Source: Podarcis pityusensis (Eukaryota). From it: DNA of 64,000 nt. Below are positions 1 through 64,000 of this stretch, piece after piece (the first letter of the stretch is position 1; each line of letters begins with the position of its first letter). A program made the translations under genes and the position numbers. The DNA is taken from assembly GCA_964106645.2 (NCBI GenBank), contig OZ067046.1. One strand, 5' to 3'. The notes under the pieces are model-generated. The model saw only the letters and a list, made by a program, of their open reading frames with translations, did not search any database and was not told the DNA's origin.

Positions 1-628
1 GTTGGGGATTATTATTATTTGTATGAGGTGGAGGAAGTTGAGAGACAATCTGCAGGATGAGGAAGTCTCTATAGTCAGGTTACATACAGTCCACTCAGGA
101 GGCCCACCTCATGACAAACAGCAGGAATAACCACCTAGGTTCCTAAGCAGGTTGTACACGCTATGATTGGCAACAGGTAAAGGTGTCCTAGTGATCGAAT
201 AGGGTGCCAAAAGGGACTTGCTACTTTACTGTACCATGATAAGGAATCAGCCCTGCTGGGGTGACTGGTTGGCAAACCTGCACATGTATTTTTCCTTTCA
301 GGATGTCCTCCAGCCAGATGCTGTTCATTAAAAGCTTTGGCACATGCGTGGTTAGTTGCTTCCTCTGACCTCAGGTTGAGCAGCTTGATCAGGAACTTGA
401 TGGGTGCAGAGGAACTTGATGTGTACAGAGACACTGCCTCTTGTTCACTAAGTTTCTTTGGACACTGAGGGACTCACCCTTCTCCTTTCTCTAGAGTGTT
501 ATTCCCTGGATTCAAACCAGTGACATCTAACATGCAAAACAACCTGCTCCATAGCCTAAAGCACTTCCAGCAAATCCTATGCTCCTGGCCCCTGCGAGTG
601 TGCTTTGGGGGCAGGGGGTGGGCAAAGA

Positions 629-945
629 CAGTGGCGTAGCATGGGTTGTCAGCACCCGGGGCAAGGCAAGGCAAGCGCTCAGTGCTGCGCTGGGCGGCCG
701 CTGCACTGTCCCTCCCCCAGATAGTCCCTCGCTCTCTCTCCGCACCGCACCGCACCGCACGCCTGGCACCCCCCCCTCCACAGTGGGCGGCGACCCGGCG
801 GTTCAGATCAGATTCGCACAGCCAGCACTGCAGTGAGAGAGAGTGAGCCAGGTAGGGGCAGAGAGCTGCGAGTGCGAGTGCGCCCCCCCAGATGTTGTGC
901 CCGGTGCGGCCGGCCCCCCCCTGCACCCCCCACGCTACGCCACTG
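629..945. mobile_element. hAT-type non-autonomous DNA transposon (MITE), GC-rich
   Basis: Terminal inverted repeats cagtggcgtagc...gctacgccactg; perfect 8-bp TSD ggcaaaga (621-628 and 946-953). An 8-bp TSD is typical of hAT elements. Confidence 0.85.
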
Positions 946-956
946 GGCAAAGAGAT

Positions 957-1538
957 TGTCATGGACTGATTGGACACAGAGGAATGGTGGGAAGAGCCAG
1001 CTGGGGAACCACCAAGGGAAGAAGGCTCAGAGCCAGAAGACTGATGGTGGGATGACGATGAGTGGTCAGAAGAAGAAGATGACAGGGAGGAGGTGTCAGA
1101 AGCTGAAGAGGTAACAGTGCTTAGTAAGCTGGAGGAGTCTGTGGCAGAGACAAGTCCAGAATCGGAAGCAGAAGCTGAAGCAGGAGAGGTGGGAAGCCAA
1201 GAGACAGAGATGAGTCTGACTGGTGAAGAAGCGTGGGTGTCTCTTCTTCCTGCTCTTGGTCTCCCAGAGCCAGGAGAGGCATGAAGAGACTGAAGAAGAA
1301 ATTAGCTTCACACAGGCGCAGTCTCAGATTGCTTGGGAAAATCCCTGGAGAGGAGGGGACAAGCAGCTGTGGGGAGGCAGGGACCTTCAGTCTCAGCAAC
1401 TGCTTCATAGACGCAAGACCTGCTGGAGATGAATTGCTCTGCTCACTAGGCCTGACACTCCTGTGCAGATCCTGTTTTGCTAATGAAGAATTAACTCCAA
1501 CTTGCTCGCTGTGATTTACTGCTGGCTCGCTCCTGACA
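957..1538 (+). mobile_element. Solo LTR (Ty3/Gypsy-like retrotransposon)
   Basis: Ends are TGTCA...TGACA; 5-bp TSD gagat (952-956) / gagac (1539-1543); purine-rich interior; no internal coding domain. Confidence 0.7.
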
Positions 1539-4500
1539 GAGACATATGCCCCCCATGTGCTATCAGGGAGCAGTTCTGCTCTGTGATTCAGATCCTAGGA
1601 GTTCACTCTCTTTTGTCCTGATATGACTGCTTTCCCTACCAACCATCCAATGAGTAGGTTTATATTCCTCCCCTTCCCTCAAGTAGGGTTTGATTTCTGT
1701 CTTCTGCTTCTCAACCCCATGCACGGTGCATGAGTCACTTGTGGCAGCTGTCGACATGGGCCTGTGACTTCTCTTTTTGCACATCCTGGTGTGGCCCTTG
1801 ACTGCTTATCAAAGTAGTCTTACCCTCCCTCTGTGGATCTTGCACCCCTGTCTCAGGAGGGTTGTATGGACTTTCTGCAGATATCCTGCCCAGAAAGTTA
1901 CGTGGGTGCTGTGCTGGGTATTATTTTCTTCCTGCTCTTTCTTCACGTATTCAGAAGAATATATATGGGCTTGTAGATGGGGAGGCATGCACACGCTGCC
2001 TCCACCTCAAATGTCCCCACATCTGCAAGCCATACCTGCTCCATCCCCAACATGTCCATAATGGGTGGGAAGGTCTGAAGGGGGTTTATAAGCACGTTCA
2101 GGTGACTGCACTTAGAAGCCTCCCACAGTCCTGGATAAAGCTGGGATCTTGATTGGAGGGGGGCTTCTAAGCATGCTCAGTTGACTGAGCCTAGCCTTAG
2201 AAGCCCACTCATGTGTGGCTTAAAAATACAAATCAGGTAGCCAAAATGGAGCTTAATACTGTAAAGGTATTCAAAAAGAGCTAAAGGACACCATCCAGTC
2301 ATCCATTTCTTCATTAGAGACAAGGTATTCTATGGAAGGTGAGAGAAATGTTACAAGTTTGTGCTGGACTCCAATATAAGGTTCCTGAAAACCGAAAAAT
2401 GGTCCCCAAGGTGACCCTGAGACATTGCACATGTGCAGTAATATCCAGGGTCCTATGGCTGCTGAAGACTGCACAGACCAAATCAGGCTCCCTACACTGC
2501 CCCCAGAGGACTCTGTGATGCCTCCAAAATCCCATTTACTGGTAAATTTTTCCTTCAGTGGAATTCACTAGCAGCCTTCAAACTTTATACATTTGTAAGA
2601 GACAGGGTGGCCCAGTTAAATTTCCTCCTCATATCTAGGGCATTATTCACCTTTGTCTGGCTTTCATAGTCTGAGACTATTTTTGTGGCCTTGGTCTCCA
2701 CTTAGACTGGCAATGTCAACTTCACCTGTTGACTCTTTTTCTTACACTTTTCTGTAAGCCAGTGATGATGTTGATCATGAAGCATCAGTACAGGTGTAAT
2801 AGCTTCTCTGAAGGCCCCTCCCCATAGTCCCCACACCACATAGGAAGGTTTAAAAAACCGTTTTGCAAAACAGACAATCTGTCATCCTAAAGATATCAGG
2901 AATCTTGCATCTGCCTCCCCCTCTACCCCTTTCAGATATGGAGTGGCTGGCTAGTTGTAATGTTTAATTAATGCTCAATAAAATTTGTATGACTTTATTT
3001 TTATAACTGATTCCTATCATTACTTAGCAGATTTTGGTCAAAGATCCTCTGAACACAACAAACATGTAAAACAGTCTAGATCTGCTTCTAAACTTATTAG
3101 AGGACTGACGCTGCCTTTGTTTTTAATCACCAACCAACCAAGTCTCATGCTGCACATCTGCTGAAATCATTACCTATACAGAACAGATTTACTGCAGTTC
3201 CCAAATAAATACCTAACTTCTCTCCTACTTTCTCATCTTCCATCATCAGGTAATTTTCCTGAAGAAGAATGGTCCATAATTCTGGATCCATAGGGACACA
3301 TACAGGTATTATGAAGCTAGAATTGCACAAATGATATAAAACTTAAAATATCAAATCTTGCCCTTTCTGAAAGAATGGATTTGCACATTATATTTTGACT
3401 CTACTACAGAGAGAAATAGATATACACTTCAAGAGATATACCTCCTTTCAAGTGCATCAGATACACAGAAATTCCGTGGTTATTAAAGTATTTTGCTGCA
3501 ATTACTGACCACCCTCTCCTTCTTAGGAAGACAGCTTCTTAAGAGTGCAGAATGGTCAGTTGCAACAGTATGACATTCTTCGAAAAGGCTATGACGTGGT
3601 ACGTACATTATCATGGGCAAATAGCAAAGTTTAAGGCACATGTCAAGTTGTAAAACCATTTGTTTTCATGGGAAAACCATAACAAGTAATCTGCTTGAAA
3701 AGCCTTCACAAAACTCTACAAATTTTGACATTTCCAGTTTCTAAGATAAGAACATCTGAACAAAGACATTTTGTTTCTGGCTTTGGTTGTTTTGGAAATC
3801 ACATCATTGATTTGGATGACACAGTAGCTAATCTACTGCCCATAACATACGTAAACGTTCCTCATAAGGTTGCATATGCCATCTTGAAATTATGTACCTG
3901 GTAACTATTTTGCAGAAAACAAGATTTCTGTATTTTAATCATCTGTTACCTACTTGGATGCTAAGTATCCTTCTACCTGGTCCTAAACATATTTTTTGTA
4001 ACTGAGGCTGCAATCCTTTACCAATTTACCTAGGAGTAAGCCCTGTCAAACTCGGTGGTGTTGACTTCTGAGTAGACATGAATAGTATTTCACTGTAAAT
4101 TCCATTGATTTTGGTCGTTTTCTTTTCAAGTCAATGTGTCAAGGACTATAATATAAGATGCTTCCTTCATATACCAATGCATTTTGTTTATCTTTTGATA
4201 GCAGGCAACAGTGAACCTGCTCTAAAATTATTCAATACCATTTTCCAGGAGGAAAAGAATGGTTTCATATTAATAGAATTACTTTACACTATCAGCATTG
4301 TCCAATTTTTCATATTTTTTTTTAATCAAGCTACCAAAACAAAATTAAAAAAAAAACCCAAAACAAACCCGTTCTGGAAACTTAGATGATCCACAGCAAG
4401 AGGAAAGCACCATCAAAAATCTCTTTGTTGAATCTAATGAAATTTCCTGGTTTTAGTTAGCAAATGTTTTGAAACAACCAGGATTATTGTTTCCAAACCA

Positions 4501-5639
4501 ATCCTATTTCACAAAAGCAGAAATCCTGGGACTTTGATTCTTCGTGGATTTGCACATACACAGTTGTATTCAGTGTTTTAGTGAACAGGAACAAATTATT
4601 CTTAGCAATTCTGAATGTATAAACTCTAGACTCATTTACTCTACCATTTTATATAGGTTGAGGTTAACATTAATTGATACCTTCACTGATTTTGACATTT
4701 TGACCCACCCTTGCGAATGCTTTGACGTGTGTTGGTTCATCTTTCCCCACATCCCCCCAAATACTCAAAAGTTTGGGGCTAAGTCATCATCTGAATACTC
4801 ATTAAGTTGTAAGACTAGTTCAACCCTTCAAAATCCACTGAAAATGGCTGCATTGTTTTTAACACAAACATAATAAAATCAGAGTTAACTTAGGAAATGT
4901 AAATCTGCAATGGCCTACTTCCTTAAAAAAGAAAAGCCAAAACTCATTGCGGAGCAAAATGAAATGATAAACATTCCAAATCACTTAATAATTTACACAT
5001 ATATTTAAAATTCATTATGTTCTGACAGGTGCTCCTTACAGATGACTCCCCTCTTCATCTTCCTTCAGCAAAATGTTTGCTCGGTGACATTACCAGCATG
5101 TGAAATTAGCTGCTTAGTTTAATGACTGTTGTGACCTAAACCTAAAGTAACATATCCTTGTACTAACTGTTACTCATTCAAGAGGGGCCTTCATGGTTAT
5201 TTGAACATCTCTATTGAAACAATGTGCAACAGATGTTAGACGTTGGATAAAGAAAGAGTGGTGGGATCTATTGACCCATTGCAGCCCCTCCACCATAAGA
5301 GTATAAGCCTCTATGCATCACTCAGCTACAGGCATGTGACTGTGCACACAATATTCCCTGCTCCCCCCTCAAAAAAAGAGGAAGACCTGGCACACACAAA
5401 ACACTCATGTGTTTTTGTCCCACTTCCTTCCTAATGCCCCTTGAAATCAAGATACTTGCTTGCTGTGCTACTGCAGTGCAGAAGGAAAACCCACAGTGAC
5501 CCACCCAAGGGTTCCATCCCTGCAGGGTTCTATGCAGTAATGCTGCCCAATTGTGTGCCATCCTATCCCCTTTCTGGGGTGCTCAGTAAGTGGAGAGGAT
5601 CAGCAGCCTGGACCTATACAACTTTATATTTGAGGCCTC

Positions 5640-5750
5640 CTGTGGTGCAATGTGTCAGTGCGTCTGGCTCATAACCCATCCAGGATTATTGCATTGCAGG
5701 GAATTGGACTAGATGACTCTCAGGGTCCTTTCCACTTCTACAATTCTATT
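5640..5750 (+). mobile_element. Degraded SINE/CR1 3' tail (Squam2-like)
   Basis: gcattgcaggggaattggactagatgactctcagggtcctttccacttctacaattcta matches the CR1-type 3' tail also seen at 42410-42484, 55580-55652 and 61762-61828. Boundaries approximate. Confidence 0.6.
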
Positions 5751-6950
5751 TCCGTTCCCCTCTGATTCCCCATAACTTCATTCACCCCATCTTAGTGGAG
5801 CCTTCTTGTCTGTATAATTTTTGGCCCATTTTGAGGAAGGAGAGAAGCGGGAAGTGGGTTGTAGCAAAGTCATTGGGGTACTTCATGGATAAAGAAAAAG
5901 GCTGTACTGAGGTAAGCTGGGCAGGGTTGAGTGCAAGGCAACAAGATGTTTATGGAAATCAGGTGGGTGCTACAAGGACAGGTGCGGGAAGGACAGTGCA
6001 CTGCCCAAAGAAGCAGAACAGCTATAGCAGAAATCCATTTATTTCAGAGGAGAAACTGAGAAGCAATATAGATCTGGCTCAAGGATAGATTTGATTTGGG
6101 CAGCTCAAGATGCCAGCCTTTATTCAATTAAGTTTAGTCAAATCTGAAAGAGTTGTTTACTATGGAAAGGCCTGAAGACAGATTTGTTCTTCTCTCTTCG
6201 GAAGAAGTGATATGCCTAATATAATCTAGCAGGTTTCCCCTTCAATTTACAGACCTTTTGCAACAGTATATTGTGGGTGAGAGAGCAAGCCTCTGAAATC
6301 CTCCTGGAAATGTTTTAGCTATTAATGGCTGGGCTGAGAGTACATTCTCTGTGTACTCTTTGGTAGTTAAGAAAATTTATAAATTATCTGAGAAAATAGT
6401 TTGTCACTTGTAAAACGGATTAGAAATTTTAATCTGTATACAAATAAATAATCAATCAATCAATCAACAGACAGGCAGAACAAGGGCACCTTAATTGGTT
6501 TTGGTTATCCTAACTCTCTAATAAATGACTGTTGTTGGATGTTGTTTCTTTTTTAAAGAAATAGTTTGTCACAAGACGCCAAGTCTCTGGAAACCCAAGT
6601 TCACCTGAAAACAGGCATACCATCACATTCTGTGGGAAAGGCATCTATAAGCAAATCTACTCTGTTGCTAGTAGTAGCCCCTCAGCCCTCCCCATGGGGG
6701 TTGGGGAGATTCAAAGTAGCTTCTGGCACAGAGATGTGGGAACCTGTGGCGCTCCAGACATTGTTGGGCTACAATTCCCCTCTTCCCTGACCGCTGTTCC
6801 TGCTGGTGGAGAATGCTGGGGGCTGGAGCACAGCAACATCTGGAAGGCCACGTTCCTTCCCAGCCCCTCAGGGAATCGCTCAGCAGGGAAGAGAAACGTC
6901 ACCTCAGTGTAAAACCACAATTCAGCAAGGTTTACAACGGATTAGAAACA

Positions 6951-6956
6951 TTTATT
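6951..6956 (-). promoter_or_regulatory. Probable polyadenylation signal of ADRA2C
   Basis: AATAAA on the minus strand about 230 nt after the ADRA2C stop, followed by a GU/U-rich element (ttgtggtttt, plus-strand 6911-6920). Confidence 0.55.
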
Positions 6957-7184
6957 TAGAAAAAGAAAAGTTAATATTCTCCTTTAGCAGGATTTGGGCA
7001 AATATATAAATCATTTCAGGTATAAAAGACTGTCAGTGCCTGACGGCAAGCGCAGGCTCGCTCCTTTCCCCCCTCTTCTCCTCCTCCAGTAAAGCCAGGC
7101 TCCGTCTCGGGGCAAATCCAGCCCTGAAGACAAACCCAAGTTCTTTGTGCCGAGGCCAGGGGAGCCCTTTCCTGCCCCCCGGAG

Positions 7185-8534
7185 TCAGTGCAAGAAGGGC
7201 AGCTTCCTCTCCCTCCTCCTCCTCCTCGTCCTCCCGAAGAGAATGTGCTTGAAGGACCTGCGGAAGTCCTGGTTGAAGATGGTGTAGATGACGGGGTTGA
7301 GGGAGCTGTTGCAGTAGCCGATCCAGAAGAAGAACTTGAAGAGCGCCTCGGGGACCTCGCAGGCCTGGCGGCAGATGCCGTACAGGCTGTAGCTGAAGAA
7401 GAAGGGCGACCAGCACACCACGAAGACGCCCATCACCACCGCCAGCACGAAGGTGAAGCGCTTCTCGCGCGCCTGGCTGGCCGCCGCCTTGGGGCCCACG
7501 CTGCCCGCGCGGTGCCGCCGCCGGTGCGACGAGAAGAACTCCAGCGAGCGGCTGCTGGAGCGCGACAGGCGCCCGCTCGACGCCGCCTTGCACGACGCCG
7601 ACGCCAAGGGCCGCTTGGCCCGCGCCCCGTCCCGGCTCCGCCGCCGCCGCCGCCGGCTCTCCAGGGTGCTGCTCTCGTCCAGCTCCACGTCCTGCAGCTC
7701 CGCCGCCGCCGCCTCCTCCTCCCAGCGCGCGCCGGGCCACGGGCCCCTCTCCCGGGGCGGAGAGCGCAGCGACATGAAGCCCCGGCCGCCGACGGCGCGG
7801 GGCGCGCCGTTCTCGGCCTGGGGCGCGCCGTCGGGCCCGGGCCGCTTCTCGGAGAGCGTCCTGGTGCGGAGCTTGGCCACGCGGTAGATGCGCACGTAGA
7901 CCAGCACCATGATGAGGCAGGGCGCGAAGAAGGAGCCGATGCAGGAGGAGAGGATGTACCAGGTCTCGTCGTTGAGCTGGCACGTGGCGGGCGCCTCGCC
8001 GGGGGGCTGCCAGTACTTGGAGACCAGCGGCGGCGAGGAGATGAGCGCCGAGAGGAGCCAGACCAGCAGGATGATGCCCTTGATGCGCCGCGGGGTCCGC
8101 TTCTGGTTGTACTCCACCGCCTGCGTGACCGACCAGTACCTGTCCAGGCTGATGGCGCACAGGTGCACGATGGAGGAGGTGCAGAAGAGGACGTCCAGCG
8201 CCAGGTAGATGTTGCACCAGGCCTTGCCGAAGTGCCAGGCGCCCATCAGCTCGTTGGCCAGCGAGAAGGGCATCACCAGGGCGGCCACCAAGATGTCGGC
8301 GCTGGCCAGCGAGACCAGGAAGAGGTTCTGCGGGGCGCGCAGGGCGCGGCTGGTCAGCACCGCGATCACCACCAGCACGTTGCCCACGATGGTGAAGACG
8401 ATGAGGAAGCCCACCACGGCGGCCAGGACGGCCACGGCGCCCGGGGAGTAGGCGGCGGCGGCGGCGGGGGGCGAGAGCGGAGCCCCCAGGGACCCGTTGA
8501 GGGGGGTCGCGCTGCTGTTGGGGGGAGCCTCCAT
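7185..8534 (-). CDS. ADRA2C: Alpha-2C adrenergic receptor (intronless class A GPCR, 449 aa)
   Basis: Seven TM segments with [18 protein letters not shown] (D3.32), DRY, CWxP and NPVIY. Subtype-diagnostic strings [51 protein letters not shown] and FKHILF followed by poly-Arg with no palmitoylation Cys. Lies next to DOK7 as in other vertebrates. Confidence 0.97.
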
Positions 8535-8558
8535 GGCCCGGGCCAGGCGGGCGCGGCA

Positions 8559-8576
8559 CTAGGGAGACGCCGCCAT
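8559..8576 (-). promoter_or_regulatory. Short uORF MAASP* in frame with ADRA2C
   Basis: ATG GCG GCG TCT CCC TAG begins 42 nt upstream of the main ATG at 8534. Confidence 0.6.
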
Positions 8577-8686
8577 CCCCCGCTGGCTCCTCCGCTGAGC
8601 CCGGCCGGCGCGCGCTCCCCCCGCCGGCCCCGCCATCCCGGGGAGAAGGGGGCGCCCCCCGGACCCCTTCCCGGAGCAGCGGCGCT

Positions 8687-8712
8687 TGCCTGCCTGCCTG
8701 CCTGCCTGCCTG
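8687..8712. repeat. (TGCC)n microsatellite in the ADRA2C 5' region
   Basis: Tandem tgcc units. Confidence 0.85.
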
Positions 8713-9968
8713 CGCGCCCCGGCAGGCGGGGACTCCCTCGTCCTCTGCTCCTCGCTCCTCCGGGCGCCCGGCGCTCCTGGGGCGGGAGAGGCGGCGTGGC
8801 GCGGGCTGCTGGCCGGGCCCCGGGAGCCGCGCTCCTCCCGCCGACCGGCGCCTCTCACCCGGGCGCCCCGCGCACTGCCGGCTGCTGCGGACGGCGCCCG
8901 ACGCTGCCTCGAGCATGCCCAGTAGCGGCGGCGGCGGCGGCCAGGCACGCTCCCTCACGTGCGCCAGACGGGAGGGGCGGCCAGGGAGCCCGACAGCGCC
9001 CGCCGCGCCCTCCGTCGCAGGGGGCTCCCCGGAGCGCGCTCCTGGCCCGCGCGGGGCGGGCGAGTGGGCGGGAGAAGGGCAGCCTCGCCGTAGGGATGGG
9101 GGAGGCTCCCCGGAGGAAAGCAGGGGCCGCCTTCCCCCGAAGAGAACGGGGACCAGCAGGTGGCGGAGGAGACCCCGAGAAAAACCCTGCGTCCCCCCCC
9201 CACGAGCGCCAGTCCCCCCCCCCCCGGCTGACTTGTAAGGGCTTCGCTTTCTCATCCAGCTGACCGAGTGGGGGGGGGGGAGAGAAAAACGCGACGGCAG
9301 CACCGAGAAGCTACCCAGCTCGAAACCAGAAGGGAGGCCCCGCCAGTTAGCTGCTGCCCCGCCCGGCCTGTTTCCGCTGGTGCTGCGGAGAGCAACGAGG
9401 TCCCCGGGCAACCGAGCAGGGAAGTTGGCCTGGGATGTTGTGTGGCTTGGATGCTCTCCAGGCAACTTTCGAGGGTGCGCAGATGGACCTGTTCTGAATG
9501 CTTCCTAGAGAGCAGCGCAAGGGACAGGCCTCCCACGGGCTGGAAAGGGCTCCCCAGCTCCTTCCTTAGCAAAGCTGGGGAGGCGGCAGGGTTGGTGGAT
9601 GCAGAAGGTGAAGGATTTACCGTATGTGAATCAGGGGTGAAACTAGGCTTCGAGGAAGCTGCTGATTCAGCTGGTTACAGCCTTGATAATGAAGCAGTCC
9701 AGGATGTCTTGGTGCAGCCTGGATTTCCCTGGTATTTCCCCCTTTTATCCCACTTAAAATCAATAACAGCGCACCAACAGTCTTCTAAGAAGAAAATAGT
9801 TTACTCGCAGTTCACATTCAGTAGCAATCTGGAGGCAGGCTTATGTTGCAGTTATAGGTACATTTTGTGTGTGTGTGTTTGTGTGTGAACAATGGAATCT
9901 GAGTCGGACCTCAGACTTGAGAACTAGCCACATCTCTGTAGAGATTGCAGTGACAAGATGGACTAGAG

Positions 9969-10106
9969 CAGGCACAGGCAAACTCAGCCCTCCAGATGTT
10001 TTGGGGTACTACAATTCCCATCATCCCTGACCACTGGTCCTGTTAGCTAGGGATCATGGGAGTTGTAGTCCCAAAACATCTGGAGGGCCGAGTTTGCCTA
10101 TGCCTG
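9969..10106. mobile_element. Palindromic hAT-like MITE
   Basis: Near-perfect fold-back caggcacaggcaaactcagccctccagatgttttggg...cccaaaacatctggagggccgagtttgcctatgcctg. Degraded relatives at about 6733-6866 and 47691-47820. Confidence 0.75.
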
Positions 10107-11069
10107 GAGTAAGAGAGCCAAGAGAGAAAGATGGCGGCATGACCAGCCCTTTTATATACCGTAAGTTACGCCCATCTCTTGCTGGCTGCACCCAGGGGGG
10201 AATGGCTCCCGCAGGTTTAACAGGAAGTTCTCCCTGTTGGATCCACATTCTGCTGAGTGCCCATTCTAGCAAACAGGAAATGTTGAACTTGACTGCTCTT
10301 TCTGGATATCCCACAAGTGAAAGGGTAGCAAATGGCAGTAGGCTGTGAGCAGGATCAGGGGAAGGGGACTGTTTGAGGCAAACTGTGCCCACCTTGGTTC
10401 TGTTCTCTGGAATTTCAGATTTGAGCAGCTGCCTTTGGATCTTTGCCCCTCAACCCCACATCATTGTTAACAAGCAGTGTGATCAAAATACTGCAAGTTG
10501 AATATAGATTGAACATAGATTGGGGAGCCCACTTGTGTTCCAGAACAGGTAAAAAATTCTGCATGCAAGACATGTCCCACTTTGTCAGTTTCAATTCTCC
10601 TTCCATGGAACAGCCAGTTGGAGTTCTTGCAAGGCTAGATGAGATAATGGATTTGTAATGCGGTTCTCACACTGCATAAATAACCTGTGGGAATTAATAA
10701 TCAAAGCTCTAGTGAGACAGTGTTCTCCCACCACCACTGTATTTGCTTAGGGAGGTTTTGTGGGACTTTGTTGAATCTTGAAGAACCTGGGAAGTAAATC
10801 CCCAGAGTTCCAGAGGGCATCATGCGCTGTGCGACTGGCAGACATTCTTACAGCCTGTTTGTTCCAGTTCAGATCAAAATTCCACTGACTTCTTTAAGGT
10901 GCTTTTAGACTGAATTTGTTTCAATGCAGCACATAGCTTAATCCATTTCCTTAGGGCACTGAGTGACACAGAAAATTAATCAGGGATATGATTACCTGCT
11001 TTAAAATCCATTTTAACTCATGAGATGAATCTGGGGGCTTCATTTTGTTCTCAACTCTTAAATAAGTTT

Positions 11070-11116
11070 GAAGAAGAAGAAGAAGAAGAAGAAGAAGAAG
11101 AAGAAGAAGAAGAAGA
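11070..11116. repeat. (GAA)n microsatellite
   Basis: About 15 perfect gaa units. Confidence 0.95.
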
Positions 11117-11689
11117 GCTTTTGAGTCATTGAAACCCCTTTCATATGCCGAGAGGATGTGAATTAGTAACCTGGAGACAGTAACCTGGATCCCAACATTT
11201 GCAGATGCAGAAGGAGATGCAGTACTCACAAATGCTTACACTGAGCTGCACATAGAGAGAGGCTTTCCAGTTCACACCAATGGGGGTAGCTTTGTTACAT
11301 CTCCAAGGCAGCATGCATCTTTCCTCAAAACTGAAGGTAACAGGAAACTTGTTCACTCTAGAGCTCCACAGAAGTAGCACTACCAGGCAGAGTCTACCTT
11401 TTATTCTGCTATCTATCCGAAAGCAGGCTTCACCTTTGTGGAAAGCTTCACTGCACAGTAGCAGTCAGCAGAAGTCAGCAGAAAGCATTTCAGGAAAACT
11501 GGTTTGTGAGCAGCCAGGGTCTGGTGCTCATCCATCATGTCTCTATGAGCAAGATTCAGTTGCCTTCCCTTTCTTCAGAGGAACTTGGGGGGAGCTTTTC
11601 CCTGAGAAATGTGAGGGCATTTGGAGGAGGAGGCCTGGAGTGCTGCCTCATGCTGTACATAGGACCAAGAGACATGGGGGGGGGGGGCT

Positions 11690-12170
11690 GAGGGATTTGG
11701 GGCAGTGACCTGCAACACCTGTGTCATGTTTATCTTCCTGGGAATGTGCAAAATTACACCTGCAGCAAGTGCAAGTTGTTTGCCTTGCTGGACCTTGAGG
11801 CCTGCCTAGCCTCACTTTGAAGCAAAATGAGGAATTTCTTGCAAGGATGGAGTGGACTGTCCTGGAACAGCAATGCAGATAGGCTGCCCCCCCCCCAAGA
11901 GGAAGAAGATTGCCCATTGCAGGAGATGAACCCCTGGAGAATCGTAACACACACAATTAGGACTGTCAGGAGCTGCAAACATGATTCCCTCACCTCAGAC
12001 ACCAATTCTGGGCCAGAGGAGCAAGGACAGCAGTTGCAGACCTCAGAATACACCGAGGAGGCTGTGGAAAGTACAGTGTACAGAATGGTGCCTGCCACTC
12101 TCCAGAGGAAAAAGCGACACATGGCGGTGGCAGGTGGTTCACTACTGAGCAGGATGGATAGCACTGGATA
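11690..12170 (+). mobile_element. Degenerate CR1 LINE ORF1 fragment
   Basis: Frame-shifted translation gives AVTCNTCVMF...NYTCSKCKLFALL (CR1 ORF1 zinc finger), PWRIVT, and KKRHMAVAGGSLL (cf. the RRVVVVGDSLL start of the CR1 SGNH esterase). Confidence 0.7.
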
Positions 12171-12173
12171 GCA

Positions 12174-12406
12174 CAGTGGTACCTCGGGTTAAGAACTTAA
12201 TTCATTCTGGAGGTCCATTCTTAACCTGAAACTGTTCTTAACCTGAGGTACCACTTAGCTAATGGGGCCTCCCCATTTCTGTTCTCGTCCTGAAGAAAAG
12301 TTCTTAACTCAAGGTACTATTTCTGGTTTAGCGGAGTCTGTAACCTGAAGCGTTTGTAACCTGAAGCGTCTGTAACCTGAAGCGTCTGTAGCCCGAGGTA
12401 CCACTG
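12174..12406. mobile_element. Tigger/pogo-like (Tc1/mariner) MITE, family A
   Basis: TIRs cagtggtacctcggg...cccgaggtaccactg; internal gtaacctgaagcgtct repeats; five copies in the window. Confidence 0.85.
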
Positions 12407-13322
12407 TTCCTGTCACTTACAGAACTCAGCAGACCTCACAGAAATATATTGCAAGCCCTCCCCTATTAATTTTCCAGGATCCTTGCTTTGATTATCATTA
12501 TTATAATTACAATGAAGTGTTTTTTTGACACTGCACTGATAGGGAAGTATATTGTGCTATTAGCTGTGGGGACTCTCCGTATGACGTGCTAATGCTATTA
12601 ATTATAACAATCATATGGTATCCTGGCTCTCCATAGTAAATGACCAGCAAACAGATCATGATTTTCTGTAGCAAATGTAGATACCTTCTGCTATAGCTTA
12701 ACACTTTGGTTTTAGCATAAATCATTTTTCATTCCTTGGATTATGGAACTGCTACATTGTAAATCAGCTCAGTGTAATACACCAAAGCATAAATCACATA
12801 TATTTGGTGCTGCATCCTTTACAAGTCTAGACAATATATTTTTGCAACTTCAGACATTTCAAAAGATGATTGATGACAGAAATGAATAATTGAGTAGAGT
12901 GTCTCTGTTCTACAAACAATAAATAGAGCAGCATCATAAAATGTGTGGCTTAGGGGAATAAATGGCCCCAGTTTCTCCAGAGTTTGCAATTCTTACATCC
13001 ATATATATTTATTCTTTTAAAAGTAAGTGTGCACCTAGACGGTCAAACTACAGGAAAAGAAGTTCTAAAATGAAAACCACTTCTTCTGGGCTCCTAATAG
13101 TTGAGAAGGATTCCATTCTGAAAGACTAGCAGAAGACAGACAGTCAACAGTTTTTAAGATAGCCGAACTAGTATTTGCCATGGAAAAAACTCTACACCGT
13201 GACGTAGCATTATTCCCAGGGCTTTTGGGACTGGAGATGGCTTCCCAGAGGGGTCTATGAAGAAGAAGCAAGGAAGCTCCTGGGCCATAAACAGCTAAGG
13301 TAGTAACACTTGCCCACTCTCC

Positions 13323-13603
13323 TAGAATCATAGAATCATAGAGTTGGAAGAGACCACAAGGGCCATCGAGTCCAACCCCCTGCCAAGCAGGAAACACCAT
13401 CAGAGCACTCCTGACATATGGTTGTCAAGCCTCTGCTTAAAGACCTCCAAAGAAGGAGACTCCACCACACTCCTTGGCAGCAAATTCCACTGTCGAACAG
13501 CTCTTACTGTCAGGAAGTTCTTCCTAATGTTTAGGTGGAATCTTCTTTCTTGTAGTTTGGATCCATTGCTCCGTGTCCGCTTCTCTGGAGCAGCAGAAAA
13601 CAA
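13323..13603 (-). mobile_element. CR1 LINE 3' fragment
   Basis: (tagaatca)n tail; minus-strand translation RTRSNGSKLQERRFHLNIRKNFLTVRAVRQWNLLPRSVVESPSLEVFKQRLD is the CR1 ORF2 C-terminus. Confidence 0.92.
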
Positions 13604-14765
13604 TCCTAAATGTTGGCATAAATTCTCTTGCAATTTCATGGGTGAAAAAGGTTTTGTAGGGGGAGAATTGCCTCTAAGGATGGGAGAATCTAACAGTTTC
13701 AGTTTCTCATTACACCAATCTACCAATCTTAAATTCAGTTCTCCATGTAGTTTGTGACTATATATATATACACATACACCAGCATTTTAGTGTGCATTTC
13801 TCCCAATATACACACTTTTCATGCAAATGTACAATTTTTTTGCAAACAATTTCCCCCTAATATAATGCACTTTTGCATGTTGCTTTAACTAATAGATGCA
13901 TTTTGATGCCCACTTTTACCCTGCTATGTGAATTTTTGTACACATTATTTGGCTGGAGAATTGCACTTTAAAATTCAGAGAACTGTGAATTAAGTTTGCC
14001 TATTAAGTGTGAACTGAATGGAATTTATTTCGCCTCCCTGAGTACTCCATCTCTATTTTTAATGTAAAGTTTATGCAATAGTCCTGTATGCAAGTAAGTG
14101 ATATTTTTTCCAAAAATAAATTAATTGTTATTACTATAAGCTAATAAAAATATATAAAAAATCAGTTACAATAAAATATTGAGCCTTTTGTCAGGTACTT
14201 GATTAATTGAAATGACAGTAACAAAGCATAGGCTAATGTTAGAGAGTCATGGATGGAGAACCTGTGATCAGGGACGATGGCAGTGGGAGTTTGACAAGAG
14301 GTGGAATGCTACAGGTTCACCACACTTGCTCCCCATCAGTCTGATTTTTGGATATTCAACTAAACTGGCTGAGCCAAAAGGAATGCAGGCATTTTTTGAA
14401 TATTTTCTTCCACAAAATGCATTCCACCAAATTCAATATCCCCAACTGTGCAGAGGTCCTGACAACACAGAACACCAACACATACGCATCTGAATTCAAG
14501 TAGGCACCCTACATTGAGAGGGCAGATCCATCAGTGTGCATGTTATAAAAGGTGGAACATCAGCACAGCTTCACTCATGTTATCCATGTATAGTTTCAAC
14601 TCCCAAGTAACGTCTATGAAGGCCTTGAATCTTTCCAAAATTGGATTGCTTAAAGTTCTGTTGAAGCCCGTGGACTTTAAGGTCCCTCTTCCAAGGCCCC
14701 ACACACACACACATCAGCACAAGTTTCTGCAGCAGTTGTGTGGAGGAGAAATAGTTGGATCTTCT

Positions 14766-14845
14766 GTTACTATGGAGACAACAGCAGTCAACATGCTCTA
14801 AGCTCCATGGTATTTTATATGGACACCTCCAGTCACCATGGAAAC
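14766..14845. promoter_or_regulatory. Two RFX X-box-like motifs (candidate enhancer)
   Basis: gttactatggagac (14766-14779) and gtcaccatggaaac (14832-14845) fit the GTYNCYATRGNAAC consensus on one strand each. Confidence 0.4.
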
Positions 14846-15416
14846 AGATGTCTCTAAATCTTCTCAGTATTGTTAGAAGAAAAGAATGATTTCAAGGACG
14901 GTATGGAATCAATCTGATTGGTGAGCAGCACCTTCTATACAGGGATCTCAAATATTTTTCTGCTTTGAGACTGCAGGGATATATTGAGAAGGAAAAGGAA
15001 ACACCAAGCGAAACCTGGAATGCCCCTCGTGATTGATGTGCTAATGTGCTACAGAGACAAGATGAAATGACAATGTCTTGTGTTAAGTTCTTTTAAGGGG
15101 AGGTGTTTGAGTGTGAGATCTGCTTTACAGAGGGAGCGACTGCAAATATGTGGACTTGTGTAAGTTGTAAAATTCCTAAAGTTCTAGTTATTGTAGCATT
15201 AAAATTGCACTGAAATGTATAATGTGGGTAACATTTCTCACCAGCCACACCTCAACTAATCCAAGGAGGTAAGAGAGGTAAGAGATCTCCTGCAGATCTT
15301 AAGGACTGAGCAGGATCATACTGGCAGAACATTCCTGAACCCAGGCCATTTAGGGCTTTAACAGTAACAACCAGCAGTTTCAGTTGTGCCTGGAAATGAT
15401 TCAGAAGCTAGTGCAG

Positions 15417-15759
15417 CAGACCCTCCAAGTTTCCCTATTTCCCGGGAATGTCCCTGATTTAGAGACGCCATCCCGGTTTCTGATTTTACCCCAAAATGTC
15501 CAATTTTTCCTTAGGACATCCCTTTTTTCATTGGTGAAATGTTGGAGGGTATGGAGTTAGCTGACCCCTGAGCCGTCTGAAGGCAATCCTGTATAGGGAA
15601 GTTTTTCAATGTTTAATGTTTTATTATGTTTTTATATATGTTGGAACCTGCCCAGAGTGGCTGGGGCAACCCACTAAGATGTGTGGGGTATAAAGAGTAA
15701 AATTTATCATTATGGAATGGGACATCCCTATTTTCATCAGAGAAATGTTGAGGGGTATG
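15417..15759. mobile_element. Unclassified DNA-transposon MITE inserted into an L2-like fragment
   Basis: Imperfect TIRs cagaccctccaa...ttgaggggtatg; internal gggacat/tgtccc repeats; a related end occurs at about 20365-20457. Confidence 0.5.
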
Positions 15760-18700
15760 GTATGGTACAGCTGTTGTAAGATGCCAGGAGATACCAGGGA
15801 CCTTTCCACTCGTGTGTGTGGCTGTCCCGTGTAGTGAGCTATCAGAACTGCAGCACCAGTTATTTCCCAGGCTGATAAGGAAGGCTTCTCAGAATCTGAT
15901 CTGGTCCTGCTTACTCAGGTCAGGTCATTGGAGCCTTCTGCATAGGACAGGGCTATAAATGGTTTCCTGTTTGGGCTGGGGCCTTGCCTGAGGAACAAAG
16001 TTTTCCTGACTCCAGTGTTTCTATGTCCCTTGGTACATGTACATGTAGCCAGTGACCAAATGGACTCTTAAAACTTTTAGCTGCATGCTTTGTAAATGTG
16101 CCTTTTCAGGTTCTCATCGGGAAGTCAACTCACTGACATCATTGTACCACAGGGCAGCCTGCACATGGCAGAGAAACAGAAATTCACGAAATGTTATACT
16201 CAGAGGAGAACCTACACCCCCAGGACTTGCATGATTCATACTTTTATTAGCCGGTCTGCATGCTTCCTACAAAAATCTGATAAGGTTAATGCAGTGATAC
16301 AAGGTCTTCTATGGTAGTATAACGGTCCTTTATCATCCCAGCATTTGGTCTGAAGGATGTAAATGTTAACAAGGTTATGAACCTGGATTACTTTCTCCTA
16401 TAACCATGAGTCCAGGTGGGATTTTATAAAACAAAAGTAAAATCCCCTAACACTTGGACTGATCATACTGAAAATGAAGTCCCACTCCATACCCTACCAA
16501 TAATTCAACAGTTGTGCTCTCCACCTAGGTAGTATAATGAATGTATTTGGGACCATTCAGCACTGACCCATATTGTACCCAGCCTGATATTTATTTTCAA
16601 TCTAATTCCAGCCCGCTGCTTATTATTTGTGCCTGTGTTCGGTCATTATTTAAATTTAGGTTGGTCTGGCATGGTCACGGCCACCTCCAGGATTTTAAAA
16701 GGCTATGCAAATGGAGAATTCTCTCTCACTGCCTCTGCTCTGACCTTCTTGGATGTGAAATTGGCTGTTGAAGCCAGTCTTGGGTCCTGGCAAATCCCCA
16801 TACTTTCCAACCTTTGGAATTCTCGATAGGGGGACATGTTCATTTTGACCAGTATTAACCTCCACAAGAAGGGAGAGGCACCCTTCCTTAGTCTGGCAAG
16901 AGAACCTGGCAACTGATATTCACAACTGATATTGTCACCTAAGGACAGGAGGGAGGGGAGCAAGAGAAGCGGTCCCTGAGCTTTCCCTCTGCAACTGGCA
17001 ATTGCTATGCTTTTTGCCAATGGCAGGGATGGCAACCAGTGGCCATTCGATGCTTCCTGCCTACTGTAGCAGTCAGTGCTCTTGTACTAATGCCAGGGAT
17101 GAAGAGTAGCTTTAATACACAAGAAATTTAAAATTGTGATATAGTTAACAGTGACAAAGATTGGCAGGGTTTGGGTGGGAGGGTGCATTTTAAAATACTC
17201 TGCTTTAAAAGTGTGACACTCCTAAGTGTTTATAAAAGCTTCTCTAAAGAGACAGAAAATATATTCCTTAGTCGTTGTCTTCTTCATGTATTTTGTGTGA
17301 AAAAGAGACTAGCAGAAGAAAACAGATTATGTAATGTCTGATCCAAAATACTGATTGATTGCCCAGATCAGTTGAGGTCGCACGGTCCTTCCGAGACTGC
17401 AGTCTGCTGCAGTTCAAAACAGAGTGACAGGAGCATCCCACTATGTCTCCTGTGCGGTCCCTAAGGTGAACTGCAAAGCTGCGCAAGATGAAAAGCAGGT
17501 CACCACACTTCAGCCCCGTATGAAAAGCCTCCTGTCAGCTGCCTCGCCCCTCCAATTGCTCTTTGTGAGAACTCTAGTGCCCACCTATTTCCTCAAGTGA
17601 ACCTGCATGGAGTCAGCTTGTTTTCAACCCAGTCTCCAGATTGGCTTGAAGTGAACCAGCCCTGTGAGTAGTTTGTCATAAGACTCTGGTTTCATTTGTA
17701 TGCCATCACTCAAACCACTTTAGGTTTTTGTTGACATACAAAATTAGTCTGGACTACACGCAGACTAATTTATTTCCACATTTGATTTGCAACAGCACGT
17801 TTTTAAGATAAGCAGGCTCAGCCCCATTGGATGGGTTGTTTGATTACCTCCCAAGTGGGCTAGTTCTTTGAACAATGCCCTGCCCACCCTGGGTGGAGGT
17901 GGTTTTGCCCCTATCTCCCCGGAAGCACGAGTCTCCCAGCATAGGAGCTCTCCTGCTGCTTAGTCAATGAGAAGGTGGCTCCTCACCCCTAACCTTGGTC
18001 CGAGGGAGCTGTAGCATGGCATGTATGGTGCCTGATGTCTGAATTACTTCTGGCTGCAAGCCTGAGGGCCAGTGGCAGAGAGAAAGGTGGCAGCAACAAT
18101 AGTATATGCTCAAGACATAAGGTGTTGTTAATTTGGGATTACTGGTTAACCTGAGAAACAGTATTATTCTGATATAATGAACAAGGAATTATAAAGTCTT
18201 TTTACATCTGAGTACAACTCAAGTTATTTCGGCCAAGTTGCAAGAAGCTGCAGAGTTTGCAGGGGAAAGATAAAGGTTGTAGTGTCGGGGGAATGCAGCC
18301 CCTAGGTTCGTATGTATGAACACAGCAAAGTAGGTCACAGACAGCTTTAAAGATACACGATGAGTGTCATAGACTCCTGTAACAGTATTTAATGGCTGCT
18401 TGAGATTTGTGAGTTTTCCAGAACTCTTCATTTTGCAAGAAACAAAACAAAAAGAAGATTCATTCCAGGGGAAAGACAAGAAGGGAATAGAAAGTTACAG
18501 TTTCCTTTCCTGGCATTGCACCTTTCTCCCTACATGGTCCTGTGCAGATTCCTGAATATTTCAGTCCCTAAGTTTGCCCATCTGGTGTATGGAACATCTT
18601 TTGGCAGCCTTTTGGGTGGACAAAAATGTCACTAATTCACAACAGTATATGTGCAATCAGGTTATGCTACTGGTCAGGATTTAAAAATTAATTAATTTAG

Positions 18701-19662
18701 AAAACTGCTGACAGAAAGCAGAATGCTCAGTCTTCTGATAGAAAGTGAGAACAAAGAGAGCAATTGCTCTAAATCTCAAAGAGCTTAGGGGGCAGACAAA
18801 ATAAACCTTTGGCTTGTAGGTAAGCTTATTATCACTGTTATTGCATAAGTGGCATGGAAACACAAGCTAAGAACTTATTAGCAAAGAGAAACTCTCTGGA
18901 ACAAGACGTCTTTTCCTGTGCTCCCAAAGGCCTTACACATTTCATCTGTGCAATAGGAGCTAAACCAACACACACAAACCCCAATGTATTGTTAACTGTC
19001 CTTCACTTGTTCAAATCCCACGCATATAAGGATTTATTGCATGGGATTTATTTCCGAATGACATTTTTTTAATCAAAAGTTGAGTCTAATGTGGAATCAT
19101 TTACCACGACTGAAACTTCCAAATGTTATACTGCCTTACAAATGTCAATAAAAGAGGCAGGCGGGCCATCTCTTGGGACTGCTCCAGCTCTACATTTCCT
19201 GCATTAAGCCCTAGAGGGGTTGTTCTGGATGAAAGCCTTTTCCAGTTGCAGGATTCTAGATGCTGAAGCAGAAGAATATGAAGGTTGCCTCATCAATGCT
19301 GCTGTGTTTTTCACCAGAATTTTACACAGAGTAGCTCAAAGTATCTGTGACAGACATTCCCTGAAAAATAACACTATTATGCAGACAGGAAAAACACACT
19401 TGAACCATTTCTCTTTTTTTTACTTCAGTATACCCCCCCCCCCAGCATCCCTCAGATGATAATAGGGACATTTCTCACTCCTCATCTACTGACTCTCCTC
19501 GACCTCCAATTTTTTGACGTTGTCCCCTGCTGCAGAGCATTTCCTATCAGAAGAAGGGTGAGCGCACACTAATAGGACACAGCACATATGCCCTCCACCG
19601 TCCTTAGAAAACCCCTTAATTGCAATGTTATTGTATTTTACTCTTTGGTAGATGTACAAAAA

Positions 19663-20009
19663 GGGACACGGGTGGTGCTGTGGGTTAAACCACAGAGCCT
19701 AGGGCTTCCCGGTCAGCGGTTCGAATCCCCGCGACGAGGTGAGCTCCCGTTGCTTGGTCCCTGCTCCTGCCAACCTAGCAGTTCAAAAGCACGTCAAAGT
19801 GCAAGTAGATCAATAGGTACTGCTCCGGCGGGAAGGTAAACAGCATTTCCATTCGCTGCTCTGGTTCGCCAGAAGCGACTTAGTCATGCTGGCCACATGA
19901 CCCGGAAGCTGTATGCTGGCTCCCTTGGCCAATAAAGCAAGATGAGCGCCGCAACCCCAGAGTCAGCCACGACTGGACCTAATGGTCAGGGGTCCCTTTA
20001 CCTTTACCT
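19663..20009 (+). mobile_element. Sauria SINE
   Basis: tRNA-like head gggacacgggtggtgctgtggg with B box ggttcgaatcc; (accttt)n tail; TSD tagatgtacaaaaa on both sides. Confidence 0.92.
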
Positions 20010-20785
20010 TAGATGTACAAAAAAAACACACACACACCAATAGATTAATTTTAGAAGGGGGCAAAGTTAGATGTGGATGCACAAAGCATTAAAAAATAAA
20101 ATCAAGGCTCTTTGTGCTCTGCTCTGCTCTGCTCCCCGTTTCTTCCAGCCCAGGGCGGCCCTGTCCTATGCCTGCCCCTCAGTCAGAATATCATGCGAGG
20201 TTGGGACACAGTGGTGGCAGCCTCTCCTCCTCCTCACCAGCACTCCAGCAGCTGCTATGAGTTGACGGAAGGAGGCCAGCAGGATGCTCCCTCACCACTG
20301 CAGCCACCACTGCTTGGGACAAGCGCTGGCTCATCTTCCTCCCCAAGCTCAGCACTGGCGACAGAAATAGGGACATTCCAGGATCAAACCAGAAGCCGGA
20401 ATGGCCTTCATAATTCTGGGACTGCCCCTGGAAAAATCAGGAGACTTGGAGGGGATGCTTCAGTTCCTCTTACTTTTGTCCATTATTTTCAGACATCTGC
20501 AGCAGGATGAAATGTGACATAATTAGAAATGGATGGTGATCTTCACCAGGAATGGGCTTGCTTCAAATAGGTTAATCTCGGCTTGATTCAACATGGGCCC
20601 AAAATAAGTTAATATCCGCTAAGTCCCATCTAGAGTGATAGCTTCAGCACACACCTGATTATATTGCTGTGGATGTAATGAGGCCTTAAAGCCTCACCCC
20701 AGCTCCTTTTCCTTCCCCGTAATTTATCTGGGAGCAACATCTTCAACAGACCTTCAGCCTGTTGGCAGAATCTTGAATAAATATA

Positions 20786-21011
20786 CAGTGGTAACTTGGG
20801 TTACATACGCTTCAGGTTACAGACTCCGCTAACCCAGAAATAGTACCTCGGGTTAAGAACTTTGCTTCAGGTTGAGAACAGAAATCGGGCTCCAGGGGCG
20901 CAGCGGCAGCAGGAGGCCCCATTAGCTAAAGTGGTGCTTCAGGTTAAGAACAGTTTCAGGTTGAGAACGGACCTCCAGAACGAATTAAGTTCTTAACCCG
21001 AGGTACCACTG
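20786..21011. mobile_element. Tigger/pogo-like MITE, family A
   Basis: TIRs cagtggta...taccactg with TA on both flanks. Confidence 0.88.
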
Positions 21012-22329
21012 TAGTTCTCATAGACTGACATCTTAGAGGGATCATTAGGAACTAAATCATCTCCTGGTACCACACCTGTGATACTGTCCAAGTGATGCCC
21101 AGAAGCATCCCAGGTGTAAGAGAACATGGGAAATGTAGTTCCCATGGGTCTTGAAGATTGTGCTAGCTTGGACATCAGAACCAATGGGAATTAGCTTTCC
21201 CATGGATCTTTTATGCAATATATTAAGGCAGCCACCTTGTAAATTTGGACTAGAACGGGAAGGGAAAGGCTTTTGCCAGTCTGAATCCAGTTTTCTTCTT
21301 TAAGAGTTATGCAGATAAATATTCTGGCAAGTCAAAGATACAGTATATGAGGAATACAAGAGGTGGAGAGTCATTAAATTTCAGTTGTGTCAGTGAAGTG
21401 TTCATGACATGCCAAACGAGAAATGAAAAAAGGCAGATTCCTGTTCAGGGCCTGCAGCATGAGTAACTGGTTAAAGTGTGAAGCTAAAAGGCATACTATT
21501 AAGTCAGAGATAAGAAAGGAGCGGATGATCTCTGAGAGAACAATTGTTAGTTCTATTTTTGAAATATTTTCATTAGTCACCTTAGGGAGGAAAGTAGGAG
21601 CATCTATCTGAAATCTGCAGATGGTACCAAGTCATTCTTTTGTTTGCTTCTCCCACTCCTACCTTTGTATCTTTCCTCCTGCCATTCTGTCAAGCCTACT
21701 CAGCCTTGTCCCAGCCCATGTCCTTGGCACACAGGCCACCCCGCTATCTCACTCTCTTGTATGCCTCCTAGGGATGAGGGGAGAACTAGAATCCCCTCTT
21801 CCATTCCTTTAGCATGGTCTGGGTTTGAGTAGCTCTGCACTCTAGGGGGCAGTGCTTGCCAGTGTGCCAGGGCTCCTCTGTGGACCAACATGGAGGCAAG
21901 AATACCCCAAGAGGGCTAGCGAAGTGTGCTGTGACCACAGCAATAATTGCTAAAACAATTTAGAGATATTTGTGGGATGCGCCTGTGTGTAGATGTGGTT
22001 GAGTTCATGTTCATGCAAGTAAGCACACCTATCATAGGTCTGGAAGATATACAGGAAGTTACCTTAGACCAAAAGTGTGTTTGTGCATGTATGTCTATGA
22101 ATTTCTGTGCATTTGTAACCATGTACGTATGTATTTCTCAAGTAAATATTTATAACCTCTGCCATCCATAGTGCTAGGCACCCCATTGGTTTTTTTAAAA
22201 TAATATTAAAAAAAAGAACAAGAGAGTACATCTGTGCTATTTTACCTTCCATGGAAGATATGTCTGTACCATGCAATACGCCCCAGAGATTTGCCTTTAT
22301 TTTAGTCACCCCTTTTATTGCTGAAAAGG

Positions 22330-23700
22330 GTTATCCAGTTTATCAATCATTACAACAAGTATAAACAAAACCAAATAGATGTTAGAAAAAGACAAAAATA
22401 ATTTTAAGAAATGACATCAGATCAGATACTAGCTTTTGATATTTCAATTTTGAAAGATACTTAAATTATGAAACAAAAAGGAAAATTATGTATAAGATCA
22501 ATTTAGCCTTATCATGGGGAAATTATGTGCAAAGCAGAAGCGACTATGAAATAATTAACTCAGAATTACAATACAGTGCCTTCATGTCACCTTCCATCAA
22601 ATAGCATATTGAAACATATTTAAGGGCATTATCTATTACTAGTTTCAGTTTAATAACAAGGCAAAAAAACTGAATTACCATGTTGGATGCTCAAAAAGCA
22701 TTTGATATTGTAGAGAAGCCTTTGTTAAAAAGCAGTATTAACTACATTTATTTTGAGAACTCAAGTTTGTGAATTAGTTTTCAAGTATTTATGATAGACC
22801 CATTCCTAGGATTACTCCAAGTAATAGATGGTCAGAAACAGCATTATTGAAAAGAAGAACATGACAGATTTGTTCCCTTTTGCCAATATTTTTTATTTAG
22901 AGTACTAAAATCTGAGCAATAGCAGTAAGAACTAATTAAAGGGATGCCTCTTAGAAATAAAGAAAATTAACATTAAATGTTGGTGATAGGGTGTTAATGC
23001 TATCAGATCCAGTGCTTTTTAAAAAAGTATAGCTAGATTTCCAGTAGTTAAATAAATTAAAGTAGGACATTTTGGGAATAATCATAATACCAGTCTTTAA
23101 AGTTATAGCTTTTTGTAAAAACCCTTGGAAGAAGAAAGTTAATTATTTCTATGTATTACTTAGCAGTAGACGTTAAAGAATTTTCTTTGACTTATTTGTG
23201 AATCAAAGAGATTGCAACCAAGAACAGCAAGAATTGAATGTAATTCTAAATCGTTTTTGTTTTTACATTATGAATAAATATACCCAAATAAAGGAGAAAA
23301 TGATAAAGGTATACATTGACAGGATTAAAAGATCTGGACTTCCATGCAAGATTCTATATCAAAATAAGCAAAGGCTCCCTAAATCTGTTGTGGTCTCCTC
23401 CCAACCCTCTGGATCAGATCTGGGGAGGGTGCAGGGTACATGGGGCTTAAGCAGGGTGAGTTCCATTGCACAAGTATAAATCCTTGCACTGACAGAAGAA
23501 ACTAGTTGGATAATACCCTTAGAGATTCCTTTTATAGACATTCATATGGTTCAGTAAAAAACAATGGCAAGTAAATGTCTTGACTAATCCTCTAATTCAT
23601 TTCTTTTATACACGTTGGAAAATGATCCAGCTTAAGTCCTGTTATTGTCTCATATGCATCCTCCTAGTTTAATGATTAGGTTCAAAATTTTAGATTTGAT
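22330..23700 (+). mobile_element. Highly decayed L1/Tx1-type LINE ORF2 (reverse transcriptase) fragment
   Basis: LDAQKAFDIVE at 22683-22715 (RT motif LDAEKAFDxV); decayed GTRQGCPLSP equivalent near 22855-22895; many stops and frameshifts. Boundaries approximate. Confidence 0.6.
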
Positions 23701-23960
23701 CCAGTTCAAGATCACAGTATATGTTTAAACCTGACAATTGTGTTAGTTCTTAAAATAGAATAGAATACTTTCTACTATGTATAGATATGAATAAAAATTG
23801 AGGACAATTTTTTGTTTGAAAATGTTTATTATAGCATATATTTAGTTATTTATAGTGCAACTCCATGCATGTCTTATCAGAAGAAAGTCCCATTGAGTTA
23901 AATGGAACTTACTCCCAGGTAAATTATTGGAGTTCATCCTTAGTGAGCAATGTTGGAATA

Positions 23961-24200
23961 CAGTGGTACCTCTAGCTGCGGACTTAATCTGTTTCGGGGT
24001 GCTCTTTGCACCCCGAAAAGTCTGCAACTAGAGCGCCTCTTCTGCGCATGTGCGATCGAGCGCTTCTGCACATGTGCGAGGTGCGCAGATCACTTCTGTG
24101 CATGTGCACGTGGAGAACCCAAAGTAAACACTTCCAGGTTTGCCACATTCATAAGTTGAAAGTCCATAACAAGAGCGGAACGCAACTAGAGGTACCACTG
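23961..24200. mobile_element. Tigger/pogo-like MITE, family B
   Basis: TIRs cagtggtacctctag...ctagaggtaccactg; TA flanks; internal cttctgcgcatgtgcg repeats. Confidence 0.85.
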
Positions 24201-27200
24201 TACACTGGAACTTGGTTTGAAAAATTGTTAAGTGTACTTACAAGATACCATCTAAGGTATACAGTACTTGGTTTAATGGTAGAATGGGGAAGGGAAAATG
24301 AAAATGCATTTACGGAAAAGGTCAAAGTATTGTGAAATAGAAATAAACGGAGAGCCATAGGTTTGAGCCATGAATTTTTCTGGGTGACTGAAATATAAAA
24401 CACTGAATGGAGCAGGCCAGTTTTTCCACAGACAACATGAAAAGAAAAGTGCCTGTACATTTTGCTTCATATATCAGACGCTACAAATAAATGCTAGAAA
24501 CGTACCTGTTTAAAAATGATAGCTGGGGATCTGGAGAACATTGTTTTTTATTGGGGTGGGGGTGTCCCTACCCTGCTGAACACCCATGCGGAGAACTGTA
24601 TTTCTGAAAGAACTCCACTTTTCAATTTCAAAGGCACTGATGGAAAAATCATTTTATATTTTTGTATAATTGTTATAACTTCCCATCAGCAGAGTTGCTG
24701 CTGTTTGTTGGAAGGAGAAACTGCTTCTTGTTTTTTAATTTTTGTATAGTAGTATGGAGGCAAAAGCTGATCATAAAAAGTGAAATTCACATCAAATGTG
24801 AATTTCAGTGGTATCACAGAATTCTGGTTCTTTCACATTATAGTATGCTGTGTGAAATGAAGCATAGCTCATTCTGCCTATCTAGTAGCTATCCTGGGAG
24901 TTCTCATCTGACAGGCACAACTGGAGGCAAAAAATAGTGATAAGTGCTCAAGTGGACAATTCTTATACTTAGAAGGGGATATTATTTGAATATTATGAGA
25001 TTGTTTAACTTTCTCTTTTAAACCACTGCATTGCCAGGAACAACTTTGAATAATAGCAGTTTGATACAAAAAGACACAGCAGTAAATTATAAATAGTAAA
25101 TTGTATTAGACTACAGTTGAATATAAAAACATTTATAGAATTAAAGGCTCAGTTGTACCAATCCTTCAATACAAAGTACAGTGACATTACTGACTTTCCA
25201 ATAGATAGAACACTGTTCTCTAAGTATCTGCAGCTATACTTGCAATAAATGTTATGAATTCGGGTAAATATTATTTTGACTACTTATTTGCAAGAGTAAA
25301 TAAATATACTGTTTATGGAATACTGTTATAGTTGCTAAAGCCCAGAGTGCAATGCACTAATAGCTGAATTGTGTCAGTAGTATTAGTGCCACTTTTCATA
25401 AAATAGCAACTTCTTTGCTTGAGAGCACCTCCATATTTTAAGTATTCAGTGGAAAAGTTGTATTAAGTGGGAAAATACATGTAAGACATGATCTCAATCA
25501 GAAAATGGGACAAATTAAAACACTGAAATGAAATGAAATGAAATCAAAGGATAGACACACTTACTTCATTTGGGCCCACAGAAACTGAAGGCAAGAAATG
25601 TCCATCTAGGTGAAGATGGATTTGCGCATAAGCAGGTTATGGAAACAACAGAGGAAGCCACACGGTTGACCCAAAGGTCATGATCAAGCACCCCTGTGAG
25701 AGGTTTTGTTTCAGCCACCTTTTGAGGCAAACTTGGGTAATCGAAATGCAAATCTCTATTTTCAAAAGGGGCCATGGATTCTGCATAAACTATCCCTTAC
25801 AATATTCTATAAAATCATGTGACAGTTTCTTAGGATGTTGAACCAAACTCTAAACTACATGAAATAAACAAAGTGAGATAAACAAAGAAAGTGGTGCAGT
25901 CATGAAATGTGGACAGGAATAATATATTAACCTGTTTCAGCAGAGTAAATAATAAATTGGATCTGATGGAGGGGAAGATGGCAGAGATACCAGTTCATTC
26001 TACATGGTACCGCTGAATCCAAAGTCACTAGTTACATCTAATAAAAAAAGAAAGTCAGGGTGTTGCTTTAGTAGAAAAGTTAACTTGTAAAAAAACCCCA
26101 AAACCCCAGAGGAAGTCATTGACAGCATACCTATTTTATCAAGAGATGAGGTTGCCATAAATGTTATTTTTCAAAAGTCCAATTAAACAAGCCAACAAAG
26201 AAGAAAGGTGGTGTATCCACAGATAATAGAAATCCACCAGCAGAATGGGGAGGGAGGCAATTTTTATTTATCAAATTATTTATCTCCCAAAGGAGTCCAA
26301 TGTGGCATTTTTGGAGATCTGCCACTGGTCCCACCCCTGGTCCATTCCTCTGACAGACTCCTTCCATCAGCACATGGCTGCCACTGAAGACTACCCATAA
26401 TGTTCAGCGTAGCTGGTGTGCCTTAATTCTGCAATTTCTACTGTGAATTACGGACTGCAACTTGGTTTATTCAAGGTGCGATTGGCTGTTGCTTTGCTGT
26501 TCAGCGTTGCCTCTACCGTTATGATTTTGTTTAAGAACTGAGCTAGTGTGCTACAGCACTGAGGCACCAGCTCAAAGGCCAGAATGTGGGCTTGCTGTTG
26601 TCCCTTACGATGCTGCCAGGACAAAGTGGGACAGTAGAGTGGCAGCTGCCTTTGGTCAGGCAAGTAGCAAGTAGGTGTGTGAGCCTATTTTCCTGTGTAT
26701 CTTTTCCTGGGAAGTGGAGCAAAGCTTCACTTGCCATGCAATTAGGCTTTGCCTGCACTGGCAATAGTGTTGCTGCTGCAACTGTTAAAGAGAAACTGTT
26801 TGGTAATATCTTATTTCTTCGTTATAATTAATAATTACATTTCCTATACAACTCAAGAGTGGCCAAAAAGCAGAAATATAGAGGCTGGAAATTTAAAGCT
26901 GTATCTGTTCTCCAACAGTGATCCTTATGAGAAATCTGTCTTTGACTTTTGAAAAATAGCATGAAAAGCTACCTTAAGTCTTAACAAAACACAGCATTCT
27001 TGTCAATACGCATGCTGTATAGACCAATATTTAATGTATACTTAGCTACATGTACATCCTTGTTAACACACAACACATTCAAATGTCTTTAAATTAAATG
27101 CCACAGTTTGAAAATCATTTGTATTTGATACCTGATTTGTCAAGATAGTAAAAAAATTACAACGTAAGTGATCTGTCATACATGTGTACAACCAATGTTT

Positions 27201-27350
27201 TTACACACAAACCCACACACCCCATGCTACCAGTTTTCCAACTGGAAATGAATAGATTGGAATGAATCTGGTACAAATCTGAAAACGATGGCAGCGTTTA
27301 GTTAAATTAATAAACTCATGAAACATTTACAAGTACTATGTTAGGGGCAG

Positions 27351-27484
27351 CTATGAAGAGCCTTTCTTCTTCTGTTCCAGCTCTTGCAGACGCTCTTCTC
27401 TGAACTGGGCATGTTGTGTCCCTACTTTATGAGCAGTCTCTGTCGCTGTAATGTCAATCTGGGCATATTTAGTTGATCCACTCC
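27351..27484 (-). CDS. DOK7: DOK7 long-isoform terminal exon (exon 11)
   Basis: Acceptor ttttttgccatag; phase 1; (G)SGSTKYAQIDITATETAHKVGTQHAQFREERLQELEQKKKGSS*. Confidence 0.8.
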
Positions 27485-29475
27485 CTATGGCAAAAAACAT
27501 TGCCATGGTTATAACATCTTCATGTACTTTCACCTAAGATAATTAGGTAAGAATACAATAATACTCAGTTTGATGTCACACACAGCACAAATAATAATAC
27601 CCACACCAGAACTTAAAAGCTATAATCTTTGTTACTGGAAAACATAGCATCAAGAAACAGTTAAGCTCTTGTAGCTCAGAATCCAAACAAACAAGTGGAA
27701 CCTACAACATAATGTTGCAGTGTATCAGCACTTCTGTGGGAATGTTCAGGGATGCAGGAGAGGATATATTGCTTGATTATATCCTTTCCAACTTGTGTTA
27801 ACAAGTTCTACAATTTAGCATAGTAACATTCCCCTTTTTAAACTTGCACAGCGGATGCGTTTGCTCAGGCTCGCTAAAGCCTCTAAAATAGGGTACCTGG
27901 TAATTTCCCTTTTAGTCCCTCATAAAAGAAATAGACACAATACAGTCTTCTATAAAAGTATAAAAGAGTTTACTCACTCACATTCTGTCACAGATGGATC
28001 CCAGAAGGCATACTTAAGTTATAAAAGTAATATACCTGGAATCTATCCCATAAAGAGATAGTCCCTTTGTCCTCTCTTGGCTGGAAGCCAAGGGAGCATC
28101 TTAGGCTAAAAGCAGATGTTGCTTCTTTGACGAATGTAGTCAGAGAGAGAGAGAGATGGTGGCCAGTCCTATGCTTTTGTTCCTGCACAGGTGAGGCCAT
28201 GCCCACCTCTGGTCACATGTAGAGAAAGCCTGTCCCAGCCTAGGAGGAAACAGGAAATTCCGACTGGCTGGTCCAGACATCCCCTTTTTATGTCCACTCT
28301 AGGGATGTTGTACTTGACTGCTCTGTGTTTCACATCCCACAACTTCCCCATTAGTAGTGCTCCTGCTCAGGACCATCTTTCCTTCCACATCGTTTTCCTG
28401 CTGGAAAGATGCTTGTCCTCATGAAGCAGACCCAGATGGGCTGCTTTGTACCCAATGGGAAGATGGAGAGCATCTCATCCTCCTGGACACTAGTTTGCTA
28501 GGGTAGATGGGGCACTGCCCCACAATCAGCTGCCGCCTGTTTGCTTTTGCACTACCAACCAGTCCAGGAAGTATCACTACTTGTCACTTTCCTTCTCCTT
28601 AATCTCAGCATTGCGCCTGTAGGGATGGAGAAAAAGCTGGAGCTGGTTTGGACTGCCAGCCATGGGTTCTGTTGGTCTCTTTGTCTTCCACGCTGCCAGC
28701 CCTAATGAATATCAGCAACCGCTGCTTCCTCCCAGCGAAGGAGTTGTAAAAGGTTCTGAAAATATGCAGCTGCAGAACCCTATTGTAGGAATGCACTTTT
28801 TAAGTACCAAAATTGAATCCACCAGAGCTATTTCCTTCCTCTCTTCAGTTACTTCCTTCCAATCTTTCTTCCTTTGTCCCTGCCACATCTGATGAGCTGA
28901 CCACCCTATAATCCTGACCTAACCTGTGTTTTCCTGGCTTCCAGCTGCCATCAACTGTGCTCTTTTCCACATTATCATTTTTAAATTAATTTTATTAAAG
29001 GTTTTCAACCTAATATATACCATAAAATTCCAATTAAACTAAAAATAATAATAGAAAACAACATACCAAACAGAAAAAAAACTAAACAGAAAAGTAAAAT
29101 AAAGCACACTATCAAACTCCTCTCCTCTGGCTCCTTCCCATTCGTATTCAAACATATCAAATATCTTGGCCTCTACTCAGTCCTCAGTTCTCCAATTCCT
29201 CAACATTTTTGCTCCCTTAGATATGGGTCACATCCAGAATGTCAGTATTCTGTAGGAGGGATTTCACTGCATATCAGAAATGAAGGTTTGCTCAATTAAA
29301 GTGCTGTGTTGTTCTGGGCCCAACAAATACACTTTTTAAAAAACATTTTTTTGTGTATAGCAAAGTAGCAGGGAAATGTATTAAAAAGTGTGGGATAATG
29401 GTTGACTGATGGGAAGATGTATAACTTCTGCACAAGCAAATAATGAATTTAAAGAAGATATTGTATCATATATTA

Positions 29476-29513
<38 letters not shown>

Positions 29514-31704
29514 TTATTATTAATTAAATTTGTATACCTCCCTATACCCGCAGGTCTCAGGGTGTAAGCTTTGTGCAACCAAATCAGGATGCTCCATGAA
29601 CAGATAATTCAGAAGAGCCAACAGTTGATCACCCCCTCATTTCCCTTGATCACTGTGATTCTGTCCTCAAATGGTTATCTTCCTACTTGTCTAATTACTT
29701 CTCCAATATCTCCTTAGGGGGAACGCTTCTGCTACTCTCCAGTGAGCTTCTTAAGAGTTCTGAGCTATTCTCTCTAAATACTTTGTGCCAGGGTAGTATG
29801 GCTTCCAAGAGCACCTACCCACTGCTGACAGACAGCTCTACACCCTTGTGCAAATTAATTGAAACAAAGCATGTTTTCTATCTTACTCGTAATCCTGTAC
29901 TCAAAACAAACACGAAAAGTCAGTTGATCATTATGGTGTCAGAAGCCTGCAGCCTATAGAAGGAATGATGCGCTCGCCACAATATATTGAGGTTCTGCGA
30001 AAGAGAGTTATTCCAGAGCTGGAAAAGAGGTATCCTGACAGTACTGGGATATTGCAGCAGGACCTAGTCCCCTGTCACACATTGAAAGTGGTAAAGAAAT
30101 TCATGACAGAGCAGCAAATAAATAGTTGGAGATTGTATATTACTTGAAATCAAAGAGAAAAAAATAAAGCATGTAGCAATAGTGCATCGGAGCTAACAAG
30201 TACCCAATAACCAGCGGTAATTGGTGCATCTGTAAAAGGGGACCATGCCACAGTGTAGCTTTGCAAAAGCCCCTTTAGGTCCCTGGAACAGCCTAAAATG
30301 TTATGCAAAAACAACGGAAAAATGCTTCAGTTGCTTTCAAAGATATTTTACCTCTTATGCTTGTACTAGGTTCCTGAAGTTCCAACTCCATGTAATGAAG
30401 CTGTTTCTTTGATGTGGGGCTGGTAGGAATATTAACATAGGTTGCCATTTCACCATGCAATCGATCAGCCATTGGCAGGTCTGCTGAATAACCTACTGCC
30501 CCTGCCATGAGAAGGAACATGCTTTTAAAAGATACATTAACTTAAGCCCCCTGAAGAAGTAAAAAGACATCAACTTGGGTGTAAGACAAGAAGGGAAATC
30601 TTTGAGTTCATGCACTCATGGAGTTCTCCTGCCTAAAAGCCCCCACCCTGTTCATTTCAGCATAGGAAATGGATTCTCCTTTGTGATATGGCTGAAAATG
30701 AATGTGCCAACCCAAGCATACATGACTTCCATGCACACCCAGAGTGCATACAGCTGTCGGTTGTGTTACAATGAGAGGGTAAGACTGCATTTTGAAAGTG
30801 CCCTTGCTCTGCGGGTACTGAGGATCAAACTAGACATGATGTTAAAGTACACCTTTGCATTTACAGTGGAAGTTTAAAAAAATGCAAATAGCATCAACTG
30901 GATGGGGGGGCAATGATAATGATCAGGATTGCAGCAGCTGGGGGTGGGGAATATAACCCTATCCTCCCCTGTTTTGTTCTGAGGGACATTCCTTCCTCTG
31001 AAGCTTGTGTTTTCATTGGGAGGAAATTACCCAGTAAAGGGCAGTGGAATAACTTACGAATAAAAGAACTTCTACAGATTCTCCACAAAGATTATATTGA
31101 TATACGTGCTTAGAAATGAGGAAAAGAGGACTAGGCAAGGCAAAGGTCTGATTAAAGTTGGGTATTCTATGCAAAACAAAACTCTCTTGGGGTGAGGTAT
31201 GCTTTGTAATACTCCAGGGAACCTTCCCTATGTGTTCATGGCTTTTTCATTTAGGAAGTAGCTCACGTTGTTCCTCCAGCAAGTGCCTGCTTGGGCCCTA
31301 ATCATATCCCCAGTGCTTTTTTTCGAGAAAAAGAGGTGCCAGAACTCACCATGAACACCTCCCTTGTTCTCTTATAACTGCAACGGCACACACCTGAGAG
31401 GTGCTGGAACTGAGTTTCTGCATATCCCCCATTAAGGGTTTGTCCGACGCCTTGTGTCATGTGGAGTGTTCCCTCGCCACCCATTGAACTGAATCTGTCT
31501 GCCTATTCATATGAAATCACCACCAGTCTGTGTACTCTGCTGCAAGTCAGTTTACTCACCAGCTTCTTCAGGATCAGATGGAGCGCCAGACTCTGTAGGT
31601 GGCATCATAAATTCATAGCTTCCTTTAGGACCTAGAGCATACAGAAATCTATACATTAATATTTTTTTGGAAGCTGCCCAGAGTGGGCGGGGTATAAATA
31701 ATAA

Positions 31705-31750
<46 letters not shown>

Positions 31751-34262
31751 CAATTTTAAACAACAATATGGACAGTAATAATAACGCACATGTCTCAATT
31801 CTTTAAGTTTCCCTGCAAAGGATTAAAAAATGTGGCTCAGTCAAGAAATATGGAGATTATCTAGGAAGTATTACATGCTTCTAAGAACACTTTGAAGGGA
31901 ATAAATACTACCACCGTTTGAAGAGTTTGCACCGTGCGCTAATCGGTCATGGTGCATGGGGTTCGGGAGTGCTGTGATACTTGCAACCTTCCCAGAGTCT
32001 TTTAAGACAGTCTACCTAACTGAATGACAGTAATAGCAGACACATCTGATTAGAAGTGGTACAGCTCCACAGAAGGACTAGTTCACCTCAATTGTATGTG
32101 AGGGGACATCTGGAAAATCAAAACTGTTAAACCTATCAAACTAGAGAGAAAAGTTTGTCATGGTACTTTTTACAATTTCTACAAGGGAACAGTTGCTTTC
32201 CCATATGGTGCAATCTGCACTTCAGGATCGGTACCACATAAGATGGACATAAAAATGAACTCCAGAAGATCATCTGTAAACAGGATTTTCTTATCTTTCA
32301 TGGAGCTTACTCCTCATTAAACTTCGTTTTCTTAAATAATTCAAACATAATTAATTCATCACAGGAACTCCAAGGACCGAGAACTACAGCAAACATTGCT
32401 TTGACCATGGGGATCCTACCAAAACCATTATTCCTGTGATGCACTTCCTCACAAAAGGTCTTCCAACTTGCAGTTTAAATGCAAAGATTACTGCCTGTGA
32501 CTTTCCACACACACAGCCCTTCCTATCTGAATAGAAAAATAAAGCATAACTATCTATCTCATCAAAAATACTGAGTACTTGCTTCTTTGACCTAGGTTTG
32601 TTTGAGGAAATTGCCTCTCCAAATACTATGCCTATCTACTTGTAAAGTTTGTCCTTTATATGCTTTCAGGGACCAAAATACTATCCTAGAAGCACCACCT
32701 GCTTTTAAAAAATCTCCAACTTAATACTAAAAATCTTTAGCTACATTTATGGTTCTATTGTGCCCAGTTGCTCAAAATAAATTGCTTTGTAGAGATATTC
32801 GTGGCAGTGGGGCAGTAATAGATAAATCAATTCCCTGTTTCTTCTTCCTACTACTATTCCCCCCACCTTTGGAGTCACTGAGAGATGAAGTCATTATTCC
32901 ATTGACTTTGCTTTGAACAAAAATTCAGCAAATGCTTCCTAAAGCTAATTCAGCTGATGAAAGGAATCAGTTAAAAGATTTTTCTATTTCCTATTGCAGC
33001 CTTTCTGATATCCATTAGATATCATTAACACTAAAAATATAACACAATTGACCACAATATAACAACTGCACATGACTAGTAGCCAAGGACAACAAAATTA
33101 GATATGTATTCCCACTTGCATGACAACAGAAATGGAATAGCCATCTCCAACCAAGTAACATAATGTCAACAGGAATTATTTTAATTGGCCTTGCACTTCG
33201 TTATGTGATAATAATCATTATTAATTTGTAAGAACAGATTACATATAGAAATGAACATAAAGTCAAAAGATTATTTGAAACCTATTTTTCCAAAAAATAA
33301 AAAATTGATTGATTTGGTTCTTAAGTAACTTCTGGAAAAATAGGTCAGCTTGGGTCAAGAAGGCTAATGCCTTCAGATGTGTATTGGATTTCAATCCTCA
33401 TATTTACTTCCAAGTCCTGCATGGCAGAAGCTCATGCCAGAGAAGACAAAGGTGATTCTGGTGGGATCTCTTTGGACTCTGGAGAGTTTGATTTGGCCCA
33501 GGAGGCAGAGGTTGGTTTGGCTGCAACTGACAGGGCTGTTATTTCCACATCTTTGGAGGTAGAGTAACTAGGAATGCTTATTGAAGGTAGTTGAGGGGGT
33601 TTTGCTATGTCTGACTATTGTAATGCTCTCTGTCTTGGACCTTGTTGACTTTGAAGACAAACTAGAACCTTCAACTAGTGGGAAATGTGGGCACACAGAG
33701 ATCCACACCCGCAAAAACTTGTCGGTTGGTTTCCATGGAGGAGGTTGTTTCCATGTACCATGCCGTTTCCTCTACTGAAATGAATGCTGGAGCCCATAGA
33801 AGCAGGATCTGATGGCACACATGACTCGTAAGGAAAATATACCCGATATGAAGCAAAGTTATAGGGGTGGGGATGGGAAGGAAAGAACAGGAGGGAGCTT
33901 TTGTTTTGTGTGCATGTACATACTTGCCCTAACCCACAAAGAAAGAGGATTAGGGCTGAAAGACCAGGTAAATATAGGTAGCTGTAAAATCAGCACAGTG
34001 TGAGGGATGGCACACATGAGCTTACAATTCTTTTTGATACAGAGTGAATTTATTAATACTTTGCTCTTCTTAAGCTTAAGACTTGTTTTTCTTTAAAGTC
34101 CAAGAATAAATATTGCAGTCCTGTGGATTGGGACCTTAACTTGTAATTTCATTTCCCTGAGTACTGAAATCAACAGGTGTCAACATCTAGCAAAAATCTC
34201 ATTGCCTCTTACCTGGGCTGGCTGGTAAAATTCCAGATGATAAAATGGACGTTTCCTTTTTT

Positions 34263-34316
<54 letters not shown>

Positions 34317-37300
34317 TGCATTATCATGAATGAGTTTCTTGCAAACTTAACACTGAAATTTTTCACCTGATAAACTGTTCTCAAAACTATTTTCAATTTA
34401 ATCTTGTTGATAAAAGTTCCAAGGAACTGCATAATAAATTCACCTTGTTTGAATGAGCTCAAATCCTGTCAGTCCAGCTCTCAATATTGTTTGTGAATAA
34501 TTTTACAAGTACATTTGAAATGATTAATCCTTTATGCATATGTAAATGATTATATATATGCAACAGATGAACACTTTATGCTGAAATTGACCTCCATATG
34601 AACTAGAAGATCATCACTATTAAATTAAAAAAACAGATCAATCCTAACTATAGGAATCCAGCAGAACTTAACTCTGCCTTGAGTTAAGCAGGCATAAGTT
34701 ACTCCTTTCCCAAACTCTGTCCAGCACCGGGGCTAGTGCTTGCTGAGCTGTCCTGAGCCTGGCAGAGGGAAAACAAGACTTTAAAAGAAGGCTTTGACTT
34801 ACATTATCATTTTTGCTGGTGTAAGTTCAACTGGGTTGCTAGGTCACATGGCTGAGCTGAAAGGCGTTTGGAATAGGTGCAAGTCTGCCCCTGTCCTGTC
34901 CTACCCCAGCATTGCTGCACCCCCACAACAACCCCATTGGGGGACTTACCATGGTCAGCCAACTTCAACTGAGCTCCAGGAGGAATTGCCCTGGCTTCCA
35001 CAAATGTGGAAAAGGCAAGGGATGGGTTTCCATATAATGTGAAGAAAGAATCTGGTTTGTCTATTCCTCAATGCAGCAAAAGCAAGGGCAGAGGAGGAGC
35101 AAATCAGGCATTATTGATCAGCATGCACCAGCAGGCTGTTCATTCAACATTAAACTACAACATCTTTTAACAAGGGGCTGGTAGAGAGAGGCCCCCCTTG
35201 GCACTGTCCCCTTGGCTGCAGAGTGCTGTTCCCAGAGAGGCTCACTTGGCACCTATTTTAGAGTTTTTTGTGGCAGGCACAAACCTTTTTTAATTTCTTC
35301 AATTTCTTTAAATTAATCTTAAATCTTTTAAATTCTGTTGAAGACTGATGTTTTATTCTTCTGTAAGTGACCAATGCATTTTAATAGTTTATTGACATTG
35401 CAAGCTGCCCAAGAAAGTTGTTATCATGAGATATAGAAATGTAATGAATAAATCAATCAATCCCACTAGCCACTAACCCCTGCTTCTGGAAAGTTCAGGA
35501 CACCACTGAATTTCTTGGTTTATGGTTACATGCAGACCAGCGCACTGCAAGTAGGCCCACACTGCTAAATGGAGAAAAAGCAAGCCTAGTATATATTTCT
35601 GTATTGTCTCAGCCCTGGGATATGCGCAGCAATAAAGAAGTAAGCCTCTGCTGCATGCTTGCTCCCTCATCACTGAGAAACATAAAGCAGCCACCACACA
35701 GCAGATATGAGGGACAAATGACTGGAAGCCAAAGAGTAGGACCAAATCCTCATAAGAACAGGAAAATAATTGTGGCATCCCAGCAATCAAAGTTCATCTG
35801 TCTAGCATTCTGTTATCAACAGTGACCATTCAGAAATTCCAGGGTGGTTTGCAAGCCAAGCATGATACAACAGCTCTCCTATTGATTTTCCTTAACAACG
35901 GGTATTCTGAACATGTGCTGATTTAGAAATCACGCTAAGCACTTAATTTCTAACGTGGCACATTTTCAGAGATACTAGTCCTCCCATTTGCCCATCTCAG
36001 GCCTTGGCAAATTCTGAAAGAGGACTGGTCAATTTGCCTAACACTTTTTGCACCACTGCCCTATTATTAGAAAAGCTAAAATTACAGTGGCATCCCAAAC
36101 TTCCCCCTTCTCAATGGTCTCTGTCTGGAGGCCTCTGGAAGCAACCAGTCAGTCAAGAAGTCGCCAGGAACAGCAGGGGGAAATGACACAAGCAAGACTG
36201 TGACAGCTGAGTAAGATCATTATATTTAAAGTTCCTCAGTTATGGTACTTCATATATTCTTAACCAGCACAGTAACCAGACTCTGAATTATATATATGAA
36301 TGACCCATGATGTTTACTCAATACTTTATAGTGTACTTGGCCCAACTTTTTTCATGCTCCCCCAACCTGTTGCAATAAACTTTTCACTAGTATAAGTACC
36401 ATGTTTTGTCTCATTTTCAGGCCACATTCAACCAACCATATTCTCAAGGAGCTAAAATGCCAGAGCAATAAGGCATGGTTACATTGTGGAGCTGCTCACC
36501 TAAAGATTTTGCAGAGACAAAGAACTGAATCACTTTTGTTTAAAAGGATGAAACTTTCCACTTGAACATCTAGATATAGCAAGTGGTAAAATAACACTAA
36601 TGCCTTGGGCTTGGGGCCCGATGGCTCCCAGGCAGCATGCAACGCTAGGCCCAGTTTCAAAGTCAAGGTGGCACAGAGAGCAAGTGAGCTCTAAAATGCT
36701 GCAAATACTGCTCATTTTTGGCTCTGGCTTGGCCCACCATCAGTTATAGCCCTTGACTGGCTTTTCCAGAGGGTAATAGAATCATAGCACCAGAGTTGGA
36801 AGGAACCCCCAAGGGACCCCTGCAATGCAGGAATCCTGCCCACAGCTGTCGCTGGGGGGGCTCAAACCACCAACCTTCTGGTTAGCAGCGAGACACACTG
36901 ACCTATTGCACCACTGACCAGTGGCGGAGCTTCATGCTCTGGCACCGGGGGGCGAAGAGCAGGCAGGGGCATGGCTGGCGCGCATCCCGGGGGCATGGTG
37001 CGCCACCCGCAGGGGCATGTTGTGCATCCTGGGGGCGTGGCGCACCACCCGCAGGGGCATGGTGTGTCCTGGGGGCATGGCACGCCGCCTGCGGGGGTGT
37101 GGCACCCAGTGCGGGCAGGGGGGCAGCCGCGATGGCACCTCACCAGGATCGTGCTGCCGGGGGCGGTGCACTCCCCTCGCACTCCTCTTCCTCCGCCAGT
37201 GCCATTGACCCTTTATAGAGAAAAGGTTCCCACTCCTGGACTAGGGGCAATCTTCAGTTGAATTACGAGCTGGCTGGCAGGAACCATATCCTAAGACAGG

Positions 37301-40300
37301 CCATCTCAGAATGGCCCAACACAATTTATTTTAATAAAAGTCTGAACATATGTTCAGTTATTTCTGATGGAACAAACTGATTTCTCCTACAGACTTAATA
37401 GTTGTCTTCAGGAACATTTGGCCCTCCAAAATGGTAAAAGAATCATTGGCACTTGTCTGTCTCAATAGACAGTGGAGTGTACCTCCAGGGGTGAAGCCAA
37501 ACAACCGTGTTAGCAGCACTAAAGTGAGCTCTCCGGGGCACAAGCCCAGGCAGTGTGTATGACTGCTCAGATGACAAGACCAAAGGCAAGCAGAGCAATC
37601 CATTTGGCCCCAGCTTGGCTGCAGGAGTTGCTGGAAGGAGGCGTGCAAGGTGCCCTCCAACCATCTTAGAGGCTCCACATAGTCCTGGGACAAGGTATGA
37701 AGGCTGAAGCTCAGCAAACCTGGGCTGGTCAATGTCTGCATGGGAAATCACCCAGTAACCTTAAGCATGACACCCTGAATTCAATGGAACAAAAGGTTGG
37801 ATATAAATGTAATGAATAAAATAACATTTACCTGTTGTTGTTAATGTTTTCCTGACGGTAACTGATTTTAGCTACCATTGGCACAAATATAGTAGCATTT
37901 ATCCGCCCATAAAATGCACACAATTCTACAAACAAGACTAGCATGTGCTCAGAACAATGATTTACCTTTAGCCCTCCACAGACCGGGCAAGGTGAAAAGA
38001 AAGCTCGAGTTGTCCCAGAAGGAGAGCTACACAGTTCACATGGGCTGCTGGAGACCCCAACGAATGTTGCCACATCAGTACTTCTAGAATCTAACAATTG
38101 TGCTTGTTGTCTTATATGTGACCACCTTGAAACAAAATCTATGCTTGCCTCAAGCGATGAGTCTTTGGCATGTTCCTGGGGGAGAGCTGCTTGCATGTCC
38201 CCTTCCCCTCTGTGCTCAGGAGAAGCTTGTGCTTCCAGATGCGGCAATGGCAGTTTGAGGTCACTAATTTCTTGAGATGATTCACCCTTGGATAATGAGG
38301 AATCTGAACTTGAACTTTGTGTGTCTTTAGCAGCTACCTGTAGCAAACTCCTGGGTGTGTCATAGGCATGTCTAAGGGAACTGGGAACTTGGTACTCCAG
38401 GCCAGGGCTCCTCAGGTGATCACCTGGCGGACAAGTGCATATACTCTGGTCTGAAGGGAGGTTCAGCGGCAGACTCAACAATGATCCAAATTCATCACCA
38501 CGGCAAATGTCCAGGCTCCCAGCATATGAGGAAAAACTTCCTGAGTAAGAAGAATGACTCCCAGTAGCTATCCCACTATCAGAAGAACTTTGGCGGCCTA
38601 TTTCTTGCAGTTGTCTGGATCGAAGAAGCTTAGGAGGTGGTTTGGTGATGCTGCGGACACCTTCTGAATGGGCCTTCTCCTCCCCAAGATGAATTCCCTT
38701 TGCTGCGGGCAATCCATGACTTTCTTGAGAAGTACTGGCTGAAGACTGGTCTGCCCAAATAGTCAATCTGCTCCCAATGCTAGCATCAGAATGGCTTGTG
38801 TCCGAAGATGAACTTGATAAGCTTCTGTCATCACCTAGGATGAAAGAAAGGAGATTGATGATTCAAGTGGAAATGGCTGAACTATAAAGAAAGATGATAG
38901 CTGGGTTATCAGCCATACTTCTGACTTTGACAGTTCAGGGAGTTCTAGATCACTACATCTGTGAGGGGAGTAACACTCAATTTAGAGAAACCAAGTCCCT
39001 TGGCTGCATTAGGGATTTTCCAGTGGGAAACTTCCTAGTGCAGCCAGTTCCAGAACGGGACCAAATTATGATTCATGCCAAACTTAATTAGGCCACTAGG
39101 CCAGAGGTACCCCACAACTGCTACAGGAGAATGAAGAACGGCAAATATACCCAATGACAAATTTCATCTCATCATCTCTCTAGTCTAAAGCCATGGCCTA
39201 GATGTGACTTTAGCTTTAGCTATTTTGAGGAGTCTAAGAGCTCGTCCCAGGGATGCAGGTGGTGCTGTGGTTTAAACCACTGAGCCTCTTGGGCTTGGCA
39301 ATCAGAAGGTCGGCAGTTCGAATCCCTGCAACAGTGTGAGCTCCCATTGCTTGGTCCCAGCTCCTGCCAACCTAACAGTTCAAAAGCACACCCAAGAGTG
39401 CAAGTAGATAAATAGTTACTGCTCCGGCGGGAAGGTAAACGGCGTTTCCTTGCACTGCTCTGGTTTCAGTGTTCCATTGCGCCAGAAGCGGCTTAGTCAT
39501 GCTGGCCACATGACCCGGAAAAACTGTCTGCGGACAAACGCCAGCTCCCTCGGCCTGTAAAGCGAGATGAGCGCCACAACCCCAGAGTCGTCTGCGACTG
39601 GACATAACTGTCAGAGGTCCTTTACCTTTTAAGGGCTCATCCGCACTTCCGCTTGTGTGATGCCTAGAAAACACATGTTCAAGGGCTTTCACCCTTGCCC
39701 GGCTGCTCCTTTCCAAAGTAAAACCTGCTCTCGCAAGAGATCAGAACAAATGGCAACCTGGGGAAAACCCAAATTCCCATTTGCTCTGACTGAGTGCTTT
39801 CCATGGGGGAAAGATGTGGGGAACAGGAAGTGCGGAAAAGCCCTTTATCGGGTAAGGGGACACCACTTGAGGGCACATTCACTCCCTGACCAGCTTCTAG
39901 GGGCTTGAAAGCCTGCAGTGGGTGAGATCAATGAGAGAGAAACACCCCATGGAGAGTCCTCTCTTTTTCCAATAGCACAGAAACACGGTGACCTGCCCAT
40001 GAGGAAAGAGAGCAACCCCCTCCTCTGTGGGCAGCCATGCCCCCCCCTTTCCCACTTGTTCTTGCAAATCAGTGGAGCAGCAGCAGGCGGGGAGACATCA
40101 CAAACAGGGGCGGTGGAAATTTCATGCCTCCCACAATCTGGTACTGCTGCTCAGGGGGAAATGGCTGTTCAGCCTTGGAACCAGGGCTGCAGAAGGCGAG
40201 GGGCCTCAGAGGCTGTGGGGCCCAGGAGAAGTGGTTGGTGAGTCAGCTGGAGAGGCCTTGTGGCCCACGTGCCACCACCCCTTATGTCAGAGGCCTGAGA

Positions 40301-43300
40301 AAACAGGATCAAATGCCCAGGTGGATGATGTACTTTGTCCTTACCTGCACTCCCATGATAACTTGTATGGGACAGAAGGCTGAGTCGCTTCTCTAACTGC
40401 AAAGCTTCATGGGCCACTCTCTCTTCCGTGCATGCAGGATTTATGCTGGGGTCTTTAAAAAATCAAAACCAAAGTGACAAATCACAACTGAGGCCTAGCT
40501 GTAAAAAAAAAAATGCTTCCACTTTAATAGTCTAAGTAGAGCACCTGGAGCAAGCATCAAGGCTGCCTGCGAACCTTAAACATGAGCACTTTGTTGCTTT
40601 ATAGTCAAGGTACTGGAGTTCTGTTCTTTCCTGCCACCCAAAATCTTTACACATAGCATCAGAAGGGGAGGTTTTTAATATCAGCTGCTAATAACTCCCT
40701 CCAGGAATGGTACCTCGGGTTACAGACGCTTCAGGTTACAGACGCTTCAGGTTACAGACTCTGCTAACCCAGAAATAGTACCTTGGGTTAAGAACTTTGC
40801 TTCAGAATGAGAACAGAAATTGTGCGGCGGCAGCAGTCAGAGGCCCCATTAGCTAAAATGGTACCTCAGATTAAGAACAGTTTCAGGTTAAGAACGGACC
40901 TCCAGAACGAATTAAGTTCTTAACCCGAGGTACCACTGTAAAATGATAAATTCATAATTCCTTCTTGGCAAACAATACTTGTTCTTCCATTTTCCAGTCA
41001 GGAATTTCAGTAATTATTACAGTTAATACATTTGTAAAAAGATATTTGAATAGCTAGACATCAATGCTATTTTCACCATTTATCAGATATTACTTTCCCT
41101 TCAGTGACAACCATGCCCTCATTTAATCTGGTAGGATGCACAAATTTTAATCTAGGTTGTTGAAGACCACACAGTGATTTCTTGAACCACTTTGAAGTTT
41201 AAGTGTTAATGTTCTAAATATTTAACAGCTGAAATCCTATGCACACCTATCAGAAAGTGAGCCCAATTGAGCCTACTGGGATTTACAGCTGAGTCAACAC
41301 TTGTAGAATTGGCCTGTAAATCATGTTTCTTCAAGGTTTGTCTCATTCTATGAGATACAACTGAACTAATGATGCTTGGACTAAAAATTTGGGGTGCTAA
41401 TAATGTATTCATGTATTTCAAACTACACAATATGATTGTTTCCTTCTAACCAACCAGTTGTTGTTGGCATCCATCTGTCTCGAGAGACAATGGAGTCTGC
41501 CTCCAGGGGTGAAGTCTAACCTTTGCGTTAACAGCACCAAAGTGACCTCCAAAGGGTGCAAGAATGGGCAGTGTGTCTGGAGGTCCTGGGCTGCCCAGGC
41601 AACAACCCGCCCCCTTGGCCTCGCTGAGGTGGTCCAAAGAAAAGCAGAGCAATATGTTTGGCATCAGCTTGGCTGCAGGAGTTGCTGGAAGGAGTGTATC
41701 CAACCATCTTAGGGACTCCACTCTGGATTTGTCTAGGGTTTACTCCTGAGACTTTTCTTCTCCCAGAGATATCCCAAAAGGCAGCGGAGGTTTAGGATCA
41801 GAATTTTGCTTCTCCGAGGTTGAGCCCCATCTGTCCTTACTTCCCTTGACAGCAGTCGCTGCCTTCTTGACCATTGGCCCACTGTGGGTCTCTTCTGCTC
41901 AATCCACCAGAGCCTGTCTTCACATGCAGGGCAAGTCCCTAACTCACCAAGGATTTAAGATCCATTGGCTACCCTCACTTGGTTTAGCCTGCCAGCCAGC
42001 CGTTCTCAGGGTGTAGCACCACTCTATTCTGCCTTGGTCAGACCACACCTGGAGTACTGTGTCCAGTTCGGGGAATCACAATTGGATATTGAATATTGAC
42101 AAGCTAGAACATGTGCAGAGGAGAGTGACCAAGATAATCAAGGGTCTGGAAACCAAGACTGATGAGGAATGGTTGAGGGAGTTGGGTATGTCCCATGGAA
42201 GATGAAGCAAGCTTGTTTTCTCCTGCTCTGGAGGATAGGACTTGAACCAATAGTTTCAAATTACAAGAAAGGAGATGCCAACTAAACATCGGGAAGAACT
42301 TTCTGACAGTAAGAGCTTTTTGACAGTGGAATGGACTTCTTTAGAATGTAGTGGACTCTCCTTGGAGGTTTATAAGCAGAGGATGTTTGGTCATCTGTTG
42401 TAGTTGAGATTCCTGCATTGCAGGGCATTAGACCAGTTGCCACTTGAGTCCCTTCCAACTCTACAATTCTATGATCCTATGATTCACCTGATACTAAACT
42501 GAACTAATAGCAATGCTCTTGATGGTTGCCTAGCAAGGAAAATTTTTGCTTTCAAAATTAATTACCTGGCAACTTCCAATTATGTCAAAGTTTAACAAGT
42601 TAATTTTCAGAGTAGTGTGATGCAACTCAACTCAACATCTCAAATTAAAGTTGGGTCCCCCTCTAGCTTTTTAACATTTATAAACATTTATGCAACTATA
42701 TGGGACACAGGTGGCGCTGTGGTCTAAACCACAGAGCCTAGGGCTTGCCGATCAGAAGGTTAGCAGTTCGAATCCCCGCCATGGGGTGAGCTCCCATTGC
42801 TCAGTCCCAGCTCCTGCCAACCTAGCAGTTCGAAAGCACACCAAAAAGGGCAAGTAGATAAACAGGTACTGCTCCGGCGGGAAGGTAAACGACGTTTCCG
42901 TGCGCTGCTCTGGTTTCGCCAGAAGCAGCTTAGTCATGCTGGCCACATGACCCGGGAAAACTGTCTGCAGACAAACGCCGCCTCTCTCGGCCAGTAAAAC
43001 GAGATGAGCACCGCAACCCCAGAGTCATTCGCGACTGGACGTAACTGTCAGGGGTCTCTTTACCTATGCAACTATATATATACCTTTTATTTAGACAATC
43101 CAAGGAAAAATGTACATGTAATTGTATTTTGATGTTTAATGATGACAAACATTTTATGCATCCAGAACCTCTTATTCCAATCAAAGTGAAATATATTATA
43201 CAAGCTAAACTCCCTTGTTACATGGTTATGCACAGTGCTATTTTTCTAGAAAAAGAGGTGCCAGAACTCACTATAAATGCACCCCTTGTTCTCTTATAAT

Positions 43301-46300
43301 GGCAATGGCGCCTACCTGGGAGGTGCTGGAACTGAGTTCCGGCTGAAAAAAGTGCTAGTTATGCTATACATCCAAAACTAACCTGGCAGGACTGGACGTA
43401 GACCAAAAGGGCCTTTCATTGGAGAGATGCCATGAACAATGCAATCAAAGAGAAAGCTGATCTTTTCTCCTTCCATGCAAGATAAAAAAAACACACCAGC
43501 CCCTGAAAGAAAGCAAAACGTTTAGGACGATTTTAATTCTGGATGAAGGACACATTGGCATATTTATGCAACATCAAAAGAACCTAAGGAGCAATCTATA
43601 TGCTATGCTGGCTCTAGAATTGCTTCCAGAAAGATCTTATCCTTAAGCGGTCACATTTCAGAGGTTCTTAACCTGTGTACCTGTGTACAGTGTTTCTGTA
43701 CTAGACCAAAGCACTATAATAATATGGACTTGTGGTTGCTGTTTTGGTCAAATTCCTGAACCAGAGAGGAAAAGGTGCTATCTTGCGCTACATTGTGAAC
43801 TTTTGTTTGTGAAGGGCAACACATTATTGGGCTCTTGTCTTAGTGGATAATTAAATATAGCAAAAACCACATAGTTGCAGAAGGCTTTTTTTTTACGGTG
43901 GTTTGGACACAATGAAACAAGAACCCGATCTTCTATCAAACATTTTGAATATATTATTACAGTCTAGAATGAATAGTGATAAAATGCTTTCAAAATGAAA
44001 TTTTAACTGCCTTTCCTTTTTAAATATTATTTTACTACTTATTTTTTTTCTAGAAATAATCCAAAAAGTCTTTTTTATTATTTCATTGACAAAAATGATT
44101 CTTAATTTTTCAGTCTGTTTCAAGTATCCCCCCTGAAACATTATCTAATATTTATCCACATTCTAGACATAGGAATAAAGTGAGTGAAATCTGGATATTA
44201 AGGCTCCAGGAAACCACACAATCCCTAAAATAGTCCATAGGGTTAGCTCCCAAATCCTGTAATAAACTGACATGGACTGGTTCACAGCTGTTTCAAATGG
44301 GGTATTTTTATTAGGAAATATTTTAATGACAGGGAGACAAAATTCTTTTGCAGGGGATCTGTTTCCTGCCCCCCCCCAACACCTGTTCTGAGGTGAATTT
44401 TGGAAAATTCAAACTCATAAAAATAGCTGCCTCCTTTGCTACTCACTAGGGGGAGCCATTATAGTGGACAGCAGTTGAATATCCATTAAAAAAACCAACA
44501 TTTTTACAGAGTAAGAATATTGTTCTTCCAACAGCTCAATTTAAAAATTCTTTTTTAAAAAAACTTGGAAATCCCTTTGAAAAAAACCATTTCTTTCTTT
44601 TAAAAAATTACCTTGCAAAACCCAAAATATGCTTTATTTAAAAATAGACTCAAGAGTTTGTGAGTATGCTAATAAATCAGCAAAATCAATCACTGAATCA
44701 AAGTTAAACAAAGCGGGAGAGGCAATTGAAATTAACTGGGTAAATTTCACAATGTTGAGTCAAATCATTATTTCTGTACAAGGAAGATGGAAGGCTTTCA
44801 GAAAGTGTATAAAAGAGATTCTCCAAGCTTATTCTGAGAAATTTTGAGAATGCACAGTTCCCTTGCTCCCAAAGGGACTACAAAATTCCCTGGCGCCTAA
44901 ACATTAAGTTCGGGGGGGGGGGCATTTGCATAGGTCTGTTTGAACTGTGATTAACAAAAAAATGGGAAAATACACTATTTTGATTGTGTGTGTGAGTGAG
45001 AGAGGGAGGGGGAGAGGGAGAGAGAGAGAGAGAGATTTGCTTAGCTGTATTGAAAGGTTCATCCATATTCATATTTCAATATTCATATTTCAACACAAAA
45101 ATCAAACCTCACAAAAATTCATTTTACCTCTAATTTATTGATGTCTACAATGCCCTATGAATGCTCTACATTACTTGACAGAATAATGTTTTTCCAGTTC
45201 TTGGAAGAGAATACATTCATTATCAAAGGGGCACAGCTAGCCAATGTGACTAAAAGCCATAGAACGGGGTGGGATATGTCAAGCTGTGCAAATAAACCTC
45301 CCCTTTCTGAGAAGAATGCACATCCACACAGTTTCACAGCCCCATAGTTGTTCACAGACATAATAGAACATTATATTTTAGGACCATTTTGCCACTTTAT
45401 TTGCAGCCCTAATATTTTTAATATATATATTCTTACATACAGATCCCTAACTGATGAGATGCTATCATCCTACAATTTTCTATATTCAAAAAGCTAATCA
45501 AAATTTAAGTGCAGAAAACTCACAGAAACCACACCGAGTTCCTCCTTCAAAGACAAATCCATTAGGAACAGCTCCGTAGCGTCGCAGATCTGAGAGTTTC
45601 CATTGTCCCATGATAGAGGGTGGGTTATCTTTTGCTAGTACTAGGATATCATTGCAAAAGTGGAGAGTTGCTGGACCACTCTCCAGTTTAGTTCCTGGTG
45701 CTACCACAACATGAAACCTGTGAACTATCAGAAGGAGGGAGAAATGAAAGTACAAGAGATTAATTTAATCATTTTGCCAAAAATAATTAAACAGTAATGG
45801 GACGCGGGTGGCGCTGTGGGTAAAACCTCAGTGCCTAGGACTTGCCGATCGCATGGTCGGCGGTTCGAATCCCCGTGGCGGGGTGAGCTCCCGTCTTTCG
45901 GTCCCAGCTCCTGCCCACCTAGCAGTTCGAAAGCACCCCTAAGTACAAGTAGATAAATAGGTACCGCTTTACAGCGGGAAGGTAAACGGCGTTTCCGTGT
46001 GCTGCGCTGGTGCTGGCTCGCCAGAGCAGCTTCGTCACGCTGGCCGCGTGACCCGGAAGTGTCTGCGGACAGCGCTGGCTCACGGCCTCTTAAGTGAGAT
46101 GAGCGCACAACCCTAGAGTCGGACACGACTGGCCCATACGGGCAGGGGTACCTTTACCTTTAATTAAACAGTAAAATGCGCACGAAGACTGGTTTCATTA
46201 CCACTAACATAAAAATGTTCATGCTAATCCATGTTCATATAATGACGCTTAGCAAGGCTACAAGACATAAAATAAAACTTGGTGCTGGTAACCTCTTTTC

Positions 46301-49300
46301 CTGTAATTTCATTACAATTTTATTTTAATTCTATTTTTAAATATATAACAGCAAAGGGCTGAATATTTTAAGAGCAACTCATTTACTCTGATGGCTCATA
46401 GGGAAAACAAAGAACTTCCAACTACAGTTGTACCTCAGGTTACAGACGCTTCAGGTTACAGACTCTGCTAACCTAGAAATAGTACCTCGGGTTAAGAACT
46501 TTGCTTCAGGATGAGAACAGAAATCGTGTTCTGGCAGCGCAGCGGCAGCAGGAGGCCCCATTAGCTAAAGTGGTGCTTCACGTTAAGAACAGTTTTAGGT
46601 TAAGAACGGACCTCCAGAATGAATTAAGTACTTAACCGGAGGTACCACTGTACTGAAACAATCTTTTTCATATTTCACAGAAAAAGACATTAATTTAATG
46701 GCAACAAAGGGAAGGCTGCATTTTAACAAGATGTGAAGTTGGGGGGGGGGGGGAGAGAAAAAGAAGAAGAGGAGTTTGGATTTGATATCCCACTTTATCA
46801 CTACCCGAAGGAGTCTCAAAAGCGGCTAACATTCTCCTTTCCCTTCCTCTCCCACAACAAACACTCTGTGAGGTGAATGGGGCTGAGAGACTTCAGAGAA
46901 GTGTGACTGGCCCAAGGTCACCCAGCAGCTGCATGTGGAGGAGCGGGGAAGCGAACCCGGTTCACCAGATTACGAGTCCACCGCTCTTAACCACTACACC
47001 ACACTGGCTCTCACTTATACTCAAGTCGCAACTACAGTGGTACCTCGGGTTAAGTACTTAATTCGTTCCAGAGGTCCGTTCTTAACCTGAAGCACCACTT
47101 TAGCCAATGGGGCCTCCTGCTGCTGCCGCGCTGCCGAGCACAATGTCTGTTCTCATCCTGAAGCAAAGTTCTTAACCTGAAGCACTATTTCTGGGTTAGC
47201 GGAGTCTGTAACCTGAAGCGTATGTAACCTGAAGAGTCTGAAACCCGAGGTACCACTGTATTCAGAAAATCTGCTCTCCATCAAGTGAAGTCCATCAAGT
47301 GAGTTATCATCTCAGTGGTACAGGGACACTTGCAGGGGAGAAATAAACCAGCAAGAGAGAGTGAAGCAACACTCCTCTTGCAGCTTTCCCCTTACCTAAG
47401 CCTACTTCCAGTCTTAGAGTCACAGATGGTTGAAATGACCTAGGGGGCATCTGCATGGGAGAAGTAGGGAGTGGGAATTAAGCATCAACAGATGGAGATA
47501 TTGGTTAAGAACCCCAATTTTTCCTTATAACACAGCTTTCTGGTGTGCCAGCTTCAAGCTCCTGCATATCAGCACTCATATTCAGGTAGATCCGCAATGG
47601 TGTGTAAAATGCTGAGACCATCAAGCTTCATGAGACTGACTTTTTTACATGACAGCTATGGATGAAGTAGTCATGACAACAGCCCCAAGATAGGATTGGG
47701 GAAACTCTGGTCCTCCATTTCTCCAGATGTTGTCGCACTCCAACTCCCATCAGCCCCAAACAAAGATGCGATTTCTAGTGCAATAACATCTGGAGAGCCA
47801 CAAGTTCCCAATCTCTGTCCTGAGAGATGCTATAAAAAGCAAAAGAAAAGAGGGACAAGTAGCCAAACTAATTGTAGAAGGCAACCAAGGACCAGGGAAC
47901 CATCATATGTTAACAATATCATTGTAAAAAAACAAAAATAAAATAAAATAGGATAAGGGGAAGCATGATTCAACCAAAACACAAAGCAAGAGTTGTGTAG
48001 TCTCTGAAGCATAGTGGACTCACAATACTTCTGGACCAATGTGGGATGGCTCAGAGCTATGAGATAACTCCATGTTATTCACCTTCACAAAAGCAGAGGT
48101 ACATGAATGAATTTGCTGATATGTATAAATGGTCACTGATGCTAGGTTTACAAAGCCCATGGGAGCCAAACAGTTGTTTAGGTTTGCACATAAGCTAGTA
48201 AAATTGTTAATGGTTTTTTCCCCCCCTCTCTGGTCTCAAAGCTACTGTATTTTTCGCTCCATAAGACACACTTTTTTCCTCTTAAAACCTAAGGGGAAAT
48301 GTCTGTGCGTCTTATGGAGTGAATGTGTGGTCCCTGGGGCTGGGGGGCGGGAACCCGGGCTTCCCCCGCCAGCCCTGGGAGCAGCGGGCAGGCTGCGCGC
48401 AGATGCCCCACGCTCCTGAGCAGCTCTGGGGTAGCCCGCGAAGCCTCCACAGGGCAGTGGGATGAAGGCTCCCCGCTGCCCTGCAGAGGTTTCGCGGGCT
48501 ACCCCAGAAGCCAGAACAGCTAGAGAAAGTGCTGCGCAGCGCTCCCTCTAGCTGTTTTAGCTTCTGCCTTAGCGGCGCAAAGTCTTCGCAGGGCAGCGGG
48601 GAACCTTCATCCTGCTGTCCTGCGGAGGCTTTGCGCGGCTATCCCTGGCTTTTGCAGGAGGTGGCCCCCAAGAGCCGCGCTCCCTTTAAAGAGCCGCACG
48701 GAGTGTGTGTGTGGCTCTTGGGGGCTTTTCCCCGAGGAGGGAGACGGGCTACCCTTCTCCCTCCTCAGGGGAAAGCCTGCAAGCGCCGCACACACGCTCC
48801 GTGCAGCTCGTGAAAGGAAGCGCTGAGCAGAGCCTGGGATGCATACAGGTTCTGCTCAGCACTTCCTTTAATTAATTTTTTTTTCTTGAATTCCCCCTCT
48901 AAAAACTAGGTGCAACTTATGGTCAGGTGTGTCTTATGGAGCGAAAAATACGGTATATCACAAAGTACTTCAGAAATTCCCTTATGCACCAAAAGCACAT
49001 TCCTGTACACAATATTTTTGCTTTAACCAAATGAACCATATGTTTAAAGGAAGCAAACATTACCTTCACCTAAACTGTAGCGAATGCGCAGATCCCAGGC
49101 ATGCATGGTTTCCTTGTTTTCAAAGCCCAGCATAACAACTTGACTCAAACAGATGATGGCAAGAGTGTGATTCAGACCCTCATAACAAAGCCCAGGATCC
49201 AGGCCACAGATGTCTTCCAAAGTCACGCTGTTCCTCTCCTTCAGCCCCTTCAGTCGTTCAGATCTTTCCTTGTATATAAGCATAAGCAAGCAATCTGAAA

Positions 49301-52300
49301 GATGGAAGCCTGTGATCAAATACAAAGTATGGATGCATTGCAACATTTATTCTCACGCTGATCAGAATTTATCCTTAGTATTAACCAGGACTCATTTCCT
49401 GAAACATTTCCTAATCAGATAATATAGATGATAAAGCACCATATATAAGCACTTATCAGATACAAAAGGAATAATTACAGGTACTACGCTAATTCAGGTG
49501 TGCAAACATTGCCATGTTCTACAAAGCCATCTCACCTTGTGGAAAAAATAATTCCACCACTCCGCAAGATTATCAACATGAATTTATGGGTTAAAAACAA
49601 AATCTATGTCGTTATCCTAATGCTATCTTTTGTTAGCTATTCAGAAAATAAACATATATTGTCTATATCTCTTCCCAGTTCTGTCACTGTGACTGTTCTG
49701 AAGAAAGCAGGAAAGAAATCACCCTCATTTCACATGCTACTACCAAAACACTAGAATGAGAATAATTATTTATTTCCATATTTTCAATGCACAGGCTTCT
49801 TTTTTCAAACGTTCTTATCATGGTATCAGGGGACTGCCATCGGAACAGGGGAGGGAGGCAGGGGGATACAGAGAGCCTCCGATGCTTCTGAGGAGCAGCT
49901 CCTCGTCCAGCAGTGGGGAACCCACACCTCCAGCGGAGAAGAGAGGGAAGGGGGCAGCCAAGCAAAGGGAGGGCTCGAAGATGCTGCTGAGAGCCCAAGC
50001 GCCTCACCTAGCCCGGCTGGCCAGGAGGCACACATAACATTTCCGTCGCCCAGCTTACGCAGAGGGGTGAAACGTAAAGAGGGGAGGCAGAGATTCAGGG
50101 TGTCTAAGTTCTTGTGTTGGGGGAGAAACCGGAAGGGGCCACTCCCGGAATCTGCAAGTGACTAAGACGGACATGAACTTTGTGGTTCTGCACTGTAAAT
50201 AGTTTGCACCAATAAAACCTGTAAAAGACAGGTCGGAGTCCTGCCTGGTTACTCACGAGCAACCACCACCCGCACCTGACACATGGTTTATAGACAGTAT
50301 AATAAAATAAGCAATTTAGCATTTAAACAATTAAATGCTCAAAGTCTTGTGGTGTTGTCACTTAGACTTGTGGTTGGTAGTCTCTCTGAGTCTTTAGTGT
50401 TGACTGAAGACCTGAGAGGACTGGCACTGTGTAGCCTTTTCTTCTTCTTAGGCAAGGCTTTCTTCTTTTCATTAGTCACCATGAGGACCTTCTTTAAGGA
50501 ACTACCGAAGAGCTTCACTCCTGAGAAAAATGGGCCTACGAAGTGGAAGATGGGATCCACATCTGAGTGATGGAGCTGCTAAAGGACCACTGGCTGCCAT
50601 AGATCTTGCTGCGAGGTTTGTGGTATTAAGTAACAAATATGGGAGAAGCAGCTCCTGTTTCCACCCTAGCAAATGCTGAGTTACAGCACAATCCTATTCA
50701 TGTCTACTCAGAAGTAAGTCCGACTGAATTCATTAGGACTTATTTTCAGGTAAGTGGGACTAAAGTTGCTTAGTCACTGAGGCCTCAAAACTCTTATTTA
50801 AAACCAAGTCAGTGCATTTTCATATGCGAATCCTTTGAGGTTTCCCCTATAAGGCAAACCCTTTGAGGCCTCCACCACTGCGTTGTACCCAAGGGTACTA
50901 CATCCTACCCATGTCACTGAGAATAGGGGAAAGTGTAGTTTGTCACTCCTGAAGATAAGCCAATGGTGAAGTCAAATGGAAGAAAGCCCAAGGGCAAGAG
51001 CAAGGGACTGCAACTTCGCAGGTGTCTATTGCCTATTATGCTTGCTCAGCCCTGAGAAGGGCAGCAAAGGCAGGAGAGAAAAATGGGAGTAAAAACAGAA
51101 AGGCTATGAGGAATTGTACCTCCTTTTGATAGAATCATAGAGTTGTAAGGGACCCCCAAGGATCATCTAGTCCAACCCCCTGCAAATAATCCCTGACAGA
51201 TCCAACCTCTGTTCAAAAACCTCCAGTGAAGGATACTCCACCACATTCTGAGATAGCCTATCAGAAAGTTCTTCCTGATGTTTAGTTGGAATCTCCTTTC
51301 TTGTAATTTGGATTCTTTGGATTGGGTCCTGCTCTCTGGAGCAGGAGCAAACAAGCTCACTCCATCTTCCATGCGATTGACAGTCCTTCAGATATTTGAA
51401 GTAGGCTATCATATCTCCTCTCATTTTCCTGTTTCCTAGGCGAAACATACCCAACTCCTTTAACTATTCATCTTAAGGCTTGGTTTCCAGACCAGATCAT
51501 CTTGGTCGCCCTCCACTGCACATGTTTCAGCTTGTCAAAGTCCTTCTCAAACTGTGGTGCCCCCTCTGCCCAGTTGTTCCTCTCTGCCCAGTCCACTTGA
51601 ACTTGAGGGGATGGTGTAACAGGATAGAGAAAGGGGCAGGTGTACTTCCAGTTCATCCACTTCCCTGCTGCCCTAGACCAACAGAAAAGGCCAAGGAAAA
51701 TGCCTTCCTGCAATCATGTAGTTTAGGAAAGAAGCAGACAGCTCAAGCATACCCTCTCCATTCTTGTCTGCCAAGTGCTCCCCAAAGAAAAGCAAGCCCC
51801 AACTGACTCCTTTGAAGAAATGGCAGGGTGGGGAGAAGTAGAATAATTGCCGCAAAACGATGTAGCATCTGCCTTATCTAGACTCTGCTTCTCCCTCCCC
51901 ATCACAAGCCAGAAACAGATGGCAGAAAAGACTCAGCCCCCACAGAGCTCACCTATCTTCACCTGCAACATACTTTTTAAAAGAAAAAAACCTAAGCCCT
52001 TGTTGAAGATGTGTCATTAAAATAAAAGAGAGCATAAAAAGAAGAGCACAGATCCTGCTTTTGAGATGTAAGGAAGGGCAATTCTGGAGACTGGGATCTC
52101 CTCTCCGGCAGAGGAGTCAAAGTTCAAGCCAGCCTTATCTCATTCTGATGCAACAAGGGTGGGAGGATTACCCTGAAATGTCTAGAGCATGTCCACCTTA
52201 CTAGAACTGGGCAACCATAAAGATCAGTTACAGGTCATTTGGGGGGGGTGCTTTCCTCCACTTTTACTTTTTATTTTTAATATTGAGAACCTATTGGCAC

Positions 52301-53786
52301 ACACTTTTTATGTGACATAAAGCTCTTGATGCATTTTTTTAAAATGTTACAGCACATACAAAAATGTCTCTCATAGATAGATAGATAGATAGATAGATAA
52401 CCTCTAATCAAAGAGCAGATAAAAGTTATGTGATATATAATTCCACTTATGATACCTATTGTTCCAAAAATGTAAATTATTCTGAGAGGTCCCCAAAGAG
52501 GTTGCTGGAATAACACATTTTACCTAAGAAAGTTTGTTTAATTTTTTGTTATCCATTCAACATGAGTAAGATTAATTTATGGCAATAAATAAAATATCTC
52601 TCAAGAATTATGAACTTTTCTTGAAACTGTACTTTTTACATATCCATGCAAGATTACCAACAGGGGGAAGGCAAGTGTATTTCAGTATTTATTGCAGCAT
52701 GCATTTCAATCCAATATAAGTTAATTTTAATATTCAAAAACCCAATATAATACATGCATTAAAAAGAAAGCTCTGCCTATCCATTCATTATCACAGCCAT
52801 GTCTTATGGGAAGAATGGTATGGGAATACATAGAGAAGAGGCAATTGTCACTGGGAAGGAAAGAAAGGCTGAAGAACAGAGACAAATGGAGGCAGCATGT
52901 AACTAGCTAGAAAAGAATGCAAGTGGAATTAGTTAATTGAAAGGTGTGGGTCTTTTGAAAGGCAGCTAGCCTATACTGTAGACGGTTTCATCAGAAAAAA
53001 ACTAGGAGCGGGATAATCTTATATTACGCTGTGTTTATTTATTTATATTATGCCCCGCAGCTAGTGTTTAATATACAGCAGCAGACTGAGAGGACCCGGC
53101 CCATAGCATGGCCTTCTTAATATAGAAATGGTTCGAAACTGAATCCAAGATTTGGTTTTTATAGAGGAGGATCAACTGATCCGCGCAGGCTTCCAGGCCC
53201 CTTCCATATCCTCTTTCTATAATTAGCGCGCCCTCCGGCCGCCAGAACAGGAAGGGGAAAGGAAGAGCCGCGAGACGGGCAAGGGCAGCGAGGGGGCGAG
53301 AGGCGCTGGGGAGAGCGCGCTGCTCGCCTCCTTCCCTTCGGCTCCGGGCGCCGCGGCGCCAGCTGCCCTCTCTCTCCCAAGGCGCACGGGGTCCCCTCGC
53401 TCTCCCGGCGCGCCCGCGGAACCCTCTCGCGCGTCGCATTGCGAAGGGGGAAAAGCAAGGAGGAAAGAGCGAAAAGCCCCTTTGTCCCGTCGTCCCCCCC
53501 CCCCCCGCTCCCGGACTCACCCGCCACCGGCGAAGGTTTGCGCAGCACCGCCCATCGGTTCTTCCACTGCGGAGACAGAAAGAGAGACAAGGCGTTGGTG
53601 GCGGGGAGCGGCGCGCCTTCCCTCGCCCCTCTCCCGCGCCGAGCCCCGCCGGCAGCCCCCCGACCCCCCGCCCGACCCCCCAGCCCCCAGGCAGAAAACG
53701 CAGGCCGGGGGGAGCTTGGCGCCGGGGACCTTTTTGCCGTCTCTCCACTTGAGCGGGCCCTCCACCACCACCGCGGAATCCGTCAT
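27351..53786 (-). CDS. DOK7: Docking protein 7 (PH + PTB adaptor of MuSK); whole gene, 11 coding exons, 676-aa long isoform
   Basis: Join (minus) 53786-53730, 53566-53521, 49294-49064, 45724-45524, 43502-43383, 40452-40345, 38834-37966, 34255-34213, 31631-31560, 30501-30352, 27484-27351 = 2031 nt. Open throughout, with GT-AG introns and consistent phases. N-terminus MTDSAVVVEGPLKWRDGKKWKNRWAVLRKPSPVADCLL matches DOK7. Confidence 0.9.
29476..29521. repeat. (CTA)n/(TTA)n microsatellite
   Basis: About 12 tac units followed by tat units. Confidence 0.9.
29932..30123 (+). mobile_element. Tc1/mariner transposase (DDE domain) fragment
   Basis: YGVRSLQPIEGMMRSPQYIEVLRKRVIPELEKRYPDSTGILQQDLVPCHTLKVVKKFM matches the Tc1 segment around the second catalytic Asp (FQQDNAPCHTAK). 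No TIRs found. Confidence 0.8.
30352..30501 (-). CDS. DOK7: DOK7 exon 10 (150 nt)
   Basis: Acceptor ttccttctcatggcag, donor gtaaaa; phase 1-1; AVGYSADLPMADRLHGEMATYVNIPTSPTSKKQLHYMELELQEPSTSIR. Confidence 0.8.
31311..31420. mobile_element. Truncated copy of the hAT MITE at 43233-43357
   Basis: cagtgctttttttcgagaaaaagaggtgccagaactcac...gaggtgctggaactgag is highly similar to 43233-43340. Confidence 0.7.
31560..31631 (-). CDS. DOK7: DOK7 exon 9 (72 nt)
   Basis: Acceptor tttctgtatgctctag, donor gtgagt; phase 1-1; GPKGSYEFMMPPTESGAPSDPEEA. Confidence 0.75.
31705..31749. repeat. (ATT)n microsatellite, probably the tail of a short LINE 3' end
   Basis: About 15 att units preceded by ttggaagctgcccagagtgggcggggtataaataataa. 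Confidence 0.9.
34213..34255 (-). CDS. DOK7: DOK7 exon 8 (43 nt)
   Basis: Acceptor (tc)n-ttttttaaaaaag, donor gtaaga; phase 0 to 1, exactly bridging exon 7 (phase 0) and exon 9 (phase 1); ETSILSSGILPASP. Confidence 0.7.
34268..34312. repeat. (GA)n microsatellite
   Basis: About 22 ga units; forms the polypyrimidine tract of DOK7 exon 8 on the minus strand. Confidence 0.95.
36776..36914 (-). mobile_element. Squam2-like tRNA-derived SINE with CR1 tail
   Basis: atagaatcatag...gagttggaagg...cccctgcaatgcaggaat tail and a tRNA-like head on the minus strand. Confidence 0.6.
36919..37201. mobile_element. hAT-type MITE with internal GC-rich minisatellite
   Basis: TIRs cagtggcggag...ctccgccagtg; 8-bp TSD ccactgac (36911-36918) / ccattgac (37202-37209); internal ~20-bp units such as gggggcatggtgcgccacccgca. 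Confidence 0.8.
37445..37790 (-). mobile_element. RTE-type LINE-derived 3' fragment
   Basis: Homologous to 41452-41990; minus-strand end cactccactgtctattgagacagacaagtgccaa resembles RTE 3' ends. Confidence 0.55.
37828..38834 (-). CDS. DOK7: DOK7 exon 7; splices at 37966 (long isoform) or reads through to the stop at 37828 (589-aa isoform)
   Basis: Acceptor ctttctttcatcctag. Contains GDDRSLSSSSS, LQEIGRQSSSDSGIATGSHSSYSGS, the Crk-binding YQVP and YDTP motifs, and FFSPCPVCGGLK|V (donor AAG/gtaaat). Confidence 0.93.
39250..39629 (+). mobile_element. Sauria SINE
   Basis: Same head, body and accttt tail as the other copies; degenerate TSD taagagctcgtcc / taagggctcatcc. Confidence 0.9.
40345..40452 (-). 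CDS. DOK7: DOK7 exon 6 (108 nt)
   Basis: DPSINPACTEERVAHEALQLEKRLSLLSHTSYHGSA (contains the LQLEKRLSLL NES-like segment); AG/GT boundaries. Confidence 0.92.
40708..40938. mobile_element. Tigger/pogo-like MITE, family A
   Basis: tggtacctcgggttac...taacccgaggtaccactg followed by TA. Confidence 0.85.
41452..41990 (-). mobile_element. RTE-type LINE-derived element
   Basis: Minus-strand 3' end ctccattgtctctcgagacagatggatgccaacaacaac with (caa)n tail; second copy at 37445-37790. Confidence 0.6.
42018..42484 (+). mobile_element. CR1 LINE 3' fragment
   Basis: [16 protein letters not shown]...DKLEHVQRRVTKIIKGLE is CR1 ORF2; attctatga tail. Confidence 0.9.
42702..43064 (+). mobile_element. Sauria SINE
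   Basis: Full length; TSD tatgcaactatat (42689-42701 and 43065-43077). Confidence 0.93.
43233..43357. mobile_element. Short hAT MITE
   Basis: 8-bp TSD gttatgca (43225-43232) / gttatgct (43358-43365); imperfect TIRs; second copy at 31311. Confidence 0.7.
43383..43502 (-). CDS. DOK7: DOK7 exon 5 (120 nt, PTB domain)
   Basis: WAGVFFLSCMEGEKISFLFDCIVHGISPMKGPFGLRPVLP; tttcag acceptor, gttagt donor. Confidence 0.95.
45524..45724 (-). CDS. DOK7: DOK7 exon 4 (201 nt, PTB domain)
   Basis: VHRFHVVVAPGTKLESGPATLHFCNDILVLAKDNPPSIMGQWKLSDLRRYGAVPNGFVFEGGTRCGF; gtgagt donor. Confidence 0.96.
45799..46161 (+). mobile_element. Sauria SINE (CpG-rich, young copy)
   Basis: Full length with accttt tail; perfect TSD aattaaacagtaa (45785-45797 and 46162-46174). 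Confidence 0.94.
46425..46650. mobile_element. Tigger/pogo-like MITE, family A
   Basis: TIRs and TA flanks. Confidence 0.88.
46761..47012 (-). mobile_element. Squam3-like (tRNA/CORE-related) SINE
   Basis: Minus strand gagagccagtgtggtgtagtggttaagagc (A box)...gggttcgcttccc (B box)...gtgaccttgggccagtcac; (ctt)n tail. Confidence 0.8.
47035..47258. mobile_element. Tigger/pogo-like MITE, family A (opposite orientation to the 46425 copy)
   Basis: TIRs and TA flanks; internal order reversed relative to 46425-46650. Confidence 0.88.
48245..48953. mobile_element. Tc2/mariner-like non-autonomous DNA transposon
   Basis: ~27-bp TIRs ctgtatttttcgctccataagacacac...gtgtgtcttatggagcgaaaaatacgg; TA flanks; GC-rich interior with internal inverted repeats. 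Confidence 0.82.
49064..49294 (-). CDS. DOK7: DOK7 exon 3 (231 nt, PH domain)
   Basis: DCLLMLIYKERSERLKGLKERNSVTLEDICGLDPGLCYEGLNHTLAIICLSQVVMLGFENKETMHAWDLRIRYSLGE; AG/GT boundaries. Confidence 0.96.
49824..50281 (+). mobile_element. Solo LTR
   Basis: tatcagg (decayed TGTCAGG)...cctgaca ends; perfect 5-bp TSD catgg (49819-49823 and 50282-50286); internal aataaa near the 3' end. Confidence 0.78.
50380..50620 (-). mobile_element. DIRS-like retrotransposon gag fragment
   Basis: Frame-shifted minus translation LAARSMAA...DVDP...PFFSGVKLFGSSLKKVLMVTNEKKKALP resembles the vertebrate DIRS gag C-terminal region as recalled. Confidence 0.55.
51129..51562 (-). mobile_element. CR1 LINE 3' fragment
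   Basis: APQFEKDFDKLKHVQWRATKMI, GMFRLGNRKMRGDMIAYFKYLK, KLQERRFQLNIRKNFL; atagaatcatag tail. Confidence 0.92.
52373..52399. repeat. (GATA)n microsatellite
   Basis: Tandem atag units. Confidence 0.9.
53521..53566 (-). CDS. DOK7: DOK7 exon 2 (46 nt)
   Basis: WKNRWAVLRKPSPVA; ctccgcag acceptor, gtgagt donor. Confidence 0.95.
53730..53786 (-). CDS. DOK7: DOK7 exon 1 coding part (57 nt)
   Basis: MTDSAVVVEGPLKWRDGKK followed by the GT donor. Confidence 0.93.
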
Positions 53787-54285
53787 CTTCAGTCATGATT
53801 TCCGACAGCTGCTGCCGGCTGGGCTGAGCTGCTGCGGGGGTCACTTTCAAAATAGCTTTATTGGGTCACTGCTGCGAGTGGGAGCAGGCGGGGCGGAGGC
53901 GAGCCGGGAGAAGAAAGGGGAGCGCGCCGGAGGGAGGCGGCCGGAGAGCCCGACAGGGCTGGTGGCGTTGGGGCACCGGGGTCGAACCCCAAACGGGCGC
54001 CTCCACCTCCTCCTCCTCCTCCTCCCCGCCAGCGAAGAAGGGATCGGGAATAGGGGGAGGGGGAAAGAAAGATCGACATCGCGATCGACTGCCCCTGGGA
54101 AACCTGACGCCCGAGGGGCTCGCCTCCCCCGGCCTCCTGCGGGACTAGCCCTTGCAAGGAGCGCCCTGCTTGCTGCCTCGCCTTCTCTCTGGCTTTCGCT
54201 CATTGTTCATAAAGGATCAAAAGTTAGAGGCGAGCACTGAAGCTATCAGGTCTACAGTACCAAAAACAAGTAGAAGCCCCAAAGG

Positions 54286-54402
54286 ATTTCTCCAAATTGA
54301 ATGGGCAGTAAAATGGCAAACACGGTTCAACACAAGCAAGTGTAAAGTGATGCACTGAGGGGGAACTCCCCCCCCCCAAAAAAAACCCTAAATGCACATA
54401 CA
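54286..54402 (+). mobile_element. CR1 ORF2 fragment running into the gap
   Basis: EWAVKWQTRFNTSKCKVMH is a CR1 RT C-terminal motif. Confidence 0.75.
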
Positions 54403-54602
54403 NNNNNNNNNNNNNNNNNNNNNNNNNNNNNNNNNNNNNNNNNNNNNNNNNNNNNNNNNNNNNNNNNNNNNNNNNNNNNNNNNNNNNNNNNNNNNNNNNN
54501 NNNNNNNNNNNNNNNNNNNNNNNNNNNNNNNNNNNNNNNNNNNNNNNNNNNNNNNNNNNNNNNNNNNNNNNNNNNNNNNNNNNNNNNNNNNNNNNNNNNN
54601 NN
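54403..54602. other. Assembly gap (200 N)
   Basis: Exactly 200 N, a round number typical of scaffolding joins of unknown true size. Confidence 0.99.
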
Positions 54603-55516
54603 CTGTCTGTTCGTTCAAAACACTTTTTATCCCGCTCTTCAGCCAGAAAGAGCTTCCGAAGCAGCAGCTCACAAGTTGCCTACCAGTAATGAGTTTGCAG
54701 GTGGTGGCAGATTATTCAGAGCACAATGAAATCCCAAGAAGAGTTTGAAGAGCTTTGAAAGGACCCCACTCTGAACTGGGTGGAATGGCCAGGTGCGGAT
54801 CCTATGCCAAGGAGAGCTTTCTGGGATAACAAAGTTCGCTTCACCTAAAGGGTGTGAAAATAGAAAGGGAATATTGGCTAATGATAGGAGGTACATTTTC
54901 AAATGGCAAGACATGCATGTGATGAAGGATACCAGTCATATGTCTCCTGTAATGAACTTGGAGGACTCAAAATGCTCTGCATATTGGTCTGCCTTTGTAC
55001 GCAGTTTTGAAATTTCAGCTAACACAGGATGCAACTATCTAGAGACTTGTCAGGTGGTCAGAACATGGTACACCAGTATTGTACCAGTTGGTTGCCTGTA
55101 TGCTTCTGGGTGCTGCTGCTAACTTCTAAAGTTGTACAGTGAATGGTTTGAAGTAAAGTGATTTCAAGGACCAGCTGCACCCACATGAATCTGCTTGGGC
55201 CTTGAGATCGGTATTTGCAACCCTGCTCATTGATATACTTGTAAGATCTGTTAAATAGGCATGCTGGCAGGCCCTTCACAATGTGCCCCATCACAGCTAA
55301 ATTAGCATTTCTGATACCTCACTTCTGTCCTGGGGGCATTAAGAATATATTCTTAGTGTGAACCAGATAGTTTTCTTTACATTTTATATGTCTCTTCCTC
55401 CATGCTCCCTTTTCCAGTCTGTTGCAGACCTTAGGACTAACTCTCGCTTGTTGATACTATTGCAGTAATGTTTTGGCTACATAAGTGCAGACACTTAAAA
55501 AAACCTGATATTTCTG

Positions 55517-55652
55517 TTGGAGCATGGTGCTGATAATGCCAGTGTTACAGGTTTGATCCCTGTATGGGACAGCTGCATATTCCTGTATTGTAAGGGGTTG
55601 GATTAGATTATCCTCAGGGTCCCCTCCAACTCTACCATTCTGTGATTCTATG
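55517..55652 (+). mobile_element. Squam2-like tRNA-derived SINE
   Basis: gttggagcatggtgctgataatgcc...ggtttgatccc head and CR1-type tail gattctatga. Confidence 0.7.
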
Positions 55653-55904
55653 ATACCATGAAATAGTATCTCATTATTTTTAGTTAATTACGGGATCTGA
55701 TGTTGGATTATAACTGTTGGGTTTTTAATTGTGTTTTAAATAATTTAATTGTTTTTAGGGATTGCTTGATTGGACTTAGATTTTTCTAACTTCTATTTTA
55801 AATTATGGCATTTTATTTGATGTTAAGGATTTACATTTTCATATTATCCACATTGGGAGGGCTTTCCCCCCTAAAATAGCTCCATTAATAAAATAAAACT
55901 TGGT

Positions 55905-56020
55905 GTTAGGAAAGGGACGAAGTACCACAGTGTCACTGTATCAATCTTTGCTGTACCCATGTTTAGAATATGGTGTGCAGTTCTCTGGCCACATTTTGAA
56001 AAAGGATGTTGTAGATATGG
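55905..56020 (+). mobile_element. Old CR1 ORF2 fragment
   Basis: SLYQSLLYPCLEYGVQFSGHILKKDV resembles [25 protein letters not shown]. Confidence 0.6.
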
Positions 56021-57653
56021 ATCAACTTCCACCATTGAGCAATGTGAAGAAGTCACTGTGGGCAGCATATTACAGTCAAGCCAACATGTTCCATTTTTTC
56101 ATTTCATACTTAACTAATGTACTTTGAGTGACATACAGCATAGTATAAAACAAACAAACCAACAAAGCATAAATTGCAAAATACATTTCTAAACAACAGC
56201 TTTAAAACCATCCTAATAAAAAAAACAGAGAATCCAGCAGCAAACAAACATTGCATAAAATTACTATTGGATATTAGAGGGATTAAAAGGGTCAGATTAG
56301 AAGGCTTGTGATAATAGAAATGACCTTGCCTGGCACCAAAATATTATTAAAATAGGATGTAGGTGAGCCTCTCTGGGGAGAGCATTCTACAAGCAAGGAA
56401 CCAGTGCTGAGAAGGCCCTCTCTCTTTTAACTGCCTTATCTCAGTTTGAGGGAGTATGCAGAGAAGCCCTCTGCTGATGATAACAGGGCCCAGAGAGGTA
56501 CCCATGGGAAGGGGTGAGCCATTAGATACTGAGGTCCCAGGCTGTGGAGAAGCAGAGGGATTGGTCATGTAAGTTGCTAGGGGGAAGAGGTGTGCCAGAA
56601 GGGTTAGTTCACCCAGGCAGGAACCAAGCTGTCAAAGCTGGTCCTACCTTTAGGTGGTGTAAGGCAGCTGCTCCTGGCTAATTCCCCTAAGTCCCTGGCT
56701 ATAACCTTCAGTTGGAGGACAGAGCTCTGTGTGAGCTGCAAGGAACCCACACTGAACCCAGGAGACTTCAGGTATTGTTTCCCGGCTCTGGATTTAGTCT
56801 GAGACAGAGAAAAGAAAGGGGAGGGACTCCTGTCCCATCCCAAACGTGGTTTCACCAACATCTCTTTAACAAAGTAGTACACATGGAAAGAGTAGAAGTG
56901 TCCTCCATAATGTTAGTTTGAATGTAACTAAATTGCTCCATGCTTGCTTGACATGAAGTTCCATTGAGCCTAATAGAACTTCTTTCCAAGAATGAAAGAT
57001 TGCAGCCACTGTTATAGAATAAAATGGGGGACAAGATGATTAGAATTTTGAGGCTTTGAACAACGGATCCATGATCACAATAAAAATGTCAGCAAATGGA
57101 TGAATTAGGAAGTGTGAAAAGGTGCGAAATCTGAGTCTTCAGTACAGTATTTCTGGTCCTGTAAGCTCTACTGTGTGCTAACAAGCCAGCACTGTACAGT
57201 ACTAGAAAAATGTGACTTTTAAAGTTAAGGCTTTCAGTAGTGAGGCTCAATGCAATTTCTTGGAAGGATTGTTTTATATTTCATGCTTTAAGTTCTTTGT
57301 ATCTGCCTTTACAAAAGTGAATATCAGAATAGAAGGATCTGGTCTTTTAGGAACTGTCACAATTAACACTGTGGGACTAGATATGGAGCAAAACGAACAG
57401 AAGAAAGCCAGCAGATTCATGGGCTTCTTGCTGAGAGTGAACTTGGCAGATATTAGGTACTTGGGGAAGTAGTAGATGTGTCACTAATAAATAGTAGAGT
57501 TTGTGCTGGGTGCTCCTTTTGCTTAGCAAAGTTTGTACCTGGGTCAGCCTCCTTATATTACTACCACGTATCTGAACAACAACAACAAAAGTGGGAATAG
57601 CAGATATATTTAAACAGTATTTTTCCCCTCTGTAGGCTTCACTGGATAAAGAC

Positions 57654-57689
57654 ATGAAAATTCCTTGCCTGCATCCCAGGAAACATTAA
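57654..57689 (+). promoter_or_regulatory. uORF in the RGS12 5' UTR (MKIPCLHPRKH*)
   Basis: ATG at 57654 within the exon that starts at 57636 (acceptor ttttcccctctgtag); TAA ends at 57689, 40 nt before the main ATG. Confidence 0.55.
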
Positions 57690-57729
57690 CACTGCATTGC
57701 ACAGACTTTCTTTTCCAAGAAATACCAGC

Positions 57730-59574
57730 ATGTACAGACCAGGAGAGAAAGTGAAACGCCGGATGCGTATGCATGGTCCCAGCATAAGAAGTGTTGAAGT
57801 TGCTAGAGGAAGAGCTGGATATGGATTTACCCTTTCTGGCCAGGCTCCCTGTGTTCTTAGTTGCGTTTTAAAAGGTAGTCCTGCTGATTATGTGGGACTT
57901 AAAGCAGGAGACAAAATATTTGCTATAAATGAAATCAATGTGAAAAAGGCATCCCATGAAGATGTGGTGAAGCTAATAGGCAAATGCTCTGGGGTTTTAC
58001 ACATGGTCATTGCTGAAGGGGTTGTCCACGCAGACTCTGGCTCAAGCGATGAAGAAGTTGGGTTTTGTGATGGGAAGGGGTGGCTGAAGCCAAAGCCCGA
58101 TTCCAAAGGACTGGGTATAAACAGAGCAGAGAAGGTTGTAGAAGAAATGCAATCTGGTGGAATTTTCAACATGATCTTTGAAAATCCTAACATTTCTGCT
58201 GGTAATCTGCAGACGACGACCAGAAAGCAAATGCTGGTCCATGAAACCACTCTTGTTAAATTAGAAGTAGGACCTGAAAATAACAACCCAGATATTCCCT
58301 GTAATGAGGAACTGCCCAAAGCCTTGAATGATGAATCAGTTTTTAGAATTGGAGTGGAAAACCAGGAATATTTTGGATTAGATGCAAGTATTTTAAATGT
58401 AGCAATGGTTGTAGGCTACCTAGGATCAATTGAACTTCCATCTTCAAGTTCAAATCTGGAATATGATAGTTTGCAGGCTATTCGTGGATGTATGCGACGT
58501 CTTCGAGCAGAACAAAAAATCCATTCATTGGTTATAATGAAGATTATGCATGACTCTATTCAACTCTGCAATAATAAATCTGGTGTGATTGCAGAATATC
58601 CTGCAGAGAAGCTGGCATTTAGTGCTGTATGCCCTGATGACAGAAGATTCTTTGGGTTAGTTACCATGCAAACCATTGATGATGGAAGTTTGGCTCAGGA
58701 AGATGAAGCAGTTTTGAGGACCTCATGCCATGTGTTTATGGTGGATCCGGAGCTTTTTCACCATAAAATTCACCAGGGCATTGCACGACGTTTTGGATTG
58801 GAATGCACAGCAGATCCAGACACTAATGGCTGCCTAGAATTTCCAGTGTCATCTCTCCCTGTTCTTCAATTTGTCTCTGTTTTGTACAGGGATATGGGAG
58901 AATTGATTGAGGGAGTTCGGGCAAGGGCCTTTCTTGATGGAGATGCAGATGGTCAACAGAATAACAGTATGAGCAGTAATAGTGATAGTGGCATTGGAAA
59001 TTTTAACCAAGAAGAGAAAAGTAATAGAGTTTTGGTAGTTGAACTAGGAGCTAACTCAAGTAAACATGTTCTTAATAGTGCACAAGACAGTGCAGTAGGT
59101 AGAAGTCAGGCTATTTCCCATTGGGCATTTGGTCATGAACAAGAAGGCAACTCTGCATTAGAAGCAATGTTTCAGAATGATAAATCTCAAAATGTAAGTA
59201 AATTCTTAGCTCCTTCAGCTCGCACTGAGGTTCCACTAGTTCCTCCCCAAAGCTCAGTTACATCATGCAAGAAAAATTCTGTGAACATTTCCAATCAAAG
59301 ATGGTTGCCGGTTCATGTATTAAAAGATTGGCAACATGGATGTGTAAGTGACCAAGAGTCATACACAGATTCTACAGACGGTTGGTCAAGTGTCAACTGT
59401 GGTACTCTTCCTCCTCCCATGAGTAAGATTCCTGCTGACAGATACAGAGTTAATGGCAGCTTTGGGCAGCCTCATCTAATGTCTCAAAATAATGAATTGA
59501 CTAAAAAAGGGTTTCATATACAAAACACATTTGAATCTCAACAGAATGTCAGAAAGGCCAAAGAAGATAAAAAG
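57730..59574 (+). CDS. RGS12: Regulator of G-protein signalling 12, first coding exon (615 codons; PDZ and PTB domains); gene continues beyond the window
   Basis: IRSVEVARGRAGYGFTLSGQAPCVLSCVLKGSPADYVGL (PDZ) and VGYLGSIELP...AFSAVCPDDRRFFGLVT...TSCHVFMVDP (PTB); SNSDSGIGNF; ends KEDKK/gtaaga. Start ATG at 57730 (the ORF track's 57697 start is a TTG). Confidence 0.96.
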
Positions 59575-61683
59575 GTAAGAATGTTCATGTAACACTTGTT
59601 AGAAAATGCTTTGAAATTGCAGTCATTTTGCCCATTAATTGGAAAGCAGTGCTGTTAGAGAATGGGGGGAATATAATAAAGGAGCTGCTGTCTTCTGTTC
59701 TTTCCCCCTTGTCTGTAATTATTATCAGTACCATGCAAAAGAAATTGTACTTACAGATAATAGGAATGTTGAATAATAATATTGCACTGCATCTGTAGGG
59801 TGGAGGATTGGAATGTGATTTATGAGCAGCAAAGAATTTTTAGTGTCACCCATGGAAAATTAGACATAATAAGTCTGTTCTTTAATTTCTTTGTAGTACT
59901 GTATTTGCCCGCACTATATCAAATGGTCAAAGTTTTGGGGTTTATATGTATAATTAAACCATGTAACGTGCAAACCTCTTGTGAGATGAAACTAGAAAAC
60001 CTCTGTAAAATATGCTTGCAAAAGAACTTGGGCTGGTACAGCCACAATGGAGCTGATCTTTTCATAACAATTAAAGCAACTCCAGGTGTTGCACACAGAT
60101 GCAGAATGATAAGACTGCACAAAATACATTGAAAGAATGTATGGGCAGCAACTTTATTAAACCATTAAAGAATGTGCAGCAGGGTAAACTTGGAAGTTTT
60201 CAATACAGACCGAAAAATGGCATTGTAAAGGCTATTGAGTGATTGGGGCAGGGTTAGAAGTATGCATACGCCACCCCAGCTCAGGGCCTATGAGCCCATA
60301 TGGTTTTCAGTCGTTGCAGCTAACCTGTTCAAAGTGTGATCTGGGAGGCTTTATAAAGGCCTCATTTTTCAGCCTTCTAAGCTTTGGGTAGGTGATGTGG
60401 CCATTCCACAAGAGAATTTCTGTCCCTGTTCTTCCAAGCGGAGTAGCACCAAGAGACGGGTCTGAGGAAAGGATGCCCTGCAGTGTTCCCCTCTCTAATC
60501 CTGTGCCATAACTGTCACCTGAAAGATATTCACGATCATTCCAGGAATGCTGCTGTGGTGGGGAATATGTAGCATCCACTACTACCAGGTTCCACCTCAA
60601 GTCCTATTAACCTTTTCCCTGGCTCTGGCAATGCACTTTGGGTGCTTAGCACATCTCAGAACCATCCTTTTCAACATAGCAGTCAACCAGCCATCTCAGT
60701 CTAGATATGCTTTAATCTGTTGGCAATGGGATTTGCCAGTTCTCATCCCCAAGTCATTTGCACCTGAGCGAACCAAAAGATTTTGAGAAAGTGGGAAGGC
60801 CTTCAAGTAATGAAAGAGGACAGGAAGCAGGCGACCTCACAACATGCTTCTTACTTTGTGCCCGTCTGTCTTGTTAATTGAGCATATGCCATACTGTGAT
60901 CCAGGAAGAGCTCCCAGAATGACTTGCCCCACAAAGTTCCTGTAGCCCCACAAAATAATTTGTTTGGGGGCATTAGGCTCATATGCTTAAACCTCTAATA
61001 AAATATTAAGTACTGAGGTGCATCGTAAAGAGAGTCAGACCAGCCCACAATTAGAAAAATAAACAGTCAAATTTGACATATGGACAGGGAAGGGACCTGT
61101 GCTGCCTACTAACACAAATGAAAAACAAAACAAAAGAACACCTGGCCTTGAACCCATTGTGTCAGCAAGATTTACTGCTGGCCTATTACTAAAATAAAGC
61201 GTCTCGCAGTGTTAACATTCCTAAATGCCTGAAATTGCCACCTGCTAACCATTTGAATTAAAGGAGTGCCAGATATCCCCCTTTCATGGGACTATTCGTC
61301 TCCTTCAAAATTAGGGGCAGGATATTCAGCAACTTTCATGGCAGCAGGCAAATTTTAAGATTTTGCGGGGAGGCGTCTTGCCTTTAAATATGAGATGGCT
61401 CATAGTTTTTCTTGCATTTTAAAAAATCTTGGACAGAATGCCCTGGAAAGGATACTACATTATGATATAATGCCCTTCCCAAGGACATCTTGGAAGGGGA
61501 TCAAAGCAGGCTGCCAGAAACTGCCAACTGAATGAAGCAGCAGTAATTTATTTATTTTTAAGTCCTTGCTTCTTACTTAAAGTTAAAACACACACACACA
61601 CCATTCTTTAAAATTGCCTGCGATCTTTGGTGGTATTTGTCCTCCCCAACCCCCCACCCCAAATAACAATCAAAATTGGAAAG

Positions 61684-61828
61684 GACCAGGATAGCTCAGT
61701 TGTTAGAGCATGAGATGCTTAATCCCAGGGTTGTGGGTTCAAGCCCCACGTTGGGTGAAAGATTCCTGCATTGCAGGGAGTTGGACTAGAGGACCCTTGT
61801 GGTCCCTTCCAAGCCGATGATTCTATGA
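61684..61828 (+). mobile_element. tRNA(Lys)-derived SINE with CR1 tail (Squam2-like)
   Basis: gatagctcagttgttagagcatgagatgcttaatcccagggttgtgggttcaagccccacgttggg head fused to gattcctgcattgcagggagttggactag...gattctatga. Confidence 0.8.
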
Positions 61829-62829
61829 AAATTTAGCTTCAGTACAGCAAAAATTTGAATGATATGGTAATAAGTGTCCAAGAATGTAGGCATGTATTTT
61901 GCTCCAATCATAAGCCTACGGGGAGGTCAATATTGCTAAAAACAATTATAATTCAGAACTGGTTTCACATCAAAGGCACTGCACCAGCATTCCTGAAAAG
62001 AGGTGCTGGAATATTGCCCTCAGGTCTTCATGCCTATATCTTGCTGCAATTGCACAGAAGCCGTGGACAGCAGTTAAGGCCAGAAAAAATAGATGTTCCG
62101 CTCTCCTGTTCCATCTTAGAGAACTGTAGTTTCATAGAGACAGCCTTCTCATGAACAGCCAGATCCCAAAAATCATGTCATCTGCCAAAACTGTTGAATC
62201 CAGAATGAACCAGAAGCTTTCTAATACAGAAGGATCCAGTATGTTCTAACTGCAGCTGCCTGAAAAAGATAAAGAACAAATATTTAAAAGGCAAGTGTTG
62301 CCAAGAACAGGTCCAGAGAAACAGGACTCCCACTATTAAAGCTCTAAAGGCCAATACTTATAGGAACAGTCCTAGGTATGGTTGCATCAAGTGTCTTACA
62401 AGTATTAGAAAACTTAAGGAATTAGCAAAATGCCCTAGCATAAACTGCCCTAGTAAGAGGAGCCAAATATGGAATGCCTGGCTCTCATTGCACAGGCAGT
62501 TCCACCAAAACTCCAGTGTCCCATACTCTGTGCTCTCTGCACCGGCAACTTTGGCACCCTGTGTTGCATACGACATATGTCTCAGATGAACTTACAGTTC
62601 ACACAGCATATTGTCTGGGTACATATTGTTTCTCTGTGCCAATAATCTCAGTTCCTAACTCGAGTCCTAGCACCAAGCACATGCTGTATAGATTTGTTAC
62701 TGCTCCAGATGTCCTTACTATGCAGCTCCAATTCTGGGCTAGAGTACCTTCACAAAGACAATTTGGGTATATTATATTTATTTTTGTTGTTGTTGTTTCT
62801 ATACTGCCCTTCATCCGAGGATCACATTC

Positions 62830-63170
62830 TTATTATTATTGGCACTGTTATTTTATTACTTATTATATTTCATCCAAAGATCACAGGGCAGTTCAAAGCA
62901 TAAAAATACAAAATGAGAATATGAAATACATAATAAAAGAAAAACATACCAATAACATCCCTCCCACAAACATATTTAAAAGGCCATAGAATGTTAATCA
63001 GCCAAAGCCTGGTAATCAAGAAACATTTTTGCCAGGTACCTAAAGACATGTAATGAAAGCACCAGGCAAGCCTCCCTGGGGAGAGCGTTCCGCAAATGGA
63101 GAGCCACTGCAGAAAAGACCTTTTCTTGTGTTGCCACCCTATGGACCTCTCATGGAGGAGACACATGAAG
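62830..63170 (-). mobile_element. L2-type LINE 3' fragment
   Basis: Frame-shifted minus translation resembles RSFSAVAPxLWNALP...FRxLxKTFLF of the L2 ORF2 C-terminus; similar remnants near 15270-15416 and 56345-56520. Confidence 0.55.
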
Positions 63171-64000
63171 AATTATTGTTTTATTAAATTTGTATACCAC
63201 CCTTTACCACCCCTTTGAATCTACAGAAGATTGAGGAATCTGTGCACAAGGCACACAATGTGGGGACTTTATCTCTTTTGTTGGCACTACTGCTGCTTGC
63301 CACCAACTGGAGGCACTCTGTACATTACCCAACAGGAAGTATACACCAGCTGCTGACCACCTTTTTTGAGCACAGAGAACTCTAAGGTTTCTTTGCTCAC
63401 TAAGGTTACTACTGGTTCCAGAGGTGTCCCTCACATTGTATTGCCTCTACATCCCATGGTGAAGCAATATTCATACCGCTACAGAACAGTTGGTTGTACC
63501 CTCCTTCCTCTCTAGAGCATCTCCCTTATTTAGTTCACCTTCAAGTGAACTCCATGAGTGAACTTTTACACAATCTTTGTACCTAGTCGTCTAACTTTGT
63601 CAGTGTCTGTCTCCATAAACATACGTACTGAGGAATGCATCACTGTTCTCTTGATTTAACACAGCTTGCATCCTGTTGACTGTCTGAGTGTGTACACCAT
63701 CGGGCAGGAGCTTCCTTCTGTCTCATGCATTAGTAGGAGTGGAGGGACCAGCCCTATGAATTAGGACAGATTATTGTTATGTCTTACCTATATAGACAAT
63801 TTGACACTGGCTGTTAGGGACTATGTACACCTGCACACTCTGCATGAAAATCATTCACCTTGTTACACATATGTTGGGAGTATGCCCTGCATATGTCCCT
63901 CAATAGATGTACCTGGCTAGCTGTCTTATGGTACCTGTCATGCACCCCAGTTTCCCTGGATCCTAGACTATGAAAGGAAGGATGATTCAGCTAAAACAAT

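What the first reader, a model, noticed from the sequence alone, without database searches (positions are those of the whole stretch)
27351..34255. DOK7 long tail (exons 8-11) is an FRS2/Gab/IRS-like phosphotyrosine docking platform
Seen: four small exons beyond the canonical last exon splice in frame (43+72+150+134 nt) and add 132 aa. They carry SYEFM (YxxM), TYVNIP (YxN), and the pair QLHYMELEL / TKYAQIDITAT 20 residues apart, then a charged helix. Established: YxxM binds PI3K p85 SH2, YxN binds Grb2 SH2, and C-terminal tandem motifs such as LxYxxLDL...YxxID in FRS2, Gab1 and IRS1 bind and activate SHP2. Classical DOK7 (the MuSK activator at the neuromuscular junction) signals through the Crk-binding YQVP/YDTP sites, which are present in exon 7. 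Inference: the long isoform could couple MuSK or another RTK directly to SHP2/Grb2/PI3K, a signalling mode not normally ascribed to DOK7. Longer DOK7 transcripts may already be annotated in some species; the motif architecture is the point of interest. The 20-residue spacing is shorter than in Gab1 or FRS2.
Basis: partly seen in the sequence, partly recalled or inferred. Interest (0 to 1): 0.8.

Follow-up and report, generated by a model that had tools for sequence, protein, structure and literature searches.

The report
Conserved signalling tail of lizard DOK7
The nerve-muscle synapse adaptor DOK7 ends, in this lizard and in most jawed vertebrates, in an already annotated but apparently unstudied tail whose tyrosines closely fit the binding rules of the phosphatase SHP2 and the adaptor Grb2, and the short mammalian form that papers work on lacks it.

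Summary
Observation confirmed: four in-frame AG/GT exons add 132 aa to a Podarcis DOK7. They are not newly found. RefSeq P. muralis Dok-7 X2 has the same exons, and all 15 lacertid models splice out of exon 7. In two RNA-type runs one contig covers exons 7 and 8, with nothing past the donor. The tail is the default form outside placentals (104/120 in a tail-blind search). A 69-aa core is 87-91% identical from sharks to birds and opossum, as conserved as the PTB domain. Y607 (YVN), Y622 and Y642 are invariant. Y622 fits the published SHP2 N-SH2 rule at every position; Y642 fits C-SH2 with Gab1-like D+4, T+8 and helix. The PI3K YxxM is not general (42/138). No paper on the tail was found. Against: in mouse myotubes agrin phosphorylates only Y396/Y406; the 20-residue spacing is shorter than in PD-1 or Gab1; no binding was tested. 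Verdict: known isoform, unstudied and probably real SHP2/Grb2 docking module (about 0.65); a role downstream of MuSK is open (about 0.3). The scan noted the exon-7 switch only on this same window.

The parts
53730..53786 (-). DOK7 exon 1 coding part (PH domain start)
   Evidence: tblastn of P0122, residues 1-19; ends approximate
53519..53569 (-). DOK7 exon 2 (PH)
   Evidence: residues 19-35; ends approximate
49071..49316 (-). DOK7 exon 3 (PH)
   Evidence: residues 33-114; ends approximate
45525..45728 (-). DOK7 exon 4 (IRS-type PTB)
   Evidence: Pfam PF02174 E 1.5e-5
43384..43500 (-). DOK7 exon 5 (PTB end)
   Evidence: residues 183-221; ends approximate
40334..40453 (-). DOK7 exon 6
   Evidence: residues 222-261; ends approximate
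37966..38836 (-). Exon 7 with the Crk-site tyrosines YQVP (38394-38383) and YDTP (38364-38353); ends at a GT donor that could be read through
   Evidence: RNA-type contigs cover 37965-38836 and stop there
34213..34255 (-). Exon 8, 43 nt, poorly conserved linker
   Evidence: depth equals that of the exon-7 contig; mean column identity 0.36
31560..31631 (-). Exon 9, 72 nt, with SYEFM (YxxM, 31620-31606); lineage-variable
30352..30501 (-). Exon 10, 150 nt: YVN site Y607 (30442-30425), invariant P-x-S-P, and SHP2 N-SH2-type site Y622 (30403-30377)
27351..27484 (-). Exon 11 coding part, 134 nt: SHP2 C-SH2-type site Y642 (27473-27441), predicted helix 647-675 (about 27452-27366), stop
22300..27350 (-). 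Probable 3' UTR of up to about 5 kb (inferred); poly(A) hexamers at 27035, 26471, 26268, 22319, 22301
   Evidence: contig 16 of run X2 holds 5425 nt downstream of exon 7; hexamers; colinearity not tested

Best explanation
The tail is the normal and probably ancestral C-terminus of jawed-vertebrate DOK7 and works as a phosphotyrosine output module of the Gab/IRS/FRS2 type. Shown here: it is spliced onto DOK7, conserved, and its tyrosines fit known SH2 rules. Inferred: PH-PTB brings DOK7 to an activated receptor (MuSK is the known one); the receptor or a Src-family kinase phosphorylates Y607, Y622 and Y642; pY607-V-N binds Grb2; pY622 binds SHP2 N-SH2 and pY642 plus the following helix binds C-SH2, so that the pair recruits and opens SHP2. 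The outcome would be Ras-ERK output and/or a brake on the receptor, since SHP2 is reported to lower MuSK phosphorylation. The invariant P-x-S-P between the sites may be an ERK feedback site (own knowledge, untested). Reading through the exon-7 donor gives the short form without this module. The PI3K site is an optional, lineage-specific extra.
For: Exon model equals RefSeq lacertid models, 15/15 of which splice out of exon 7 and 12 carry exactly 132 aa. RNA-type contigs of two studies fit the spliced form, none past the donor. 104/120 tail-blind hits end in the tail. Core 60-63/69 identical in chimaera, shark, gar, tarpon, toad, chicken and opossum, against 82-92% for the PTB and 49-70% for exon 7. 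Y607, Y622, Y642 invariant in 28 sequences. N-SH2 rule (hydrophobic -2,+1,+3,+5; acidic +2,+4; PMC8591604) met at all six positions. C-SH2 ligands such as PD-1 pYATI and IRS-1 pYASI (PMC12878756) match pYAQI. Gab1 binds C-SH2 through D+4, T+8 and a helix from +5 (bioRxiv 10.1101/2024.12.23.630100); DOK7 has invariant D646, near-invariant T650 and a predicted helix from +5. 136/138 tails meet both rules. SHP2 acts on MuSK signalling (PMC13599456, PMC6935836).
Against: No phosphorylation or binding data. [quoted passage not shown] AAV-DOK7 rescues lethal DOK7 myasthenia mice, and to my knowledge it carries the short form. The spacing (20) is shorter than PD-1 (25) and Gab1 (32), and even PD-1 cannot span closed SHP2. 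Position +11 is Ala, not Gab1's Leu. Some placental tails lose the +2 acid (bat P0057). The AlphaFold model is poor overall (mean pLDDT 35; helix 55-67).
Confidence: 0.65

Rival explanations
1. The tail is a phosphotyrosine module, but for other readers or in another geometry: each site binds SHP2 or SHP1 singly or in trans across a DOK7 dimer, or the partner is another SH2 protein (PLC-gamma, p85, SOCS/CIS).
For: Spacing is below the known SHP2 bidentate ligands. DOK7 works as a dimer (PMC8277574), and a trans, dimer-bridging mode has been proposed for PD-1 (PMC7078208, title and abstract only). SH2 domains are only moderately selective.
Against: The N-SH2-type site precedes the C-SH2-type site as in Gab1 and IRS-1; acidic +2/+4 suit the KxK motif peculiar to SHP2 N-SH2; the spacing is never below 20 and stretches to 32 in some fish; modelling allows separations down to 10-12 residues (PMC13681993).
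Confidence: 0.17
2. The core is conserved for a phosphorylation-independent job: the C-terminal helix and flanks fold on a partner or on DOK7 itself (oligomerisation, autoinhibition, localisation, stability), and the SH2-like motifs are incidental.
For: Conservation runs well beyond the SH2 windows (about 0.92 over both cores); no tail phosphorylation seen in mouse myotubes; one myasthenia case carries a stop in the helix region of the human long form, p.Ser598Ter (PMC10256249; single case, phase and pathogenicity unproven).
Against: Three invariant tyrosines each in a different textbook SH2 context; the pair is not produced by shuffling; the Gab1 precedent already explains a conserved helix after the last tyrosine.
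Confidence: 0.15
3. The exons are a gene-prediction artefact or a separate small gene joined to DOK7 by annotation.
For: Some annotations split the tail off (fruit bat XP_036083238.1 named collagen-like; catshark scyTo_0008303/0008304). The 7-8 joint row itself was not printed.
Against: Same contig depth on exons 7 and 8 and none in the intron; hundreds of joined models from sharks to marsupials; a human transcript with exon 10 is in clinical use; spliced exon 10-11 junction in mammalian contigs L001-L004.
Confidence: 0.03

Closest known systems
DOK7 long isoforms in RefSeq/UniProt (P. muralis XP_028599395.1; chicken XP_420818.3; human NM_001301071.2)
   Same: Same gene and same tail exons; the window's tail differs from P. 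muralis X2 at one of 132 residues.
   Different: Nothing in structure. Annotated but, in the papers I could search, not studied; no Pfam family or PDB chain covers the tail.
Canonical mammalian DOK7 (MuSK activator; Crk via Y396/Y406)
   Same: PH-PTB matches PDB 3ML4 at E 1e-119; YQVP and YDTP invariant.
   Different: The canonical form ends just after the exon-7 donor (own knowledge: 504 aa) and lacks Y607, Y622, Y642 and the helix.
Gab1 C-terminal pY627/pY659 SHP2-activating element
   Same: PH-bearing scaffold with a disordered tail; N-SH2-type then C-SH2-type site; D+4, T+8 and helix from +5 after the last tyrosine.
   Different: Spacing 20 against 32; +11 Ala against Leu; no detectable sequence homology; Gab1 has no PTB.
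IRS-1 (pY895 YVNI, pY1172 LNYIDLDL, pY1222 YASI; rat numbering)
   Same: PH-PTB head; the same three motif types in the same order.
   Different: IRS-1 spreads them over about 330 residues, with 50 between the SHP2 pair, and has many YxxM sites; DOK7 packs the three into 36 residues. Atlas likeness to IRS2 (0.79) is within noise.
FRS2/FRS3
   Same: IRS-type PTB related to that of DOK7 (E about 3e-5 to 8e-5); Grb2 and tandem SHP2 sites near the C-terminus (own knowledge).
   Different: Myristoylated rather than PH-targeted (own knowledge); tails not compared here, since no tool returned a full FRS2 sequence.

Membership tests
DOK7 (vertebrate) | N-terminal PH plus IRS-type PTB closest to DOK7 | tested here: met
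   3ML4 E 1.3e-119 (with P0122, whose exons map on the window at 94-100%); PF02174
DOK7 (vertebrate) | Crk-site tyrosines YQVP and YDTP in exon 7 | tested here: met
DOK7 long isoform (annotated) | Splice from the exon-7 donor into the tail exons | tested here: met
Gab/IRS/FRS2-type SHP2 docking proteins (works like) | Membrane/receptor-targeting head with a long tyrosine-bearing tail | tested here: met
Gab/IRS/FRS2-type SHP2 docking proteins (works like) | N-SH2-type site: hydrophobic -2,+1,+3,+5, acidic +2,+4 | tested here: met
   Y622 meets 6/6 (rule); 136/138 tails meet the pair rule; sequence test only
Gab/IRS/FRS2-type SHP2 docking proteins (works like) | Downstream C-SH2-type site, hydrophobic +1,+3, with Gab1-like D+4/T+8/helix | tested here: met
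   Y642; helix predicted at low confidence; +11 differs
Gab/IRS/FRS2-type SHP2 docking proteins (works like) | Spacing that allows two-site binding to one SHP2 | tested here: inconclusive
   20 in 124/138, 21-32 in the rest; PD-1 25, Gab1 32; generic lower bound 10-12
Gab/IRS/FRS2-type SHP2 docking proteins (works like) | Conserved Grb2 site pY-x-N | tested here: met
   Y-[VI]-N-I-P in all 138 tails counted (selected on that motif) and invariant Y607/N609 in the 28-row alignment; Grb2 rule from own knowledge
Gab/IRS/FRS2-type SHP2 docking proteins (works like) | Conserved PI3K site YxxM | tested here: not met
   42/138 tails; birds YEML/YEVL; none in opossum, toad or gar models; 17% of shuffles hold one
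Gab/IRS/FRS2-type SHP2 docking proteins (works like) | Tyrosines phosphorylated on receptor activation; SHP2 bound and activated | not testable with these tools
   needs experiment; mouse myotube data are against it for agrin
Gab, IRS or FRS2 families (membership by descent of the tail) | Detectable sequence homology of the tail | tested here: not met
   the named hits to the tail are all DOK7; no Pfam or PDB hit; Atlas 0.79 is noise level. Short motifs could be below detection.

The most novel reading that the evidence does not exclude
The DOK7 studied since 2006 and used in gene therapy is a truncated read-through form. The full ancestral DOK7 carries a compact Grb2 plus two-site SHP2 module that is a direct link between MuSK (or another receptor) and SHP2, so that an exon-7 splice choice switches DOK7 between a pure activator and an activator with a built-in brake or ERK output, and variants in human exons 8-10 can matter for congenital myasthenia.
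Probability: 0.3. Interest if true: 0.8.

Novelty: new variant of a known kind. Interest (0 to 1): 0.55.

Why it matters
SHP2 is reported to dampen MuSK signalling and SHP2 inhibition is discussed as therapy, but the review and paper I read name no recruiter. A PTB-level-conserved SHP2/Grb2 module on MuSK's obligatory adaptor would supply one and is cheap to test with peptides. It also bears on which DOK7 form is used in models and AAV therapy, and on how variants in the long human transcript are read. The sequence itself is already in databases, and the mechanism is a known kind.

Tried and rejected
Pfam and PDB sequence searches of the tail: nothing. ESM Atlas: IRS2 at 0.79, noise level. AlphaFold on a 28-row alignment: mean pLDDT 35, even PH-PTB poorly formed, so only the C-terminal helix was noted and no fold search was run. 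Raw-read runs X23/X24 had almost no DOK7 reads, so no splice ratio. Ten paper searches found no study of the tail; the library lacks most subscription papers. The second homologue search did not reach placentals, so the balance of forms there is untested. dN/dS lizard against L001: pN 0.19, pS 0.79, saturated, so only qualitative. Rejected: PI3K as a core output; tail as a lizard novelty; tail as a separate gene. No lamprey or invertebrate tail was identified, so the origin is dated only to jawed vertebrates.

Full report
Locus. The window is from a Podarcis wall lizard: RefSeq P. muralis Dok-7 X2 (P0122, XP_028599395.1) maps on the minus strand as 11 exons from 53786 to 27354 at 89-100% identity. 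The head matches the DOK7 PH-PTB crystal structure 3ML4 at E 1e-119.

Observation. The four exons, their phases, splice dinucleotides and all named motifs are at the stated places and add 132 aa. Reading through the exon-7 donor instead would give an unrelated tail of about 45 aa.

Is it expressed? Reads were laid on 33900-38900. In runs X1 and X2 (two studies, a related species, RNA status guessed by the tool) one contig covers 38836-37965 and stops at the donor; depth in the next intron bin is zero. The depths in the two exon-8 bins (3.8/3.3 and 3.78/3.28) are what the same contigs give if they also cover exon 8. The joint row was not printed, because the tool cuts at the (TC)n repeat beside exon 8, so the 7-8 joint is inferred from depth. 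Contigs drop rare forms, so read-through is not excluded. The X2 contig holds 5425 nt downstream of exon 7, which fits 399 coding nt plus about 5 kb of UTR. Of 15 lacertid models all splice out of exon 7; 12 have the 132-aa tail, one uses a shifted exon-10 acceptor, one skips exon 10, one ends after exon 10.

Distribution. Exon 10 alone finds about 60 clusters, many of them full PH-PTB proteins ending in this tail. A tail search finds 582 proteins; those listed are named Dok-7 or dok7b, or unnamed, from sharks, rays, chimaera, gar, teleosts, amphibians, reptiles, birds and marsupials. A search blind to the tail, mostly birds and marsupials, gave 104 of 120 with the tail, 13 ending in V-N-T-stop right after the donor (mostly marked partial) and 3 ending after exon 8. 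Placentals keep it too: mammalian contigs L001-L004 show the spliced exon 10-11 junction (species not given, rodent-like by my judgement), and a clinical report uses human NM_001301071.2 with an exon-10 variant p.Ser598Ter (PMC10256249). So the tail is the default form outside placentals. That the short form is the derived or minor one is an inference from annotations.

What is conserved. The 69-aa core is 60-63/69 identical from chimaera to chicken and opossum, equal to or above the PTB domain and far above exon 7; the rodent-like tail has 49/69 and a fruit bat 39/69. Exons 8 and 9 are poorly conserved (0.36, 0.29). Y607, Y622 and Y642 are invariant, as are P611-S613-P614, D646 and much of the helix. 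The YxxM is not: 42 of 138 tails, with birds YEML/YEVL and none in the opossum, toad or gar models.

Fit to SH2 rules. SHP2 N-SH2 prefers hydrophobic -2, +1, +3, +5 and acidic +2, +4 (PMC8591604); L-H-Y622-M-E-L-E-L meets all six. C-SH2 ligands have hydrophobic +1, +3, such as pYATI and pYASI (PMC12878756); Y642-A-Q-I fits. Gab1 pY659 binds C-SH2 with D+4 capping a helix whose +8 Thr and +11 Leu contact the domain (bioRxiv 10.1101/2024.12.23.630100); DOK7 has D+4, T+8, Ala at +11 and a predicted helix 647-675 (low confidence). 136 of 138 tails meet both rules; shuffles gave none in 100,000, with the caveat that the patterns were written after seeing the sequence. YVNI matches the Grb2 rule (own knowledge) and the IRS-1 pY895 sequence. 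The spacing is 20 in 124 of 138 and never shorter, against 25 in PD-1 and 32 in Gab1; whether 20 can span both domains is open.

Mechanism. Shown: splicing, conservation, motif fit. Inferred: phosphorylation, Grb2 and SHP2 binding, activation, the receptor, and the outcome. SHP2 is described as a brake on MuSK (PMC13599456, PMC6935836), which makes a MuSK role attractive. But in mouse myotubes agrin phosphorylates only Y396/Y406 (PMC8277574, PMC8972003) and AAV-DOK7 rescues the mouse disease, so in placentals the tail is either not needed at the synapse or acts in other tissues or with other receptors. I put SHP2/Grb2 docking at 0.65 and a role downstream of MuSK at about 0.3.

Comparison and novelty. 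It is a member of DOK7 and works, by motif, like the Gab1 and IRS-1 tails; descent from those tails was not detected. The isoform is in databases; I found no paper on its function in ten searches of an incomplete library. Class: new variant of a known kind; interest 0.55.

Limits kept. The spliced model was searched exon by exon by reference; the joined sequence was not sent to any search tool, and database records (P0035, P0112, P0122) served where a full protein was needed. Exons were joined only inside local scripts, to check the frame and count substitutions. P0031 looked human when first printed, and P0047, P0056 and P0063 primate-like; they were left out of all later comparisons and nothing more was fetched for them. 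The N run at 54403-54602 was left alone.

Noticed in passing
window 38050-37966 (-): The end of exon 7 holds two CxxC pairs (CELC and CPVC) that could bind a metal. The second pair is invariant in the 28-row alignment (C540, C543); the first is kept in fish, toad and opossum but broken in chicken.
   Followed up: partly
window about 57400-58415 (+): A PDZ-type open frame resembling RGS12 lies head-to-head with DOK7. From memory human RGS12, HGFAC and DOK7 lie in tandem on one strand, so the order here looks rearranged. Identity not tested.
   Followed up: no
Neither was tested.
   Followed up: no
   Followed up: partly
P0106, P0052, P0013, P0065 (fish dok7/dok7b): In bowfin, catfish, rays and some sharks the region between exon 7 and the core is expanded by 300-400 aa; in bowfin and catfish it holds several more tyrosine motifs, including YxxM.
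   Followed up: no
P0057 (Rousettus XP_036083238.1): The bat DOK7 tail is annotated as a separate 'collagen alpha-1(IV) chain-like' gene, probably a misannotation.
   Followed up: partly
PMC10256249: A fatal neonatal myasthenia case carried p.Pro321Leu and p.Ser598Ter on the human long transcript; the stop affects only the long form. Single case, phase and causality unproven.
   Followed up: partly
L001-L004, about 400-470: The mammalian contigs are spliced at the last junction but carry intron-like sequence before the tail exons, and L004 has a different 5' part; partly processed RNA or alternative starts are possible.
   Followed up: no
window 36817-37670: Repeat-derived stretches in intron 7 attract many unrelated reads and contigs.
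   Followed up: no
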